Numbered from the stretch's first letter, positions 1-64,000 are shown. The stretch is DNA of 64,000 bases from Octopus bimaculoides (GCF_001194135.2 NC_069008.1:16206359-16270358); one strand, 5' to 3'. Numbers and translations are program-made. Notes: generated by a model not told the origin, from the letters alone.

Positions 1-1848
1 TGTGCAAAGCGCATCATATTACTGGAATATCTTTTATTGGAATTGAAAATATCAGTGTGAGAGTCTGGTATGGCGTTGACAAAGTATATATTTATGTATA
101 TAGACATGTTTGTGTGTGGGGGGGTGTACCTTTATATATATGTATTAGCCCTTCTCTGTCTCTTTCTTGTACACACACACACACACACATATATTTTCTC
201 TCGTTGTTTCTTTTTGTGGAAGAGCGTAGATTCGAAACGTTAAAGACCTTTTCACTTCCCGAACATTAAACTAATACATCTGTTTGTGTCTACACCACCT
301 GACTTCGTCTTTTGTTAATTCTCCCCCTATATATGTAACCTGGTGGACATCGTTGGCGATTTTTTCTTCCTCCGTTTTTCCCTTCTTCGGACTTTCCTTG
401 TTTCCGACGAAGAGCTCCGCTCGAAACGTTATATTCTCTCTCTTTCCTTTCCTGAGCGTCCAGTAACATAATCTGTACCACGTCCTCACGTTGTTTTTTG
501 TTGTTGTTTTCTTGTCTTTTTCCTTTTTGAACTTATATATATATATATATATNNNNNNNNNNNNNNNNNNNNNNNNNNNNNNNNNNNNNNNNNNNNNNNN
601 NNNNNNNNNNNNNNNNNNNNNNNNNNNNNNNNNNNNNNNNNNNNNNNNNNNNNNNNNNNNNNNNNNNNNNNNNNNNNNNNNNNNNNNNNNNNNNNNNNNN
701 NNNNNNNNNNNNNNNNNNNNNNNNNNNNNNNNNNNNNNNNNNNNNNNNNNNNNNNNNNNNNNNNNNNNNNNNNNNNNNNNNNNNNNNNNNNNNNNNNNNN
801 NNNNNNNNNNNNNNNNNNNNNNNNNNNNNNNNNNNNNNNNNNNNNNNNNNNNNNNGTATTTTTCTCTTGTTAATAATTAGCACGGTAAAAATGGATAAAT
901 AGTTACAAGGGTAGCAAAAAATCACACAAGTAAAAAGGTTGTAACTCCTTCTTTTTAAAGGTAGAAACTCCGGGTATACGTGAAATATTTTGTATGATAT
1001 GAATAAATAAATGGAGTTAAACGCAGTTGTTATTCAAATTGTTTTACTTCCGACGCATGTTTCGAAGATATCACTGGTATTATTCCAAAGGAATAAAATG
1101 GTGTAAAACAATGTAATCTTCTTTTCTGGAAAATGAAGAAATATAACTGGTCAATAAGACATTTTAACAGAAAATGACGGATATGTGTAGTGATTAAGTG
1201 AACGCTAATAAGTTTGTTTCAAAAAAACGTTAGAGGAGGAGGAATTTCAACCATGTTTCGTGGTTTGCTACCACAACTGCTCCTTTATAGGATCCAGTTA
1301 GCTCAAGACATCATCAGGAGGAACCACGTCCGGTTTCGGCCCCCACTCCTCTACCGTTTTGACGTTCCCCCCCTCCTTTCGGAGGTGTCTCCAGCTCTGG
1401 TGTTGGGTGCATGTCTTCTTTCTTCTATTCCCTGGCCTCTTCGATGCAGCATCAACGAATGTCAGCGTCCGACTGACTGTCTTGTCAAATTCCCCTATAA
1501 TATAATATCAAAGGTAGCCTATAGAAAGAGGAGGGCTGAAGGAAAAAATAAACCTCCAAGGAAATGAGAAGCATATAACTATATGTAAATTAAATAAAAC
1601 CATATAGACTTGGAAAAAGATATATCTATTGAATATGAATCGCCACCATCACAAACAATCATTTCTTCAATAATTCCTCCGACGAATCACACCACCACCA
1701 TTAAACCACTTAGTAATCTGTAAGAATTATGAAGATTCGTTTATCATAACGAGATGGTAACCATGGTAACTTTGGTAAATCATATCAATCTTTTTTGTTT
1801 TTCTTAACTGGAGAGCAGAGACTGTAATTTTCTCCCTTGATGCTATGT

Positions 1849-1973
1849 ACTTCCGTTTCCGCTGCAATTATTGTGGACGAAGAACAACAATAATTTGTTT
1901 TGTATCTTTTGAGGGAAATTTGGTGAAATTAAATCTATTTTCACACTAAATATTGATTTGTATATTATAACAG
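1849..1973 (+). promoter_or_regulatory. Z1 promoter motif and putative non-coding exon 1
   Basis: ACTTCCGTTTCCG at 1849-1861 and donor CAG|GTAAGA at 1973/1974. Matching acceptor TTTCAG|ATTAA at 3696/3697. Module repeated in paralogs. Confidence 0.65.
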
Positions 1974-4072
1974 GTAAGATATACATACATATTTATCTAT
2001 ATACACACAGTAGCGGACATCTTATGCGGCTTCTAGAAATCCCGGAATACTCTGCAATAATATGTATTAATTAGGCACGTGCACGTCTCATAATTTCTTT
2101 AGTCATAATTGACCTGAAACTAGCAAAAGGCTCAACCAAAATATATTTTGATATGGAGTTCTCTTGCGTCTCCCCACTCGGGTGAGGATCTTTCGAATAT
2201 TCCTCTAACTGTTTTTTTTTTTTTTTCTTGGAATTTTCGCAAAATGTTTGTGTCTTTGCATTGTGACTCCGGAATTAATAGGATCGGGCAAAAAAAAAAT
2301 TCCAATTCTTTCGCAATGAGGAATCGAATAAAATGCTTAAAAATAACGGAGGATGAAGTTAGTGGTGGTTGCAGTTCGAAATGCTTGATTAGGGTGAAGG
2401 GTCAAAAGTTTAAAATATGAATTTTAAAATAATTTTGGATTTTTGAGAAACAGCTTGTCTCCTTCCTCCGTTTTCCACAATATAGAATACAATGACATGA
2501 GAGTGGGGGTGTAAAGGTGATGACTATTGTAAAGGCATAAGGAGTGGGGGCAGTGTTTTAAAATGATGCATTTTAAACATTTCTGTTTTAGAAAAAGGTT
2601 TCGCTCATTATTTTGAAAAGCGTAGTACCAAAAATAGTTTGAAAAATCCTGTCGAAAATAAAGAAAATCCAACATAGTTGGAAGTTATTCCAAAAGTTCA
2701 ATCGGCAATCCAGAACGAAGCTATGCCGTGTTCATTCTTGTAATTAATCAAAACAGATGAATCTTTTAATTAACCAAGTGACTTGTGAAGAGAAAAGAAA
2801 TACAAATGTTAATTAATATCAAGCTATTTAATAAGTGAAGCATTTAATTTAAAAGAGGAATTCAAAAAATACATATTACCGTGAGGATATTTAAGATATT
2901 GTCAAAAGAATATTTTCTTTTTTCCTGCAAGTACTGAAAAACCATTTCTGACAAGCTTCACTTTTAATTAAAATAATAGATAGGCTTTTATGGTGGTCTA
3001 CCTTAGTGTAGTGAAACAGGAAAATTGAGATTTCATTCAAAACGGTTTCTGTTTTATCCTAAGAGTCCCTCTGGGCCTTACTTCCCTATGAAATTCATTT
3101 TCATCATCACAAAAAGAAATGGAGATAATTGTAAACAACCACCTCCTTCACCAATCGTAATCTGTCCCCTTTTTATGGGACCATCTTCCATACCAATATA
3201 TCCTGCTCACACACAAGACAAATGTTTTAGCTTTTTTTCATTCAGTTGAAGTTTCGTTGTTCATCTATGTTTTTGCTTGATTTACATGTGGCCACTTCAG
3301 CTGCTAGAAACAACAGCTAAATCCTATGGGTTTTGAAAATTGAACACTATTTGTTGATGTAATCCAGAACGCATAATGTCAGAAGGAACTACAGGATTGT
3401 CATGGCTGGAATGTCATTCACCATAAATGTGCTCAGTCAGGACTGATTTGCTAAACAACAATGACAAATATTATTTTACACTAGTGAAGAATGTTGGTGT
3501 CCACTATTTCAATATGTATGCATAGAAAAATATATATAGATAGATAGATAGATACCAATTTGAAGGTGTAGCTATAGTTTAGAAATATGTTGATTTCACC
3601 CAATGTTATATGATGTCATTTGTTAATAAAGAAATGTTGGAACATTTCCATTTTGATCTCTCCTCTATATCTAATACTGTTTCTTTATCATTTCAGATTA
3701 ACGGATGACATTGGCACAAAACAACTTTTTTAACATTGGACACATCTGGAATATTTATTACTTTTTCTGAGACTAAAGGAGACTGTTTCACACAATAGAT
3801 ATAAAAACACAACTACAATAAATCTGTGGTTGAATTACTGTGAAATATTTGCTCTGATTGAAGATTCATAACAACATTTCTCCATCTCATTATTTCGTGC
3901 TTTTGCATTCTAATTAAACTTGGATAGATTTATGTTTTGACGGCATCTTTAGATATCAGAGTTGATAGCAATTGATATTTCTAAGGAATCTATTATAAGA
4001 AGAACAAGGAGAAAACTATTTGAAGTGGTGAGAAAAAGATAAAGAAAAACTTTAATACTGTGAGAAACTTCA

Positions 4073-4099
4073 ATGATTAGGTCTGTTTTTATCCCTTAA
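4073..4099 (+). promoter_or_regulatory. 8-codon uORF (MIRSVFIP*) ending 4 nt before the Z1 ATG; representative of 8 copies
   Basis: Equivalent uORFs at 19308-19334, 28112-28138, 33797-33823, 39521-39547, 47147-47173, 54550-54576 and 61175-61201. Confidence 0.7.
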
Positions 4100-4103
4100 A
4101 AAA

Positions 4104-5300
4104 ATGTCGAAAGAATTAGGGAAATCATATCACTGTAATATCTGCACTAAATCATTCTCTGAAAAACGTAATCTAACAATTCACAAATGTTTTCATACAA
4201 AAAGGAAGCCTTTTGACTGTGTTACCTGTGGTAAATCATTCACAGAAAATGCTGACTTGACTAAACACAAACGTATTCATACAGGAGAGAAACCATATCA
4301 CTGTGCTATCTGTGGTAAGTCATTCTCTCAAATATCTAACTTGACTAAACACAAACGTATTCATACGAACGAGAAGCCATATTGTTGTGATATCTGTGGT
4401 AAACCATTCTCTCAAATATCTAACATGAATTCTCACAAACGTGTTCATACAAAAGAGAAGCCATTTCACTGTGCTACCTGTGGTAAATCATTCTCTCAAA
4501 TATCTAATTTGACTTCTCATAAACGTATTCATACAGGTGAGAAGACATATCACTGTAATACCTGTGGTAAATCATTCTCTGCAGGTGGTGACTTAACTAC
4601 TCACATGCGTATTCATACTGGAGAGAAACCATATCACTGTGATGTCTGTGGCAAAGCATTCACTACAAGTAGTGCTTTAACTTCTCACAGACGTATTCAT
4701 ACAGGTGAAAAGCCATATCACTGTGATACCTGTGGTAAATCATACCGTAGAAGTGGTGACTTGACTAAACATACTCGTATTCATACAGGTGAGAAGCCAT
4801 TTCATTGTGATACCTGTGCTAAATCATTCTCTGAAAACGGTGCCTTAACTAAACATAAACGTATTCATACGGGAGAGAAGCCACATCACTGTGATGTCTG
4901 TGGTAAATCATTCTCTCAAATGTCTAACTTAACTTCTCACAAACGTATTCATACAGGAGAGAAGCCATTTCATTGTGAAATATGTGATAAATCATTCTCT
5001 GCAAGTACTGCATTGACTTCTCACATACGTATTCATACAGGAGAGAAGCCATATCACTGTGGCATTTGTGATAAGTCTTTCCCTGTAAGCAGTGCCTTAA
5101 CATTTCATGAACGTATTCATACAGGAGAGAAGCCATTTCACTGTGATGTCTGTGGTGAATTGTTCTCGGCAAGTGGTGCTTTAACTTCTCACAGACGTAT
5201 TCACACAGGAGAGAAGCCATTTCACTGTGATACCTGTGGTAAATCATTTTCTCAAAAAGGTAACTTAAAGACACACATGTCTATCCATACAAAGTTATGA
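4104..5300 (+). CDS. Z1: C2H2 zinc-finger protein, 14 tandem fingers, no effector domain
   Basis: 398-aa ORF of 28-aa C-x2-C-x12-H-x3-H repeats with HTGEKP linkers. ATG at 4104, TGA at 5298-5300, ends SIHTKL. Confidence 0.95.
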
Positions 5301-7019
5301 TTGTATCATTTTGAAATTTCTTCACAACACACAACCAACCAACCTTTGAAAACAACTTTTTTTTTCCTGTGCTATGTAAAAAATATCTTGTATAACCACA
5401 AATGTATTCACATGTGAAAGATGATTTAGCAGTGTGATATTTTAAATAAAAGAATTCTCGTATATATTCCATATCACAAATTTCCATCAAAAATATACTA
5501 GACTGTAAAAATAAATATTTCATCATACTTTTGTAGAACAGTGCTTCTCAAAGCGGTGGTCTGTGGACCGGTGCCGGTCAACAAACCATCAACTGCCAGT
5601 ACATGGTGAGTTTCCAGAAAAGAAAGAAACATTATAAAATGCTTATGTAATATTGTATTATTTGTTTACAAAATAAATATAAGATGAAAAATATCAACTT
5701 TTATTATATTCATTATGTAAATTGTTTCTGGTATAAATTAATATTGTGGAGGCGCAATCGCCCAATGGTTTGGGCAGCGAACTCGCGGTCATTGTGAGTG
5801 TTTATTGAGCGAAAACACCTAAAGCTCCGGCAGGGGATGGTGGCGAACCCTGCTGTATTCTTCCACCGAACCCTGCTGTATTCTTCCACCACAACTTTCT
5901 CTCACTCTTACTTCCTGTTTCTGTTGTGCCTGTAATTCAAAGGGTCAGCCTTGTCACACTGTGTCACGCTGAATATCCCCGAGAACTACGTTAAGAGTAC
6001 ACGTGTCTGTGGAGTGCTCAGCCACTTGCACGTTAATTTCACGAGCAGGCTGTGCCGTTGATCGGATNNNNNNNNNNNNNNNNNNNNNNNNNNNNNNNNN
6101 NNNNNNNNNNNNNNNNNNNNNNNNNNNNNNNNNNNNNNNNNNNNNNNNNNNNNNNNNNNNNNNNNNNNNNNNNNNNNNNNNNNNNNNNNNNNNNNNNNNN
6201 NNNNNNNNNNNNNNNNNNNNNNNNNNNNNNNNNNNNNNNNNNNNNNNNNNNNNNNNNNNNNNNNNNNNNNNNNNNNNNNNNNNNNNNNNNNNNNNNNNNN
6301 NNNNNNNNNNNNNNNNNNNNNNNNNNNNNNNNNNNNNNNNNNNNNNNNNNNNNNNNNNNNNNNNNNNNNNNNNNNNNNNNNNNNNNNNNNNNNNNNNNNN
6401 NNNNNNNNNNNNNNNNNNNNNATATACAAAGTGTTTTGGAATGGGGGTGGGGGACAATTTTCGGAAATTCCAACAGAGTCCACTTAAATTCTTCTTAACT
6501 TTCATGAAAATTAATATTTTTTCGTGAAATTTTCTACAAATATACCTTGATGTATGTACATTTCGAGCATGTAGGAATTTTGAAGGAAACAACTGCAGGT
6601 TATTTTTGAGAAGCGTTCCCCACTCGGTGGTGTTTCGGAGCAAGTCGTCCATAATTGTTTCATTTTTCTCTATTATGTGCATCCGTAGATTTCTATTGAA
6701 ATAATAAGCAGAAAAGAGAAGCCGTCATAAGAAAACTTACGTTAAAAATAACATGCACACGACTTCTTTTTTCTCAATAGAAGTAAATTCCAAAGTTAAC
6801 GTTTCTAGTATATGTGTGTATGTATATATAAGTATACATATAAGTATATATTTATGCATGTATATAGGTACAGAAGTGGCTGTGTACTTAAAAGCTTGCT
6901 TCCCAATCACATGGTTTTCGGTTCAGTCCCACTGCGTGGCACTCGGGCTGACCAAAGCCTTGTGAGTGGAATTGGTAGACAGAAACTGAAAGAAGCCCGG
7001 TGTATATATGTATATATAT

Positions 7020-7560
7020 ATTCGATGTGTTATACTTCAAACCGTAAGATCGCCAAAATGGCGACCTTACGAATATTCTTCATTTTCAACGTCGTATATC
7101 GTACGAACTAGGGATTTTAACCTTTAAATTTTGGAGAAAAATGCCGATTTATACTCAAGGATTTACGGTAGAAAGATAAATAAATAGATAGATAGATAGA
7201 GAGAGAGAGACAGAAAGAAAGATAGATAGACGCATTCACACAAACACATATGAACGCACGCATTCTCACAAACACGTACACTCACATGAACGCACGCATT
7301 CACACAAACACATGAATAAGTACACACGTTAACTATGACAGAGTTGTCTCCCTTGCACCACAAATTTTTCTCTTTCCCTCAGACGAAATCTGACAAACCC
7401 CTTTCTATATTCGATGTGCTTTAGCTCAAACCGTAAGATCGCCATTTTGGCGATCTTACGATTATTTTTCATTTTTAACCTCGTATATCGTACGCCCTAG
7501 GGATTTTGACCTTTAAATTTTGGAGAAAAGATGCAGATTTATACTCAAGGATTTACGGTA
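7020..7560. repeat. Two direct copies of a ~150-bp transposon end with a 13-bp-stem hairpin
   Basis: About 7020-7170 matches about 7408-7560. Both end TTATACTCAAGGATTTACGGTA, resembling Tc2/pogo-type TIRs. Confidence 0.7.
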
Positions 7561-9464
7561 GACAGGCAGAAAGATAAATAAATAGATAAATAGATAGATA
7601 GATAGACAAATAGATGGATAGATAGAGGGAGAGAGAGGGACAGACAGTGGGTGGGGACAAACAGATACAAAGACACACACACACATATATGCGCGTGCGC
7701 GNNNNNNNNNNNNNNNNNNNNNNNNNNNNNNNNNNNNNNNNNNNNNNNNNNNNNNNNNNNNNNNNNNNNNNNNNNNNNNNNNNNNNNNNNNNNNNNNNNN
7801 NNNNNNNNNNNNNNNNNNNNNNNNNNNNNNNNNNNNNNNNNNNNNNNNNNNNNNNNNNNNNNNNNNNNNNNNNNNNNNNNNNNNNNNNNNNNNNNNNNNN
7901 NNNNNNNNNNNNNNNNNNNNNNNNNNNNNNNNNNNNNNNNNNNNNNNNNNNNNNNNNNNNNNNNNNNNNNNNNNNNNNNNNNNNNNNNNNNNNNNNNNNN
8001 NNNNNNNNNNNNNNNNNNNNNNNNNNNNNNNNNNNNNNNNNNNNNNNNNNNNNNNNNNNNNNNNNNNNNNNNNNNNNNNNNNNNNNNNNNNNNNNNNNNN
8101 NNNNNNNNNNNNNNNNNNNNNNNNNNNNNNNNNNNNNNNNNNNNNNNNNNNNNNNNNNNNNNNNNNNNNNNNNNNNNNNNNNNNNNNNNNNNNNNNNNNN
8201 NNNNNNNNNNNNNNNNNNNNNNNNNNNNNNNNNNNNNNNNNNNNNNNNNNNNNNNNNNNNNNNNNNNNNNNNNNNNNNNNNNNNNNNNNNNNNNNNNNNN
8301 NNNNNNNNNNNNNNNNNNNNNNNNNNNNNNNNNNNNNNNNNNNNNNNNNNNNNNNNNNNNNNNNNNNNNNNNNNNNNNNNNNNNNNNNNNNNNNNNNNNN
8401 NNNNNNNNNNNNNNNNNNNNNNNNNNNNNNNNNNNNNNNNNNNNNNNNNNACAGAGAGAGAGAGAGAGAGAGAGGAATGGATACAGAGGAGAGAAACATA
8501 AAAATGTATATTTTAAAAGATGAATTGATTGACCACCATTCAAGTGTGGTCGTTACCAGTGCCGCTGGACTGGCTCTTGTGCCGGTGGCATGTAAAAAGC
8601 ACCATTCAAGCGTGGCTGATGCCGGTTCCACTTGACTGGCCCTCGTGCTAGTGGCACGTAAAAATCCCGGCGTTAGAACAGATCAGATTGGAGCCTGGTG
8701 TAGCCATCTGGTTCACCAGTCCTCAGTCAAACCGTCCAACCCATGCTAGCATGGAAAGCGGACGTTAAACGACGACGATGATGATGATGCTGATGTGTGT
8801 GTGTGTTTGTATTTGTTAGTTGTATGTTGTCCCCCCACCATCGCTTGATAACCGATGTTGGTGTGTTTACCTCCCCATCACTTGATGGTTCAGCAAAAAG
8901 AGACTGATAGAATAAGTACTAGGCTTACAAAGAATAAATCCTGGGGTTGATTTGCACGACTAAAAGGTGGTGCTCCTGCATGGCCACAGTCAAGTGACTG
9001 AAACAAGTAAAAGAATATATCTTTACATAAGTTTATATATGTGTGTTTATGATTATATGTGATTATTCTTTTCTTTCATTCTTATATTTGTTTCAGTCAT
9101 TCTGTCTGTGGCCATGCTGGAGCACCACCTTTTAGTCGTGCAAATCTCTCTCTCTCTCAGGTAATTAGTGAGTAAGGCGCACCATTCATTACCTTGCACA
9201 TGTAAACGAAAGCAAAGGATTGTCGTCACTTGTTTATCTGTGTCATCATCGTCATCGTCTGCTTTCCATGCTAGCATGGATTGGACAATTTGACAGCGGA
9301 CTGGCAAGCCAGATGGCTGTACCAGGCTCCAACCTGATCTGGCAAGGTTTCTACAGCTGGAGGCCCTTCCTACGCCAGCCACTCTCAGAGTGTAGTGGGC
9401 ACTTTTTACATGCCACTGGTATGAGGGCCAGTCAAGAGGTACTGGCATCGACTATGCTCAAATA

Positions 9465-9495
<31 letters not shown>

Positions 9496-9957
9496 GTAAG
9501 GCTATATGTATGTATATATTAAATTATATATATGCATACATACTTATACATTATACAGCAACAGGTTTATCTGCATACATATATACATACTAATTATGCT
9601 ATCTATCTATATATATATGTGTGTGTGTACAAATACCAGCACACCTTTTTCATGTCTTTCTCTTTCTGTAGAAGCTTAACGCAGTGCAATGTTTAATAGA
9701 CACTAGATTCCTGACCACGCTGCACAGAAGAGGCACAACTGGATGAAATTATCAGCAATATATGAATGTTAAAGATTATTATTAAAAGAAAAATTAAAAC
9801 AAATAAAAGTCAAATAAATGCATTAAAACAATTTACTTTATTTCTTTCAAATTTTTTTAATGGGGGGAAAAAAAAATGGATTACAGGCAAACGTATTTTC
9901 TCTCTCAGCAGATCAGAACAATGAACAGGATTATATAAATAATAACAGTTATCCTTT

Positions 9958-10165
9958 CTACTATAGGCACAAGGCCTGAAAATTGGGGGGAAGGGGCCAG
10001 TTGATTAGATCGACTCCAGTATGCAACTGGTATTTAATTCATCGACCCTGAAAGGATAAAAGGCAAAGTCAACCTCGGTGGAATTTGAACTCAGAACGTA
10101 AAGATAGGCAAAATACTGCTAAGCATTTCGCCTGACTTGCTAATGATTCTGCCAACTTGCCGTCT
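9958..10165 (-). mobile_element. SINE family C (central ...GACTTTGCCTTTTATCCTTTCAGGGTCGAT...GTACC domain)
   Basis: Copies at 13921-14125(+), 42795-43200(+, split by a MITE) and 44085-44280(-). The core resembles conserved domains of widespread metazoan SINE superfamilies; not assigned. Confidence 0.75.
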
Positions 10166-11929
10166 TCATCGTTTTCTACAATGGGTACAAGACATTATTT
10201 ACATTTGACAGATATTTGTCTTCATCTTGTTTGTTGTTAACACAACGTTTCGGCTGATATACCCTCCAGCCTTCGTCAGGTGTCTTGGGGAAATTTCGAA
10301 CCTGGGTTCTCATTCCTAACGTTGTTACTATTATATTATTATTATTATTATNNNNNNNNNNNNNNNNNNNNNNNNNNNNNNNNNNNNNNNNNNNNNNNNN
10401 NNNNNNNNNNNNNNNNNNNNNNNNNNNNNNNNNNNNNNNNNNNNNNNNNNNNNNNNNNNNNNNNNNNNNNNNNNNNNNNNNNNNNNNNNNNNNNNNNNNN
10501 NNNNNNNNNNNNNNNNNNNNNNNNNNNNNNNNNNNNNNNNNNNNNNNNNNNNNNNNNNNNNNNNNNNNNNNNNNNNNNNNNNNNNNNNNNNNNNNNNNNN
10601 NNNNNNNNNTTCCAGTTGATCCGATCAACGGAACAGCCTGCTCGTGAAATTAACGTGCAAGTGGCTGAGCACTCCACAGACACGTGTACCCTTAACGTAG
10701 TTCTCGGGGGATATTCAGCGTGACAAGGCTGGACCCCTTTGAATTACAGGCACAACAGAAACAGGAAGTAAGAGTGAGAGAAAGTTGTGGTGAAAGAGTA
10801 CAGCAGGGTTCGCCACCATCCCCTGTCGGAGCCTCGTGGAGCTTTAGGTGTTTTCGCTCAATAAACACTCACAACGCTCGGTCTGGGAATCGAAACTGCG
10901 ATCCTATGACCGTGAGTCCGCTGCCCTAACCACTGGGCCATTGCGCCTCCACATTCATTGTATTACCTTATTTGGTATTCTCTGGCACCTTTTCAATCAA
11001 CAGCTTTATCTCTCTTTCCAGATCTACATCAGTTCCGCAAAGCCATTTTTATATAATGTTGAGTAGCCAGTGTATAATTGTCTGCAACACCAAACTTGCT
11101 CTCCTGTCCCTGACCTCAAACTGCATAATCTTACACCGCTATCAAAGCTACATTAATTTCCTGAAGCCTGCTCNNNNNNNNNNNNNNNNNNNNNNNNNNN
11201 NNNNNNNNNNNNNNNNNNNNNNNNNNNNNNNNNNNNNNNNNNNNNNNNNNNNNNNNNNNNNNNNNNNNNNNNNNNNNNNNNNNNNNNNNNNNNNNNNNNN
11301 NNNNNNNNNNNNNNNNNNNNNNNNNNNNNNNNNNNNNNNNNNNNNNNNNNNNNNNNNNNNNNNNNNNNNNNNNNNNNNNNNNNNNNNNNNNNNNNNNNNN
11401 NNNNNNNNNNNNNNNNNNNNNNNNNNNNNNNNNNNNNNNNNNNNNNNNNNNNNNNNNNNNNNNNNNNNNNNNNNNNNNNNNNNNNNNNNNNNNNNNNNNN
11501 NNNNNNNNNATATATATATATATATTCCATTTATATATTTGTTTTGCAAGATTTTTGATGTGAAATCGTGTGTTGAAACAGATGTTGTTGTACTTGGGGA
11601 TGGTCATATTGCCAGTTTAGCCAATAAAATCACACGCACTATATTTGGTGTTAATTTGCTTCAGCTTTATATTACATTAATCCTATTTCGGCCAGAGTTC
11701 TTTTGTCACACTCTGTGACCTCATCAGTGGTCCTTTGCTTTCTTCTTTCTTATGTGTGTCCCACCTTGCTAACTGTCAGCTATTTTGTATTTTGTATGAG
11801 TATGGTTACTGTCAGGGGGTCAGTTTTTACTGCAAAGGGCACAAAAGTTAAGCCATGATTTAGCAGGGGAAACGGTTTTAAAATATTGGTGACTGTGGGA
11901 TGTTCTAATGAATTTTGACAATGGTACAA

Positions 11930-12664
<735 letters not shown>

Positions 12665-14741
12665 TCACCACAGCATATAATTTCTTCTTTCTTGTTATAA
12701 TTTATTCCTTAGAAATATTTCTACTGATATCAACTGTGATTTTATCGATATCTAAAAGTCTGCAAACTCCTTTGCAAATATATTCAACTTTAATTAGAAT
12801 GCAAAAGCACCAGATAATGAGATGCAGAAATGGTGCTATGAATCTTCGCTCAGAGCAAATATTTCACAGTAATTCCAGTCTAGATTTATAGCAGTTGGGT
12901 TATTATATCTGTTCTCTCAAACGTTTTCTTTTAGTCTTTAAAAAAATTATAAATATTCCATATGTATCCAATGTTAAAAAAGTTATTTTGTGCCAAAGTC
13001 ATCCATTAATCTGAAATAATAAAGAAACAGTATTAGATATAGAGGAGAGATTAAAATGGAAATGTTACAACATTGATTAACAAAAGACATCATTTAACAT
13101 TGGGTGAAATCTAAACATTTGTAAACTACAGCTACACCTTCACATTGTGTAACACACATATCTATATAAATCGCAGTGTCTTCAGAGTTCATCTGGCTCT
13201 GATTTCCAGTACTGTAATTAACAACTAAAGTTGTCGTGAGTGTGTCATTCCATGTCCTTTGGTGAAACTTAGTCTACTTAGGAACATTCTGCTCAACATG
13301 GCTCACTGTAGCGTAGTGTTGTGTGNNNNNNNNNNNNNNNNNNNNNNNNNNNNNNNNNNNNNNNNNNNNNNNNNNNNNNNNNNNNNNNNNNNNNNNNNNN
13401 NNNNNNNNNNNNNNNNNNNNNNNNNNNNNNNNNNNNNNNNNNNNNNNNNNNNNNNNNNNNNNNNNNNNNNNNNNNNNNNNNNNNNNNNNNNNNNNNNNNN
13501 NNNNNNNNNNNNNNNNNNNNNNNNNNNNNNNNNNNNNNNNNNNNNNNNNNNNNNNNNNNNNNNNNNNNNNNNNNNNNNNNNNNNNNNNNNNNNNNNNNNN
13601 NNNNNNNNNNNNNNNNNNNNNNNNNNNNNNNNNNNNNNNNNNNNNNNNNNNNNNNNNNNNNNNNNNNNNNNNNNNNNNNNNNNNNNNNNNNNNNNNNNNN
13701 NNNNNNNNNNNNNNNNNNNNNNNNNNNNNNNNNNNNNNNNNNNNNNNNNNNNNNNNNNNNNNNNNNNNNNNNNNNNNNNNNNNNNNNNNNNNNNNNNNNN
13801 NNNNNNNNNNNNNNNNNNNNNNNNNNNNNNNNNNNNNNNNNNNNNNNNNNNNNNNNNNNNNCCTTTGAGATGATATTCTAAAAGATATATTTTATACTTC
13901 ATTGTGATTAACAATGCATAAGGCGGCGAGCAGCCACAATCGTTTATACTGTGGACGGAATGCTTAGTGGTATTTCGCACGTCCCTATGTACTGAGTTCA
14001 AACTCCGCCGACGTCGACTTTATTTTTCATCCTTTTGGGGGTCGATGAAATAAGTACCATGGAAATACTGGACTCTGTGTAATCGACTCATTCCCTTCTC
14101 CCTCGTGGCATAATTTGAAACCATTACTATTAACATTGCTCAACTTGTATTCATCGTCACCAGTCTGTGAAGTATATTTTAAACACACAAGCTTGCACTC
14201 TCTCGTTGACTACCTTCAGACATCAAAGTCAATGGGAAATTAATTACAGGTATGAAATGCCGTGTTCTGGCATGACTTTCGGCAACCTTGTGGAACGTAA
14301 AGTTTTAGCGAATGTTGGCGGGGATAATTGGACGTAGAAATGTCCGAAAAGCGGTCACTCATCCTCTTTGTATAAACCGGACAAAACCTTCCGAATGGAA
14401 GGTGTTTCTGCATGTATTAACACATTAAGCGCGAAGGGCCACCATCGTGGCCGTCAAGCACAGGTCGACAGGCTACGATCGTGGCCCAGATAGATGCATT
14501 TAAGGGCGTTCGTTGGGGTCTAATGTCACTCAAACGCTCCAATACCCCGCCCCCAGAATGCGAGAAGACTAACAGTTCAACTAATGGCTTTTCAGATTAT
14601 GTAAAACTTACCACCATTATATACTAAGATATTTTAAACTATTCGTTGTTTTTTATGTGTGCACGGTAGTCTCATCTTCATAAAATGTGCTCAGCAGTCC
14701 ATGCTGTGTAAATGCAAATCCCATCGCTTTATATGTTAAAT

Positions 14742-14810
14742 CAGTGGTTCCCAAAGTGGGTGGTGTTGCCCATCTGGGGCGGTGGAAAGTTCCAAGGGGG
14801 CACTGAAGAA
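14742..14810 (+). mobile_element. hAT/Charlie-like terminal fragment
   Basis: CAGTGGTTCCCAAAGTGGG start; a similar CAGTGCTTCTCAAAG lies at 5539. No partner end found. Confidence 0.35.
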
Positions 14811-15002
14811 AAGTGGGATGATAATGGGGGGGGGGGGAGTGATTCATGTGAAAACAAAATAACAGAACTACGATGACTAAGATTAAAGTGAAGGCTTTAC
14901 AGATTACTGTGAAGCCCACAGGACTAACTCAGGGTCAATCAGGGAAAAAGACCTTAAAATGTTGGTTGTTAAGAGATGCAATGAATTTTGACAATGATAT
15001 AG

Positions 15003-15194
15003 TTACACTTTTGTATGGATAGATATATATTTGGTTAAGAGAGAGAATGATTTACCACAGAAATCACAGGGATATGGTTTGTCCCTTGTATGAATACATT
15101 TGTGATTCATGACATTATTATATGTGAATGATTTACCACAGACATCACAGTGAAATGGACTCTCTCTCGTATTAATATATTTGTATTTAGGCAA
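15003..15194 (-). pseudogene. Relic two-finger C2H2 gene R1
   Basis: [22 protein letters not shown] and [23 protein letters not shown] have shortened helices. No ATG start and an in-frame stop upstream. The 3' flank resembles those of the Z genes. Confidence 0.8.
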
Positions 15195-17616
15195 CGTTTC
15201 TGAGTGAAAGACCTTTTAAATATGCTAATGGCAGTTTCCCTTTCAACATGTCTTCAGTCGTCCCTTATTTTACTTTAACCAGCACATCTGTGGATACATT
15301 TCCTGTTTTTGTTCTACAGATCTAGTCTCTCTCATTCACAAAATGAACCCCTTTTAATTTTGCTCAGATTGCATTCAATCTGGGTGCATCGATGGAACTC
15401 TGAAGTTTGATTACGATCAACAAATTCCTTCATTTCATAAATTAAAGAATCTAGTGCTGTTTGGAATTAAAGTCGAGGAATTTGGCTAACTTTAGCCAAT
15501 CAACAGACAGCAAGGCATTAACAGCTTGTTACCATGACAACTACACATTATGTTGGTTCTTCACACCATGAGATTTACTTCACCCATGTTTTAATAAAAA
15601 TTTATAATTTATCAATTAGAATCTTATAGATATTTTTTATTCAATTCTCTTAATATTTTTCACATATAATGAGAGTTGTTTATGATGTTTATACAGTTTC
15701 TTGGCATTGTGAAGGTGAATTAAACATGTGAACTTACTACAGATAATTTGACATTATTTTTGAATTCTGCAAAAAACCTAAGATACAGATATTCTTTTCC
15801 TTGGGACAAATTCTTTGTTGACCAGTGTTATTCTTATTGTAGTTTACAAATCCAAGCATGGAAACTTTCCTCAACTTCGAAGTTTTGGAGACAGACGCCT
15901 CCTTTTCACACACACACATATATTAATGATGTACACAAATACATGACAGGTAATACATAAGGAAATATGCATAAAGTAAACACATGCAGACAAATATAAT
16001 CAATATAACAATAATTTTTGAAAAGTAATTAAGCCATACAATCAATGAAGAGACAAAAGAAACAGTAAGATGGTACATGTTGATTTTATTAGGTATTTCA
16101 GTTTATTTACAAACCTACAATGAAGATTCATTTCACTGAGACTAAACCACAAATTTCAAGAGTACAACTATGAAGTTGACATTGCTCTGCTAAATGCAGA
16201 AAATTTCTGTCTCGCTACTGGATAAAAATACAGTTTTTATGATTTTTAAACCTCTAATTTTTTTCTTCACAACATTATACCTTCATAGCAATTAGACTGG
16301 GAAACTATATTATTATAGCCAAGTTTCAGATTTTGTACTGTCTTTTAAAAAATGCATATTTTGCAAATGGAAAGAACTTAGATCCATTATTCCTCACAAA
16401 CATTGCTTTATGCTATCTTTCCATCGACAGTAATCCTTCTTGATATCTGAGAAGATTCTGAAATTATCCAAGTTTAACTTCATTACAAAATCTTGTAGAC
16501 ATTCCAAATATTGCAGAAGAGAAATGTTGCTATCAATCTTAGCTGAGAAGAATATTTCACTGGAATTCTCTGGAGTTGGGCTTTCAATGCCTTCTTGCCT
16601 TCACCGTGAATAACACCTGACCTTTCTACCTTCACTTTCAGAAGACAAGCAAAAGAATTTTCAAAGACTGACTCAGAAAAGTAGAAAAAAAAAAATAATG
16701 TAAAAAATTCCCAGCATAAAATCAGCATCATTTTCATGTATATCGCCAGTTTCTGAAGGAAGAGGGGAAATAAGCTGGCAAATTTCTTAGTGATATTTCA
16801 TTTGTCCTTATGTTCTGCGTTCAGACTCTGCAGGGGTCAACTTTGCCTTTCATCCTCTCGTGGCCAATTATTGAATCACCAATTCAGATTTAGATGAAGA
16901 TACCGAAGCCTTTCGATTTCAATTTCCAGTCATCTTCTGCTCTGAAATGTCTCCAGTCTCAACAAATTTGGACAAGATGTCACAGGAGAGCTTATTCCGT
17001 CAATTGAAGATATCCACAGTTATGGTTCATGGCATTTGCATTCTTCTTCATTCACCCAATTCTCTTATGACTGTGAATCACATGTTTATGACAAAATTTG
17101 ATTTGTACAGAGAAAATATCCAGATTCTCGTCTTTGGTAAAGATCCTAGGCTGATTTATTTTCACTAAACTCTCCACAAATTCAAGAAATGGTTTATCCA
17201 CAACCTTATGCTTTTTCTTGGGAGTGTAAGGAACAACATTTCCCTATCTTCTTTCTTCTCACCTCCAAAACACAATCTTCAACTTGGTCCCTTCCTTCAT
17301 TTCTTTCCATAACTTTATAAACATGGATGAAATGCTGATAGGAATTTTTACCAGACATGCTAGCAACTCTGCCAACTTGCCATCTTATTATTTACTCACA
17401 ACATTAAATATAATGACAGTATCTTTCCTATATCCATGAAGTATGTTATATGGAATAGATATACAACAATCTGATACATGAAACAGGTATGGTTACTGTC
17501 AAGGGGTCAATGATTACTGTTAAGGGCACAAAAGTTAAGCCATGATTTAGCAGGGGGAATGGTTTTGAAATATTGGTTGTTGTTGGGTGTTCTAATGAAC
17601 TTTTACAATGATACAA

Positions 17617-19303
<1,687 letters not shown>

Positions 19304-21634
19304 TTCTCTAAGGGATACAAAGAAACCCAACCATTGAAGTTTCTCACAGTATTAAAATTTTCCCTTATCTTCTCTCACCACAGCATATAATTTCCTTTCT
19401 CTTCTTCTTCTTCTTGTTATAATTTATTCCTTAGAAATATTTCAAGTATTATCAACTGTGATTTTATTGATATCTAAAATTCTGCAAACCCCTTTGTAAA
19501 TATATTCAAGTTCAGATCAGAGCAAATATTTCACAGTAATTCCAGTCTAGATTTATTGCAGTTGGGTTATTATATCTCTTCTCTAAAGCATTTTCTGTTA
19601 GTCTTTAGAACATGATAAATATTCCAGATGTATCCAATGTTAAAAAAGTTGTTTTGTGCCAAAGTCATCCATTAATCTGAAATAAAGAAACAATATTAGA
19701 TATAGAGGAGAGATTAAAATGGAAATGTTGCAACATTTCTATACTGATTAACAAATGACATCATATAACATTGGGTGAAATCTAAAAATTTGTAAACTCC
19801 AACTACACCCTCACAGTGTGTAACATTTTATCTGTCAGGCACACTGTGGCCACCAACAGAATGTTATAGTCAAATCTTCTGAGTGTCTGACAATATATGC
19901 TTAGATTGCAAATAAAAGTGTAAGGGGGGGGGGGCTAGCTGTTTGCATGATGATAGCATTTATTGTTTAATCTCCAATCATCATCAACCAAGGGGCAACA
20001 GTTTGGCGTGCAGCTGTCTTCAAGAATTTTGCGTTTCTCATTTTCACCGTCTCTTCGTTGCATGGTGTGTCGTTTTAGATTTCACTCTTTTACTTGTTTC
20101 AGTCTTTTGACTGTGGCCATGCTGGAGCACCGCCTTTAGTCGAGCAAATCGACCCCAGGACTTAGTCTTTNNNNNNNNNNNNNNNNNNNNNNNNNNNNNN
20201 NNNNNNNNNNNNNNNNNNNNNNNNNNNNNNNNNNNNNNNNNNNNNNNNNNNNNNNNNNNNNNNNNNNNNNNNNNNNNNNNNNNNNNNNNNNNNNNNNNNN
20301 NNNNNNNNNNNNNNNNNNNNNNNNNNNNNNNNNNNNNNNNNNNNNNNNNNNNNNNNNNNNNNNNNNNNNNNNNNNNNNNNNNNNNNNNNNNNNNNNNNNN
20401 NNNNNNNNNNNNNNNNNNNNNNNNNNNNNNNNNNNNNNNNNNNNNNNNNNNNNNNNNNNNNNNNNNNNNNNNNNNNNNNNNNNNNNNNNNNNNNNNNNNN
20501 NNNNNNNNNNNNNNNNNNNNNNNNNNNNNNNNNNNNNNNNNNNNNNNNNNNNNNNNNNNNNNNNNNNNNNNNNNNNNNNNNNNNNNNNNNNNNNNNNNNN
20601 NNNNNNNNNNNNNNNNNNNNNNNNNNNNNNNNNNNNNNNNNNNNNNNNNNNNNNNNNNNNNNNNNNNNNNNNNNNNNNNNNNNNNNNNNNNNNNNNNNNN
20701 NNNNNNNNNNNNNNNNNNNNNNNNNNNNNNNNNNNNNNNNNNNNNNNNNNNNNNNNNNNNNNNNNNNNNNNNNNNNNNNNNNNNNNNNNNNNNNNNNNNN
20801 NNNNNNNNNNNNNNNNNNNNNNNNNNNNNNNNNNNNNNNNNNNNNNNNNNNNNNNNNNNNNNNNNNNNNNNNNNNNNNNNNNNNNNNNNNNNNNNNNNNN
20901 NNNNNNNNNNNNNNNNNNNNNNNNNNNNNNNNNNNNNNNNNNNNNNNNNNNNNNNNNNNNNNNNNNNNNNNNNNNNNNNNNNNNNNNNNNNNNNNNNNNN
21001 NNNNNNNNNNNNNNNNNNNNNNNNNNNNNNNNNNNNNNNNNNNNNNNNNNNNNNNNNNNNNNNNNNNNNNNNAACCCTGTAGTTATGCCAAAAAGAGTAC
21101 ATACTTGTTGTAATTTGGTTATCTATAGTCCGATGATATTTCGGAATTACAATTCCTTCTTCAGATCTTCTTAGCTGGAGTCTCAATAATTTATAGAATT
21201 AAACAGAAGCGTGCTTTCCGGAATACGGTGCAGAAGCATTTCATGATGGGGTAAAACAATGTCCTAAATGAATGAGAGTTTACAAATCCAAAGAAAGTGT
21301 ACGCAGCAGAATAAAACATCACTTACTGTTACGAAACAATGTGGAACATGATAAATGTTCAAATAATCCGTAGACAGTTATCAAGTTCTAGAATATTCTT
21401 CTATTATATATTTTCTCCGTGGGATTGAGTTGAGACACAAATATAATACATATTATTCGCTTGACATCCTCGTCAACAAGAGACAGGAGGTAGCGTGTAT
21501 CTATGCGCGATGCTGGCTGTTGATTGAACCAACCAAATCACGCAGAGCTGGATGCAGATATTGACAAAGGGAAAGTAGTCCTCCAACAGGTTGAACGAAA
21601 TCTACTTTATTTATATGTAGTAATTATCATGTTA

Positions 21635-21986
21635 GTGGAGGCGCAATGGCCCAGTGGTTAGGGCAGCGGACTCGCGGTCGTAGGATCGATTCCCAGACCG
21701 GGCGTTGTGAGTGTTTATTGAGCAAAAACACCTAAAGCTCCACGAGGCTCCGGCAGAGGATGGTGGCGAACCCTGCTGTACTCTTTCACCACAACTTTCT
21801 CTCACTCTTTCTTCCTGTTTCTGTTGTGCCTGTAATTCAAAGGGTCAGCCTTGTCACACTGTGTCACGCTGAATATCCCCGAGAACTACGTTAAGGGTAC
21901 ACGTGTCTGTGGAGTGCTCAGCCACTTGCACGTTAATTTCACGAGCAGGCTGTTCCGTTGATCGGATCAACTGGAACCCTCGACGT
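21635..21986 (+). mobile_element. SINE family A (GTGGAGGCGCAATGG head), about 350 bp
   Basis: tRNA-like head (TGGCCCAGTGG...GATCGATTCC). Near-identical copies at 5746-6067(+), 10611-10952(-) and 42393-42750(+). Halves at 26196-26370(-) and 35768-36005(-). Confidence 0.85.
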
Positions 21987-22259
21987 GTTAAGGTGAACGT
22001 TAGTGTTTGTGAATAAGATGGGGGAGACTTAAGTATTTCAGGGTCGGTGTAGCATCACATTCATGATTAACTATTTCATTTCATCATAACTTTACATCGT
22101 TAATTGGTTGTTCCCTATTTTGCAGGACAGGGGAAATGACTTTTAATTAACAACAAATCAATCAATAAACTTTCCACACCCTTCTCTACTTTTCAGCTGG
22201 AATTTAAATCGAAAGCACAACTTTTTACGTCGCTATTGTTGCATATATAGTAGCACGTT

Positions 22260-24925
22260 TCTACTGCTCTGCAGTCTTGAATAATCGTCCCCGCCGCTTA
22301 ATTTTTCAGACCCCCGACTCTTATTTATTTTTCAGATTTCTTGCCCACCACATCCGCTTTTATCCCCGCACCACTCCACACGCTTATTAATTTCTAAGAT
22401 TCTCTTCTGCCCCACTTTTATTCAAACCCTTCCCCCCTATTAAATTTTAGTAATCTACCTCCGGTGAAATTTTATTGTAAGCTATTTGTATTGATGCAAC
22501 AGCTGGCAGATCTAATAATTTTATTTTACTTTAAAATCGTCATACATATATGACAAAAAAAAAAAACATTACAAATTATACCATGTTATAAAATGAACAG
22601 GATATATAAACTAAAATAATTCTGGGTTTAAAAAAACCATCAAGGGTGACAGCCCTTCAACATTTTAGGGCATTCATAACCTTTAACCCTAAGAAAAACA
22701 ATCATTTCAAGACACAACACAGGACATATTATAAACTGGGAAAATGCTGTCAGAAAATATGCATTATATCCAGCCAGAGTCTATAAAGACTTGAGGCTGG
22801 ATAACTGCCCCAGTCTGCAACATATGTGTGAGTTTGCTGCAACTCCACACTGTAGTAAACAAATCTTCATTTTCAATTTCTCTACCACTCACCGACACAA
22901 ATTCCCTGCAAACTAAGAACTTCAATGACGAATTGTTTATCCTTACAGGACAAGCTTTTGACAAAATAAGGATTTAACAACATAAACACGACTCAAGTAA
23001 TTTCTTTTTGACCTTTTTTCATAATATCTTGACAGAGAAAAGTGTATTTCGTGCTGCGACGTATGGAAATTCTTCTATAAAAGAAAAGCAAGCCGTTGCT
23101 TTCGTGGTAAACAAATGCAAAGAAGAGTATGATTCTAAATTAGAGCAAATATAAGGGGAAACTCATTGGGATACTGAAAGGAAACCCCATATCCCAGACA
23201 CCCCAATACACAGGTATCTCGCCAAAGAAGTTCATTTGTTTTTACTCAAATTTGGCCGGTGTCAAAAACTCTGATGGACTATTTGGGTTCTGCTGTTAAA
23301 ATAGCTAAACACTTCTATGAAAAATATCTGAAAAGCAAACTTCACAGCACTGAAAGAAATCCAAAGAAACATTTCAGAGTCGCTGGAGGAGATCGTAAAA
23401 CAAAAAGCACCAGGTATGAGAGATACCTTGTTTGAAGTGGTTTGTGGATGTTAAAGCATTACTGCATGTGAGATTACCACAAGCTCTTTTCCTATTAGAG
23501 GCTGAGAAATTTTATGAGGAGTGGATTCGCCAACGCCCAGACACACCAACTGAGGACAAGCTTTGTATTTCAAGAAGCTGGATGAAAGGTTGGCAAAAAG
23601 AGTATGGGGTATCACTGAAATTTCTAAACAAATGCATTTGAATCTCCAAAGAGCAATGTGTTGGGTGCATTCAGGATTATTTGAAGAACATATGATGTGT
23701 GCATCATTATTTCCTTGACAAATTTGGTGTAGATCAAATGTCCTTGCACCAGAATAAAAGTGGCAGACAATCTACTTTATCGTTCAGAAATCAAGATACG
23801 TTCATCAAAGAAAACCATCATTTGTCCAGGGAACGTATCACAGTGTTCACCCAGGTTAGCAATGATGCCAAAATCAATCTTATCCCAGAGTTTGTATTTA
23901 AAGGAACTGGAACAAGACCACCACTACTGAATGCCGAGCATACAATGAAATATCAAGAGGTTCCTATAAATTAGAACAGCCGCTCTGTACTATTGAAAAC
24001 CTTCCAAACCATTTCAATATGTTTTCACATGCAAATTTGCCGTTTATGTGCTTGGTGATTACATGGTGCATTTGATGCCGGAGGTGAGAGATACCCTCTG
24101 GAAAAGGGTTATGTGCTAGTGAGCATCGGTAGTGGTATCATCCGATTTCTTCAAATTAGCGACACATACTTTCACAAACAATTGAAAGCAAAATATGGTG
24201 AAATAGAGAAACGAAAGATGCTAAAGAAATTAGTTCAAACACCGAATAAGACACTCACGCCCCATCAATCTGAGATGATGCAGATGCTACAACAGACACA
24301 TGCAGATTGCAATATTGATGTCGAAGCTGATTTCAAGTCGACGTGGGACACAAACACTTCGAATGGGTCTGAAGATTATAAGCTGTCAGACCGAATCATG
24401 CACCTTGTCGGTCCGTCGACGCGAGAGTTTTGTCTAGAGATGACTTGAAAACCCTGCCCAAATACTATTCAGAGAGTCATTAAGAACTTAATTCCACTGA
24501 AAGGGGTCAAATGTGGAAACAATATTCAAGGCTCAGAGCTATTTGATGGTGACAGCATTGAGGAAAAAGCTGCCAAAAAGTGAGTCAGAAGATGAAAGCA
24601 AGCCATCTGGGACTCTTTTGGAGGTGATTGACCCATCTGGAGGAATCACCATGGAGATTTCGCAGGAACCAAAGCACGGTCGGCCAAACATGATGACAGT
24701 AAGCTCTATTTCTTTTGTTGGAAGCAGCAGTGACGACCAGGTTAATAAAGTTGCCCTGTTCCTAGCAAAAAATACAGAAGGTGTCGGATGAAAACACGAC
24801 TTCTACACTTTTTTTGCCATACAGAAACAAACTCATGTCAACTGCCAGTGAAGCATGGCGATCCATAAAGAAGCGAATATCGAAACCAAGAAACCTGCAG
24901 AGGGACAGTGATGAAAAATCATGAG
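22260..24925 (+). mobile_element. Decayed pogo/Tigger-superfamily DNA transposon (CENP-B-type HTH + DDE transposase pseudogene)
   Basis: Fragments ISRSWMKGWQKEYGVSLK, DQMSLHQNKSGRQSTLSF...ENHHLSRERITVFTQ, VLGDYMVHL and GSGIIRFLQISDTYFHKQLK, with many stops and frameshifts. TIR-like left end with subterminal CCC repeats at about 22260-22460. Boundaries are approximate. Confidence 0.75.
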
Positions 24926-25820
24926 TCTATAGCGGCTGTTGTTGGCTGTTATTAAATGGAAAAAAAGGTTACTATGAATCATGCTAAAACAGTTTCGTGT
25001 ATAAATATAATGTTTATTCTGTGCTCACCTTTTGTGGTGGAAGCATGTAGTTTGATACAAAAACATGTGTGCTTACATACAAAGAAAGTTTTGATTTTTG
25101 CTTTTGCACTGAAAGAAGTAACATATAATATTTGTATTACAGTATCTATGCATGTGTGTGATGAGAACAGTCATTTTGAGAATGTGTGTGTGATAACAAA
25201 ATATCTTCATTTACAAAATATCTTATGTCAAGGTGAATAGACATGTAACATGTGTGAAGCTGCAGTGGAGACGTGTGTCTTTGACCAAGGCCTGGCAGTA
25301 ACTGAGATCGTTTCTGCAGTGTAGCTCAGAACGAGGCTACTGTATCAAAGCGAGGCTAGCTACATCGATATGTTTGTCTGCTGTGCAGGACGACTGTAGC
25401 GCCTCTGGTCACACGTTATTACACCTCAGTTATGTCGCTATGATACATAGCTTCCTGCTAGACTTGAAAAAGTCAAAAAGAGGTAACGAAATGGCGTATG
25501 CAAATATGCAGTGCAGAATGCAGGTAAGAACATGGAATACAAGCAGAAGAATGCAATGCAACAAAGAATGAGAAACTAAAATGAGAAAGCAGAGTATGGT
25601 AAGGGTAAACAGAACATGAACACAAAGAGATAAGTAAAATGTTCAATACAGTTCTATATTTAAGAGATGAGGAATTATTTACATTATTTACATTATTTAC
25701 ATTTGACGGATATTTCTCCTCATCTTGTTTGTTGTTAACACAACATTTCGGCTGATATACCCTCCAGCCTTCGTCAGGTGTCTTGGGGAAATATCGAACC
25801 TGGGTTCTCATTCCTAACAA

Positions 25821-26048
25821 TGGCGTAGTGGTTAAGAGCGCGGGCTACTAACCCCAAGGTTCCGAGTTCGATTCACGGCAGCGACCTGATTAATTATAAT
25901 AATAATAGTAACATCGTTAGGAATGAGAACCCAGGTTCGAAATTTCCCCAAGACACCTGACGAAGGCTGGAGGGTATATCAGCCGAAACGTTGTGTTAAC
26001 AACAAACATGATGAAGAGAAATATCCGTCAAATGTAAATAATGTAAAA
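25821..26048 (+). mobile_element. SINE family E: tRNA head, (AAT)n spacer and hammerhead-like 3' part
   Basis: A box TGGCGTAGTGG and B box GAGTTCGATTC. Copies on - at 10195-10350, 25645-25818, 36990-37258 and 51445-51690. Confidence 0.8.
25953..25997 (+). ncRNA. Putative minimal type I hammerhead ribozyme motif (Penelope-type variant)
   Basis: ACAC-CUGACGA-A-GGCUG-loop-CAGCC-GAAA-CGUU-GUGU: helix I ACAC/GUGU, helix II GGCUG/CAGCC, palindromic AACGUU stem III. Activity is untested. Confidence 0.55.
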
Positions 26049-26368
26049 TGTTCAAGTCAATTAAAGTTCGAAGGAATACTGTGAAGAACAAAAATGCATC
26101 GTTGGTGATATGTGTTGAAGAGTGTTTGGTAAGTTCACAGGTAGTTTATTATAGTTCGGATGCATATAGTTTTAGACAGCTTGGTGGACCAAAGTTATTG
26201 TTGGCACTCCGTCGCTTACGACGTCGAGGGTTCCAGTCGATCCGATCAATGGAACAGCCTGCTAGTGAAATTAACGTGCAAGTGGCTGAGCACTCCACAG
26301 ACATGTGTACCCTTAACGTAGTTCTCGGGGATATTCAGCGTGACACAGTGTGACAAGGCTGACCCTTT

Positions 26369-27381
26369 GAAATCCGTCCAGTGAGAAAAACTTTGGCAAC
26401 AGATTCTGCAGTGATGTCTACTAAAGGAATAGCTTCCAGCCAAAATGTGAAGTGATCAATGCAGATGAGAAGGTAGATTGGTCATGATCAATGTGTACAT
26501 GGTTGAAATGCACATCTAGTGTTGAATGTGCCAAGGAGATGTTTGGGTCTGTGGTGAAAAAATGCATGGTTGACCGCTGGATGCTGCAGAGAATGTGCCA
26601 TGCTCAATTTTCTGGTTGGTCATTTTCCTGTTGAGAAAAAGTACAGGGTTGGGTACACTTATGTGCTGAAGCTCCAAACTTGGCATGATACCAGCATATA
26701 GATGAATGAGTGGGGGACAAAGGATAGCAAGGTGAGAAAGATCAATCGAAAGAACGCCTTCTGAGTGAACGTGACCTGGAAGTGCAAAGAGCTGCACTCT
26801 CTCCCTTTAATTCAAGTATTGCCTTCAGGCTTGCAGCCAAGGCAAGGTCCTTATCAGTGGAAACCGATGCTACTGATGGCTGTGCAGATGTATACAGTGG
26901 TCAGCTTGGTGGGACTGCTGGAAGTCTCTATGATTCTGTTGGCGATGGAGGCTATTTGTTTGACGGGAGTTGTCTCCACTATAGAGGCTAGGATGGCTTG
27001 AATGTTAGAGGGCAACCAGGAAAAGACAAAGAATTTCAATAAAGCACTATTGGCAGGTGCATTTTGGGCCCATTCCTTCATGCGGTGTAGAAGTTGCAAG
27101 GGATTACGGTCGCCCAAGTGCTCATCATTTATGAGGGTTTGAAATTTTCTTTCTTCCGACAAGAACGTGCGTCGAACAATCTCATGCTTAATGCTCCTAT
27201 GCATGGCATCATGTGATGGTTTGGTTACCAGGTCCCTCACAGTGGCTATATCAGACGGTGGTATTGCGCCAAATAATACATGGAGCCGTTGGTCTTCGGA
27301 GGCAATATTGTTTGCGGCAAACGTCGATTCAGTCTGTGCGATATACACTTTCACATCACCCATGAAACAAGGTAAGGAACT
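26369..27381 (-). mobile_element. Ty3/Gypsy LTR-retrotransposon remnant: gag, then an internal deletion, then an integrase fragment
   Basis: Gag-like LSEERKFQTLINDEHLGDRNPLQLLHRM and WLPSNIQAILAS. After a frameshift, CWYHAKFGASAHKCTQPC (about 26645-26696). HVHID and CIDHFTFWLEAIPLVDITAESVAKVF (26369-26500) match the Gypsy integrase core. Confidence 0.85.
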
Positions 27382-27411
27382 GTGTTCTAATGAATTTTGA
27401 CAATGATACAA

Positions 27412-28107
27412 TCACACTTTTACATGGAGAGATGTATGTGTATTTAAGTTACTTCTCTGAGAGAATGATTTACCACAGAAGTCACAGGAATATGGTTTCT
27501 CTCCTGTATGAATACGTTTGTGTTTAGTTAAGCTAGAGTTTTCAGAGAATGACTTACCACAGATATCACAATTATATGGCTTTTCTCCCGTATGAGTACG
27601 TTTGTGTTTCATCAAGTCACTACTTGCAGAGAATGATTTACTACAGACATCACAGTGAAATGGTCTCTCTCCTGTATGAATAAGTTTGTGTGTAGTTAAG
27701 TTACCTTTTGTTGAGAATGATTTACCACAGATAACACATTGAAATGGCTTTTCTGCTGCATGAATACGTTTGTGTGTAGTTAAGCCGCTGTTTGCAGAGA
27801 ATGATTTACCACAGATCACACAGTGATATGGTTTCTCTCCTGTGTGAATACGTTTGTGATTGCTTAACTGGCTATTCTCAGTGAATGCTTTGCCACAGAT
27901 ATCACAGTGATATGGTTTCTCTCCTGTATGAATACGTATATGTTTACTTAAGCTACCATTTTGAGAGAATGATTTACCACAGGCATCACAGTGAAATGGC
28001 TTCTCACCTGTATGAACACGAATGTGTTTAACCAAGTTACTACATGTAGAGAATGATTTACCACATATTTTACAATGATATCCTATGTTCACTAATTCTT
28101 TTGACAT
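27412..28107 (-). CDS. Z4: C2H2 zinc-finger protein, 8 fingers
   Basis: Intact [20 protein letters not shown]...SLHVKV*. ATG at 28107. Confidence 0.93.
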   Translation of the reverse strand: MSKELVNIGYHCKICGKSFSTCSNLVKHIRVHTGEKPFHCDACGKSFSQNGSLSKHIRIHTGEKPYHCDICGKAFTENSQLSNHKRIHTGEKPYHCVICGKSFSANSGLTTHKRIHAAEKPFQCVICGKSFSTKGNLTTHKLIHTGERPFHCDVCSKSFSASSDLMKHKRTHTGEKPYNCDICGKSFSENSSLTKHKRIHTGEKPYSCDFCGKSFSQRSNLNTHTSLHVKV

Positions 28108-30729
28108 TTCTCTAAGGGATACAAATAGACACAACCATTGAAGTTTCTCACAGTAATAAATTTTCCCCTTATCTTTCTTCTCTCACCACAGCATATAATT
28201 TCCTTTTTCTTGTTATAATTTATTCCTTAGAAATATATCTGCTGCTATCAACTGATTTTACCAATATCTAAAATTCTGCAAAAGCACCAGGTAATGAGAT
28301 GAAGAAATGTTGGTATTTATCTCAAGTCAGAGCAAATCTGCTCTCTAAAACATTTTCCTTTGGTCTTTAAAACATGATTAATATGTCAGATGTATCCAGT
28401 GTACAAAAGTTGTTTTATGCCAACGTCATCCATTAATCTGTAACAAAAAAGAAACAGTATTAGATATACAGGAGATATCAAACTGGAAGTGCTGCAATAT
28501 TTCAAATGACATCACATAATATTGGGTGAAATCTAAAAATTTGCAAATTACAATTACACCTCCACATTGTGTGTGTATATATAGCAGTTGAATAAATTTA
28601 AAACATATTCTGGTTTTCACATTTTTTATTATGGTATTTTAGCAAAATTAGCGCTTTCATGCATAGTATACTCATGAGATTTCTAATGTGTTTAACTGAC
28701 AGTTGAGTTCTTGACAACTTTAGTACCTCTTAGAACGCACCAACCAGCTGAATTTTTCAAATACCTTTTGATCAATCCGCAATAAAAACAACACCACAAT
28801 CACAACTGATATTTATTACAGACACACAGACACACCAGTATCCAGATTTAAAATCATGTCACCTAACACACACAAAATGCAACATCCCATACTGTCTAAC
28901 CAGGAAAATTTGTACTATAGTTTAATGATGCAAATACCAGAAACACATGATTTATAGAACTCAAAGGGTCTCTGCTCAAGCAAAATTACCCTCTCCTACT
29001 TATAGAAAATACTATACAACAGCCGACAGCATGAAAATAGGTCATACAAATTGTTATTAATATTGGAAAAAATTCTAAGTTTCCAACATTTTTATGATAG
29101 AGAGTTAAGAGAAGTTATATTGTGTAAGAGAGTGAATTCAATATGTATTTCAGTTCCAAATGTTATGAAGCACGCGTTATGGTTAAATTACTTTATACAG
29201 TTATAATATTTAGACAATGGTTTCTTCAAAATGTTAGGATTAAGAGAAAAACCAAGAATGAATAGTGAGAGAGGGGTTTGGAGGAGTAAAGTTGAAAAAA
29301 GTGTGACACACTGACAATTGCTTTCGCATTTATTATTATAGATATGAATGTTTTGAAAATCATTAGCAAAATCTAAAACGACATACCACGTAACGAAGAG
29401 AGGGCAAAAATGAGACAGAAAAAATTCTCAAAGACAGCTGCATGCCAAACTATTGCTCATTGCTTGATGATGATGATTAAAATTTAACCAACAAAACACG
29501 ATCACCATGCAAACGGCAACGGCCCTCTTACACTTTCATTCGCAAACTAGGCATATAGTCAGACATGCAGTAGGCTTGACTATAACATTCTGTTGTTGGT
29601 CACTGCATGCCTGACTATATATATGTATATATATATATATATATNNNNNNNNNNNNNNNNNNNNNNNNNNNNNNNNNNNNNNNNNNNNNNNNNNNNNNNN
29701 NNNNNNNNNNNNNNNNNNNNNNNNNNNNNNNNNNNNNNNNNNNNNNNNNNNNNNNNNNNNNNNNNNNNNNNNNNNNNNNNNNNNNNNNNNNNNNNNNNNN
29801 NNNNNNNNNNNNNNNNNNNNNNNNNNNNNNNNNNNNNNNNNNNNNNNNNNNNNNNNNNNNNNNNNNNNNNNNNNNNNNNNNNNNNNNNNNNNNNNNNNNN
29901 NNNNNNNNNNNNNNNNNNNNNNNNNNNNNNNNNNNNNNNNNNNNNNNNNNNNNNNNNNNNNNNNNNNNNNNNNNNNNNNNNNNNNNNNNNNNNNNNNNNN
30001 NNNNNNNNNNNNNNNNNNNNNNNNNNNNNNNNNNNNNNNNNNNNNNNNNNNNNNNNNNNNNNNNNNNNNNNNNNNNNNNNNNNNNNNNNNNNNNNNNNNN
30101 NNNNNNNNNNNNNNNNNNNNNNNNNNNNNNNNNNNNNNNNNNNNNNNNNNNNNNNNNNNNNNNNNNNNNNNNNNNNNNNNNNNNNNNNNNNNNNNNNNNN
30201 NNNNATGATTATCATGATATATAGATGAAATCATATACATATATCTATCCATTTACCCCTCTCTCTCTTTTCGAAAAATGTTTTTTTTTTTTTCTAATCC
30301 CTTTCCCATCTTCCTCTCTGGACCGATTCTGATTAATTTTGTGGCCACTACACGATTAAAAACTAGAGGAGAAGCCTTTTTAGAAAAAAAAAAAAAAAAT
30401 TCTGGCGAAAGCGCGTGTGATTTAATGGAAGTTTGGTCGTTGTTTCTAGCACATCCCATGACCGGTAAGGTGTAGTAGGGTTCATAAAATCAAAAATTTT
30501 CAAAACAATTTCTTAATAGCATAATTGAATTTCTGCTATTAACGGGGAGAAAATACTGAAAACCATCAACCAATACTTGTCAAGAGTGACAAAGAAACGA
30601 GGAAGGTGGCAGTTGGATATGCTAGAAGCAACAGTCAAATCGCCCTTTAACCACACCCCTTTACGTACGAAAACATTTACTGTTTTTACCGAAAAGGCTT
30701 CGGTGGAGATGGAGTATGTAATCTAGGTA

Positions 30730-30973
30730 TAGGCTATGGAGATTCCGATTCTGAAAAAAAAATTTTCAAAAGTCTCAATTTCAAAATTTCGATCCCCCAC
30801 CTCCGGTTTTATATAGATCCACAGGGTAAACCTAACCCTAACTCAAACCCTAACCCTAAACTTAACCTTAACACTAGTTTTGTGAGATTTGGCTGTTATT
30901 TCTAGCATGTAAATAGCCTGCTTGGTGGGGGGGGGGAATTGAAATTTTTCAAAATCGGAATCTCCATAGCCTA
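30730..30973. mobile_element. MITE with inverted arms and internal (CCCTAA)n-like tract
   Basis: TAGGCTATGGAGATTCCGATT (30730-30750) is inverted at 30953-30973. Relatives at 47660-47853, 48810-48960 and 49973-50085. Confidence 0.75.
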
Positions 30974-31647
30974 AAACGTNNNNNNNNNNNNNNNNNNNNN
31001 NNNNNNNNNNNNNNNNNNNNNNNNNNNNNNNNNNNNNNNNNNNNNNNNNNNNNNNNNNNNNNNNNNNNNNNNNNNNNNNNNNNNNNNNNNNNNNNNNNNN
31101 NNNNNNNNNNNNNNNNNNNNNNNNNNNNNNNNNNNNNNNNNNNNNNNNNNNNNNNNNNNNNNNNNNNNNNNNNNNNNNNNNNNNNNNNNNNNNNNNNNNN
31201 NNNNNNNNNNNNNNNNNNNNNNNNNNNNNNNNNNNNNNNNNGGTTCACTGCAACAAGAATACTTATGGAATTCATTGATGCAATTTAAACTGTGAATTGA
31301 TTTTACGGATTGTAAAATAGGAAATTATCCCGTGTTGTCCTGTGTGTGTCATTCCATCTGTCCTTTGGTGAAACTTAGTCTACTTAGGAACATTCTGCTC
31401 AACATGGCTCACTGTAGCGTAGTGTTGTGTGCTCTGGAGTAAAGCAATCTGAATTAGATATGACCAGAGAAGCGAAAGAGATGGGGGTGACAGCACGGAA
31501 GGCCACAGTCCCCCGGGACCCACAAAGTGTAAAGCTGAAAACCTGGACATCTTCAGAGACAGGAAGGGCGGAGCCGACGGATTTCTGGAAACCAGATAAG
31601 AGATCCGGCACGTACGATCAATCGATGGATAGGTGTGTATATCTTAC

Positions 31648-31780
31648 CTGTTATGCTATACAAATCAATATTTAGTGTGAAAAATATATTTACTCACATC
31701 AAAATCTCCGTGAAAACACAAAAACACGTTATTGTTTATTCTTTCTTTCAAGTCAAAAATGTTGAAACGGAAACGGAAGT
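31648..31780 (-). promoter_or_regulatory. Z4 promoter motif and putative exon 1
   Basis: CGGAAACGGAAGT at 31768-31780 and minus-strand donor CAG|GTAAGA at 31648/31647. Acceptor at 28438/28437. Confidence 0.65.
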
Positions 31781-32074
31781 ACGGTGTGAAATATGACAAC
31801 TGTAAACCCACCGCTCTCTAGTAATTAAAACCAAGAATATTAATTATTATGATATCGCTTCCTGAAATATAGTAAAAAACAAAAATTTAGGTTTATTCTT
31901 TGCCAAGAGGCGTGCGTGCCATAGGTTGCTTATGCCTGTTTAAGAACATCACCACCAAGGCCGCTCAGGACAATAATGAACATTCGTTTATCATTGCTTC
32001 AAAATATTATTGTTTCATTTCTGGTTTTATTTACTCGAGAGTAGTGAGATGACTTTTGTCACATGACACACCAT

Positions 32075-32205
32075 ACTTCCGTTTCCGTTACAATCTTTTT
32101 TGACTCTGGGGGAAAATAACGATAACGTGTTTTTCTGTTTTCGCGGAGGTTTGGTGTGAGTAAATATATTTTTCACACTAAATATCGATTTGTAAAGCAT
32201 TGCAG
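32075..32205 (+). promoter_or_regulatory. Z5 promoter motif and putative exon 1
   Basis: ACTTCCGTTTCCG at 32075-32087 and donor CAG|GTAAGA at 32205/32206. Acceptor at 33403/33404. Confidence 0.65.
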
Positions 32206-33827
32206 GTAAGATATACACACCTATCTATCGATTTATCGTACTTACCGGACCTTTTGTCCGACTTACAGAAATCCACGAGAGTATTCGGTTTTCCCCACCC
32301 GTCTCTGAAGGTGACCGGGTTTCCCGCTTTACACTTTGTGGGTCCTGAGGGACTGTGGCCTTCCGTGCCGCCTCCCCCTCTCTTTAGCTTCTCTGGTCAT
32401 ATCTAATTCAGATTGCTTTACTCCAGAGCACACAACACTACGCTACAGTGAGCCATGTTGAGCAGAATGTTCCTAAGTAGACTAAGTTTCACCAAAGAAC
32501 AAGTGGAATGACACTCTAAAGACAACACAAGTAATTTCCTATTTTATGTCCGTATAATAAATTCACAATTTAAATTGCACCAATATGTATGTATATATAT
32601 ATATGTATATATATAAACATATACATACACATACAGATTTATATATACATATATATNNNNNNNNNNNNNNNNNNNNNNNNNNNNNNNNNNNNNNNNNNNN
32701 NNNNNNNNNNNNNNNNNNNNNNNNNNNNNNNNNNNNNNNNNNNNNNNNNNNNNNNNNNNNNNNNNNNNNNNNNNNNNNNNNNNNNNNNNNNNNNNNNNNN
32801 NNNNNNNNNNNNNNNNNNNNNNNNNNNNNNNNNNNNNNNNNNNNNNNNNNNNNNNNNNNNNNNNNNNNNNNNNNNNNNNNNNNNNNNNNNNNNNNNNNNN
32901 NNNNNNNNNNNNNNNNNNNNNNNNNNNNNNNNNNNNNNNNNNNNNNNNNNNNNNNNNNNNNNNNNNNNNNNNNNNNNNNNNNNNNNNNNNNNNNNNNNNN
33001 NNNNNNNNNNNNNNNNNNNNNNNNNNNNNNNNNNNNNNNNNNNNNNNNNNNNNNNNNNNNNNNNNNNNNNNNNNNNNNNNNNNNNNNNNNNNNNNNNNNN
33101 NNNNNNNNNNNNNNNNNNNNNNNNNNNNNNNNNNNNNNNNNNNNNNNNNNNNNNNNNNNNNNNNNNNNNNNNNNNNNNNNNNNNNNNNNNNNNNNNNNNN
33201 NNNNNNNNNNNNNNNNNNNNNNNNNNNNNNNNNNNNNNNNNNNNNNNNNNNNNNNNNNNNNNNNNNNNNNNNNNNNNNNNNNNNNNNNNNNNNNNNNNNN
33301 NNNNNNNNNNNNNNNNNNNNNNNNNNNNNNNNNNNNNNNNNNNNNNNNNNNNNNNNNNNNNNNNNNNNNNNCTATATCTAATACTGTTTCTTTATTATTT
33401 CAGATTAATGGATGACATTGGCACAAAACAACTTTTTTAAGTTTGGATACATCTGGAATATTGATAATTTTTTTAAAGACTAGAGGAAAATATAGAGAAC
33501 AGATATAATAACCCAACTGCAATAAATCTAGACTGGAATTACTGTGAAATATTTGCTCTGAGCGAAGATTCATAGCACCATTTCTGCATCTCATTATCTG
33601 CTGCTTTTGCATTCTAATTAAACTTGAATATCTTTGCAAAGGAGTTTGCAGAATTTTAGATATTGATAAAGTCACAGTTGATAGCAGTTGAAATATTTCT
33701 GGGGAATAAATTATAACAATAACAAGAAGAAGGAAATTATATGCTGTGGTGAGAGACGAAGGATAAGGGAAAAATTTAATATTGTGAAAAACTTCAATGG
33801 TTGGATGCATTTGTATCCCTTAGAGAA

Positions 33828-34607
33828 ATGTCAAAAATATTAGGAAAATCACAACATTGTTGTGAAATTTGTGGTAAATCATTCCCCGCAAGTAGTGACT
33901 TGGTTAAACACATTCGTTTTCATACAGGTGAGAAGCCATTTCACTGTGATACCTGTGGTAAATCCTTCTCTCAAAACTGTAGCTTAAGTAAACATATACG
34001 TATTCATACAGGAGAAAAGCCATTTCACTGTGACACCTGTGGTAGATCATTCTCTCAAAAGGGTGACTTAACTAAACACATACGTATTCACACAGGAGAG
34101 AGACCATATCATTGTGATGTCTGTGGCAAATCATTCTCTGCACACAGTACCTTAGTTATACACAAAAATATTCATTCAGCGGAAAAGCCATATAATTGTG
34201 ATATCTGTGGTAAGTCATTCTCTCTCAGGAACAGCTTAATTAGTCACATACGTATTCATACAGGAGAGAAACCATATCACTGTGATATCTGCGGGAAGGC
34301 ATTCACTGAGGATAGTCACTTAAGGAGACACAGACGTATTCACACGGGAGAGAGACCGTATCACTGTGATTTCTGTGGTAAATCATTCTCTGGAATTACT
34401 GACTTGACTACACACAAACGTATTCATACAAAGGAGAGACCATATACTTGTGATATCTGTGATAAATCATTCTCTGACAACTCGAACTTAACTCGACACA
34501 AACGTATTCATACAGGGGAGAGACCATATCCCTGTGACATCTGTGGTAAAACATTCTCTCGGAGAGGTAACTTAACTACACATGCATCTGTCCATGTAAA
34601 AGTGTGA
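33828..34607 (+). CDS. Z5: C2H2 zinc-finger protein, 9 fingers
   Basis: Intact [20 protein letters not shown]...SVHVKV*. ATG at 33828. Confidence 0.93.
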
Positions 34608-35603
34608 TTGTATCATTGTAAAAGTTCATTAGACCACCCAACAACAACCAGTATTTGCCAACATGGTGAACTATTCTGCAGGCAATGTTGCAGTTGTAAG
34701 AGATGAAGATGAATCTAATCCCACTACTAGCCAGCAAAGCAACGACCGACTCTGCCAGACAGGAATGTCAGTCAAGTGTTGCTGGAATGAAGCGTAAAGA
34801 GATGCTCCACTGTGTTTCTCAAAGTCTGAACACAAACAACAACCATAAGGAAAACAACAACAAGAACAAGTACAGCAATAACAACAAAAGTGTTTTCTTA
34901 TGTTTACATACATACATCAATACATATGCATACATCTTTTTGGTATGTACATGTGTGTGTGTGTGTGTGAGAGAGTGAGTGAGTGTACATGTGTCTTCTC
35001 ATGTATGTGTAAGTGGCACTCTCTCTCTCGCACACACACACACGTCCATTTCATATACATGTTCATACATTTTTCACTCTCCTCTCTTTCACCTTAAAAC
35101 AAAATTAAATAAAAAAAAAATTTACAGAAATTAATGAACAAACAGCTGATCCCGTTGACATTTCTTTGACAACTTTGAGAGTTATAACGAAACATAGCCA
35201 CTGCTTATTATCTATCTCCCAAATGAACTGTTTTTCACTCAGCGACTCTTTTTTTACAACTGAAATAACCTCAGTAACTACGTGGGGCACACAGTTTTGC
35301 GGTCATTTATGGACAATATTTCAATTTGCTTCTAATGTTTCATTTTTGTCCATTGTTTCATGCATGCGTAGAATTCTACCTGGACAAACATTTATGAAAA
35401 CACACACATAAATATTGTAATAAAATAAGCCACAATAAAAAAAATTGCATTAAAAAAACATCCATTTCTGTATATGTTATGAGGAAATACAGTCACTCTC
35501 TCTCCCTCTCTCATGCACAGGTCGAAGGTAAAGAATACACACTCCCAGTGTTTAGGGTTTGGGTTACGCCGAAAACAGGTGGTGTACGTGTACATGAAAG
35601 ATA

Positions 35604-35634
<31 letters not shown>

Positions 35635-37320
35635 CGAGTGAGTGACACTTACACATACATGCAAAAAAGTTGTTACTTCACAATACACACCTTCACTCGC
35701 TCTCTCTCAGACACACACACACCTCCGTTTCATATACATCTACGTCTTTCACATTCTTCTCGCTTTTACAGTGTGACAAGGCTGACCCCCTTTGAATTAC
35801 AGGTACAACAGAAACAGGAAGGAAGAGCGAGAGAAAGTTGTGGTGAAAGAGTACAGCAGGGTTCGCCACCATCCCCTGCCGGAGCCTCGTGGAGCTTTAG
35901 GCGTTTTTTCTCAATAAACACTCACAATGCCCGGTCTGGGAATTGAAACTGCGATCCTATGACCGTGAGTCCACTGCACTAGCCACTGGGCCATTGCGAC
36001 TCCACAAGTATAAAAAAACAACGAAAAAGTGAAGGTATGTATAAATAGTTGAACTAAATCTAATTATATGTAATAACTATTTTGTGTTAAGGTGAACGCA
36101 AAGGTATGTAAATAAGACAGGATAACCTATGTATTTCAGGGTCGGCGTTCCATTACCTTCGTGATGAAATATTTGATCACAGCATTACAACGTTAATTAG
36201 TTTGTCCCCTATTTTACAGGATAGAGTTAAATGGCTTTTAATCAACAACAAATCAATCAATGCACTTTCCTCACCCTTCTGGGATTCTTTCATCTGGACT
36301 TAGAAAGCAAATTATTTGCGCCGCTATTGTTGCATGTATATTGTAGCAGGCTTCCATTAACTGAATTCAAATGAGGACTCGGTCACCGAGAAGTATTCTA
36401 ATGGTAAATACAAAATGTATTGGTGTATGATATCTAAAGCAAGAAGCTGAACCATAATTACATACCATCTTATAGAGGCTGCCATTGGCTGTTCAAGTGC
36501 GTATTATTAAATGGAAAAACAGTATGAATCACCACAAGACATTTTTGTGTATAAATATGTTTATTCTGTTTTCACCTTTTGTGGTGGAAGCATGCAGTGC
36601 GATACAAAAGCGTGTTTACATAAAAAGAAAGTTTTTGTACTGAAAGAAGTAACATATAATATTTGTATTACAGTATGTAACAACCATTCTGAGGATGTGT
36701 GATGAAATATCTTTGTTTACAAACCATATATCTTGTGTCGAGGTATACAGACATGTGAGTCACACATGGAAGATTTCGCATGGAGCTGCAGACGACCGAA
36801 GCCTGGCAGGAACTGAGAGTTGCTACAGTATAGTTCAGAACGAGGCTAGATGCCTCATCAACATATTCCTCTGCTGTGCTGGTAGACTCACATATCACTA
36901 TGTAATATGTCGCCGTTCTACAGTTTCAAATGTTTGTCAGCTATAACATAGGACACTTCTAACATGACTATTCTTAATATAGATTTACAACTACAGTTCT
37001 ATATTTCAGAGATGACGAATTATGTACATTATTTACAGTTGACGGATATTTGCCCTCATCTTGTTTGTTGCTAACATGTTTTGACTGATATACCCTCCAG
37101 CCTTCATAAGGTGTCTTGGGAAATTTTTGAACCTGTGTTCTCATTCCTAATGTATTTTTCGAAGTTATCATTTTTATTATTATTATCACTCGGGTCAATG
37201 TTTGGAATTGAACTCAGAATGTTGTGGTTAGTAGTCCACACTCTCAACTACTACGCCATATGTCCTTGTGCCACTTCTTGGAGAGAATGGCTTACCACAG
37301 ATAACACCGTGATATGGTTT

Positions 37321-39516
37321 CTATTCTGTATGAATACGTATGTGTCTACTTAAGGAATTCTTTTCAGAGAATGATTTTCCACAGGTATCACAGTGAAATG
37401 GCTTCTCACCTGTATGAATATATTTGTGTTTAATTAAGTTACATTTTACAGAGAATGATTTACCACAGATATCACAGTGATGTGGTTTCTCTCCTGTATG
37501 AACACGTATGTGTCTACTTAAGGAATTCTTTTCAGAGAATGATTTTCCACAGGTATCACAGTGAAATGGCTTCTCACCTGTATGAATATNNNNNNNNNNN
37601 NNNNNNNNNNNNNNNNNNNNNNNNNNNNNNNNNNNNNNNNNNNNNNNNNNNNNNNNNNNNNNNNNNNNNNNNNNNNNNNNNNNNNNNNNNNNNNNNNNNN
37701 NNNNNNNNNNNNNNNNNNNNNNNNNNNNNNNNNNNNNNNNNNNNNNNNNNNNNNNNNNNNNNNNNNNNNNNNNNNNNNNNNNNNNNNNNNNNNNNNNNNN
37801 NNNNNNNNNNNNNNNNNNNNNNNNNNNNNNNNNNNNNNNNNNNNNNNNNNNNNNNNNNNNNNNNNNNNNNNNNNNNNNNNNNNNNNNNNNNNNNNNNNNN
37901 NNNNNNNNNNNNNNNNNNNNNNNNNNNNNNNNNNNNNNNNNNNNNNNNNNNNNNNNNNNNNNNNNNNNNNNNNNNNNNNNNNNNNNNNNNNNNNNNNNNN
38001 NNNNNNNNNNNNNNNNNNNNNNNNNNNNNNNNNNNNNNNNNNNNNNNNNNNNNNNNNNNNNNNNNNNNNNNNNNNNNNNNNNNNNNNNNNNNNNNNNNNN
38101 NNNNNNNNNNNNNNNNNNNNNNNNNNNNNNNNNNNNNNNNNNNNNNNNNNNNNNNNNNNNNNNNNNNNNNNNNNNNNNNNNNNNNNNNNNNNNNNNNNNN
38201 NNNNNNNNNNNNNNNNNNNNNNNNNNNNNNNNNNNNNNNNNNNNNNNNNNNNNNNNNNNNNNNNNNNNNNNNNNNNNNNNNNNNNNNNNNNNNNNNNNNN
38301 NNNNNNNNNNNNNNNNNNNNNNNNNNNNNNNNNNNNNNNNNNNNNNNNNNNNNNNNNNNNNNNNNAGAATGATTTACCACAGGTATCACATTTAAATCGC
38401 TCATCACCTGTATGAATATAAGTGTGTGCAAGTAAGTTACAGTTTGTAGAGAATGATTTACCACAGATACAATGATATGGTTTCTCTCCTGTATGAATAC
38501 GTATGTGTTTAGTTAACCTATTCTTTTCTGAGAATGATTTACCACAGGTATCACAGTGAAATGGCTTCTCACCTGTATGAACATACTTGTGTATAATTAA
38601 GCGACGTTTTGCAGAGAATGATTTACCACAGGTATCACATTGAAATGGCTTCTCACCTGTATGAACATATTTGTGTGTAAGAAAGCTACCCCTTCCGGAG
38701 AATGATTTACCACAGGTATCACAGTGAAATGGCTTCTCACCTGTATGAATATATTTGTGTGTAAATAAGCTACCGCTTCCGGAGAATGATTTACCACAGG
38801 TTTCACAGGAAAATGGCTTCTCACCTGTATGAATATATTTGTGTATAAGTAACTGACGTTTTGCAGAGAATGATTTACCACAGGTGTCACAGTGAAATGG
38901 CTTCTCACCTGTATGAATATATTTGTNNNNNNNNNNGTAACTGACGTTTTGCAGAGAATGATTTACCACAGGTGTCACAGTGAAATGGCTTCTCACCTGT
39001 ATGAATATATTTGTGTGTAATTAAGCTACCTTTTCCAGAGAACGATTTACCACAGATATCACAGTGATATGGTTTCTCTCCTGTATGAATACGTATGTGT
39101 CTACTTAAGGAATTCTTTTCAGAGAATGATTTTCCACAGGTATCACAGTGAAATGGCTTCTCACCTGTATGAATATATTTGTGTTTAATTAAGTTACATT
39201 TTAGAGAGAATGATTTACCACAGGTGTCACAGTGAAATGGCTTCTTTCCTGTATGAATACGTTTGTGTTTAGTTAAGTGATAGCTTTGCGAGAACGATTT
39301 ACCACAGATATCACAGTGATATGGTTTCTCTCCTGTATGAATACGTATGTGTTTACTGAAGGTACCGTTTTGAGAGAATGATTTACCACAGGTATCACAG
39401 TGAAATGGCTTCTCACCTGTATGAACACGAATGTGTTCAACTAAGATACTATTGTTAGAGCATGATTTACCGCAAATTTCACAACGATATTGTAATTTTC
39501 CTAATGCTTTTGACAT
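37321..39516 (-). CDS. Z6: long C2H2 zinc-finger gene (at least 16 fingers) split by gaps, ending at a TAG in the last linker
   Basis: ATG at 39516. Finger repeats continue across gaps 38927-38936 and 37590-38365. The frame ends HTE* at 37321-37323, followed by a dead, truncated finger and a SINE. Confidence 0.85.
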
Positions 39517-40029
39517 TTCTCTAATGGATAAACATATATCCAACCATTGAAATATTTAGAAATATTTCTACTGCTATTAAGTTATGGATATCCAAAATTG
39601 TGCAAACTGCTTTGTAAATATATTCAAGTTTAATTAGAATGCAAAAGCACCATGTGATAAGAGGGAGAAATGTTGCTATGAATCTCAGCTTAGGGAAAAT
39701 ATTTCACAGTAATTCAACCCTAGATTAATAGCAGTTTATATCTGTTCTTTAAAACATTTTCCTTTGGTCTTGAAAAAGATGGTAAATATTCCAGATGTAT
39801 CCAAACTTAAAAAAGTTGTTTCATGCCAAAGTCATCCGTTAATCTGAAATAATAAAGAAACAGTATTAGATATAGAGGAGAGATCAAAACGGAAATGTTT
39901 CAATATTTCTTTATTGATTAACAAATGATATCACATAACATTGGGTGAAATCTAACGATTTGTAAACCACAACTACACCTCCAACTTGTGTTTGTGTGTC
40001 CGTATCAACGTTCAGAAGAGCAGAGAAGA

Positions 40030-40615
40030 ATATACGGATCTATTTTAAAACGGGGTCCACATTTTTCATTAATGTTTTACGTAGTCTTTTTGGTACGGAA
40101 AGACTTTCAAACTTCGTATACTTATCTATTTTGTGTTATAGAACAGAAAAATATTTTTGTATTCAAATTTATTTCATGTAAAAAATTGTCTTATTTCGAT
40201 AATTTCAACCAATCACTGACAAGTATTCAGTTGTTTACATTTACTCCTTTGGCTGATTAAGCGATGTAAAGCGTATTTAATCTCCATACCTTCGTTTTAT
40301 TTGCTTTTTTCATTTTAAATTTGCTTTAACCCTAACCCTATGGTTAGGGTTAGGGTTAATTGTTTCAGAATCGTTTGTTTATGTAGTCGGCACTTAATGT
40401 ATATCGGCTGAATGGACGTCAGTGATTGGTTGAAATTACAGAAATACGACAACTTTAACATGGAATAACTTATGGATTTCTTTTTTTTTTTTAAGAAGAC
40501 TAAGAGAAAAAGATGTTTTATATGACACATTCTACCAGTGTTCCAAGTTTCAAAGTGTTTCGTTAATGAAAACTGGTGCCCCCGTTTTAAAAAAGATCCG
40601 AATATACTTTTCTCA
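40030..40615. mobile_element. Large imperfect inverted-repeat element centred on AACCCTAACCCTATGGTTAGGGTTAGGGTT
   Basis: About 40030-40230 is an imperfect inverted match to about 40410-40610. A half copy lies at about 43260-43545. Confidence 0.6.
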
Positions 40616-42093
40616 TAAAAAATATTACCATTCTTCTTTACCACCGGATCAGAAATGACCGAACATACTTAAGTTCAAAGACATTCCATCCATGACTCTT
40701 CCGTTCTTCCATCTGACATTATATATTCAGGATTACATCAGCAAGTACAGTCTTCAATTCTCAGGACCAGAAAATTTAAATTGAATAGAATTTAGTTGTT
40801 GTTACTAGCATAAGGTAGTGTCCATATTTTGATCAAACAAAAAGAAATACTGATGAACAAGTAACATTCAATTGAATGTTTTCTTTTGTATGTTTCAGGA
40901 ATTTCGCTGCACTCACGCTAGAGCACCCCATTAAGGGGTTTCAGTCGAAGAAATCAACCACAGGAATAATTCTGTATAAGCACACACACACGCACCGGCA
41001 ACAGCTGTAACGTGATTCCGGGGGAGGGCGGGGACAGACCCAGACACATTAACAGAAATACATATACGACAGGCTTCTTTCAGTTTCCATGTAACAAATC
41101 CACTCACAAGCCCTTGGTCGGCCGAAGGCTGTAGTAAAAGACACTTGCCTACGGGACCACGCGGTGGAATTGAATCTCGACGTATGTGGATGGGCTGCAA
41201 GCCATGTTGGAATCTATTGCGAGATAGGATATACATATATAAAAGCAGAAGAAATCTGGAAAATCCCTATCGTAATGGAGAAAATCCACCTTTTGCGGGC
41301 CATTTATCGGTACTACTAAAGCAGTGTGGTCCCGAACGCGCAGTCGCGCGTCCGGGCTAGCTAGTCGTGAGTGGTAGATCCTATCCCTAACCCTAAACAC
41401 GTATTCGTTTGCACACGCGCACCTTTTGTAGGATCGACCACTCTCGACTAGCTAGCGCGGACGGGACCACGCTGCTTTAGTAGTACCCTGGAATTAATGT
41501 CTCCCTGATATATTCACGCACCATATGGTTAAAGAGAAGAATTCTCACAGGTGCCGAACATGAAACGTGGACTTATAGAGACATGAACGACGTTAAAACG
41601 TGGTTGCAGTAATATGTACAAAAACAAAGCGAGTATTCGTCAAGGCAGTTGGTTCGAAAACAGGCATCTTACTTTCTTCAACATCATCCTTCTATCATAT
41701 TGCTAGGCCGACGACTTCTCTCTAAAAGACATTTCCGAAAGTAAAATAGGAAATTATCCCGTGTTGTCCTGGGTGTGTCATTCCATCTGTCCTTTGGTGA
41801 AACTTAGTCTACTTAGGAACATTCTGCTCAACATGGCTCACTGTAGCGTAGTGTTGTGTGCTCTGGAGTAAAGCAATCTGAATTAGATATGACCAGAGAA
41901 GCTAAATAGATGGGATGACAGCCCGGAAGACCACAGTCCCTCGGGACCCACAAAGTGTAAAGCGGGAACCTAGTCAGAGACAGGAAATGGGAACGAACAC
42001 TCAATACACGGTATAAGTATTCCCGGATTTCTGGAATCCAGATAAGAAGTCCGGCATGTACGATCAATCGATGGATATGTGTGTATGTCTTAC

Positions 42094-42201
42094 CTGTGAT
42101 TTAGTGTGAAAATATATTTACTCACCAAATGTCCGTGAAAACAGCAGAAGCACGTTATTGTTATTCGCCCGTGTCAAACAGATTCTAGCGGAAACGGAAG
42201 T
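42094..42201 (-). promoter_or_regulatory. Z6 promoter motif and putative exon 1
   Basis: CGGAAACGGAAGT at 42189-42201 and donor at 42094/42093. Acceptor at 39844/39843. Confidence 0.65.
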
Positions 42202-42965
42202 AAGTTATGTCATGTGAGAATGTGAAGCCATCGGTCTCTAGTAAATAAAACCAAAATGTTAAGATAAGGCGGTAAAAGAAATAATATTTCGATGCAAATC
42301 ACCATGGTTACTGTGGATAATATCTAACTATGATAAATGAATCTTCATTATTGTCAGCAACAGCCTTGTTCTAAAAGACATATTTTATACTTGTGGAGGC
42401 GCAATGGACCAGTGGTTAGGGCAGCGGACTCGCGGTTTCGATTCCCAGACCGGGCGTTGTGAGTGTTTATTGAGCGAAATCACCTAAAGCTCTACGAGGC
42501 TCCGGAAGTGGATGGTGGCGAACCCTGCTGTATTCTGTCACCACAACTTTCTCTCACTCTTACTTCCTGTTTCTGTAATTCAAAGGGTCAGCCTTGTCAC
42601 ACTGTGTCACGCTGAATATCCCCGAGAACTACGTTAAGGGTACACGTGTCTGTGGAGTGCTCAGCCACTTGCACGTTAATTTCACGAGCAGGCTGTTCCA
42701 GTTGATCGGATCAACTGGAACCCTCGACTCGTAAGCGACGGAGTGCCAACNNNNNNNNNNNNNNNNNNNNNNNNNNTGTGGTTACCATTGCTTAAGCCGG
42801 CGAGCTGTCAGAATCGTATGCTTAGTGGTATTTCGCCAGACTCTACAGCCTGACTTGCGATTCCTCGTCGGCCGACTTCACCTTTTATCCCTTCAGGGTC
42901 GATGAAATAAGTAATAACGGAACTCTGATATCGATGTAATCGACTCGTCCTCTCCTCACCAATCC

Positions 42966-43158
42966 GGTACTACTAAAGCAGCGCGGAACCGAACGCGCAA
43001 TCGCGCTAGCTAGTCGTGAGTGGTCGATCCTAACCCTAACCCTAAACACGTATTCATTTGCACACGCGGGTTAGGGTTAGGGATAGGATCGACCACTCAA
43101 GACTAGCTAGCGCGGACGCGCGACTGCGCGTTCGGGTCCGCGCTGCTTTAGTAGTACC
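42966..43158. mobile_element. Palindromic GC-rich MITE with central TTAGGG/CCCTAA tracts and an 8-bp flanking duplication
   Basis: GGTACTACTAAAGCAGCGCGG...CCGCGCTGCTTTAGTAGTACC. CACCAATC at 42957-42964 and 43159-43166. Copies at about 41310-41488 and 56838-56927. Confidence 0.85.
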
Positions 43159-44879
43159 CACCAATCGTTGCCCTTGTTGCAAGATTTAAAACCATTATGA
43201 TTAACATTACTAACCTTATATTCACTGTCACCAATCTGTTAATCCCACACTGAAATGTATTTAGGGTTAGGGTTACGCAGTCTAGTTAGGGTTAGGGGAT
43301 TAATACGATATACACCGTTACAGCGCTAACTGTTTTCAACTGAATAGACGTCAGTGATTAGTAGAAATTATCGAAATAAGACAATTTTTTACATGAAATA
43401 AATTCGAATACAAAAATATTTTTCTGTTCTATAACACAAAATAGATAAGTATACGAAGTTTGAAAGTCTTTCGGTACCAAAAACACTACATAAAACATAA
43501 ATGAAAACTGGTGCCCCCGTTTTGAAATAGATCCATGTGTACATTTTCATAAATGTTTCCACGGGGTCCGCGCAAAATTGAAGTTGTGCAAACAGCAAGC
43601 ACGTAGAAATATGTCGATAGAAGTGTCGAAAAGTGGTCACTCGTCCTGTTTGTATAAATCGAATGTAATCTTCCGAATTGAAGGTGTTTCTGAATGTTGG
43701 AATCTCTTAACTTACGTCACTGATGTCGTTGAAACGAAGGGAAAAAATCAGATTCTTAACGCCACTGCCAATTGTGCGTGTATTTAATTAGCAGAGCTAA
43801 GCTAATTAATTATGGGATCAGTCTGGTTAATAAACAAACATACGATCGAAATCCTTCTTTCAATATTACGTGATAGCAGGGGTATTTGGCTGCTATTTTA
43901 GCAGTTCCATTGACCATGCCAAGACTCCCTTCTTCATACGAAATTATTTAGCTGTGATTCTCTCCCCTACTCCGTTTTTTACGCTTATGGACTGCGTTCG
44001 ATTTCTGTTTTACTCGTAGGAACAACAACAGCCATTCTTTGATTAAAATATTATGTATTTATAATTCAATATTCTTTTCCATTCTAGGCACAAAACCTGA
44101 AATTCTTGTGGAGGTGGCCAGTCGATTAGATCGACTTCAGCATGCAACTGGTACTTAATTTATCGACCCCGAAGGGATGAAAGCACAGTTGACCTCGGCG
44201 GATTTTCAAGTCAGAACGTAAAGACGAAATACCAAGCATTTCGCCCGGTGTTCTCGCGCTCCTACAACCTCGCCGCCTTTTTTATAACCAAATTTTATTA
44301 GGGATTGTATATAAAAAAGAAAATTGCTAAAATAGTTTACAACTTGATCCGGAAATGAAAATCAGAAAAAAATAGTGCAATGTGTGGGAAAGGAAAAAAA
44401 AAAAATGCGAGCAAACAAAGGAAAGGACCTCGGAAAATTCACAACATCCTAGTTTTTCCCTCGTAACTTTTTTGGAAAATAGGTTTTTTTTCAATGATAT
44501 TTCATAGAAATACCTTTGAAACGGCATACAATATGATTATAAAGAAATTTGCTGGGAAAATATTTATATCTATACTGTTCAGTATCTTTGCGTTGAATAA
44601 GATTTATCTTTCTACTTGTTCTATAATATATATAATATTGCCTTATGACCCCAACCAGTCTAGTCTGCATTCATACTGTACAGTGATTACACTGTTTTCC
44701 CCTCAGTTCTAACACTTTCTTCCCAATCAGTCATAATAAGTATATTTATAATGAATTATAAATATATAGGTATACTCCGTACCCCCTACCAACTATATGA
44801 TTCTACACTAACTCAGGGTCCATCAGGAATAAAAAAACATTTTAATATGTTGGTTGTTATGAAATGCAATTCATTTTGA

Positions 44880-45060
44880 CAATGATATAGTAACACTTTT
44901 GTATAGATAGATATATATTTAATTGAGAGAATGATTTACTACAGAAATCGCAATGATATGGCTTGTCCCTTGTATGAATACATTTCTGATTAATGACAAT
45001 GTTATTATAACAGATATCACAGTGAAATGGATTCTCTCCCGGATTAATATTTGCATTTAG
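44880..45060 (-). pseudogene. Relic two-finger C2H2 gene R2, paralog of R1, interrupted 5' by a SINE
   Basis: PFHCDICYNNIVINQKCIH and PYHCDFCSKSFSQL are degenerate. Flanks match 14930-15330. Confidence 0.78.
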
Positions 45061-45061
45061 A

Positions 45062-45250
45062 TTCGTGCGGGTGACACGTAAAAGCACCCACTACACTCTC
45101 TGAGTGGTTGGCGTTAGGAAGGGCATCCAGCTGTAGAAACTCTGCCAAATTAGACTGGAGCCTGGTGTTGCCATCCGGTTTCACCAGTCCTCAGTCAAAT
45201 CGTCCAACCCATGCTAGCATGGAAAGCGGACGTTAAACGATGATGATGAT
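45062..45250 (+). mobile_element. Retroposon family D with (GAT)n tail, inserted into relic R2
   Basis: Ends CATGCTAGCATGGAAAGCGGACGTTAAACGATGATGATG. Copies at about 8530-8790(+) and 9245-9450(-). The paralogous R1 region lacks it. Confidence 0.8.
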
Positions 45251-45789
45251 TATGTTTCTGAGTGAAAGACTTTTTCCAGATATGCTAATTGTGCTTTCTC
45301 TTCCAACATGTCTTCTGTTGGCCATTATTTTACTTCAATCACCACAACATCTCTGGATACATTTCTGGTTTTTGTTCTACAGATTATTAAGGACATTTGC
45401 AGTTATGGTTCATGGCATTTGCATTCTTCTTCATTCAACCAAGTCTTTTATTACTTTTCATCACGAAAATCTTCAACTTGGTCATTTCCTTCATTTCTTT
45501 TCGTAACTTGTTAATAACCATTTTACCAGACATGCAAACAATTCTGCCACCTTGCTGTCTTATTATTTACTCACAATATTAAATATAGCAACAGTATCTT
45601 TCCTATATCCTTGGAGTATGTTATATGGAATAGATATAGAAGTATGTTTATACCTGAAACAGGTATGGTTGCGGACAAGGGTTCAATGATTATTGTTAAG
45701 GGCACAAAAGTTAAGCTATGATTTAGCAGGGAAAATGGTTTTAAAATATTGGTTCTTGGGTGTTCTAATAAATTTTGACAATAATATAA

Positions 45790-47142
45790 TCACACTTTTA
45801 CATGGATAGATGCATGTGTAGTAATGTTACGTTTCTGAGAGAATGATCTACTTGATCTCAGCTTTTCTCTTGTATGAATATGTTTGTGTCTAGTTAAGGT
45901 GCCTTTTATAGAGAATGTTTTTCCACAGGTATCACAATGAAATGGCTTCTCACCTGTATGAATATATTTGTGTGTAATTAAGCTATTTTTTGCAGAGAAT
46001 GATTTACCACAAATATCACAGTGATATGGCTTCTCTCCTGTATGAATACGTTTGTGACTACTTAAGTGATTCCTTTGAGAGAATGATTTACCACAGGTAT
46101 TACAGTGAAATGGCTTCTCACCTGTATGAACATATTTGTGTTTAATTAAGTTACATTTTACAGAGAATGATTTACCGCAGGTATCACAGCGAAATTGTTT
46201 CTCACCTGTATGAATATATTTGTGTCTAATTAAGCTACCTTTTGCAGAGAATGATTTACCACAGATATCACAGTGATGTGGTTTCTCTCTTGTATGAACA
46301 CGTATGTGTTTATTTAAGGAATTCTGTTCAGAGAATGATTTACCACAGGTATCACAGTGAAATGGCTTCTCACCTGTATGAATACGTATGTGTCTGTTAA
46401 AATTATTCTTTCTAGAGAATGATTTACCACAGGTATCACATTTAAATGGCTCATCACCTGTATGAATATAAGTGTGTGCAAGTAAGTTACAGTTTGTAGA
46501 GAATGATTTACCACAGATACAATGATATGGTTTCTCTCCTGTATGAATACGTATGTGTTTAGTTAACTTATTCTTTTCTGAGAATGATTTACCACAGGTA
46601 TCACAGTGAAATGGCTTCTCACCTGTATGAACATATTTGTGTATAATTAAGCGACGTTTTGAAGAGAATGATTTACCACAGGTATCACATTGAAATGGCT
46701 TCTCACCTGTATGAGTATATTTGTGTGTAAGTAAGCTACCCCTTCCGGAGAATGATTTACCACAGGTATCACAGTGAAATGGCTTCTCACCTGTATGAAT
46801 ATATTTGTGTGTAATTAAGCTATTCTTTTCAGAGAATGATTTACCACAGAAATCACAGTGATATGGTTTCTCTCCTGTATGAATATGTTTGTGTTTACTT
46901 AATTTATTCTTTTCACAGAATGATTTACCACAAATATCACAATGATATGGTTTCTCTCCTGTATGAATACTTAAGTGCTGACTTAAGCCATTCTTTTGAG
47001 AGAATGATTTACCACAGGTATCACAGCGAAATGGCTTCTCACCTGTATGAACACGAATGTGTTTAACCAAGTTACTACTTGTAGAGCTTGATTTACCACA
47101 AATTTTACAACAATATCGTAATTTTCCTAATGCTTTTGACAT
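45790..47142 (-). CDS. Z7: C2H2 zinc-finger protein, 15 fingers plus a Cys-less terminal remnant
   Basis: Intact ORF from ATG 47142. One finger is C-x1-C (YHCICGK). Ends [28 protein letters not shown]. Confidence 0.93.
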
Positions 47143-49259
47143 TTCTCTAAGGGATACAAATAAATCCAACCATTGAAGTTTCGAAATATTTCTGCTGCTA
47201 TCAAGTTATGGATATCTAAATTTGTGGAAATTGCTTTGCTAATATATTCAAGTTTAATTAGAATGCAAAAGCACCAGGTGTTATGAGGGAGAAATGTTGC
47301 TATGAATCTCAGCTTAGGGAAAATATTTCACAGTAATTCAACCCTAGATTTATAGCACTTTATATCTGTTCTCTAAAACATTTTCCTTTCATCTTCAAAA
47401 AACATGGTAAATATTCCAGATGTATCCAATGTACAAAATGTCGTTTTATACCAATGTCATCTGTTAATCTGAAATAATAAAGAAACAGCATTTAAATACA
47501 AAGGGGAGATCGATATGGAAATGTTATAACATATATTGATTAACAAATGATATCATGTAACATTGGTTGAAATCTGAAGGAGTAGAGACGGACTATATGT
47601 AATCTGAACCTTTACCCCCCCCCCTTATTTATTAATTTTTTAAATGGAATCCCACATTTTAGGCTATGGAGATTCCGATTCTGAAAAAAAAATTGTTTGA
47701 AAAATTTCAATCCCCTCCCCGCCAAGCAGGCTATTTACATGCTAGAAATAACAGCCAAATCTCACAAAACTAGTGTTAGGGTTAGGGTTAGAGTTAGGGT
47801 CAGGGTTAGGGTTAGGGTTTGAGTTAGGGTTAGGTTTACCCTGTGGATCTATANNNNNNNNNNNNNNNNNNNNNNNNNNNNNNNNNNNNNNNNNNNNNNN
47901 NNNNNNNNNNNNNNNNNNNNNNNNNNNNNNNNNNNNNNNNNNNNNNNNNNNNNNNNNNNNNNNNNNNNNNNNNNNNNNNNNNNNNNNNNNNNNNNNNNNN
48001 NNNNNNNNNNNNNNNNNNNNNNNNNNNNNNNNNNNNNNNNNNNNNNNNNNNNNNNNNNNNNNNNNNNNNNNNNNNNNNNNNNNNNNNNNNNNNNNNNNNN
48101 NNNNNNNNNNNNNNNNNNNNNNNNNNNNNNNNNNNNNNNNNNNNNNNNNNNNNNNNNNNNNNNNNNNNNNNNNNNNNNNNNNNNNNNNNNNNNNNNNNNN
48201 NNNNNNNNNNNNNNNNNNNNNNNNNNNNNNNNNNNNNNNNNNNNNNNNNNNNNNNNNNNNNNNNNNNNNNNNNNNNNNNNNNNNNNNNNNNNNNNNNNNN
48301 NNNNNNNNNNNNNNNNNNNNNNNNNNNNNNNNNNNNNNNNNNNNNNNNNNNNNNNNNNNNNNNNNNNNNNNNNNNNNNNNNNNNNNNNNNNNNNNNNNNN
48401 NNNNNNNNNNNNNNNNNNNNNNNNNNNNNNNNNNNNNNNNNNNNNNNNNNNNNNNNNNNNNNNNNNNNNNNNNNNNNNNNNNNNNNNNNNNNNNNNNNNN
48501 NNNNNNNNNNNNNNNNNNNNNNNNNNNNNNNNNNNNNNNNNNNNNNNNNNNNNNNNNNNNNNNNNNNNNNNNNNNNNNNNNNNNNNNNNNNNNNNNNNNN
48601 NNNNNNNNNNNNNNNNNNNNNNNNNNNNNNNNNNNNNNNNNNNNNNNNNNNNNNNNNNNNNNNNNNNNNNNNNNNNNNNNNNNNNNNNNNNNNNNNNNNN
48701 NNNNNNNNNNNNNNNNNNNNNNNNNNNNNNNNNNNNNNNNNNNNNNNNNNNNNNNNNNNNNNNNNNNNNNNNNNNNNNNNNNNNNNNNNNNNNNNNNNNN
48801 NNNNNNNNNACATTAGGTTAGCACAATTTTGTGTGATTTGGCTGTTATTTCTAGCATGTGGCTAACCTGCTTGAAAGCCTGAGGTATAAATACTGTTTTT
48901 TAAATATTTTTTTTTTTTGAAAAATTGAAATTTTACAAATTTCTCTCAAAATCGTAATCTTCGTATTTTTCTACGTATTTCACACACACACACACAAAAG
49001 AGAAATTTCTAGAAAAAGTGAAAAATAAATGGTATTCTTTTGATATGAATTAGATATGACCAGAGAAGCTAAAGACAGCACGGAAGGTCACAGTCCTTCG
49101 GGACCCACAAAGTGTAAAGATGAAAACCTGGACATCTTGAGAGACAGGAAGGGCGGAACCGAATACTCAATACACGGTATAAGTATTCCCGGATTTCTGG
49201 AAACCAGATAAGAGATCCGGCATGTACGATCAATCGATAGATAGGTGTGTATATCTTAC

Positions 49260-49363
49260 CTGTTATGCTATACAAATCGATATTTAGTGTGAAGATATAT
49301 TCAATCACACCAAAACCTCCGTGGAAACATACAAGTCAAAGAGATTGTAAGGGTAACGGAAGT
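49260..49363 (-). promoter_or_regulatory. Z7 promoter motif (single ETS core) and putative exon 1
   Basis: GGGTAACGGAAGT at 49351-49363 and donor at 49260/49259. Acceptor at 47469/47468. Confidence 0.6.
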
Positions 49364-52300
49364 ACAGCTCTCTAGTAAATAAAACAAAAAATGTTAAGAT
49401 AAAGTGAGGAAAGAAATAATATCTTGATGCAAATCACCATGGTTACTGTGGTAAATATCTGGCTGTGATAAACGAATCTTTATTATTGTCACCAGCGGCC
49501 TTGGTGGTGATGTTCTAAAAGATATATTTTATACTTTGTGATTAATATTGCTTAAGGCGGCGAGCGGTCCAGATGGATAATATGTAAACGGAACCCCCCC
49601 CCTTAATTTTATTATTATCNNNNNNNNNNNNNNNNNNNNNNNNNNNNNNNNNNNNNNNNNNNNNNNNNNNNNNNNNNNNNNNNNNNNNNNNNNNNNNNNN
49701 NNNNNNNNNNNNNNNNNNNNNNNNNNNNNNNNNNNNNNNNNNNNNNNNNNNNNNNNNNNNNNNNNNNNNNNNNNNNNNNNNNNNNNNNNNNNNNNNNNNN
49801 NNNNNNNNNNNNNNNNNNNNNNNNNNNNNNNNNNNNNNNNNNNNNNNNNNNNNNNNNNNNNNNNNNNNNNNNNNNNNNNNNNNNNNNNNNNNNNNNNNNN
49901 NNNNNNNNNNNNNNNNNNNNNNNNNNNNNNNTATTATTATCTTTTTTTTTGTTTTTACGGAATCCCACGTTTTAGGCTATGGAGATTCCGATTCTGAAAA
50001 AAATAATTGTGTGTAAAATTTCAATTTCCCCACCCCCAAGCAGGCTACTGACATGCTAGAAATAACAGCCAAATCTCACAAAACTGCGATAACATAAAGC
50101 AAGAAATGTGTAATCAATCTGCTCACCTTTCTGTAGAGATTTCTTTCAGAGTAATTTCTCGCAGTAATATGAAATTAGAGCGTTTTTTTTTGTTTTTTTT
50201 TTAATTTCAGAAATATAACAGTTTTGTAGAGAAGTGTCTTTGGGGAATCCGTGCTGGTGGAGTTGAGGGGAGGGGGATAAACTTCCGTAATGTGTTCGAG
50301 AAATGTATAGAAATTCTCGAAGTTTTTGAATATACGCCACCGATGCCGTTCAAGCAAACAACAAATTATCAACGAAACTGACCATTAGGTGTGTTTGGTA
50401 GTTAGAAAAGGAAATAAAATTATGAGGGAATTAACATAAATAAGTCAACTTACTGTTAAACGACTTACACCTTCGCTATAGCAACCAAAAAGTGAACAAA
50501 TGTATAAATAGTTAAAACTATCTTGTGTTAAGGTGAACGTTAATGTTTGTGAATAAGACAGGGCAACCTACGTATTCCAGGGTCGGCGAACCATTACTTT
50601 TGGGATTAAATATTTGATTGTAGTATTAAGTCGCTAATTGGTTGTCCCCTATTTTACGAGACAGTGGTAAATGGCTTTTAATCAACAAATCAATCAATGC
50701 ACTTTCCTCTCCCTTCCGGAATTTTTTCATCTGGACTTTAAATAGAGAGCACAAATTAGTTTCATCGCTATTGTTGCATGCTTCCACCAATTGAGTTCAG
50801 GAGAAGACCCGGTCGCCAAAAAGAAAAAAAAAATTCTAATGATAAGTAGAAAATGTATTGGTCTATAGATAGCAAATGTTCCACTTGTATGAAGAGAGGT
50901 GTATGATATCGAAGACAAGAAGCTGAACCATAATTACATACCGTTTTGTAGCAGCTTTCGTTGGCTGTTTAAATGCGTGGTATTAAATAGAAAAACAATA
51001 AGACATTTTTGTGTATAAATATATTGTTTATTGTGATCACCTTTTGTGGTGGAAGCATGTAGTTTGATACAAAAAAGTGCTTATATACAAAGAAAGTTTT
51101 GATTTTTGCTTTTGCACTGAAATGAGTAACATATAATATTTGTATTACAGTATGCATGTTTATGCGTAAGGAGAACGGCCATTTTGAGAATGATATATCT
51201 TGTGTTGAGGTGAACAGACACGTGAGTCACATGTGGGAGATTGCGCGTGCAGGAAATGAGTTTCTACAGTTTAACTCAAAAGGCTAGATGCCTCATCAAT
51301 ATATTCATCTGCTGTGCTGGTAGACTCATCTATTACGATGTAATATGTAGCTCTTCCACAATTTCAAACGTTTCTCAGCTTACAAGCAATTCCTGGAGAT
51401 ATAACATAGGAAACTTGTAACACAACTATTTTTAATATAGATTTACAAGTACAGTTCTATATTTGAGACATGAGGAATTATATACACTATTTATATTTGA
51501 CGGATATTTGTCTATAACTTGTTTATTGTTAACACAACGTTTCGGCTGATATACTCTCCAGCCTTCATCAGGTGTCTTGGGGGAATTTTCGAACCTGGGT
51601 TCTCGTTCCCATGGTATTTTTCAATGTTGTTGTTATTATTATTCAGGTCACTGCCTAGAATTCAAATCAGAATCTTTGGTTTAGTAGTGGGCTACTAAAC
51701 CAAAGATTCTGATTTTAACTACTTTTAGTAGCCCATGCTACTAAAAGTAGTTAAAAGTAATGTAACATGTGGAAGAGAGCACATATGTGGTTATTGTTGT
51801 TGGTAGCTGTGAAACTGCATTAGTTTTGTTGATTCTGTTGTTTTTATTGTTGTTGTTTGTGTTGAGACTTTGAGAGCCACAGTGGAGCATCTCTTTCGAC
51901 CCGATTCCAGCCACACATGACTGACATTCCTGTCTGGCAGAGTCGGTCGTTGCTTTGCTGGCTAGTAGTGGGATTAGATTAATCTTCATCTCTTACAACT
52001 GCAACATTGCCTGCAGAATAGTTCACCATGTTGGCAAATATCTATAGGTTTGAGAGATAAAATGAAGACTGGATGAATCTGGAATGAGTACAGAAGCCCA
52101 TTCCGTACATAATGTATGAAGGTGTGTATTTCTGAAAGTGCAACTTTCGTTTTTGGGCCTTTCTTATGACCACTTGACCCTCCTTGAGTGTCACAATTTG
52201 CTCTCTTTTATTTAATGGATAATTCAGCAGGGAAAGGAGGAGGCTAGTTTGTGTGTGTGTGTGTGTACTCATCCACAGTTCCTGATGTTGTTGCTGTAAT

Positions 52301-53354
52301 GTGGGTAGTAAATGGGTCGGAGTTGTTTTCATACAGGGAAAGAATGCCTTCTTGCCTTCACCATGAATAACACCTGACCTATCTACCTTCATCTTCAGAA
52401 GAAAAGCAAAACAATTTTCAGAGACAGACTCAGAAAAGTAGAAAAAAAATAATGTAAAAAATTCCCAGCATAAAATCAGCATCATTTTCATGTATATCGC
52501 CAGTTTCTGAAGGAAGAGGGGAAATAAGCTGGCAAATTTCTTAGTGATATTTCATTTGTCCTTATATTCTGCGTTCAGACTCTGCAGAGGTCAACTTTGC
52601 CTTTCACTCTTTCGTGGCCAATTATTGAATCACCAATTTAGATTCAGATGAAAATCAAGAGCTACCAAAGCCTTTCGATTTCAATTTCTAGTCATCTTCT
52701 GCTCTCAAATTTCTCCAGTTTCAACAAATTTGGTCCAGATTTTGCTGCAGAACTTATTACTTCGACTATGGTTCATGGCATTTGCAATCTTCTTCATTCA
52801 CCCAAGTCTCTTATGACTGTGCATCACAACATGTTTGACAAATGGGACTTGTACAGAGAATATTCAGATTCTCCTCCTTGGTAAGGCTCCTAGGTTAATT
52901 TACTAAAGTCTCCACAGATTCGAGAAATGGTTTATCCACAAACTTATGCTTCTTGGGAGTGTAAGAAACAACATTTCCATATCTTTCTTTTCTTTCTGGC
53001 TCCAAAACACAATCTTCAACTTGGTCCCTTCCTTTGTTTCTTTCCATAACTTTATAAACATGGATGAAATGCTGATAGGAATTTTTACCAGACATGCAAA
53101 CAATTCTGCCACCCTGCTGCCTTATTATTTAATCTCGACTTTAAATACAGCAACAGTATCTTTCCTATGTCCTTGAAGTATGTGATATCGACTATATATA
53201 AAAGCATGTTTATACTTGAAACCTATATGATTACTGTCAAGAGGTCAATGATTACAGTTAAGGGCACAAAAGTTAAGCAATGATTTAGAAAAGAAAATGG
53301 TTTTAAAATATTGGTTCTTGTTGGGTGTTCTAATGAATTCTGACAATGATACAA

Positions 53355-54545
53355 TCACACTTTCACATGGATAGACTTATGTCTAGTTAATTTACTTCTT
53401 TGAGAGAATGATTTACTACAGACATCACAGTGATATGGTCTCTCCCCTGTATGACTACGTTTGTGTATAGTTAAGTTGGGCCTCTGAGAGAATGATTTAC
53501 CACAAATATCACAGTGATATGGTTTTTCACCGGTATGTATACGATTATGTATCGTTAAGGCATACCTTTGAGTGAATGACTTGCTACAGATATCACAGCG
53601 ATATGGTCTCTCTCTTGTATGAATACGTTTGTGTTTAAACAAGTCAGAGATAACAGAGAATGATTTACCACAGATATCACAATCATATGGTGGTTCTCTC
53701 GTATGAATAAGCTTGTGTCTAGTCAACTGACTACTCACAGAGAATGATTTACCACAGACATCACAATGAAATCGCTTTTCTCCAGTATGAATAAGTTTGT
53801 GCGTAGTTAAGCTACATTTTGCAGAGAATGATTTACCACAGATATCACAATGATATGGTTTCTCTCCCGTATGAATACGTCTGTGTTTAGTCAAGTCACC
53901 AATTCGAGAGAATGATTTATCACAGACATCACAGTGAAATGGCTTTTCTCCTGTATGAATACGTATGTGTTTAGTTAAGCTACCTTTTGTAGAAACTGAT
54001 TTACCACAGATAACACAGTGAAATGGCTTTTCTCCTGTATGAGTACGTTTGTGTGTAGTCAAGTCATTACTCCTAGAGAATGATTTACCACAGATAACAC
54101 AGTGAAATCGCTTTTCACCTGTATGAACATATTTGTGCGAAATTAAATAATCTTTTGTAGAGAATGAGTGACCACAAATAACACAGTGAAATGGCTTCTC
54201 TCCTGTATGAATATGCTTGTGTCTTTTTAAGTTACCTTTCAAAGAGAATGATTTACCACAGGTATCACAGTGAAATGGCTTCTCACCTGTATGAATACGC
54301 ATGTGTTGTCTTAAGTTATCGTTTTGAGAGAATGACTTACCACAGGTATCACAGTGATATGGTTCCTCTCCTGTATGAATACGATTGTGTATTCTTAATT
54401 TAGCATTGTGACAAAATGATTTACCACAGATAACACAGCGAAATGGCTTCTCACCTGTATGAACAGGACTGTGTTGAATCAAATTACTATGTCTAGAGAA
54501 TGATTTACCACAAATTTTACAATGATATCCCAATGCGTTTGCCAT
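53355..54545 (-). CDS. Z8: C2H2 zinc-finger protein, 14 fingers
   Basis: Intact [17 protein letters not shown]...SIHVKV*. ATG at 54545. Confidence 0.93.
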
Positions 54546-55109
54546 TTCTCTAAAAGATACAAATAAATCCAACCATTCAAGTTTTTCAAAGTATTAAATT
54601 TTTCCCTTATCCTTCTTTTCTCAACATAGCGTATAATTTTCGTATTCTTGGTTTTGTTATAATTTATTCCTAAGAAATATTTCTGCTGCTATCAAGTTAT
54701 GGATATCTAAAATTGTGTAAACTGTTTTGCAAATATATTCAAGTTCAATTAGAATGCAAAAGCACCTGATAATGAAATGGAGAAATGCTGCTATAAATCT
54801 CAGCTCACAGGAAATATTTCATAGTAATTCAAACCTATATTTATAGCAGTTGGGATATCATATTTGCTCTCTAAAACATTCTCGTTATGGTTTTCAAAAA
54901 ACATGGTAAATATTCCAGATGTATGCAACGTACATTTTTTCTGTGCCAATGCCATCCATTAATCTGAAATAATAAAGAAACAGAATTAGATATAGAGGAG
55001 AGATCAAAACGGAAATGTTCCAACATTTCTTTATTGATTAACAAATGACATCATATAACAGGGTGAAATCTAAAAATTTGTGAATCACAACTAGACCTAG
55101 ACATTGAGT

Positions 55110-55140
<31 letters not shown>

Positions 55141-55639
55141 CATAAACAATTAAGTATTTATACACGAAAGAGGTGACCTTTGATAGGATATCTCTTTCAT
55201 ATTTCAATACTTAAAATGTTTAAGCACTATTATATATGAATATATGTTATCTATTGACTAAAATTTTTCTAAATTTTTTACCCTTATTNNNNNNNNNNNN
55301 NNNNNNNNNNNNNNNNNNNNNNNNNNNNNNNNNNNNNNNNNNNNNNNNNNNNNNNNNNNNNNNNNNNNNNNNNNNNNNNNNNNNNNNNNNNNNNNNNNNN
55401 NNNNNNNNNNNNNNNNNNNNNNNNNNNNNNNNNNNNNNNNNNNNNNNNNNNNNNNNNNNNNNNNNNNNNNNNNNNNNNNNNNNNNNNNNNNNNNNNNNNN
55501 NNNNNNNNNNNNNNNNNNNNNNNNNNNNNNNNNNNATTAACATGTCATGTTTTTACAAATCACCTATTTTCATCTACTTCAATAGATTCTTCAGATTTAA
55601 ATTGTGCGAAGGGAGTTGTCTCTTTTTATAGGGTTAAGT

Positions 55640-56165
55640 GAGTCTCAAGAGCAATGAAACTGGACATCACAGAACTCAGAACTCCTAAAAAGAAAAACAA
55701 AGAAAACGTCAGCCCATTCATAAACACACACAACCATGGCGTTACCAACATGTTTCAAATTATACAATCAAACTTACCAATAGTCCTACAAAGCCACCAA
55801 ATGAGAAACCTATTAAATAAATACTGCATAAGAAACAGTAAACGCCCAGAGAAAAAGCTGGAAAAAACAACTGACAAGAGTGAAATTCTCATCAGAGAAT
55901 GAAACCGAAATCTTTGTGAGAGAATGTGATGTGGGATCTGCAGTAAAGCTATCTACAAATATATAGAGGGGAACAAACAGATAAAATTTAAGAGAGGACA
56001 CATTCAAAGGAAATGCGAACATGAATTGCAACCAGAATTCACCGACAACATATCCGACAGGGAGAGCTACAAAAAATTCCACTAAGTAAACACAAAGAAG
56101 CATGTGGAGAAGGAAGATTCACGATCTTTCCCTTCTAGAAATGTCCAAGGCATGACATCTTCAGA
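55640..56165 (+). mobile_element. Penelope-like element fragment (RT C-terminus / GIY-YIG region), decayed
   Basis: PFINTHN...FQIIQSNLPIVLQ...NSKRPEKKL, then FKGNANMNCN and KIPLSKHKEACGEGRFTIFPF. Recognised by recalled similarity to PLE ORFs; no search was run. Confidence 0.55.
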
Positions 56166-57437
56166 AAAAAAAAANNNNNNNNNNNNNNNNNNNNNNNNNN
56201 NNNNNNNNNNNNNNNNNNNNNNNNNNNNNNNNNNNNNNNNNNNNNNNNNNNNNNNNNNNNNNNNNNNNNNNNNNNNNNNNNNNNNNNNNNNNNNNNNNNN
56301 NNNNNNNNNNNNNNNNNNNNNNNNNNNNNNNNNNNNNNNNNNNNNNNNNNNNNNNNNNNNNNNNNNNNNNNNNNNNNNNNNNNNNNNNNNNNNNNNNNNN
56401 NNNNNNNNNNNNNNNNNNNNNNNNNNNNNNNNNNNNNNNNNNNNNNNNNNNNNNNNNNNNNNNNNNNNNNNNNNNNNNNNNNNNNNNNNNNNNNNNNNNN
56501 NNNNNNNNNNNNNNNNNNNNNNNNNNNNNNNNNNNNNNNNNNNNNNNNNNNNNNNNNNNNNNNNNNNNNNNNNNNNNNNNNNNNNNNNNNNNNNNNNNNN
56601 NNNNNNNNNNNNNNNNNNNNNNNNNNNNNNNNNNNNNNNNNNNNNNNNNNNNNNNNNNNNNNNNNNNNNNNNNNNNNNNNNNNNNNNNNNNNNNNNNNNN
56701 NNNNNNNNNNNNNNNNNNNNNNNNNNNNNNNNNNNNNNNNNNNNNNNNNNNNNNNNNNNNNNNNNNNNNNNNNNNNNNNNNNNNNNNNNNNNNNNNNNNN
56801 NNNNNNNNNNNNNNNNNNNNNNNNNNNNNNNNNNNNNAACCCTAACCCTTGGGTTAGGGATAGGGTTAGGATCGACCACTCAAGACTAGCTAGCGCGGAC
56901 GCGCGACTGCGCTGCTTTAGTAGTACCAGCAACTGTTCCAGTCACCTACTTGAAAATATTCACTTCCTTTATTCTGTTCAAAACACTTCCTTTCAGATAC
57001 AGGCACACACACGCACATACATGCAAACACATACTCTCCCTCACTCCACCATCTCCCTCTTTTCCTACATTTTACACTCCACATTACTCCCCCACCCCAA
57101 CCTATTCACTAATACTATAAAAAGAGACGAATAGCTTCACACAGTTGGCGATCTGTTCTTCGGTCAAAGTTTGTCTACTTAGGAACATTCTGCTCAACAT
57201 GGCCCACTGTAGTAAATCAATCTCAATTAGATATGACCAGAGAAGCTAAAGAGAAAGGGTGACAGCACGGAAGGCCACAGTGCCCCGGGACCCACAAAGT
57301 GTAAAGCGGGAACATAGTCAGAGACAGGAAATGGGAACGAACACTCAATACACGGTATAAGTATTCCCGGATTTCTGCAAACCAGATAAGAGATAGGGCA
57401 CGTACGATCAATCGATAGATAGATGTGTATATCTTAC

Positions 57438-57566
57438 CTGTCATGCTATACAAATCAATATTTAGGGGCAAAATATGTTTACTCACATCAAAATATCCGT
57501 GAAAACATACAAAAAGACGTTATTATTATTCACCAAATTGAAACAGCTTTTAGCGGAAACGGAAGT
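57438..57566 (-). promoter_or_regulatory. Z8 promoter motif and putative exon 1
   Basis: CGGAAACGGAAGT at 57554-57566 and donor at 57438/57437. Acceptor at 54964/54963. Confidence 0.65.
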
Positions 57567-58004
57567 TGTGTCTATCACGTGACAAGAATAAACCCACCGC
57601 TCTCTAGTGAATAAGGCCAAAAAACTTACGATAAATGTAAAGAAAAGAAATAACAAAAATAATAGTTTGATGCAAATCACCATGGTTACTGTGGTTAATA
57701 ACTGACTATGCTAAGCGAATGTTCATTATTGTCAGCAGCGGCCGTGGTGGTGATGTCCTAAAAGATATATTTTGGGTACTATTTCAGGAGAGTGTACCCG
57801 ACGGGCGCACCCGATTTAGTCAGTGGACGGGCGCACACACGCAAGTCAGGTGCACTCCGAGAAAAAAAAAACAAAAAAAACCTCCACACGTATAAAGATT
57901 GTAAACAGCAAATTGGGTGGGGGTGGGGACTTAAAGTATGTATCTGTCTATCTATCTATCTGTCAATCTCTAATAAAACAAATAACGAATTGAATGAATC
58001 TCTT

Positions 58005-58208
58005 TTACTCTTTTACTTGTTTCAGTCTTTTGACTGTGGCCATGCAGGAGCACCGCCTTTAGTCGAGCAAATCGACCCCAGGACTTATTCTTTAGAAGCC
58101 TAGTACTTATTCTATCGGTCTCTTTTGCCGAACCGCTAAGTTACGGGGACATAAACACACCAGCATCGGTTGTCAAGCGATGTTGGGGGGACACACATAC
58201 AAACATAT

Positions 58209-58241
<33 letters not shown>

Positions 58242-58410
58242 CACATATACGACGGGCTTCTTTCAGTTTCCGTCTACCAAATCCACTCACAAGGCTTTGG
58301 TCAGCCCGAGGCTATAGTAGAAGACACCTGCCCAAGGTGCCACGCAGTGGGACTGAACCCGGGACCATGTGGTTTGTAAGCAAGCTACTTACCACACAGC
58401 CACTCCTACG
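58005..58410 (-). mobile_element. SINE family B, full-length copy
   Basis: tRNA-like head, internal (CA)/(TA) tract and tail ...GCTCCAGCATGGCC...ACTGAAACAAGTAAAAG. Full copy at 63580-63960(+). Partial copies at about 6870-7010, 8820-9015, 9075-9135, 20085-20170, 41030-41200 and 63200-63405. Confidence 0.85.
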
Positions 58411-59349
58411 CCTATGAATGAAAATAAAACGAATTTTGAATTTGATAAGATGTTACTTAAAGGTTGTCAAAAAGGAAGGTGAAAACAATGAAATAAAAAA
58501 TGTTATTTAAAAGAGAACCATTCTGAAAGATGTTTTAGAATGTTCTGAAAACGTTCAACCCCAGTTTTCCCTCCAAAGAAACTCAGTCGGGAAAAATGCA
58601 AATTGTAGATTCACGAGTATGATGAGAGCACACAAAATCCCCACCTCCCCGATTTACTGTTTAAACCGCTTGACAGCCTGGCTCGAATTGATTGAGACAT
58701 TCCGCGTCAACAATGGACAGGAGGCAACGTGTATCTATGCGCGATGCTCGCAGTTGGTTGAACCAACCAAATCACGCAGAGCTGAATACAGATCTGGCAA
58801 AGGGAAAGTAGTCCTCCAACAAGTTGAACTAATAAAACATCACTTACTGTTACGAAACAATGTGGAACATGATAAATGTTCAAATAATCCGTAGATAGTT
58901 ATCAAGTTCTAGAATATTCTTCTATTATATAGTTTCTTCGTGGGATTGAGTTGAGACACAAATATACATATTATTCGCTTGACATCCTCGTCAATAAGAG
59001 ACAGGAGGCAGCGTGTATCTATGCGCGATGCTGGCTGTTGGTTGAACCAACCAAATCACGCAGAGCTGGATGCAGATATTGACAAAGGGAAAGTAGTCCT
59101 CCAACAGGTTGAACGAAATCTACTTTATTTATATGTAGTAATTATCATGTGTTAAGGTGAACGTTAGTGTTTGTGAATAAGATGGGGGAGACTTAAGTAT
59201 TTCAGGGTCGGTGAAGCATCACATTCATGATTAACCATTTCATTTCTAGAAAGGAATGAGGCTGGTTTTCTGTTCTGGGTGTGTTATGTAAGTGTACATA
59301 TTTGATAGAGTTCTAGTGTTTTCAGAGAGAATTTAGCGGAAGAGGAATT

Positions 59350-59500
59350 AGATGCTGTGTGCAAGAGAGAAGACTGCACTGGTTTGATATTGTGATGCCG
59401 AAGGATGCAGATAGCTCCATAAAGAACTGCTGGTCTCTCAAAGTAGATGGAATATGTGGAATTGAGAGACTGAGGAAGACATGGGATGAAGAACTGAAGA
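59350..59500 (+). mobile_element. RTE-clade LINE fragment (C-terminus of ORF2)
   Basis: ERRLHWFDIVM...VDGICGIERLRKTWDEELK resembles the RRLRWFGHV...RGRPRKTW motif of RTE-type RT ends. Confidence 0.6.
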
Positions 59501-60135
59501 ATGTCTCCAGTTTCAACAAATTTGGTCCAGATTTTGCTGCAGAGCTTATTACTTCGACTATGCTTCATGGCATTTGCATTCTTCTTCATTCAACCAATTC
59601 TCTTATGACTGTGCATCACAACATGTTTGACAAATGGGACTTGTACAGAGAATATTCAGATTCTCCTCCTTGGTAAGGCTCCTAGGTTAATTTACTAAAG
59701 TCTCCAAGATTCTTTCATCTTGGCTTCAAAATACAATCTTCAACTTGATCATTTCCTTCGTTTCTTTCCATAACTTAATAAAGACAAATGAAATGCTGAT
59801 AAGCATTTTACCAGACATGCTAACAATTCTGCCAGTTTGCTGTCTTATTATTTACCAAAGACATTAAAAATAATGACAGTATCTTTCCTATATCCATGAA
59901 GTATGTTATATGGAATTGAAACATGTATGGTTACTGTCAAGGGTTCAATTATTATAGTTAAGGGCACAAAAGTTAAGCAATGATTTAGAAGAGAAAATGG
60001 TTTTAAAATATTAGTTCTTACTGGGTGTTTTAATAAATTTTGACAATAATATAATCACACTTTTACATGGATAGACTTATGTCTAGCTAAGTTATATCTC
60101 TGATAGAATGATTTACTACAGACATCATAGTGATC

Positions 60136-61170
60136 TCATGTCTCTCCTGTATGAATACGTTTGTGACTAGTTAAGCTGTTGCTCTGAGAGAATGATTTAC
60201 CACAGATATCACAATGATATGCTTTTTCTCCCGTATGAGTACGTCTGTGTTTAGTCAAGTCACCAATCCTAGAAAATGCTTTACCACAGACATTACAGTG
60301 AAATGGCTTTTCTCCAGTATGAATATGTTTATGTTGAATTAAATGAGAAATTGTGCAGAATGATTTACCACAGATATCACAATTATATGGTTTCTCTCCT
60401 GTATGAATACGTCTGTGTTTAGTCAAGTCACTACTCCCAGAGAATGATTTATCACAGACATCACACTGAAATGGCTTTTCTCCTGTATGAATACGTATGT
60501 GTTTAGTTAAGCTACCTTTTGTAGAAACTGATTTACCACAGATAACACAGTGAAATGGCTTTTCTCCTGTATGAATCCGTATGTGTTGACTTAAGCTACT
60601 GGCATGAGAGAATGATTTACCACAGGTATCACAGTGAAATGGCTTTTCACCTGTATGAATATATTTGTGCGTAATTAAGTAATCTTTTGTAGAGAATGAT
60701 TCACCACAGATAACACAGTGAAATGGCTTTTCTTTTGTATGGAAATGTTTGTGTCTTTTTAAGTTACCTTTCGTAGAGAATGATTTACCACAGGTATCAC
60801 AGTGAAATGGCTTCTCACCTGTATGAATATAGTTGTGTGTAATTAAGCTATCTTTTGCAGAGAATGATTTACCACAGGTATCACAGTGAAATGGCTGCTC
60901 ACCTGTATGAATATTTTTGTGTGCAATTAAGCTACCTTTTGAAGACAATGATTTACCACAGGTATCACAGTTGTATGGTTTCTCTCCTGTATGAATACGT
61001 ATGTGTTTAGTTAAGTTACCGTTTTGACAGAATGATTTACCACAGGTAACACAGCGAAATGGCTTCTCACCTGTATGAACACGAATGTGTTTAACCAAAT
61101 TACTATGTGTAGAGAATGATTTACCACAAATTTTACAATGATAGCCTAATTTCTCTAATGCTTTTGACAT
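60136..61170 (-). CDS. Z9: C2H2 zinc-finger protein, 12 fingers; 13th finger lost by an in-frame TGA
   Basis: ATG at 61170. Ends HTGET*. The same frame continues [26 protein letters not shown] to the ancestral stop at 60055-60057. Confidence 0.92.
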
Positions 61171-61735
61171 TTCTCTAAGAGATACAAATAAATCCAACCA
61201 TTCAAGTTTTTCAAAGTATTAAAGTTTTCCCTTATCCTTTTTTTCTCAACACAGCGTATAATTTTCTTATTCTTGGTTTTGTTATAATTTATTCCTAAGA
61301 AATATTTCTGCTGCTATCAAGTTATGGATATCTAAAATTGTGTAAACTGCTTTGCAAATATATTCAAGTTCAATTAGAATGCAAAAGCACCAGACAATGA
61401 AATGGAGAAATATTGCTATGAATCTCAGCTCACAGCAAATATTTCACAGTAATTCAACCATAGATTTCTAAAGGTTGGGTTATTATATCTGTTCTCTTAA
61501 ACGTTTTCCTTTAGTCTTTAAGACATGATAAATATTCCAGATGTATCCAATGTTAAAAAAGTTGTTTCATGCCAATGTCATCCATTAATCTGAAATAATA
61601 AAGAAACAGTATTAGATATGGAGGAGAGATCAAAACGGAAATGTTCCAACATTTCTTTATTGATTAACAAATGACATCATATAACATAGGGTGAATTCTA
61701 AAAATTTGTGAATCACAATTACCCCTAGCCATTGA

Positions 61736-61741
<6 letters not shown>

Positions 61742-61799
<58 letters not shown>

Positions 61800-61815
61800 A
61801 TGTGTGTGTGTATAT
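61742..61815. repeat. (TA)n/(TG)n microsatellite, representative of many
   Basis: Directly visible. Others include (GATA)n at 7180-7230 and 7575-7625, and (TA)n at 9465-9500 and 62420-62447. Many gaps start in such tracts. Confidence 0.95.
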
Positions 61816-61828
61816 ATTTACATACATA

Positions 61829-62292
61829 TAAACAATTAAGTATTTATACACGAAAGAGGTGACCTTTGTTAGGACACCTTACATGCTAGAAAGGGCAGTC
61901 AAAGCCCAAACTACGAATAAAAGCAATTCCAAAGGGAATGAAAATATAAAATATTTTTGTAGTTATCCTCAAACTCGAGTTTCTGTATCATTGTGCAAAT
62001 AAATTAATTTGCGATCCATTCTTCATCAGTGCCATGGATTTGAGAATGATAATGCATAAGTATGTAACATGTGTGATTTTGGTGCAATTTGCTGCATAAA
62101 TCTGCATTAATTTTTGCGAACCTCACTGATGAAGGACGGATTGCAAGAGTTTGGTAACTACAATTTTTTTTTTATTTTCATTCCCTTTGAAGTTGCTTTT
62201 ATTCGTGGTTTGGGCTTTGACTGCCCTTTCTAGCACGTAAGGTGCCCTGGGAAAGGGAACCGCTTTCACGTGTAAATACTTAAATTGTTTAT
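61829..62292. mobile_element. Fold-back (MITE-like) element in Z9 intron 1
   Basis: 61872-61950 is inverted at 62170-62247. Outer arms AAACAATTAAGTATTTA... / ...TAAATACTTAAATTGTTT. An internally deleted version lies at about 55143-55230. Confidence 0.7.
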
Positions 62293-62414
62293 ATACTATT
62301 GTATATAAATATATGCTATTGACTTTATTACTAAATTTTTTCTAAATTTTCTACCCTTATTATTTTCACAATATCTATATATATATATAACCGTATGGGT
62401 TAAAGATATTAACC

Positions 62415-62449
<35 letters not shown>

Positions 62450-62833
62450 AAGATCAGAATAATGGAGAACAATGTACTTTTCTCATAAGAAATATTGCTG
62501 TTGCTCTTTTCCTACCAGATCAGAAGCAACTGAGCTCACATATGATCCAAGACACCTCATCCGTGACTATCCTGTTTTTCCTTCTCACATTATATATAAG
62601 GTTTACATCAGCAAGTAATCTTCAATTTTCAGGAGCAGAAGGTTTGAGTAGAATTTAGCTGTTGTTACTAGAAGGAGATGTGACCATATATAGATGAAAA
62701 TATTGATGAAAAAGTAGTGTAAAGTTGAAAACCTGATCATCTTCAGAGACAGGAATGTATTCCCGGATTTCTGCAAGCCAGATAAGAGATCCGGCACGTA
62801 CGATCAATCAATAGATAGGTGTGTATATCTTAC

Positions 62834-62961
62834 CTGTTATGCTATACAAATCGATATTTAGTGTGAAAATATATGTACTCTGATCAAAATCCATGAAAAC
62901 ATAGAAAAACACGTTATTGTTTATTCTCCAGATTGAAAAAGCTTTTAGCGGAAACGGAAGT
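62834..62961 (-). promoter_or_regulatory. Z9 promoter motif and putative exon 1
   Basis: CGGAAACGGAAGT at 62949-62961 and donor at 62834/62833. Acceptor at 61590/61589. Confidence 0.65.
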
Positions 62962-63579
62962 AGAGGGAAAAAAGTAAATACCCCGCTCTCTAGTAAATAA
63001 AACCAAAATAAAGTTACGATATACATTTCAGGAATTTGGTTACACCGAAGCTGGGGTACCGTATTAAGTGGTTTTAGTCAAAGAAATCAACCACAGGACT
63101 ATATTGCATGAAATTGGTCCTACAGCCTTACAAGATCAACCACAGGACTAAGCTACGGGGACGTAAATACACCTGCATCAGCTGTCAAGCGATCCTGGAG
63201 TGGGGGACCCAGACACACCCACCACATAAATACATATCCGACGGGCTTCTTTTAGTTTCCATGTAATAAATAGACTCACAACGTGTTGGTCGGCCCAAGA
63301 CTATAGAAGAGGACACTTGCCTAATGTACCACGTACTGGAATTGAACCTCAACGCGTGTGGTTGGGATGCAAGCTTCCTAACACATAGCCATGTCTGAGC
63401 CTATTGCGAGAGAGGCACGTACGATCAATCGATAAAGACCCTCACCCGGGAACAAAAACAATAATTAACCAGCCTGGTGGGGTGTTTTTGCTCGAGTAGA
63501 GGCGGTGCTCCAGCATGGCCGCAGTCAAATGACTGAAACAAGTAAAAGAATAAAGAGTGTATATATACTCTCCTGGGAA

Positions 63580-63960
63580 GGCGCAGGAGTGGCTGTGGTA
63601 AGTAGCTTGCTTACCAACCACATGGTTCCGGGTTCAGTCCCACTGCGTGGCACCTTGGGCCAGTGTTTTCTACTATCGCCTCGGGCCGACCAAAGCCTTG
63701 TGAGTGGATTTGGTAGACGGAAACTGAAAGAAGCCCATCGTATATATATGTATGTATGTGTGTCTGTGTTTGTCCCCCCCCCCATTGCTTGACATCCGAT
63801 GCTGGTGTGTTTACGTCCCCGTAGTCTAGCGGTTCGGCAAAAAGGACCGATAGAATAAGTACTAGGCTTACAAAAAATAAGTCCTGGGGTCGATTTTCTC
63901 GACTAAATGTGGTGCTCCAGCATGGCCGCAGTCAAATGACTGAAACAAGTAAAAGAGTAT
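63580..63960 (+). mobile_element. SINE family B, full-length copy preceded by a second 3' tail (63495-63550)
   Basis: Same family as 58005-58410. The tail GGTGCTCCAGCATGGCCGCAGTCAAATGACTGAAACAAGTAAAAGA occurs twice. Confidence 0.85.
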
Positions 63961-64000
63961 ATATATATATATATATATAATATATATATATATATAATAT

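What the first reader, a model, noticed from the sequence alone, without database searches (positions are those of the whole stretch)
4073..4106. Family-wide 8-codon uORF stopping exactly 4 nt before the main ATG
Seen in 8 of 9 paralogs: [56 protein letters not shown] and MVGFICIS*. ATG, length, stop and the 4-nt spacer (AGAA, or AAAA in Z1) are invariant while internal codons change. The divergent Z1 uses TAA instead of TAG at the same place. Established: reinitiation after a uORF is inefficient over very short spacers. Inference: a shared translational brake on the cluster. The UAG stop is also an ADAR-preferred triplet, so editing could extend the uORF out of frame over the main start. Shared ancestry alone could explain part of the conservation.
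Basis: partly seen in the sequence, partly recalled or inferred. Interest (0 to 1): 0.75.

Follow-up and report, generated by a model that had tools for sequence, protein, structure and literature searches.

The report
Leader mini-ORF in octopus zinc-finger genes
Eight of nine neighbouring octopus zinc-finger genes do carry the same 8-codon mini reading frame ending 4 bases before their start codon. It looks like an inherited leftover of a decayed protein N-terminus in the mRNA leader, not a demonstrably selected control element.

Summary
The window is Octopus bimaculoides chromosome CM046628.1, holding nine tandem C2H2 zinc-finger genes (Z1-Z9). The pattern ATG-21 nt-stop-4 nt-ATG is present exactly as described in 8 of 9; Z2 has CAG instead of the upstream ATG.

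I could obtain no transcript data, so everything about splicing is inferred from sequence.
- **Gene structure:** each gene has a non-coding exon 1 with a perfect donor (AACAG|GTAAGAT) 1.6-3.5 kb upstream. A canonical acceptor lies 326-424 nt before the start codon and is conserved in five subfamilies and three species. The mini-ORF is therefore probably exonic, in the mature 5' leader.
- **Origin:** in two related subfamilies the homologous stretch is translated as an N-terminal extension in the main frame. The mini-ORF is thus a decayed coding remnant, absent from all other subfamilies examined.
- **Conservation:** it is unremarkable. The window ranks at the 81st percentile within the leader, and neutral simulation gives P≈0.09.
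- **Rivals not excluded:** a leaky translational damper remains plausible. So does use of the same TTAG as an alternative 3' splice site.
- **ADAR idea:** it has no support from local RNA folding.

Verdict: ordinary, low interest.

The parts
4073..4099 (+). Z1 mini-[11 protein letters not shown], stop TAA, spacer AAAA (the finding)
12630..12656 (-). Z2 homologous stretch: CAG replaces the upstream ATG (no uORF); TAG+AGAA kept
19308..19334 (-). Z3 mini-ORF MVGFLCIP*
28112..28138 (-). Z4 mini-ORF MVVSICIP*
33797..33823 (+). Z5 mini-ORF MVGCICIP*
39521..39547 (-). Z6 mini-ORF MVGYMFIH*
47147..47173 (-). Z7 mini-ORF MVGFICIP*
54550..54576 (-). Z8 mini-[11 protein letters not shown]
61175..61201 (-). 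Z9 mini-ORF MVGFICIS*
3697..4103 (+). Z1 inferred 5' leader part of exon 2, starting right after the conserved branch point + pyrimidine tract + TTTCAG acceptor
12626..13010 (-). Z2 inferred exon-2 leader
19304..19676 (-). Z3 inferred exon-2 leader
28108..28437 (-). Z4 inferred exon-2 leader
33404..33827 (+). Z5 inferred exon-2 leader (assembly gap lies just upstream)
39517..39843 (-). Z6 inferred exon-2 leader, carrying a deletion of about 93 alignment columns that ends roughly 34 nt before the main ATG
47143..47468 (-). Z7 inferred exon-2 leader (same deletion as Z6)
54546..54963 (-). Z8 inferred exon-2 leader
61171..61589 (-). Z9 inferred exon-2 leader
1850..1973 (+). Z1 candidate non-coding exon 1: CTTCCGTTTCC (ETS-like) motif to the last base before the donor CAG|GTAAGA
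31648..31779 (-). Z4 candidate exon 1 with donor AACAG|GTAAGAT; head-to-head with the Z5 copy
32076..32205 (+). Z5 candidate exon 1 with donor
42094..42200 (-). Z6 candidate exon 1 with donor
49260..49362 (-). Z7 candidate exon 1 with donor
57438..57565 (-). Z8 candidate exon 1 with donor
62834..62960 (-). Z9 candidate exon 1 with donor
4104..5300 (+). Z1 main ORF, 398 aa, 14 C2H2 fingers; annotated CDS starts at this ATG
11930..12625 (-). Z2 main ORF, 231 aa
17897..19303 (-). Z3 main ORF, 468 aa
27412..28107 (-). Z4 main ORF, 231 aa
33828..34607 (+). Z5 main ORF, 259 aa
38905..39516 (-). Z6 main ORF start; ORF interrupted by assembly gaps
45790..47142 (-). Z7 main ORF, 450 aa, 14 fingers
53355..54545 (-). 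Z8 main ORF, 396 aa
60136..61170 (-). Z9 main ORF, 344 aa (this exact product is not on record as a gene model)

Best explanation
The 8-codon mini-ORF is a real sequence feature of one young tandem cluster of C2H2 zinc-finger genes in Octopus bimaculoides.

Gene structure (inferred from sequence; no transcripts were seen): each gene has a short non-coding exon 1 lying 1.6-3.5 kb upstream of the start codon. An intron follows, ending at a deeply conserved acceptor 326-424 nt before the start codon. One large exon then carries a long leader plus the whole coding sequence. The mini-ORF lies in that leader, so it is most likely present in the mature mRNA.

Origin: the last ~75 nt of the leader is the decayed remnant of an N-terminal coding extension that sister subfamilies still translate in the same frame.
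- The upstream ATG is an old out-of-frame ATG, overlapping a Cys codon (xxA TGT) in those subfamilies.
- The TAG is a derived change.
- The present start codon is a newly adopted ATG, the 11th codon before the first zinc-finger cysteine.

The nine copies share the mini-ORF mainly by descent.

Effect (inferred from general scanning rules, not shown): ribosomes that start at the weak-context upstream ATG terminate 4 nt before the main ATG and mostly fail to reinitiate. The element would then act as one leaky damper among several upstream ATGs. Nothing shows that it is kept by selection.
For: Identity and annotation:
- Searches place the window on GCA_001194135.2 CM046628.1 and show annotated single-exon CDSs starting at the main ATG.
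- Pfam finds only C2H2 fingers.

Exon 1:
- Seven paralogs have a block in gene orientation ending in AACAG|GTAAGAT, preceded by CTTCCGTTTCC.
- The same donor context occurs upstream of an O. sinensis relative.

Acceptor:
- A branch-point-like CTAAT/CTTAT, a 13/16 pyrimidine tract and TTTCAG|A are conserved in all 9 paralogs and in subfamilies S, V, X and Y from three species.
- Similarity between subfamilies jumps at the CAG. Exon-side z is 17-38 and intron-side z is <=2 for Z-S and Z-V; S-V is 27 versus 7. Pairs involving X or Y show a weaker jump, none, or the reverse.

Coding remnant:
- V (MENELYRSEVECK...IDFSDEE...) and X (MMEDKLCENKVTCK...) translate the stretch homologous to the Z leader in the Z main frame.
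- V codon 5 TTA corresponds to Z TAA and S TGA.

Clade-limited: no uORF ends at -4 in S, V or X. In S the TAG is preceded by an in-frame TGA with no ATG between them.

No excess conservation.

Other upstream ATGs: 3-9 per leader, one of them retained 9/9.
Against: - No transcript, junction or ribosome data could be obtained, so exon status is inferred.
- With indels included, the neutral probability falls to about 0.03-0.05. That leaves room for some constraint on the ~40 nt before the start codon.
- All three large leader deletions (Z2, Z6, Z7) stop 34-38 nt before the main ATG.
- ATG is the most depleted trinucleotide in the proximal 240 columns (17 observed, 42 expected), and 8 of the 17 are this one, so it stands out as tolerated or kept. 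The nine copies are not independent.
- The same 20 nt also look like a 3' splice site. A tract with 10-13 of 16 pyrimidines, TAG and no upstream AG is seen here; sites with >=12 of 16 occur only 1.16 times per kb per strand.
- Leaders of S and V carry 6-15 upstream ATGs, near the random expectation. That is unusual for efficiently translated mRNAs.
Confidence: 0.5

Rival explanations
1. Selected translational brake. The mini-ORF is maintained by selection because it captures scanning or reinitiating ribosomes and releases them too close to the main ATG to reinitiate. This would hold down protein output of the whole cluster.
For: - The segment is probably exonic.
- It is retained in 8/9 copies without any indel, while the rest of the leader has about 23 gap intervals.
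- The neutral probability is about 0.09, or about 0.04 with indels.
- It is the only widely kept ATG in an otherwise ATG-poor proximal 240 nt.
- TAG>TAA in Z1 keeps a stop.
Against: - It is absent in sister subfamilies S, V and X.
- Z2 lost the ATG yet keeps an intact 231-aa ORF.
- The peptide is not conserved.
- The ATG has T at -3, a weak context (sequence).
- 19% of leader windows are at least as conserved.
- TAG>TAA is the single most likely change at that G.
- The pattern was picked after seeing it.
Confidence: 0.2
2. 3' splice acceptor. TTTGTATCCCTTAG|AGAAATG is the end of the 5'-UTR intron, or of an alternative or second intron. The mini-ORF would then be intronic, and its 'stop' would simply be the acceptor AG.
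For: - A pyrimidine tract of 10-13 of 16, TAG and no upstream AG are present in 8/9 copies; such sites (>=12 of 16) are rare, at 1.16 per kb per strand.
- A perfect donor exists upstream in exon 1.
- Variation in the last uORF codon is almost all pyrimidine-to-pyrimidine (CCT, CTC, TTT, TCT).
- TAG + 4 nt + ATG is shared with subfamily S.
- Splicing here would give a clean leader, whereas the long leader carries 3-9 upstream ATGs.
- Z1 lost both AGs but gained TTAG|G 20 nt upstream.
Against: - A stronger acceptor, conserved across five subfamilies, lies 326-424 nt upstream, and cross-subfamily conservation starts exactly there.
- The homologous stretch is coding in V and X.
- S has the TAG but no pyrimidine tract.
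- Z1 lacks the AG yet keeps an intact 398-aa, 14-finger ORF.
- The nearby GGTGAG 'donor' is ancestral sequence. It also sits just before the X start codon, is changed in Z8, Z9 and S, and is deleted in Z6 and Z7.
Confidence: 0.2
3. ADAR switch. A-to-I editing of the UAG stop (read as UGG) extends the mini-ORF out of frame across the main start codon and so tunes repression.
For: - The arithmetic is right. Reading TAG as TGG extends the frame over the main ATG; in Z7 it runs 14 more codons to TAA (sequence).
- UAG is the preferred ADAR triplet (established knowledge).
Against: - No stable local duplex is predicted around the site in five paralogs (z-scores -0.8 to +1.5).
- There is no Rfam match.
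- Editing in squid is reported as enriched in coding sequence and 3' UTR relative to 5' UTR and introns (PMC9068888).
- Z1 has UAA, which needs two edits.
Confidence: 0.02

Closest known systems
Inhibitory upstream ORFs that end very close to, or overlap, the main start codon (Kozak's reinitiation-distance experiments; yeast GCN4 uORF4; mammalian ATF4 uORF2). Recalled from my own knowledge.
   Same: - A short ORF in the 5' leader, out of frame with the main ORF.
- It stops too close to the main AUG for efficient reinitiation.
- Other short uORFs lie further upstream.
   Different: - No evidence here of translation, stress dependence or selection.
- Positions of the upstream uORFs vary between paralogs.
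- The element is confined to one recent paralog cluster, and its peptide is not conserved.
Canonical metazoan 3' splice site (branch point, pyrimidine tract, YAG)
   Same: - TTTGTATCCCTTAG followed by an A-rich exon-like start.
- No AG in the preceding 18 nt.
- A usable donor exists upstream.
   Different: - A better acceptor, conserved family-wide, lies ~400 nt upstream.
- The homologous stretch is coding in related subfamilies.
- The AG is lost in Z1 without loss of the ORF.
Lineage-specific tandem expansions of C2H2 zinc-finger genes in cephalopods (PMC9068888 and work cited there)
   Same: - Tandem clusters of multi-finger genes with the whole finger array in one exon.
- Multi-exon genes by virtue of a 5' non-coding exon.
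   Different: Those papers, as far as I could read them, do not describe the leader structure, the shared acceptor, or the N-terminal truncation seen here.
N-terminal truncation by start-codon shift after a nonsense mutation, which turns former coding sequence into 5' UTR
   Same: - A stop (TAA in Z, TGA in S) sits at the codon that is TTA in subfamily V.
- The ancestral ATG is lost in Z and kept as a 4-codon uORF (MEVE*) in two of the four S genes.
- A new downstream ATG is used.
   Different: The direction of change (loss in Z/S versus gain in V/X) is inferred by parsimony from a few loci, not from a rooted phylogeny.

Membership tests
Regulatory upstream ORF | Upstream ATG with an in-frame stop before the main ATG | tested here: met
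   Present in 8 of 9 paralogs; always 8 sense codons and a 4-nt spacer.
Regulatory upstream ORF | Lies in the mature mRNA leader | tested here: inconclusive
   Inferred from the conserved acceptor 326-424 nt upstream and from coding homologs. No transcripts were obtainable: 12 contig look-ups returned genome records only.
Regulatory upstream ORF | ATG and stop retained above the neutral rate and across related genes | tested here: inconclusive
   Within the cluster, P≈0.09 from substitutions only, or about 0.04 with indels, and the window ranks at the 81st percentile. Across subfamilies S, V and X it is not retained.
Regulatory upstream ORF | Ribosome initiation at the upstream ATG and a measurable effect on the main ORF | not testable with these tools
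   Needs ribosome profiling or reporter assays.
3' splice acceptor | YAG preceded by a pyrimidine tract with no intervening AG | tested here: met
   8 of 9 copies have a 10-13/16 pyrimidine tract plus TAG. Z1 has TAA.
3' splice acceptor | A matching upstream donor | tested here: met
   The exon-1 donor AACAG|GTAAGAT is present in 7 paralogs. It would serve either acceptor.
3' splice acceptor | Conserved as an acceptor in related genes | tested here: not met
   The stretch is coding in V and X, and S lacks the pyrimidine tract. By contrast, the acceptor ~400 nt upstream is conserved in five subfamilies.
3' splice acceptor | Junction reads in RNA | not testable with these tools
   No RNA data are accessible.
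ATF4/GCN4-type delayed-reinitiation leader | A permissive upstream uORF plus a last inhibitory uORF abutting or overlapping the main ORF | tested here: inconclusive
   Several uORFs occur per leader, and one ATG just inside exon 2 is kept 9/9. However, lengths and positions vary.
ATF4/GCN4-type delayed-reinitiation leader | Stress (eIF2 phosphorylation) dependent translation | not testable with these tools
   Experimental.
ADAR editing site | Site embedded in a double-stranded RNA structure | tested here: not met
   Local 150-nt folds are no more stable than shuffles. Long-range pairing was not tested.
C2H2 poly-zinc-finger gene | Tandem C2H2 fingers with TGEKP-type linkers | tested here: met
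   Pfam zf-C2H2 and zf-H2C2_2 hits at E down to 1e-119, with no KRAB, SCAN or other effector domain; finger counts.

The most novel reading that the evidence does not exclude
The same ~40 nt could be dual-purpose. Choice between the conserved acceptor ~400 nt upstream and the TTAG 5 nt before the main ATG would produce either a long, uORF-laden, poorly translated leader or a short clean one. The mini-ORF would then be the last gate of a splice-switchable translational control shared by a young zinc-finger cluster.
Probability: 0.08. Interest if true: 0.5.

Novelty: new member of a known kind. Interest (0 to 1): 0.2.

Why it matters
If it were a selected element, it would show that newly duplicated octopus zinc-finger genes are held at low protein output by a shared leader device. 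That would bear on how very large transcription-factor expansions are tolerated. As it stands, the finding mainly illustrates a trap: young tandem paralogs share whole leaders by descent, so a repeated uORF is not evidence of function on its own. The useful by-product is a gene model for this family: a non-coding exon 1, a deeply conserved acceptor, a long leader, and an N-terminal extension lost in some subfamilies. Existing RNA-seq can test this model directly.

Tried and rejected
1. **Full-length protein search.** It was swamped by vertebrate zinc-finger proteins and returned no octopus relatives.
2. **Profile of the N-terminal 60 aa.** It returned only fragments of <=105 aa. Some of these gave useful loci: L004-L009.
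3. **Exact-sequence cluster look-up.** The window proteins are not in that collection.
4. **Contig look-ups (all 12 used).** None returned a transcript-derived contig.
5. **Albertin et al. 2015.** The paper is not held.
6. **Mini-intron GTG|GTGAGA ... TTAG|AGAA (~71 nt).** Rejected. GGTGAGAG is ancestral sequence also found just before the X start codon. It is changed in Z8, Z9 and S and deleted in Z6 and Z7.
7. **O. vulgaris gene models P0124 and P0136, which seemed to splice into this region.**
   - P0124's first exon is the antisense strand of a neighbouring gene's conserved acceptor block.
   - P0124's TAG is 7 nt away from the Z position.
   - I therefore did not use either model as evidence.
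8. **Reading the block ~400 nt upstream as a CCAAT/TATA promoter.** Dropped once exon 1 with its donor was found and the CCAAT proved absent in V.
9. **Searching for a conserved donor between the upstream acceptor and the mini-ORF** (a three-exon model). None was found.
10. **Rfam on the whole window.** No match.
11. **Literature search for uORFs in octopus.** Nothing relevant.

Full report
**What the window is.** Exact-protein look-ups place the window on Octopus bimaculoides GCA_001194135.2, chromosome CM046628.1, at about 16.206-16.270 Mb. It holds nine tandem multi-finger ORFs, which I call Z1-Z9; two are on the + strand and seven on the − strand. Pfam finds only C2H2 fingers and no KRAB, SCAN or other effector domain. 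The tool reports CDS ranges only, so it says nothing about UTR exons.

**The observation.**
- Window 4073-4106 reads ATG ATT AGG TCT GTT TTT ATC CCT TAA, then AAAA, then ATG.
- Z2 has CAG for the upstream ATG but keeps TAG+AGAA.
- The same scan also hits six unrelated places. Five are on the antisense strand of finger arrays, so the bare pattern is not rare in this window.
- The sequence facts stand. 'Invariant' is too strong: the ATG is lost in Z2, and the stop and spacer are changed in Z1.

**Is it conserved more than its surroundings?**
- About 600 nt upstream of each start codon aligns across all nine copies.
- The focal 34-nt window has mean column identity 0.908, against 0.83 for all 543 windows of the leader. 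Nineteen percent of windows are at least as conserved, and the best-conserved block lies about 400 nt upstream.
- I built a neighbour-joining tree from the leader, excluding the focal window. Total length was 0.71 substitutions per site and transitions roughly equalled transversions.
- I then evolved the consensus 34-mer neutrally along that tree. The uORF stayed intact in at least 8 of 9 leaves in 8.8% of 20,000 runs. The ATG alone survived in >=8 leaves in 37%, and a stop survived in 9/9 in 21%.
- The leader has about 23 gap intervals in 404 columns. The absence of a frame-breaking indel adds a factor of about 0.45.
- The combined neutral probability is therefore a few percent for a pattern chosen after inspection. 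That is compatible with descent plus mild constraint on the bases next to a start codon. It does not single out the uORF.

**Gene structure.**
- Self-comparison of the window showed a block 1.6-3.5 kb upstream of Z1 and Z4-Z9, always in the orientation of its gene. Z4 and Z5 lie head to head, with an inverted pair of these blocks.
- The block contains CTTCCGTTTCC (two ETS-like TTCC cores). About 125 nt later it ends in AACAG|GTAAGAT, a consensus 5' splice donor kept in all seven copies. It holds at most one ATG (ATGTGA).
- The same ...GTAGCATAACAG|GTAAGAT is found 3.9 kb upstream of a related O. sinensis gene. A 5'-UTR intron therefore almost certainly exists.
- For Z2 the region falls in an assembly gap. 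For Z3 no copy was found in the window.

**Where that intron ends.**
- The most conserved part of the upstream region is CTAATAC-TGTTTCTTTATTATTTCAG|ATTA. This is a branch-point match, a 13/16 pyrimidine tract, no intervening AG and a CAG. It lies 326-424 nt before the start codon in all nine copies.
- I fetched related loci through short octopus zinc-finger proteins found: subfamily S (O. sinensis, L004), V (O. vulgaris, L005-L007), X (O. vulgaris, L009) and Y (O. sinensis, L008).
- All carry the same pyrimidine tract + TTTCAG|A at 165-750 nt before their start codons.
- Similarity between subfamilies changes sharply at the CAG. Local alignment z-scores for the 200 nt downstream are 38 (Z-S), 17 (Z-V) and 27 (S-V). 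For the 200 nt upstream of the branch point they are 1.8, −0.2 and 6.6. Pairs involving X or Y show a weaker jump, none, or the reverse.
- That is the signature of an intron-exon boundary. I therefore infer that the finger exon starts there and that the mini-ORF lies within its 5' leader.

**What the stretch is.**
- In V the annotated protein begins MENELYRSEVECKRESEEIDFSDEEQNEKGKTSFDCDICGK. In X it begins MMEDKLCENKVTCK....
- The DNA encoding these N-terminal residues is homologous, codon for codon and in the same frame as the Z main ORF, to the last ~75 nt of the Z leader. V has L-Y-R-S-E-V-E-C-K where Z3 has *-Y-C-E-K-L-Q-W-L.
- V codon 5, TTA, corresponds to TAA in Z and TGA in S (S2 and S3).
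- The V/X start ATG survives in S2 and S3 as a 4-codon uORF (ATG GAA GTT GAA TGA) and is lost in Z.
- The Z/S start codon occupies the 11th codon before the first finger cysteine, where V has GAA.
- The Z upstream ATG is the out-of-frame ATG inside 'GAA TGT' (V) or 'ACA TGT' (X). There it is followed at once by TAA.
- The Z TAG corresponds to 'T GAT' in V.

By parsimony (an inference from few loci), Z and S descend from a gene whose N-terminal extension was cut off, turning former coding sequence into leader. The mini-ORF is an accidental product of that decay. Consistent with this, no uORF ends 4 nt before the start codon in S, V or X. In S the shared TAG has an in-frame TGA three codons upstream with no ATG between them.

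**Likely effect.**
- Under the inferred structure, the mature leader is about 125 nt of exon 1 plus 326-424 nt of exon 2, carrying 3-9 upstream ATGs per paralog.
- The most widely kept of these is not the focal one. It is an ATG 5-9 nt inside exon 2 (ATGAC, preceded by G), retained 9/9 in Z and also present in V and X.
- The focal ATG has T at −3 and usually G at +4. The main ATG has G at −3 (read).
- By general scanning rules (established knowledge, not tested here), many ribosomes would skip the focal ATG. Those that use it would terminate 4 nt before the main ATG and reinitiate poorly.
- A partial, leaky damping effect is thus plausible.
- ATG is the most depleted trinucleotide in the proximal 240 alignment columns (17 observed, 42 expected from dinucleotide shuffles), and eight of the 17 are the focal ATG. 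This hints that the proximal leader is under some selection against upstream ATGs and that this one is tolerated or kept. However, the nine sequences are far from independent.

**The splice-site rival.**
- The last 20 nt of the mini-ORF (TTTGTATCCCTTAG|A) also make a respectable 3' splice site. Sites with >=12/16 pyrimidines, YAG and no upstream AG occur only 1.16 times per kb per strand here.
- Changes in the last codon are almost all pyrimidine to pyrimidine.
- Splicing there would give a clean short leader.
- Against it: the stronger, family-wide acceptor upstream; the coding status of the homologous stretch in V and X; the lack of a pyrimidine tract in S; and loss of both AGs in Z1, which still has an intact 398-aa, 14-finger ORF.
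- I keep this rival at about 0.2, including use as an alternative acceptor.

**The ADAR suggestion.** The arithmetic is correct: reading TAG as TGG runs the frame across the main ATG. However, 150-nt folds around the site in five paralogs are no more stable than shuffled sequence, and Rfam finds nothing. The squid editing survey reports relative depletion of editing in 5' UTRs (PMC9068888).

**Verdict.**
It is a clade-specific leader uORF inherited by a young tandem cluster and sitting in decayed coding sequence. It may damp translation, but there is no evidence of selection.
- Novelty: a new member of a known kind.
- The main uncertainty is the lack of any transcript data. Junction counts from existing RNA-seq would settle the exon/intron question at once.

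Noticed in passing
window 1850-1973(+), 31648-31779(-), 32076-32205(+), 42094-42200(-), 49260-49362(-), 57438-57565(-), 62834-62960(-); L004 ~6000-6128: A candidate non-coding exon 1 and promoter for seven of the nine genes. It has a tandem ETS-like CTTCCGTTTCC motif, about 125 nt, then a perfectly conserved donor AACAG|GTAAGAT. Z4 and Z5 share a head-to-head inverted pair. A homolog with the same donor lies upstream of an O. sinensis relative.
   Followed up: yes
window 3657-3696(+) and the equivalent 40 nt before 13010, 19676, 28437, 33404, 39843, 47468, 54963, 61589; L004, L005-L007, L008, L009: A branch point + pyrimidine tract + TTTCAG|A acceptor is conserved in five zinc-finger subfamilies from three Octopus species. 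Cross-subfamily similarity starts sharply at the CAG for Z-S, Z-V and S-V.
   Followed up: yes
window 3702-3708(+) in Z1 and the equivalent 5-9 nt inside exon 2 of every paralog: The most deeply conserved upstream ATG is not the focal one. It is the ATG in ATGAC (preceded by G) just after the acceptor. It is kept 9/9 in Z and is also present in subfamilies V and X; the segment is deleted in S. Its ORF length varies from 4 to 51 codons.
   Followed up: partly
L005:21590, L006:9263(-), L007:9411(-), L007:18267(-), L009:4059 and 16461 versus window leaders: Subfamilies V and X encode an N-terminal extension (V: MENELYRSEVECKRESEEIDFSDEE, acidic) that Z and S have lost. V has TTA at the position where Z has TAA and S has TGA. 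No Pfam domain covers the extension.
   Followed up: partly
window 13230-13325, 31334-31431, 32429-32526, 41763-41860 (partial copy near 57151-57203): A 98-nt block inside the inferred first intron is about 94-96% identical between paralogs whose flanks are about 80% identical. There is no Rfam match, and the fold is no more stable than shuffles. Unexplained; it may be a recent gene-conversion tract or a transposon fragment.
   Followed up: partly
window 5245-5278(-), 34048-34081(-), 39347-39380(+), 54301-54334(+), 61001-61034(+); also 8793-8826(+): The pattern ATG-21 nt-stop-4 nt-ATG also occurs five times on the antisense strand of finger arrays (MC[LVC].K..F* followed by [12 protein letters not shown]...) and once in a TG-rich simple repeat. 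The bare pattern is therefore not rare here.
   Followed up: yes
window 39517-39843(-), 47143-47468(-), 12626-13010(-): Z6 and Z7 share a leader deletion of about 93 alignment columns, and Z2 has one of about 36. All three stop 34-38 nt before the main ATG, so the last ~35-40 nt are never deleted.
   Followed up: partly
window 17897-19303(-), 60136-61170(-), 37324-39516(-): Z3 and Z9 end inside a finger rather than with the ...H[VT]K[VL] tail of the other copies, so they may be truncated. Z6 is broken by assembly gaps (runs of N), and its deposited model splices across them.
   Followed up: no
window 5867-6067, 10610-10952, 21635-21976, 26221-26371, 35769-36006, 42393-42728: An interspersed repeat of about 340 nt is present in both orientations at 87-97% identity between the genes. 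It is probably a SINE-like element; several other repeat families also fill the intergenic DNA.
   Followed up: no
L006:10001-10037 and L006:1358-1394: The first exon of the short O. vulgaris gene model P0124 is the antisense strand of a neighbouring gene's conserved acceptor block. This small model looks artefactual, and the related short model P0136 may be too.
   Followed up: partly
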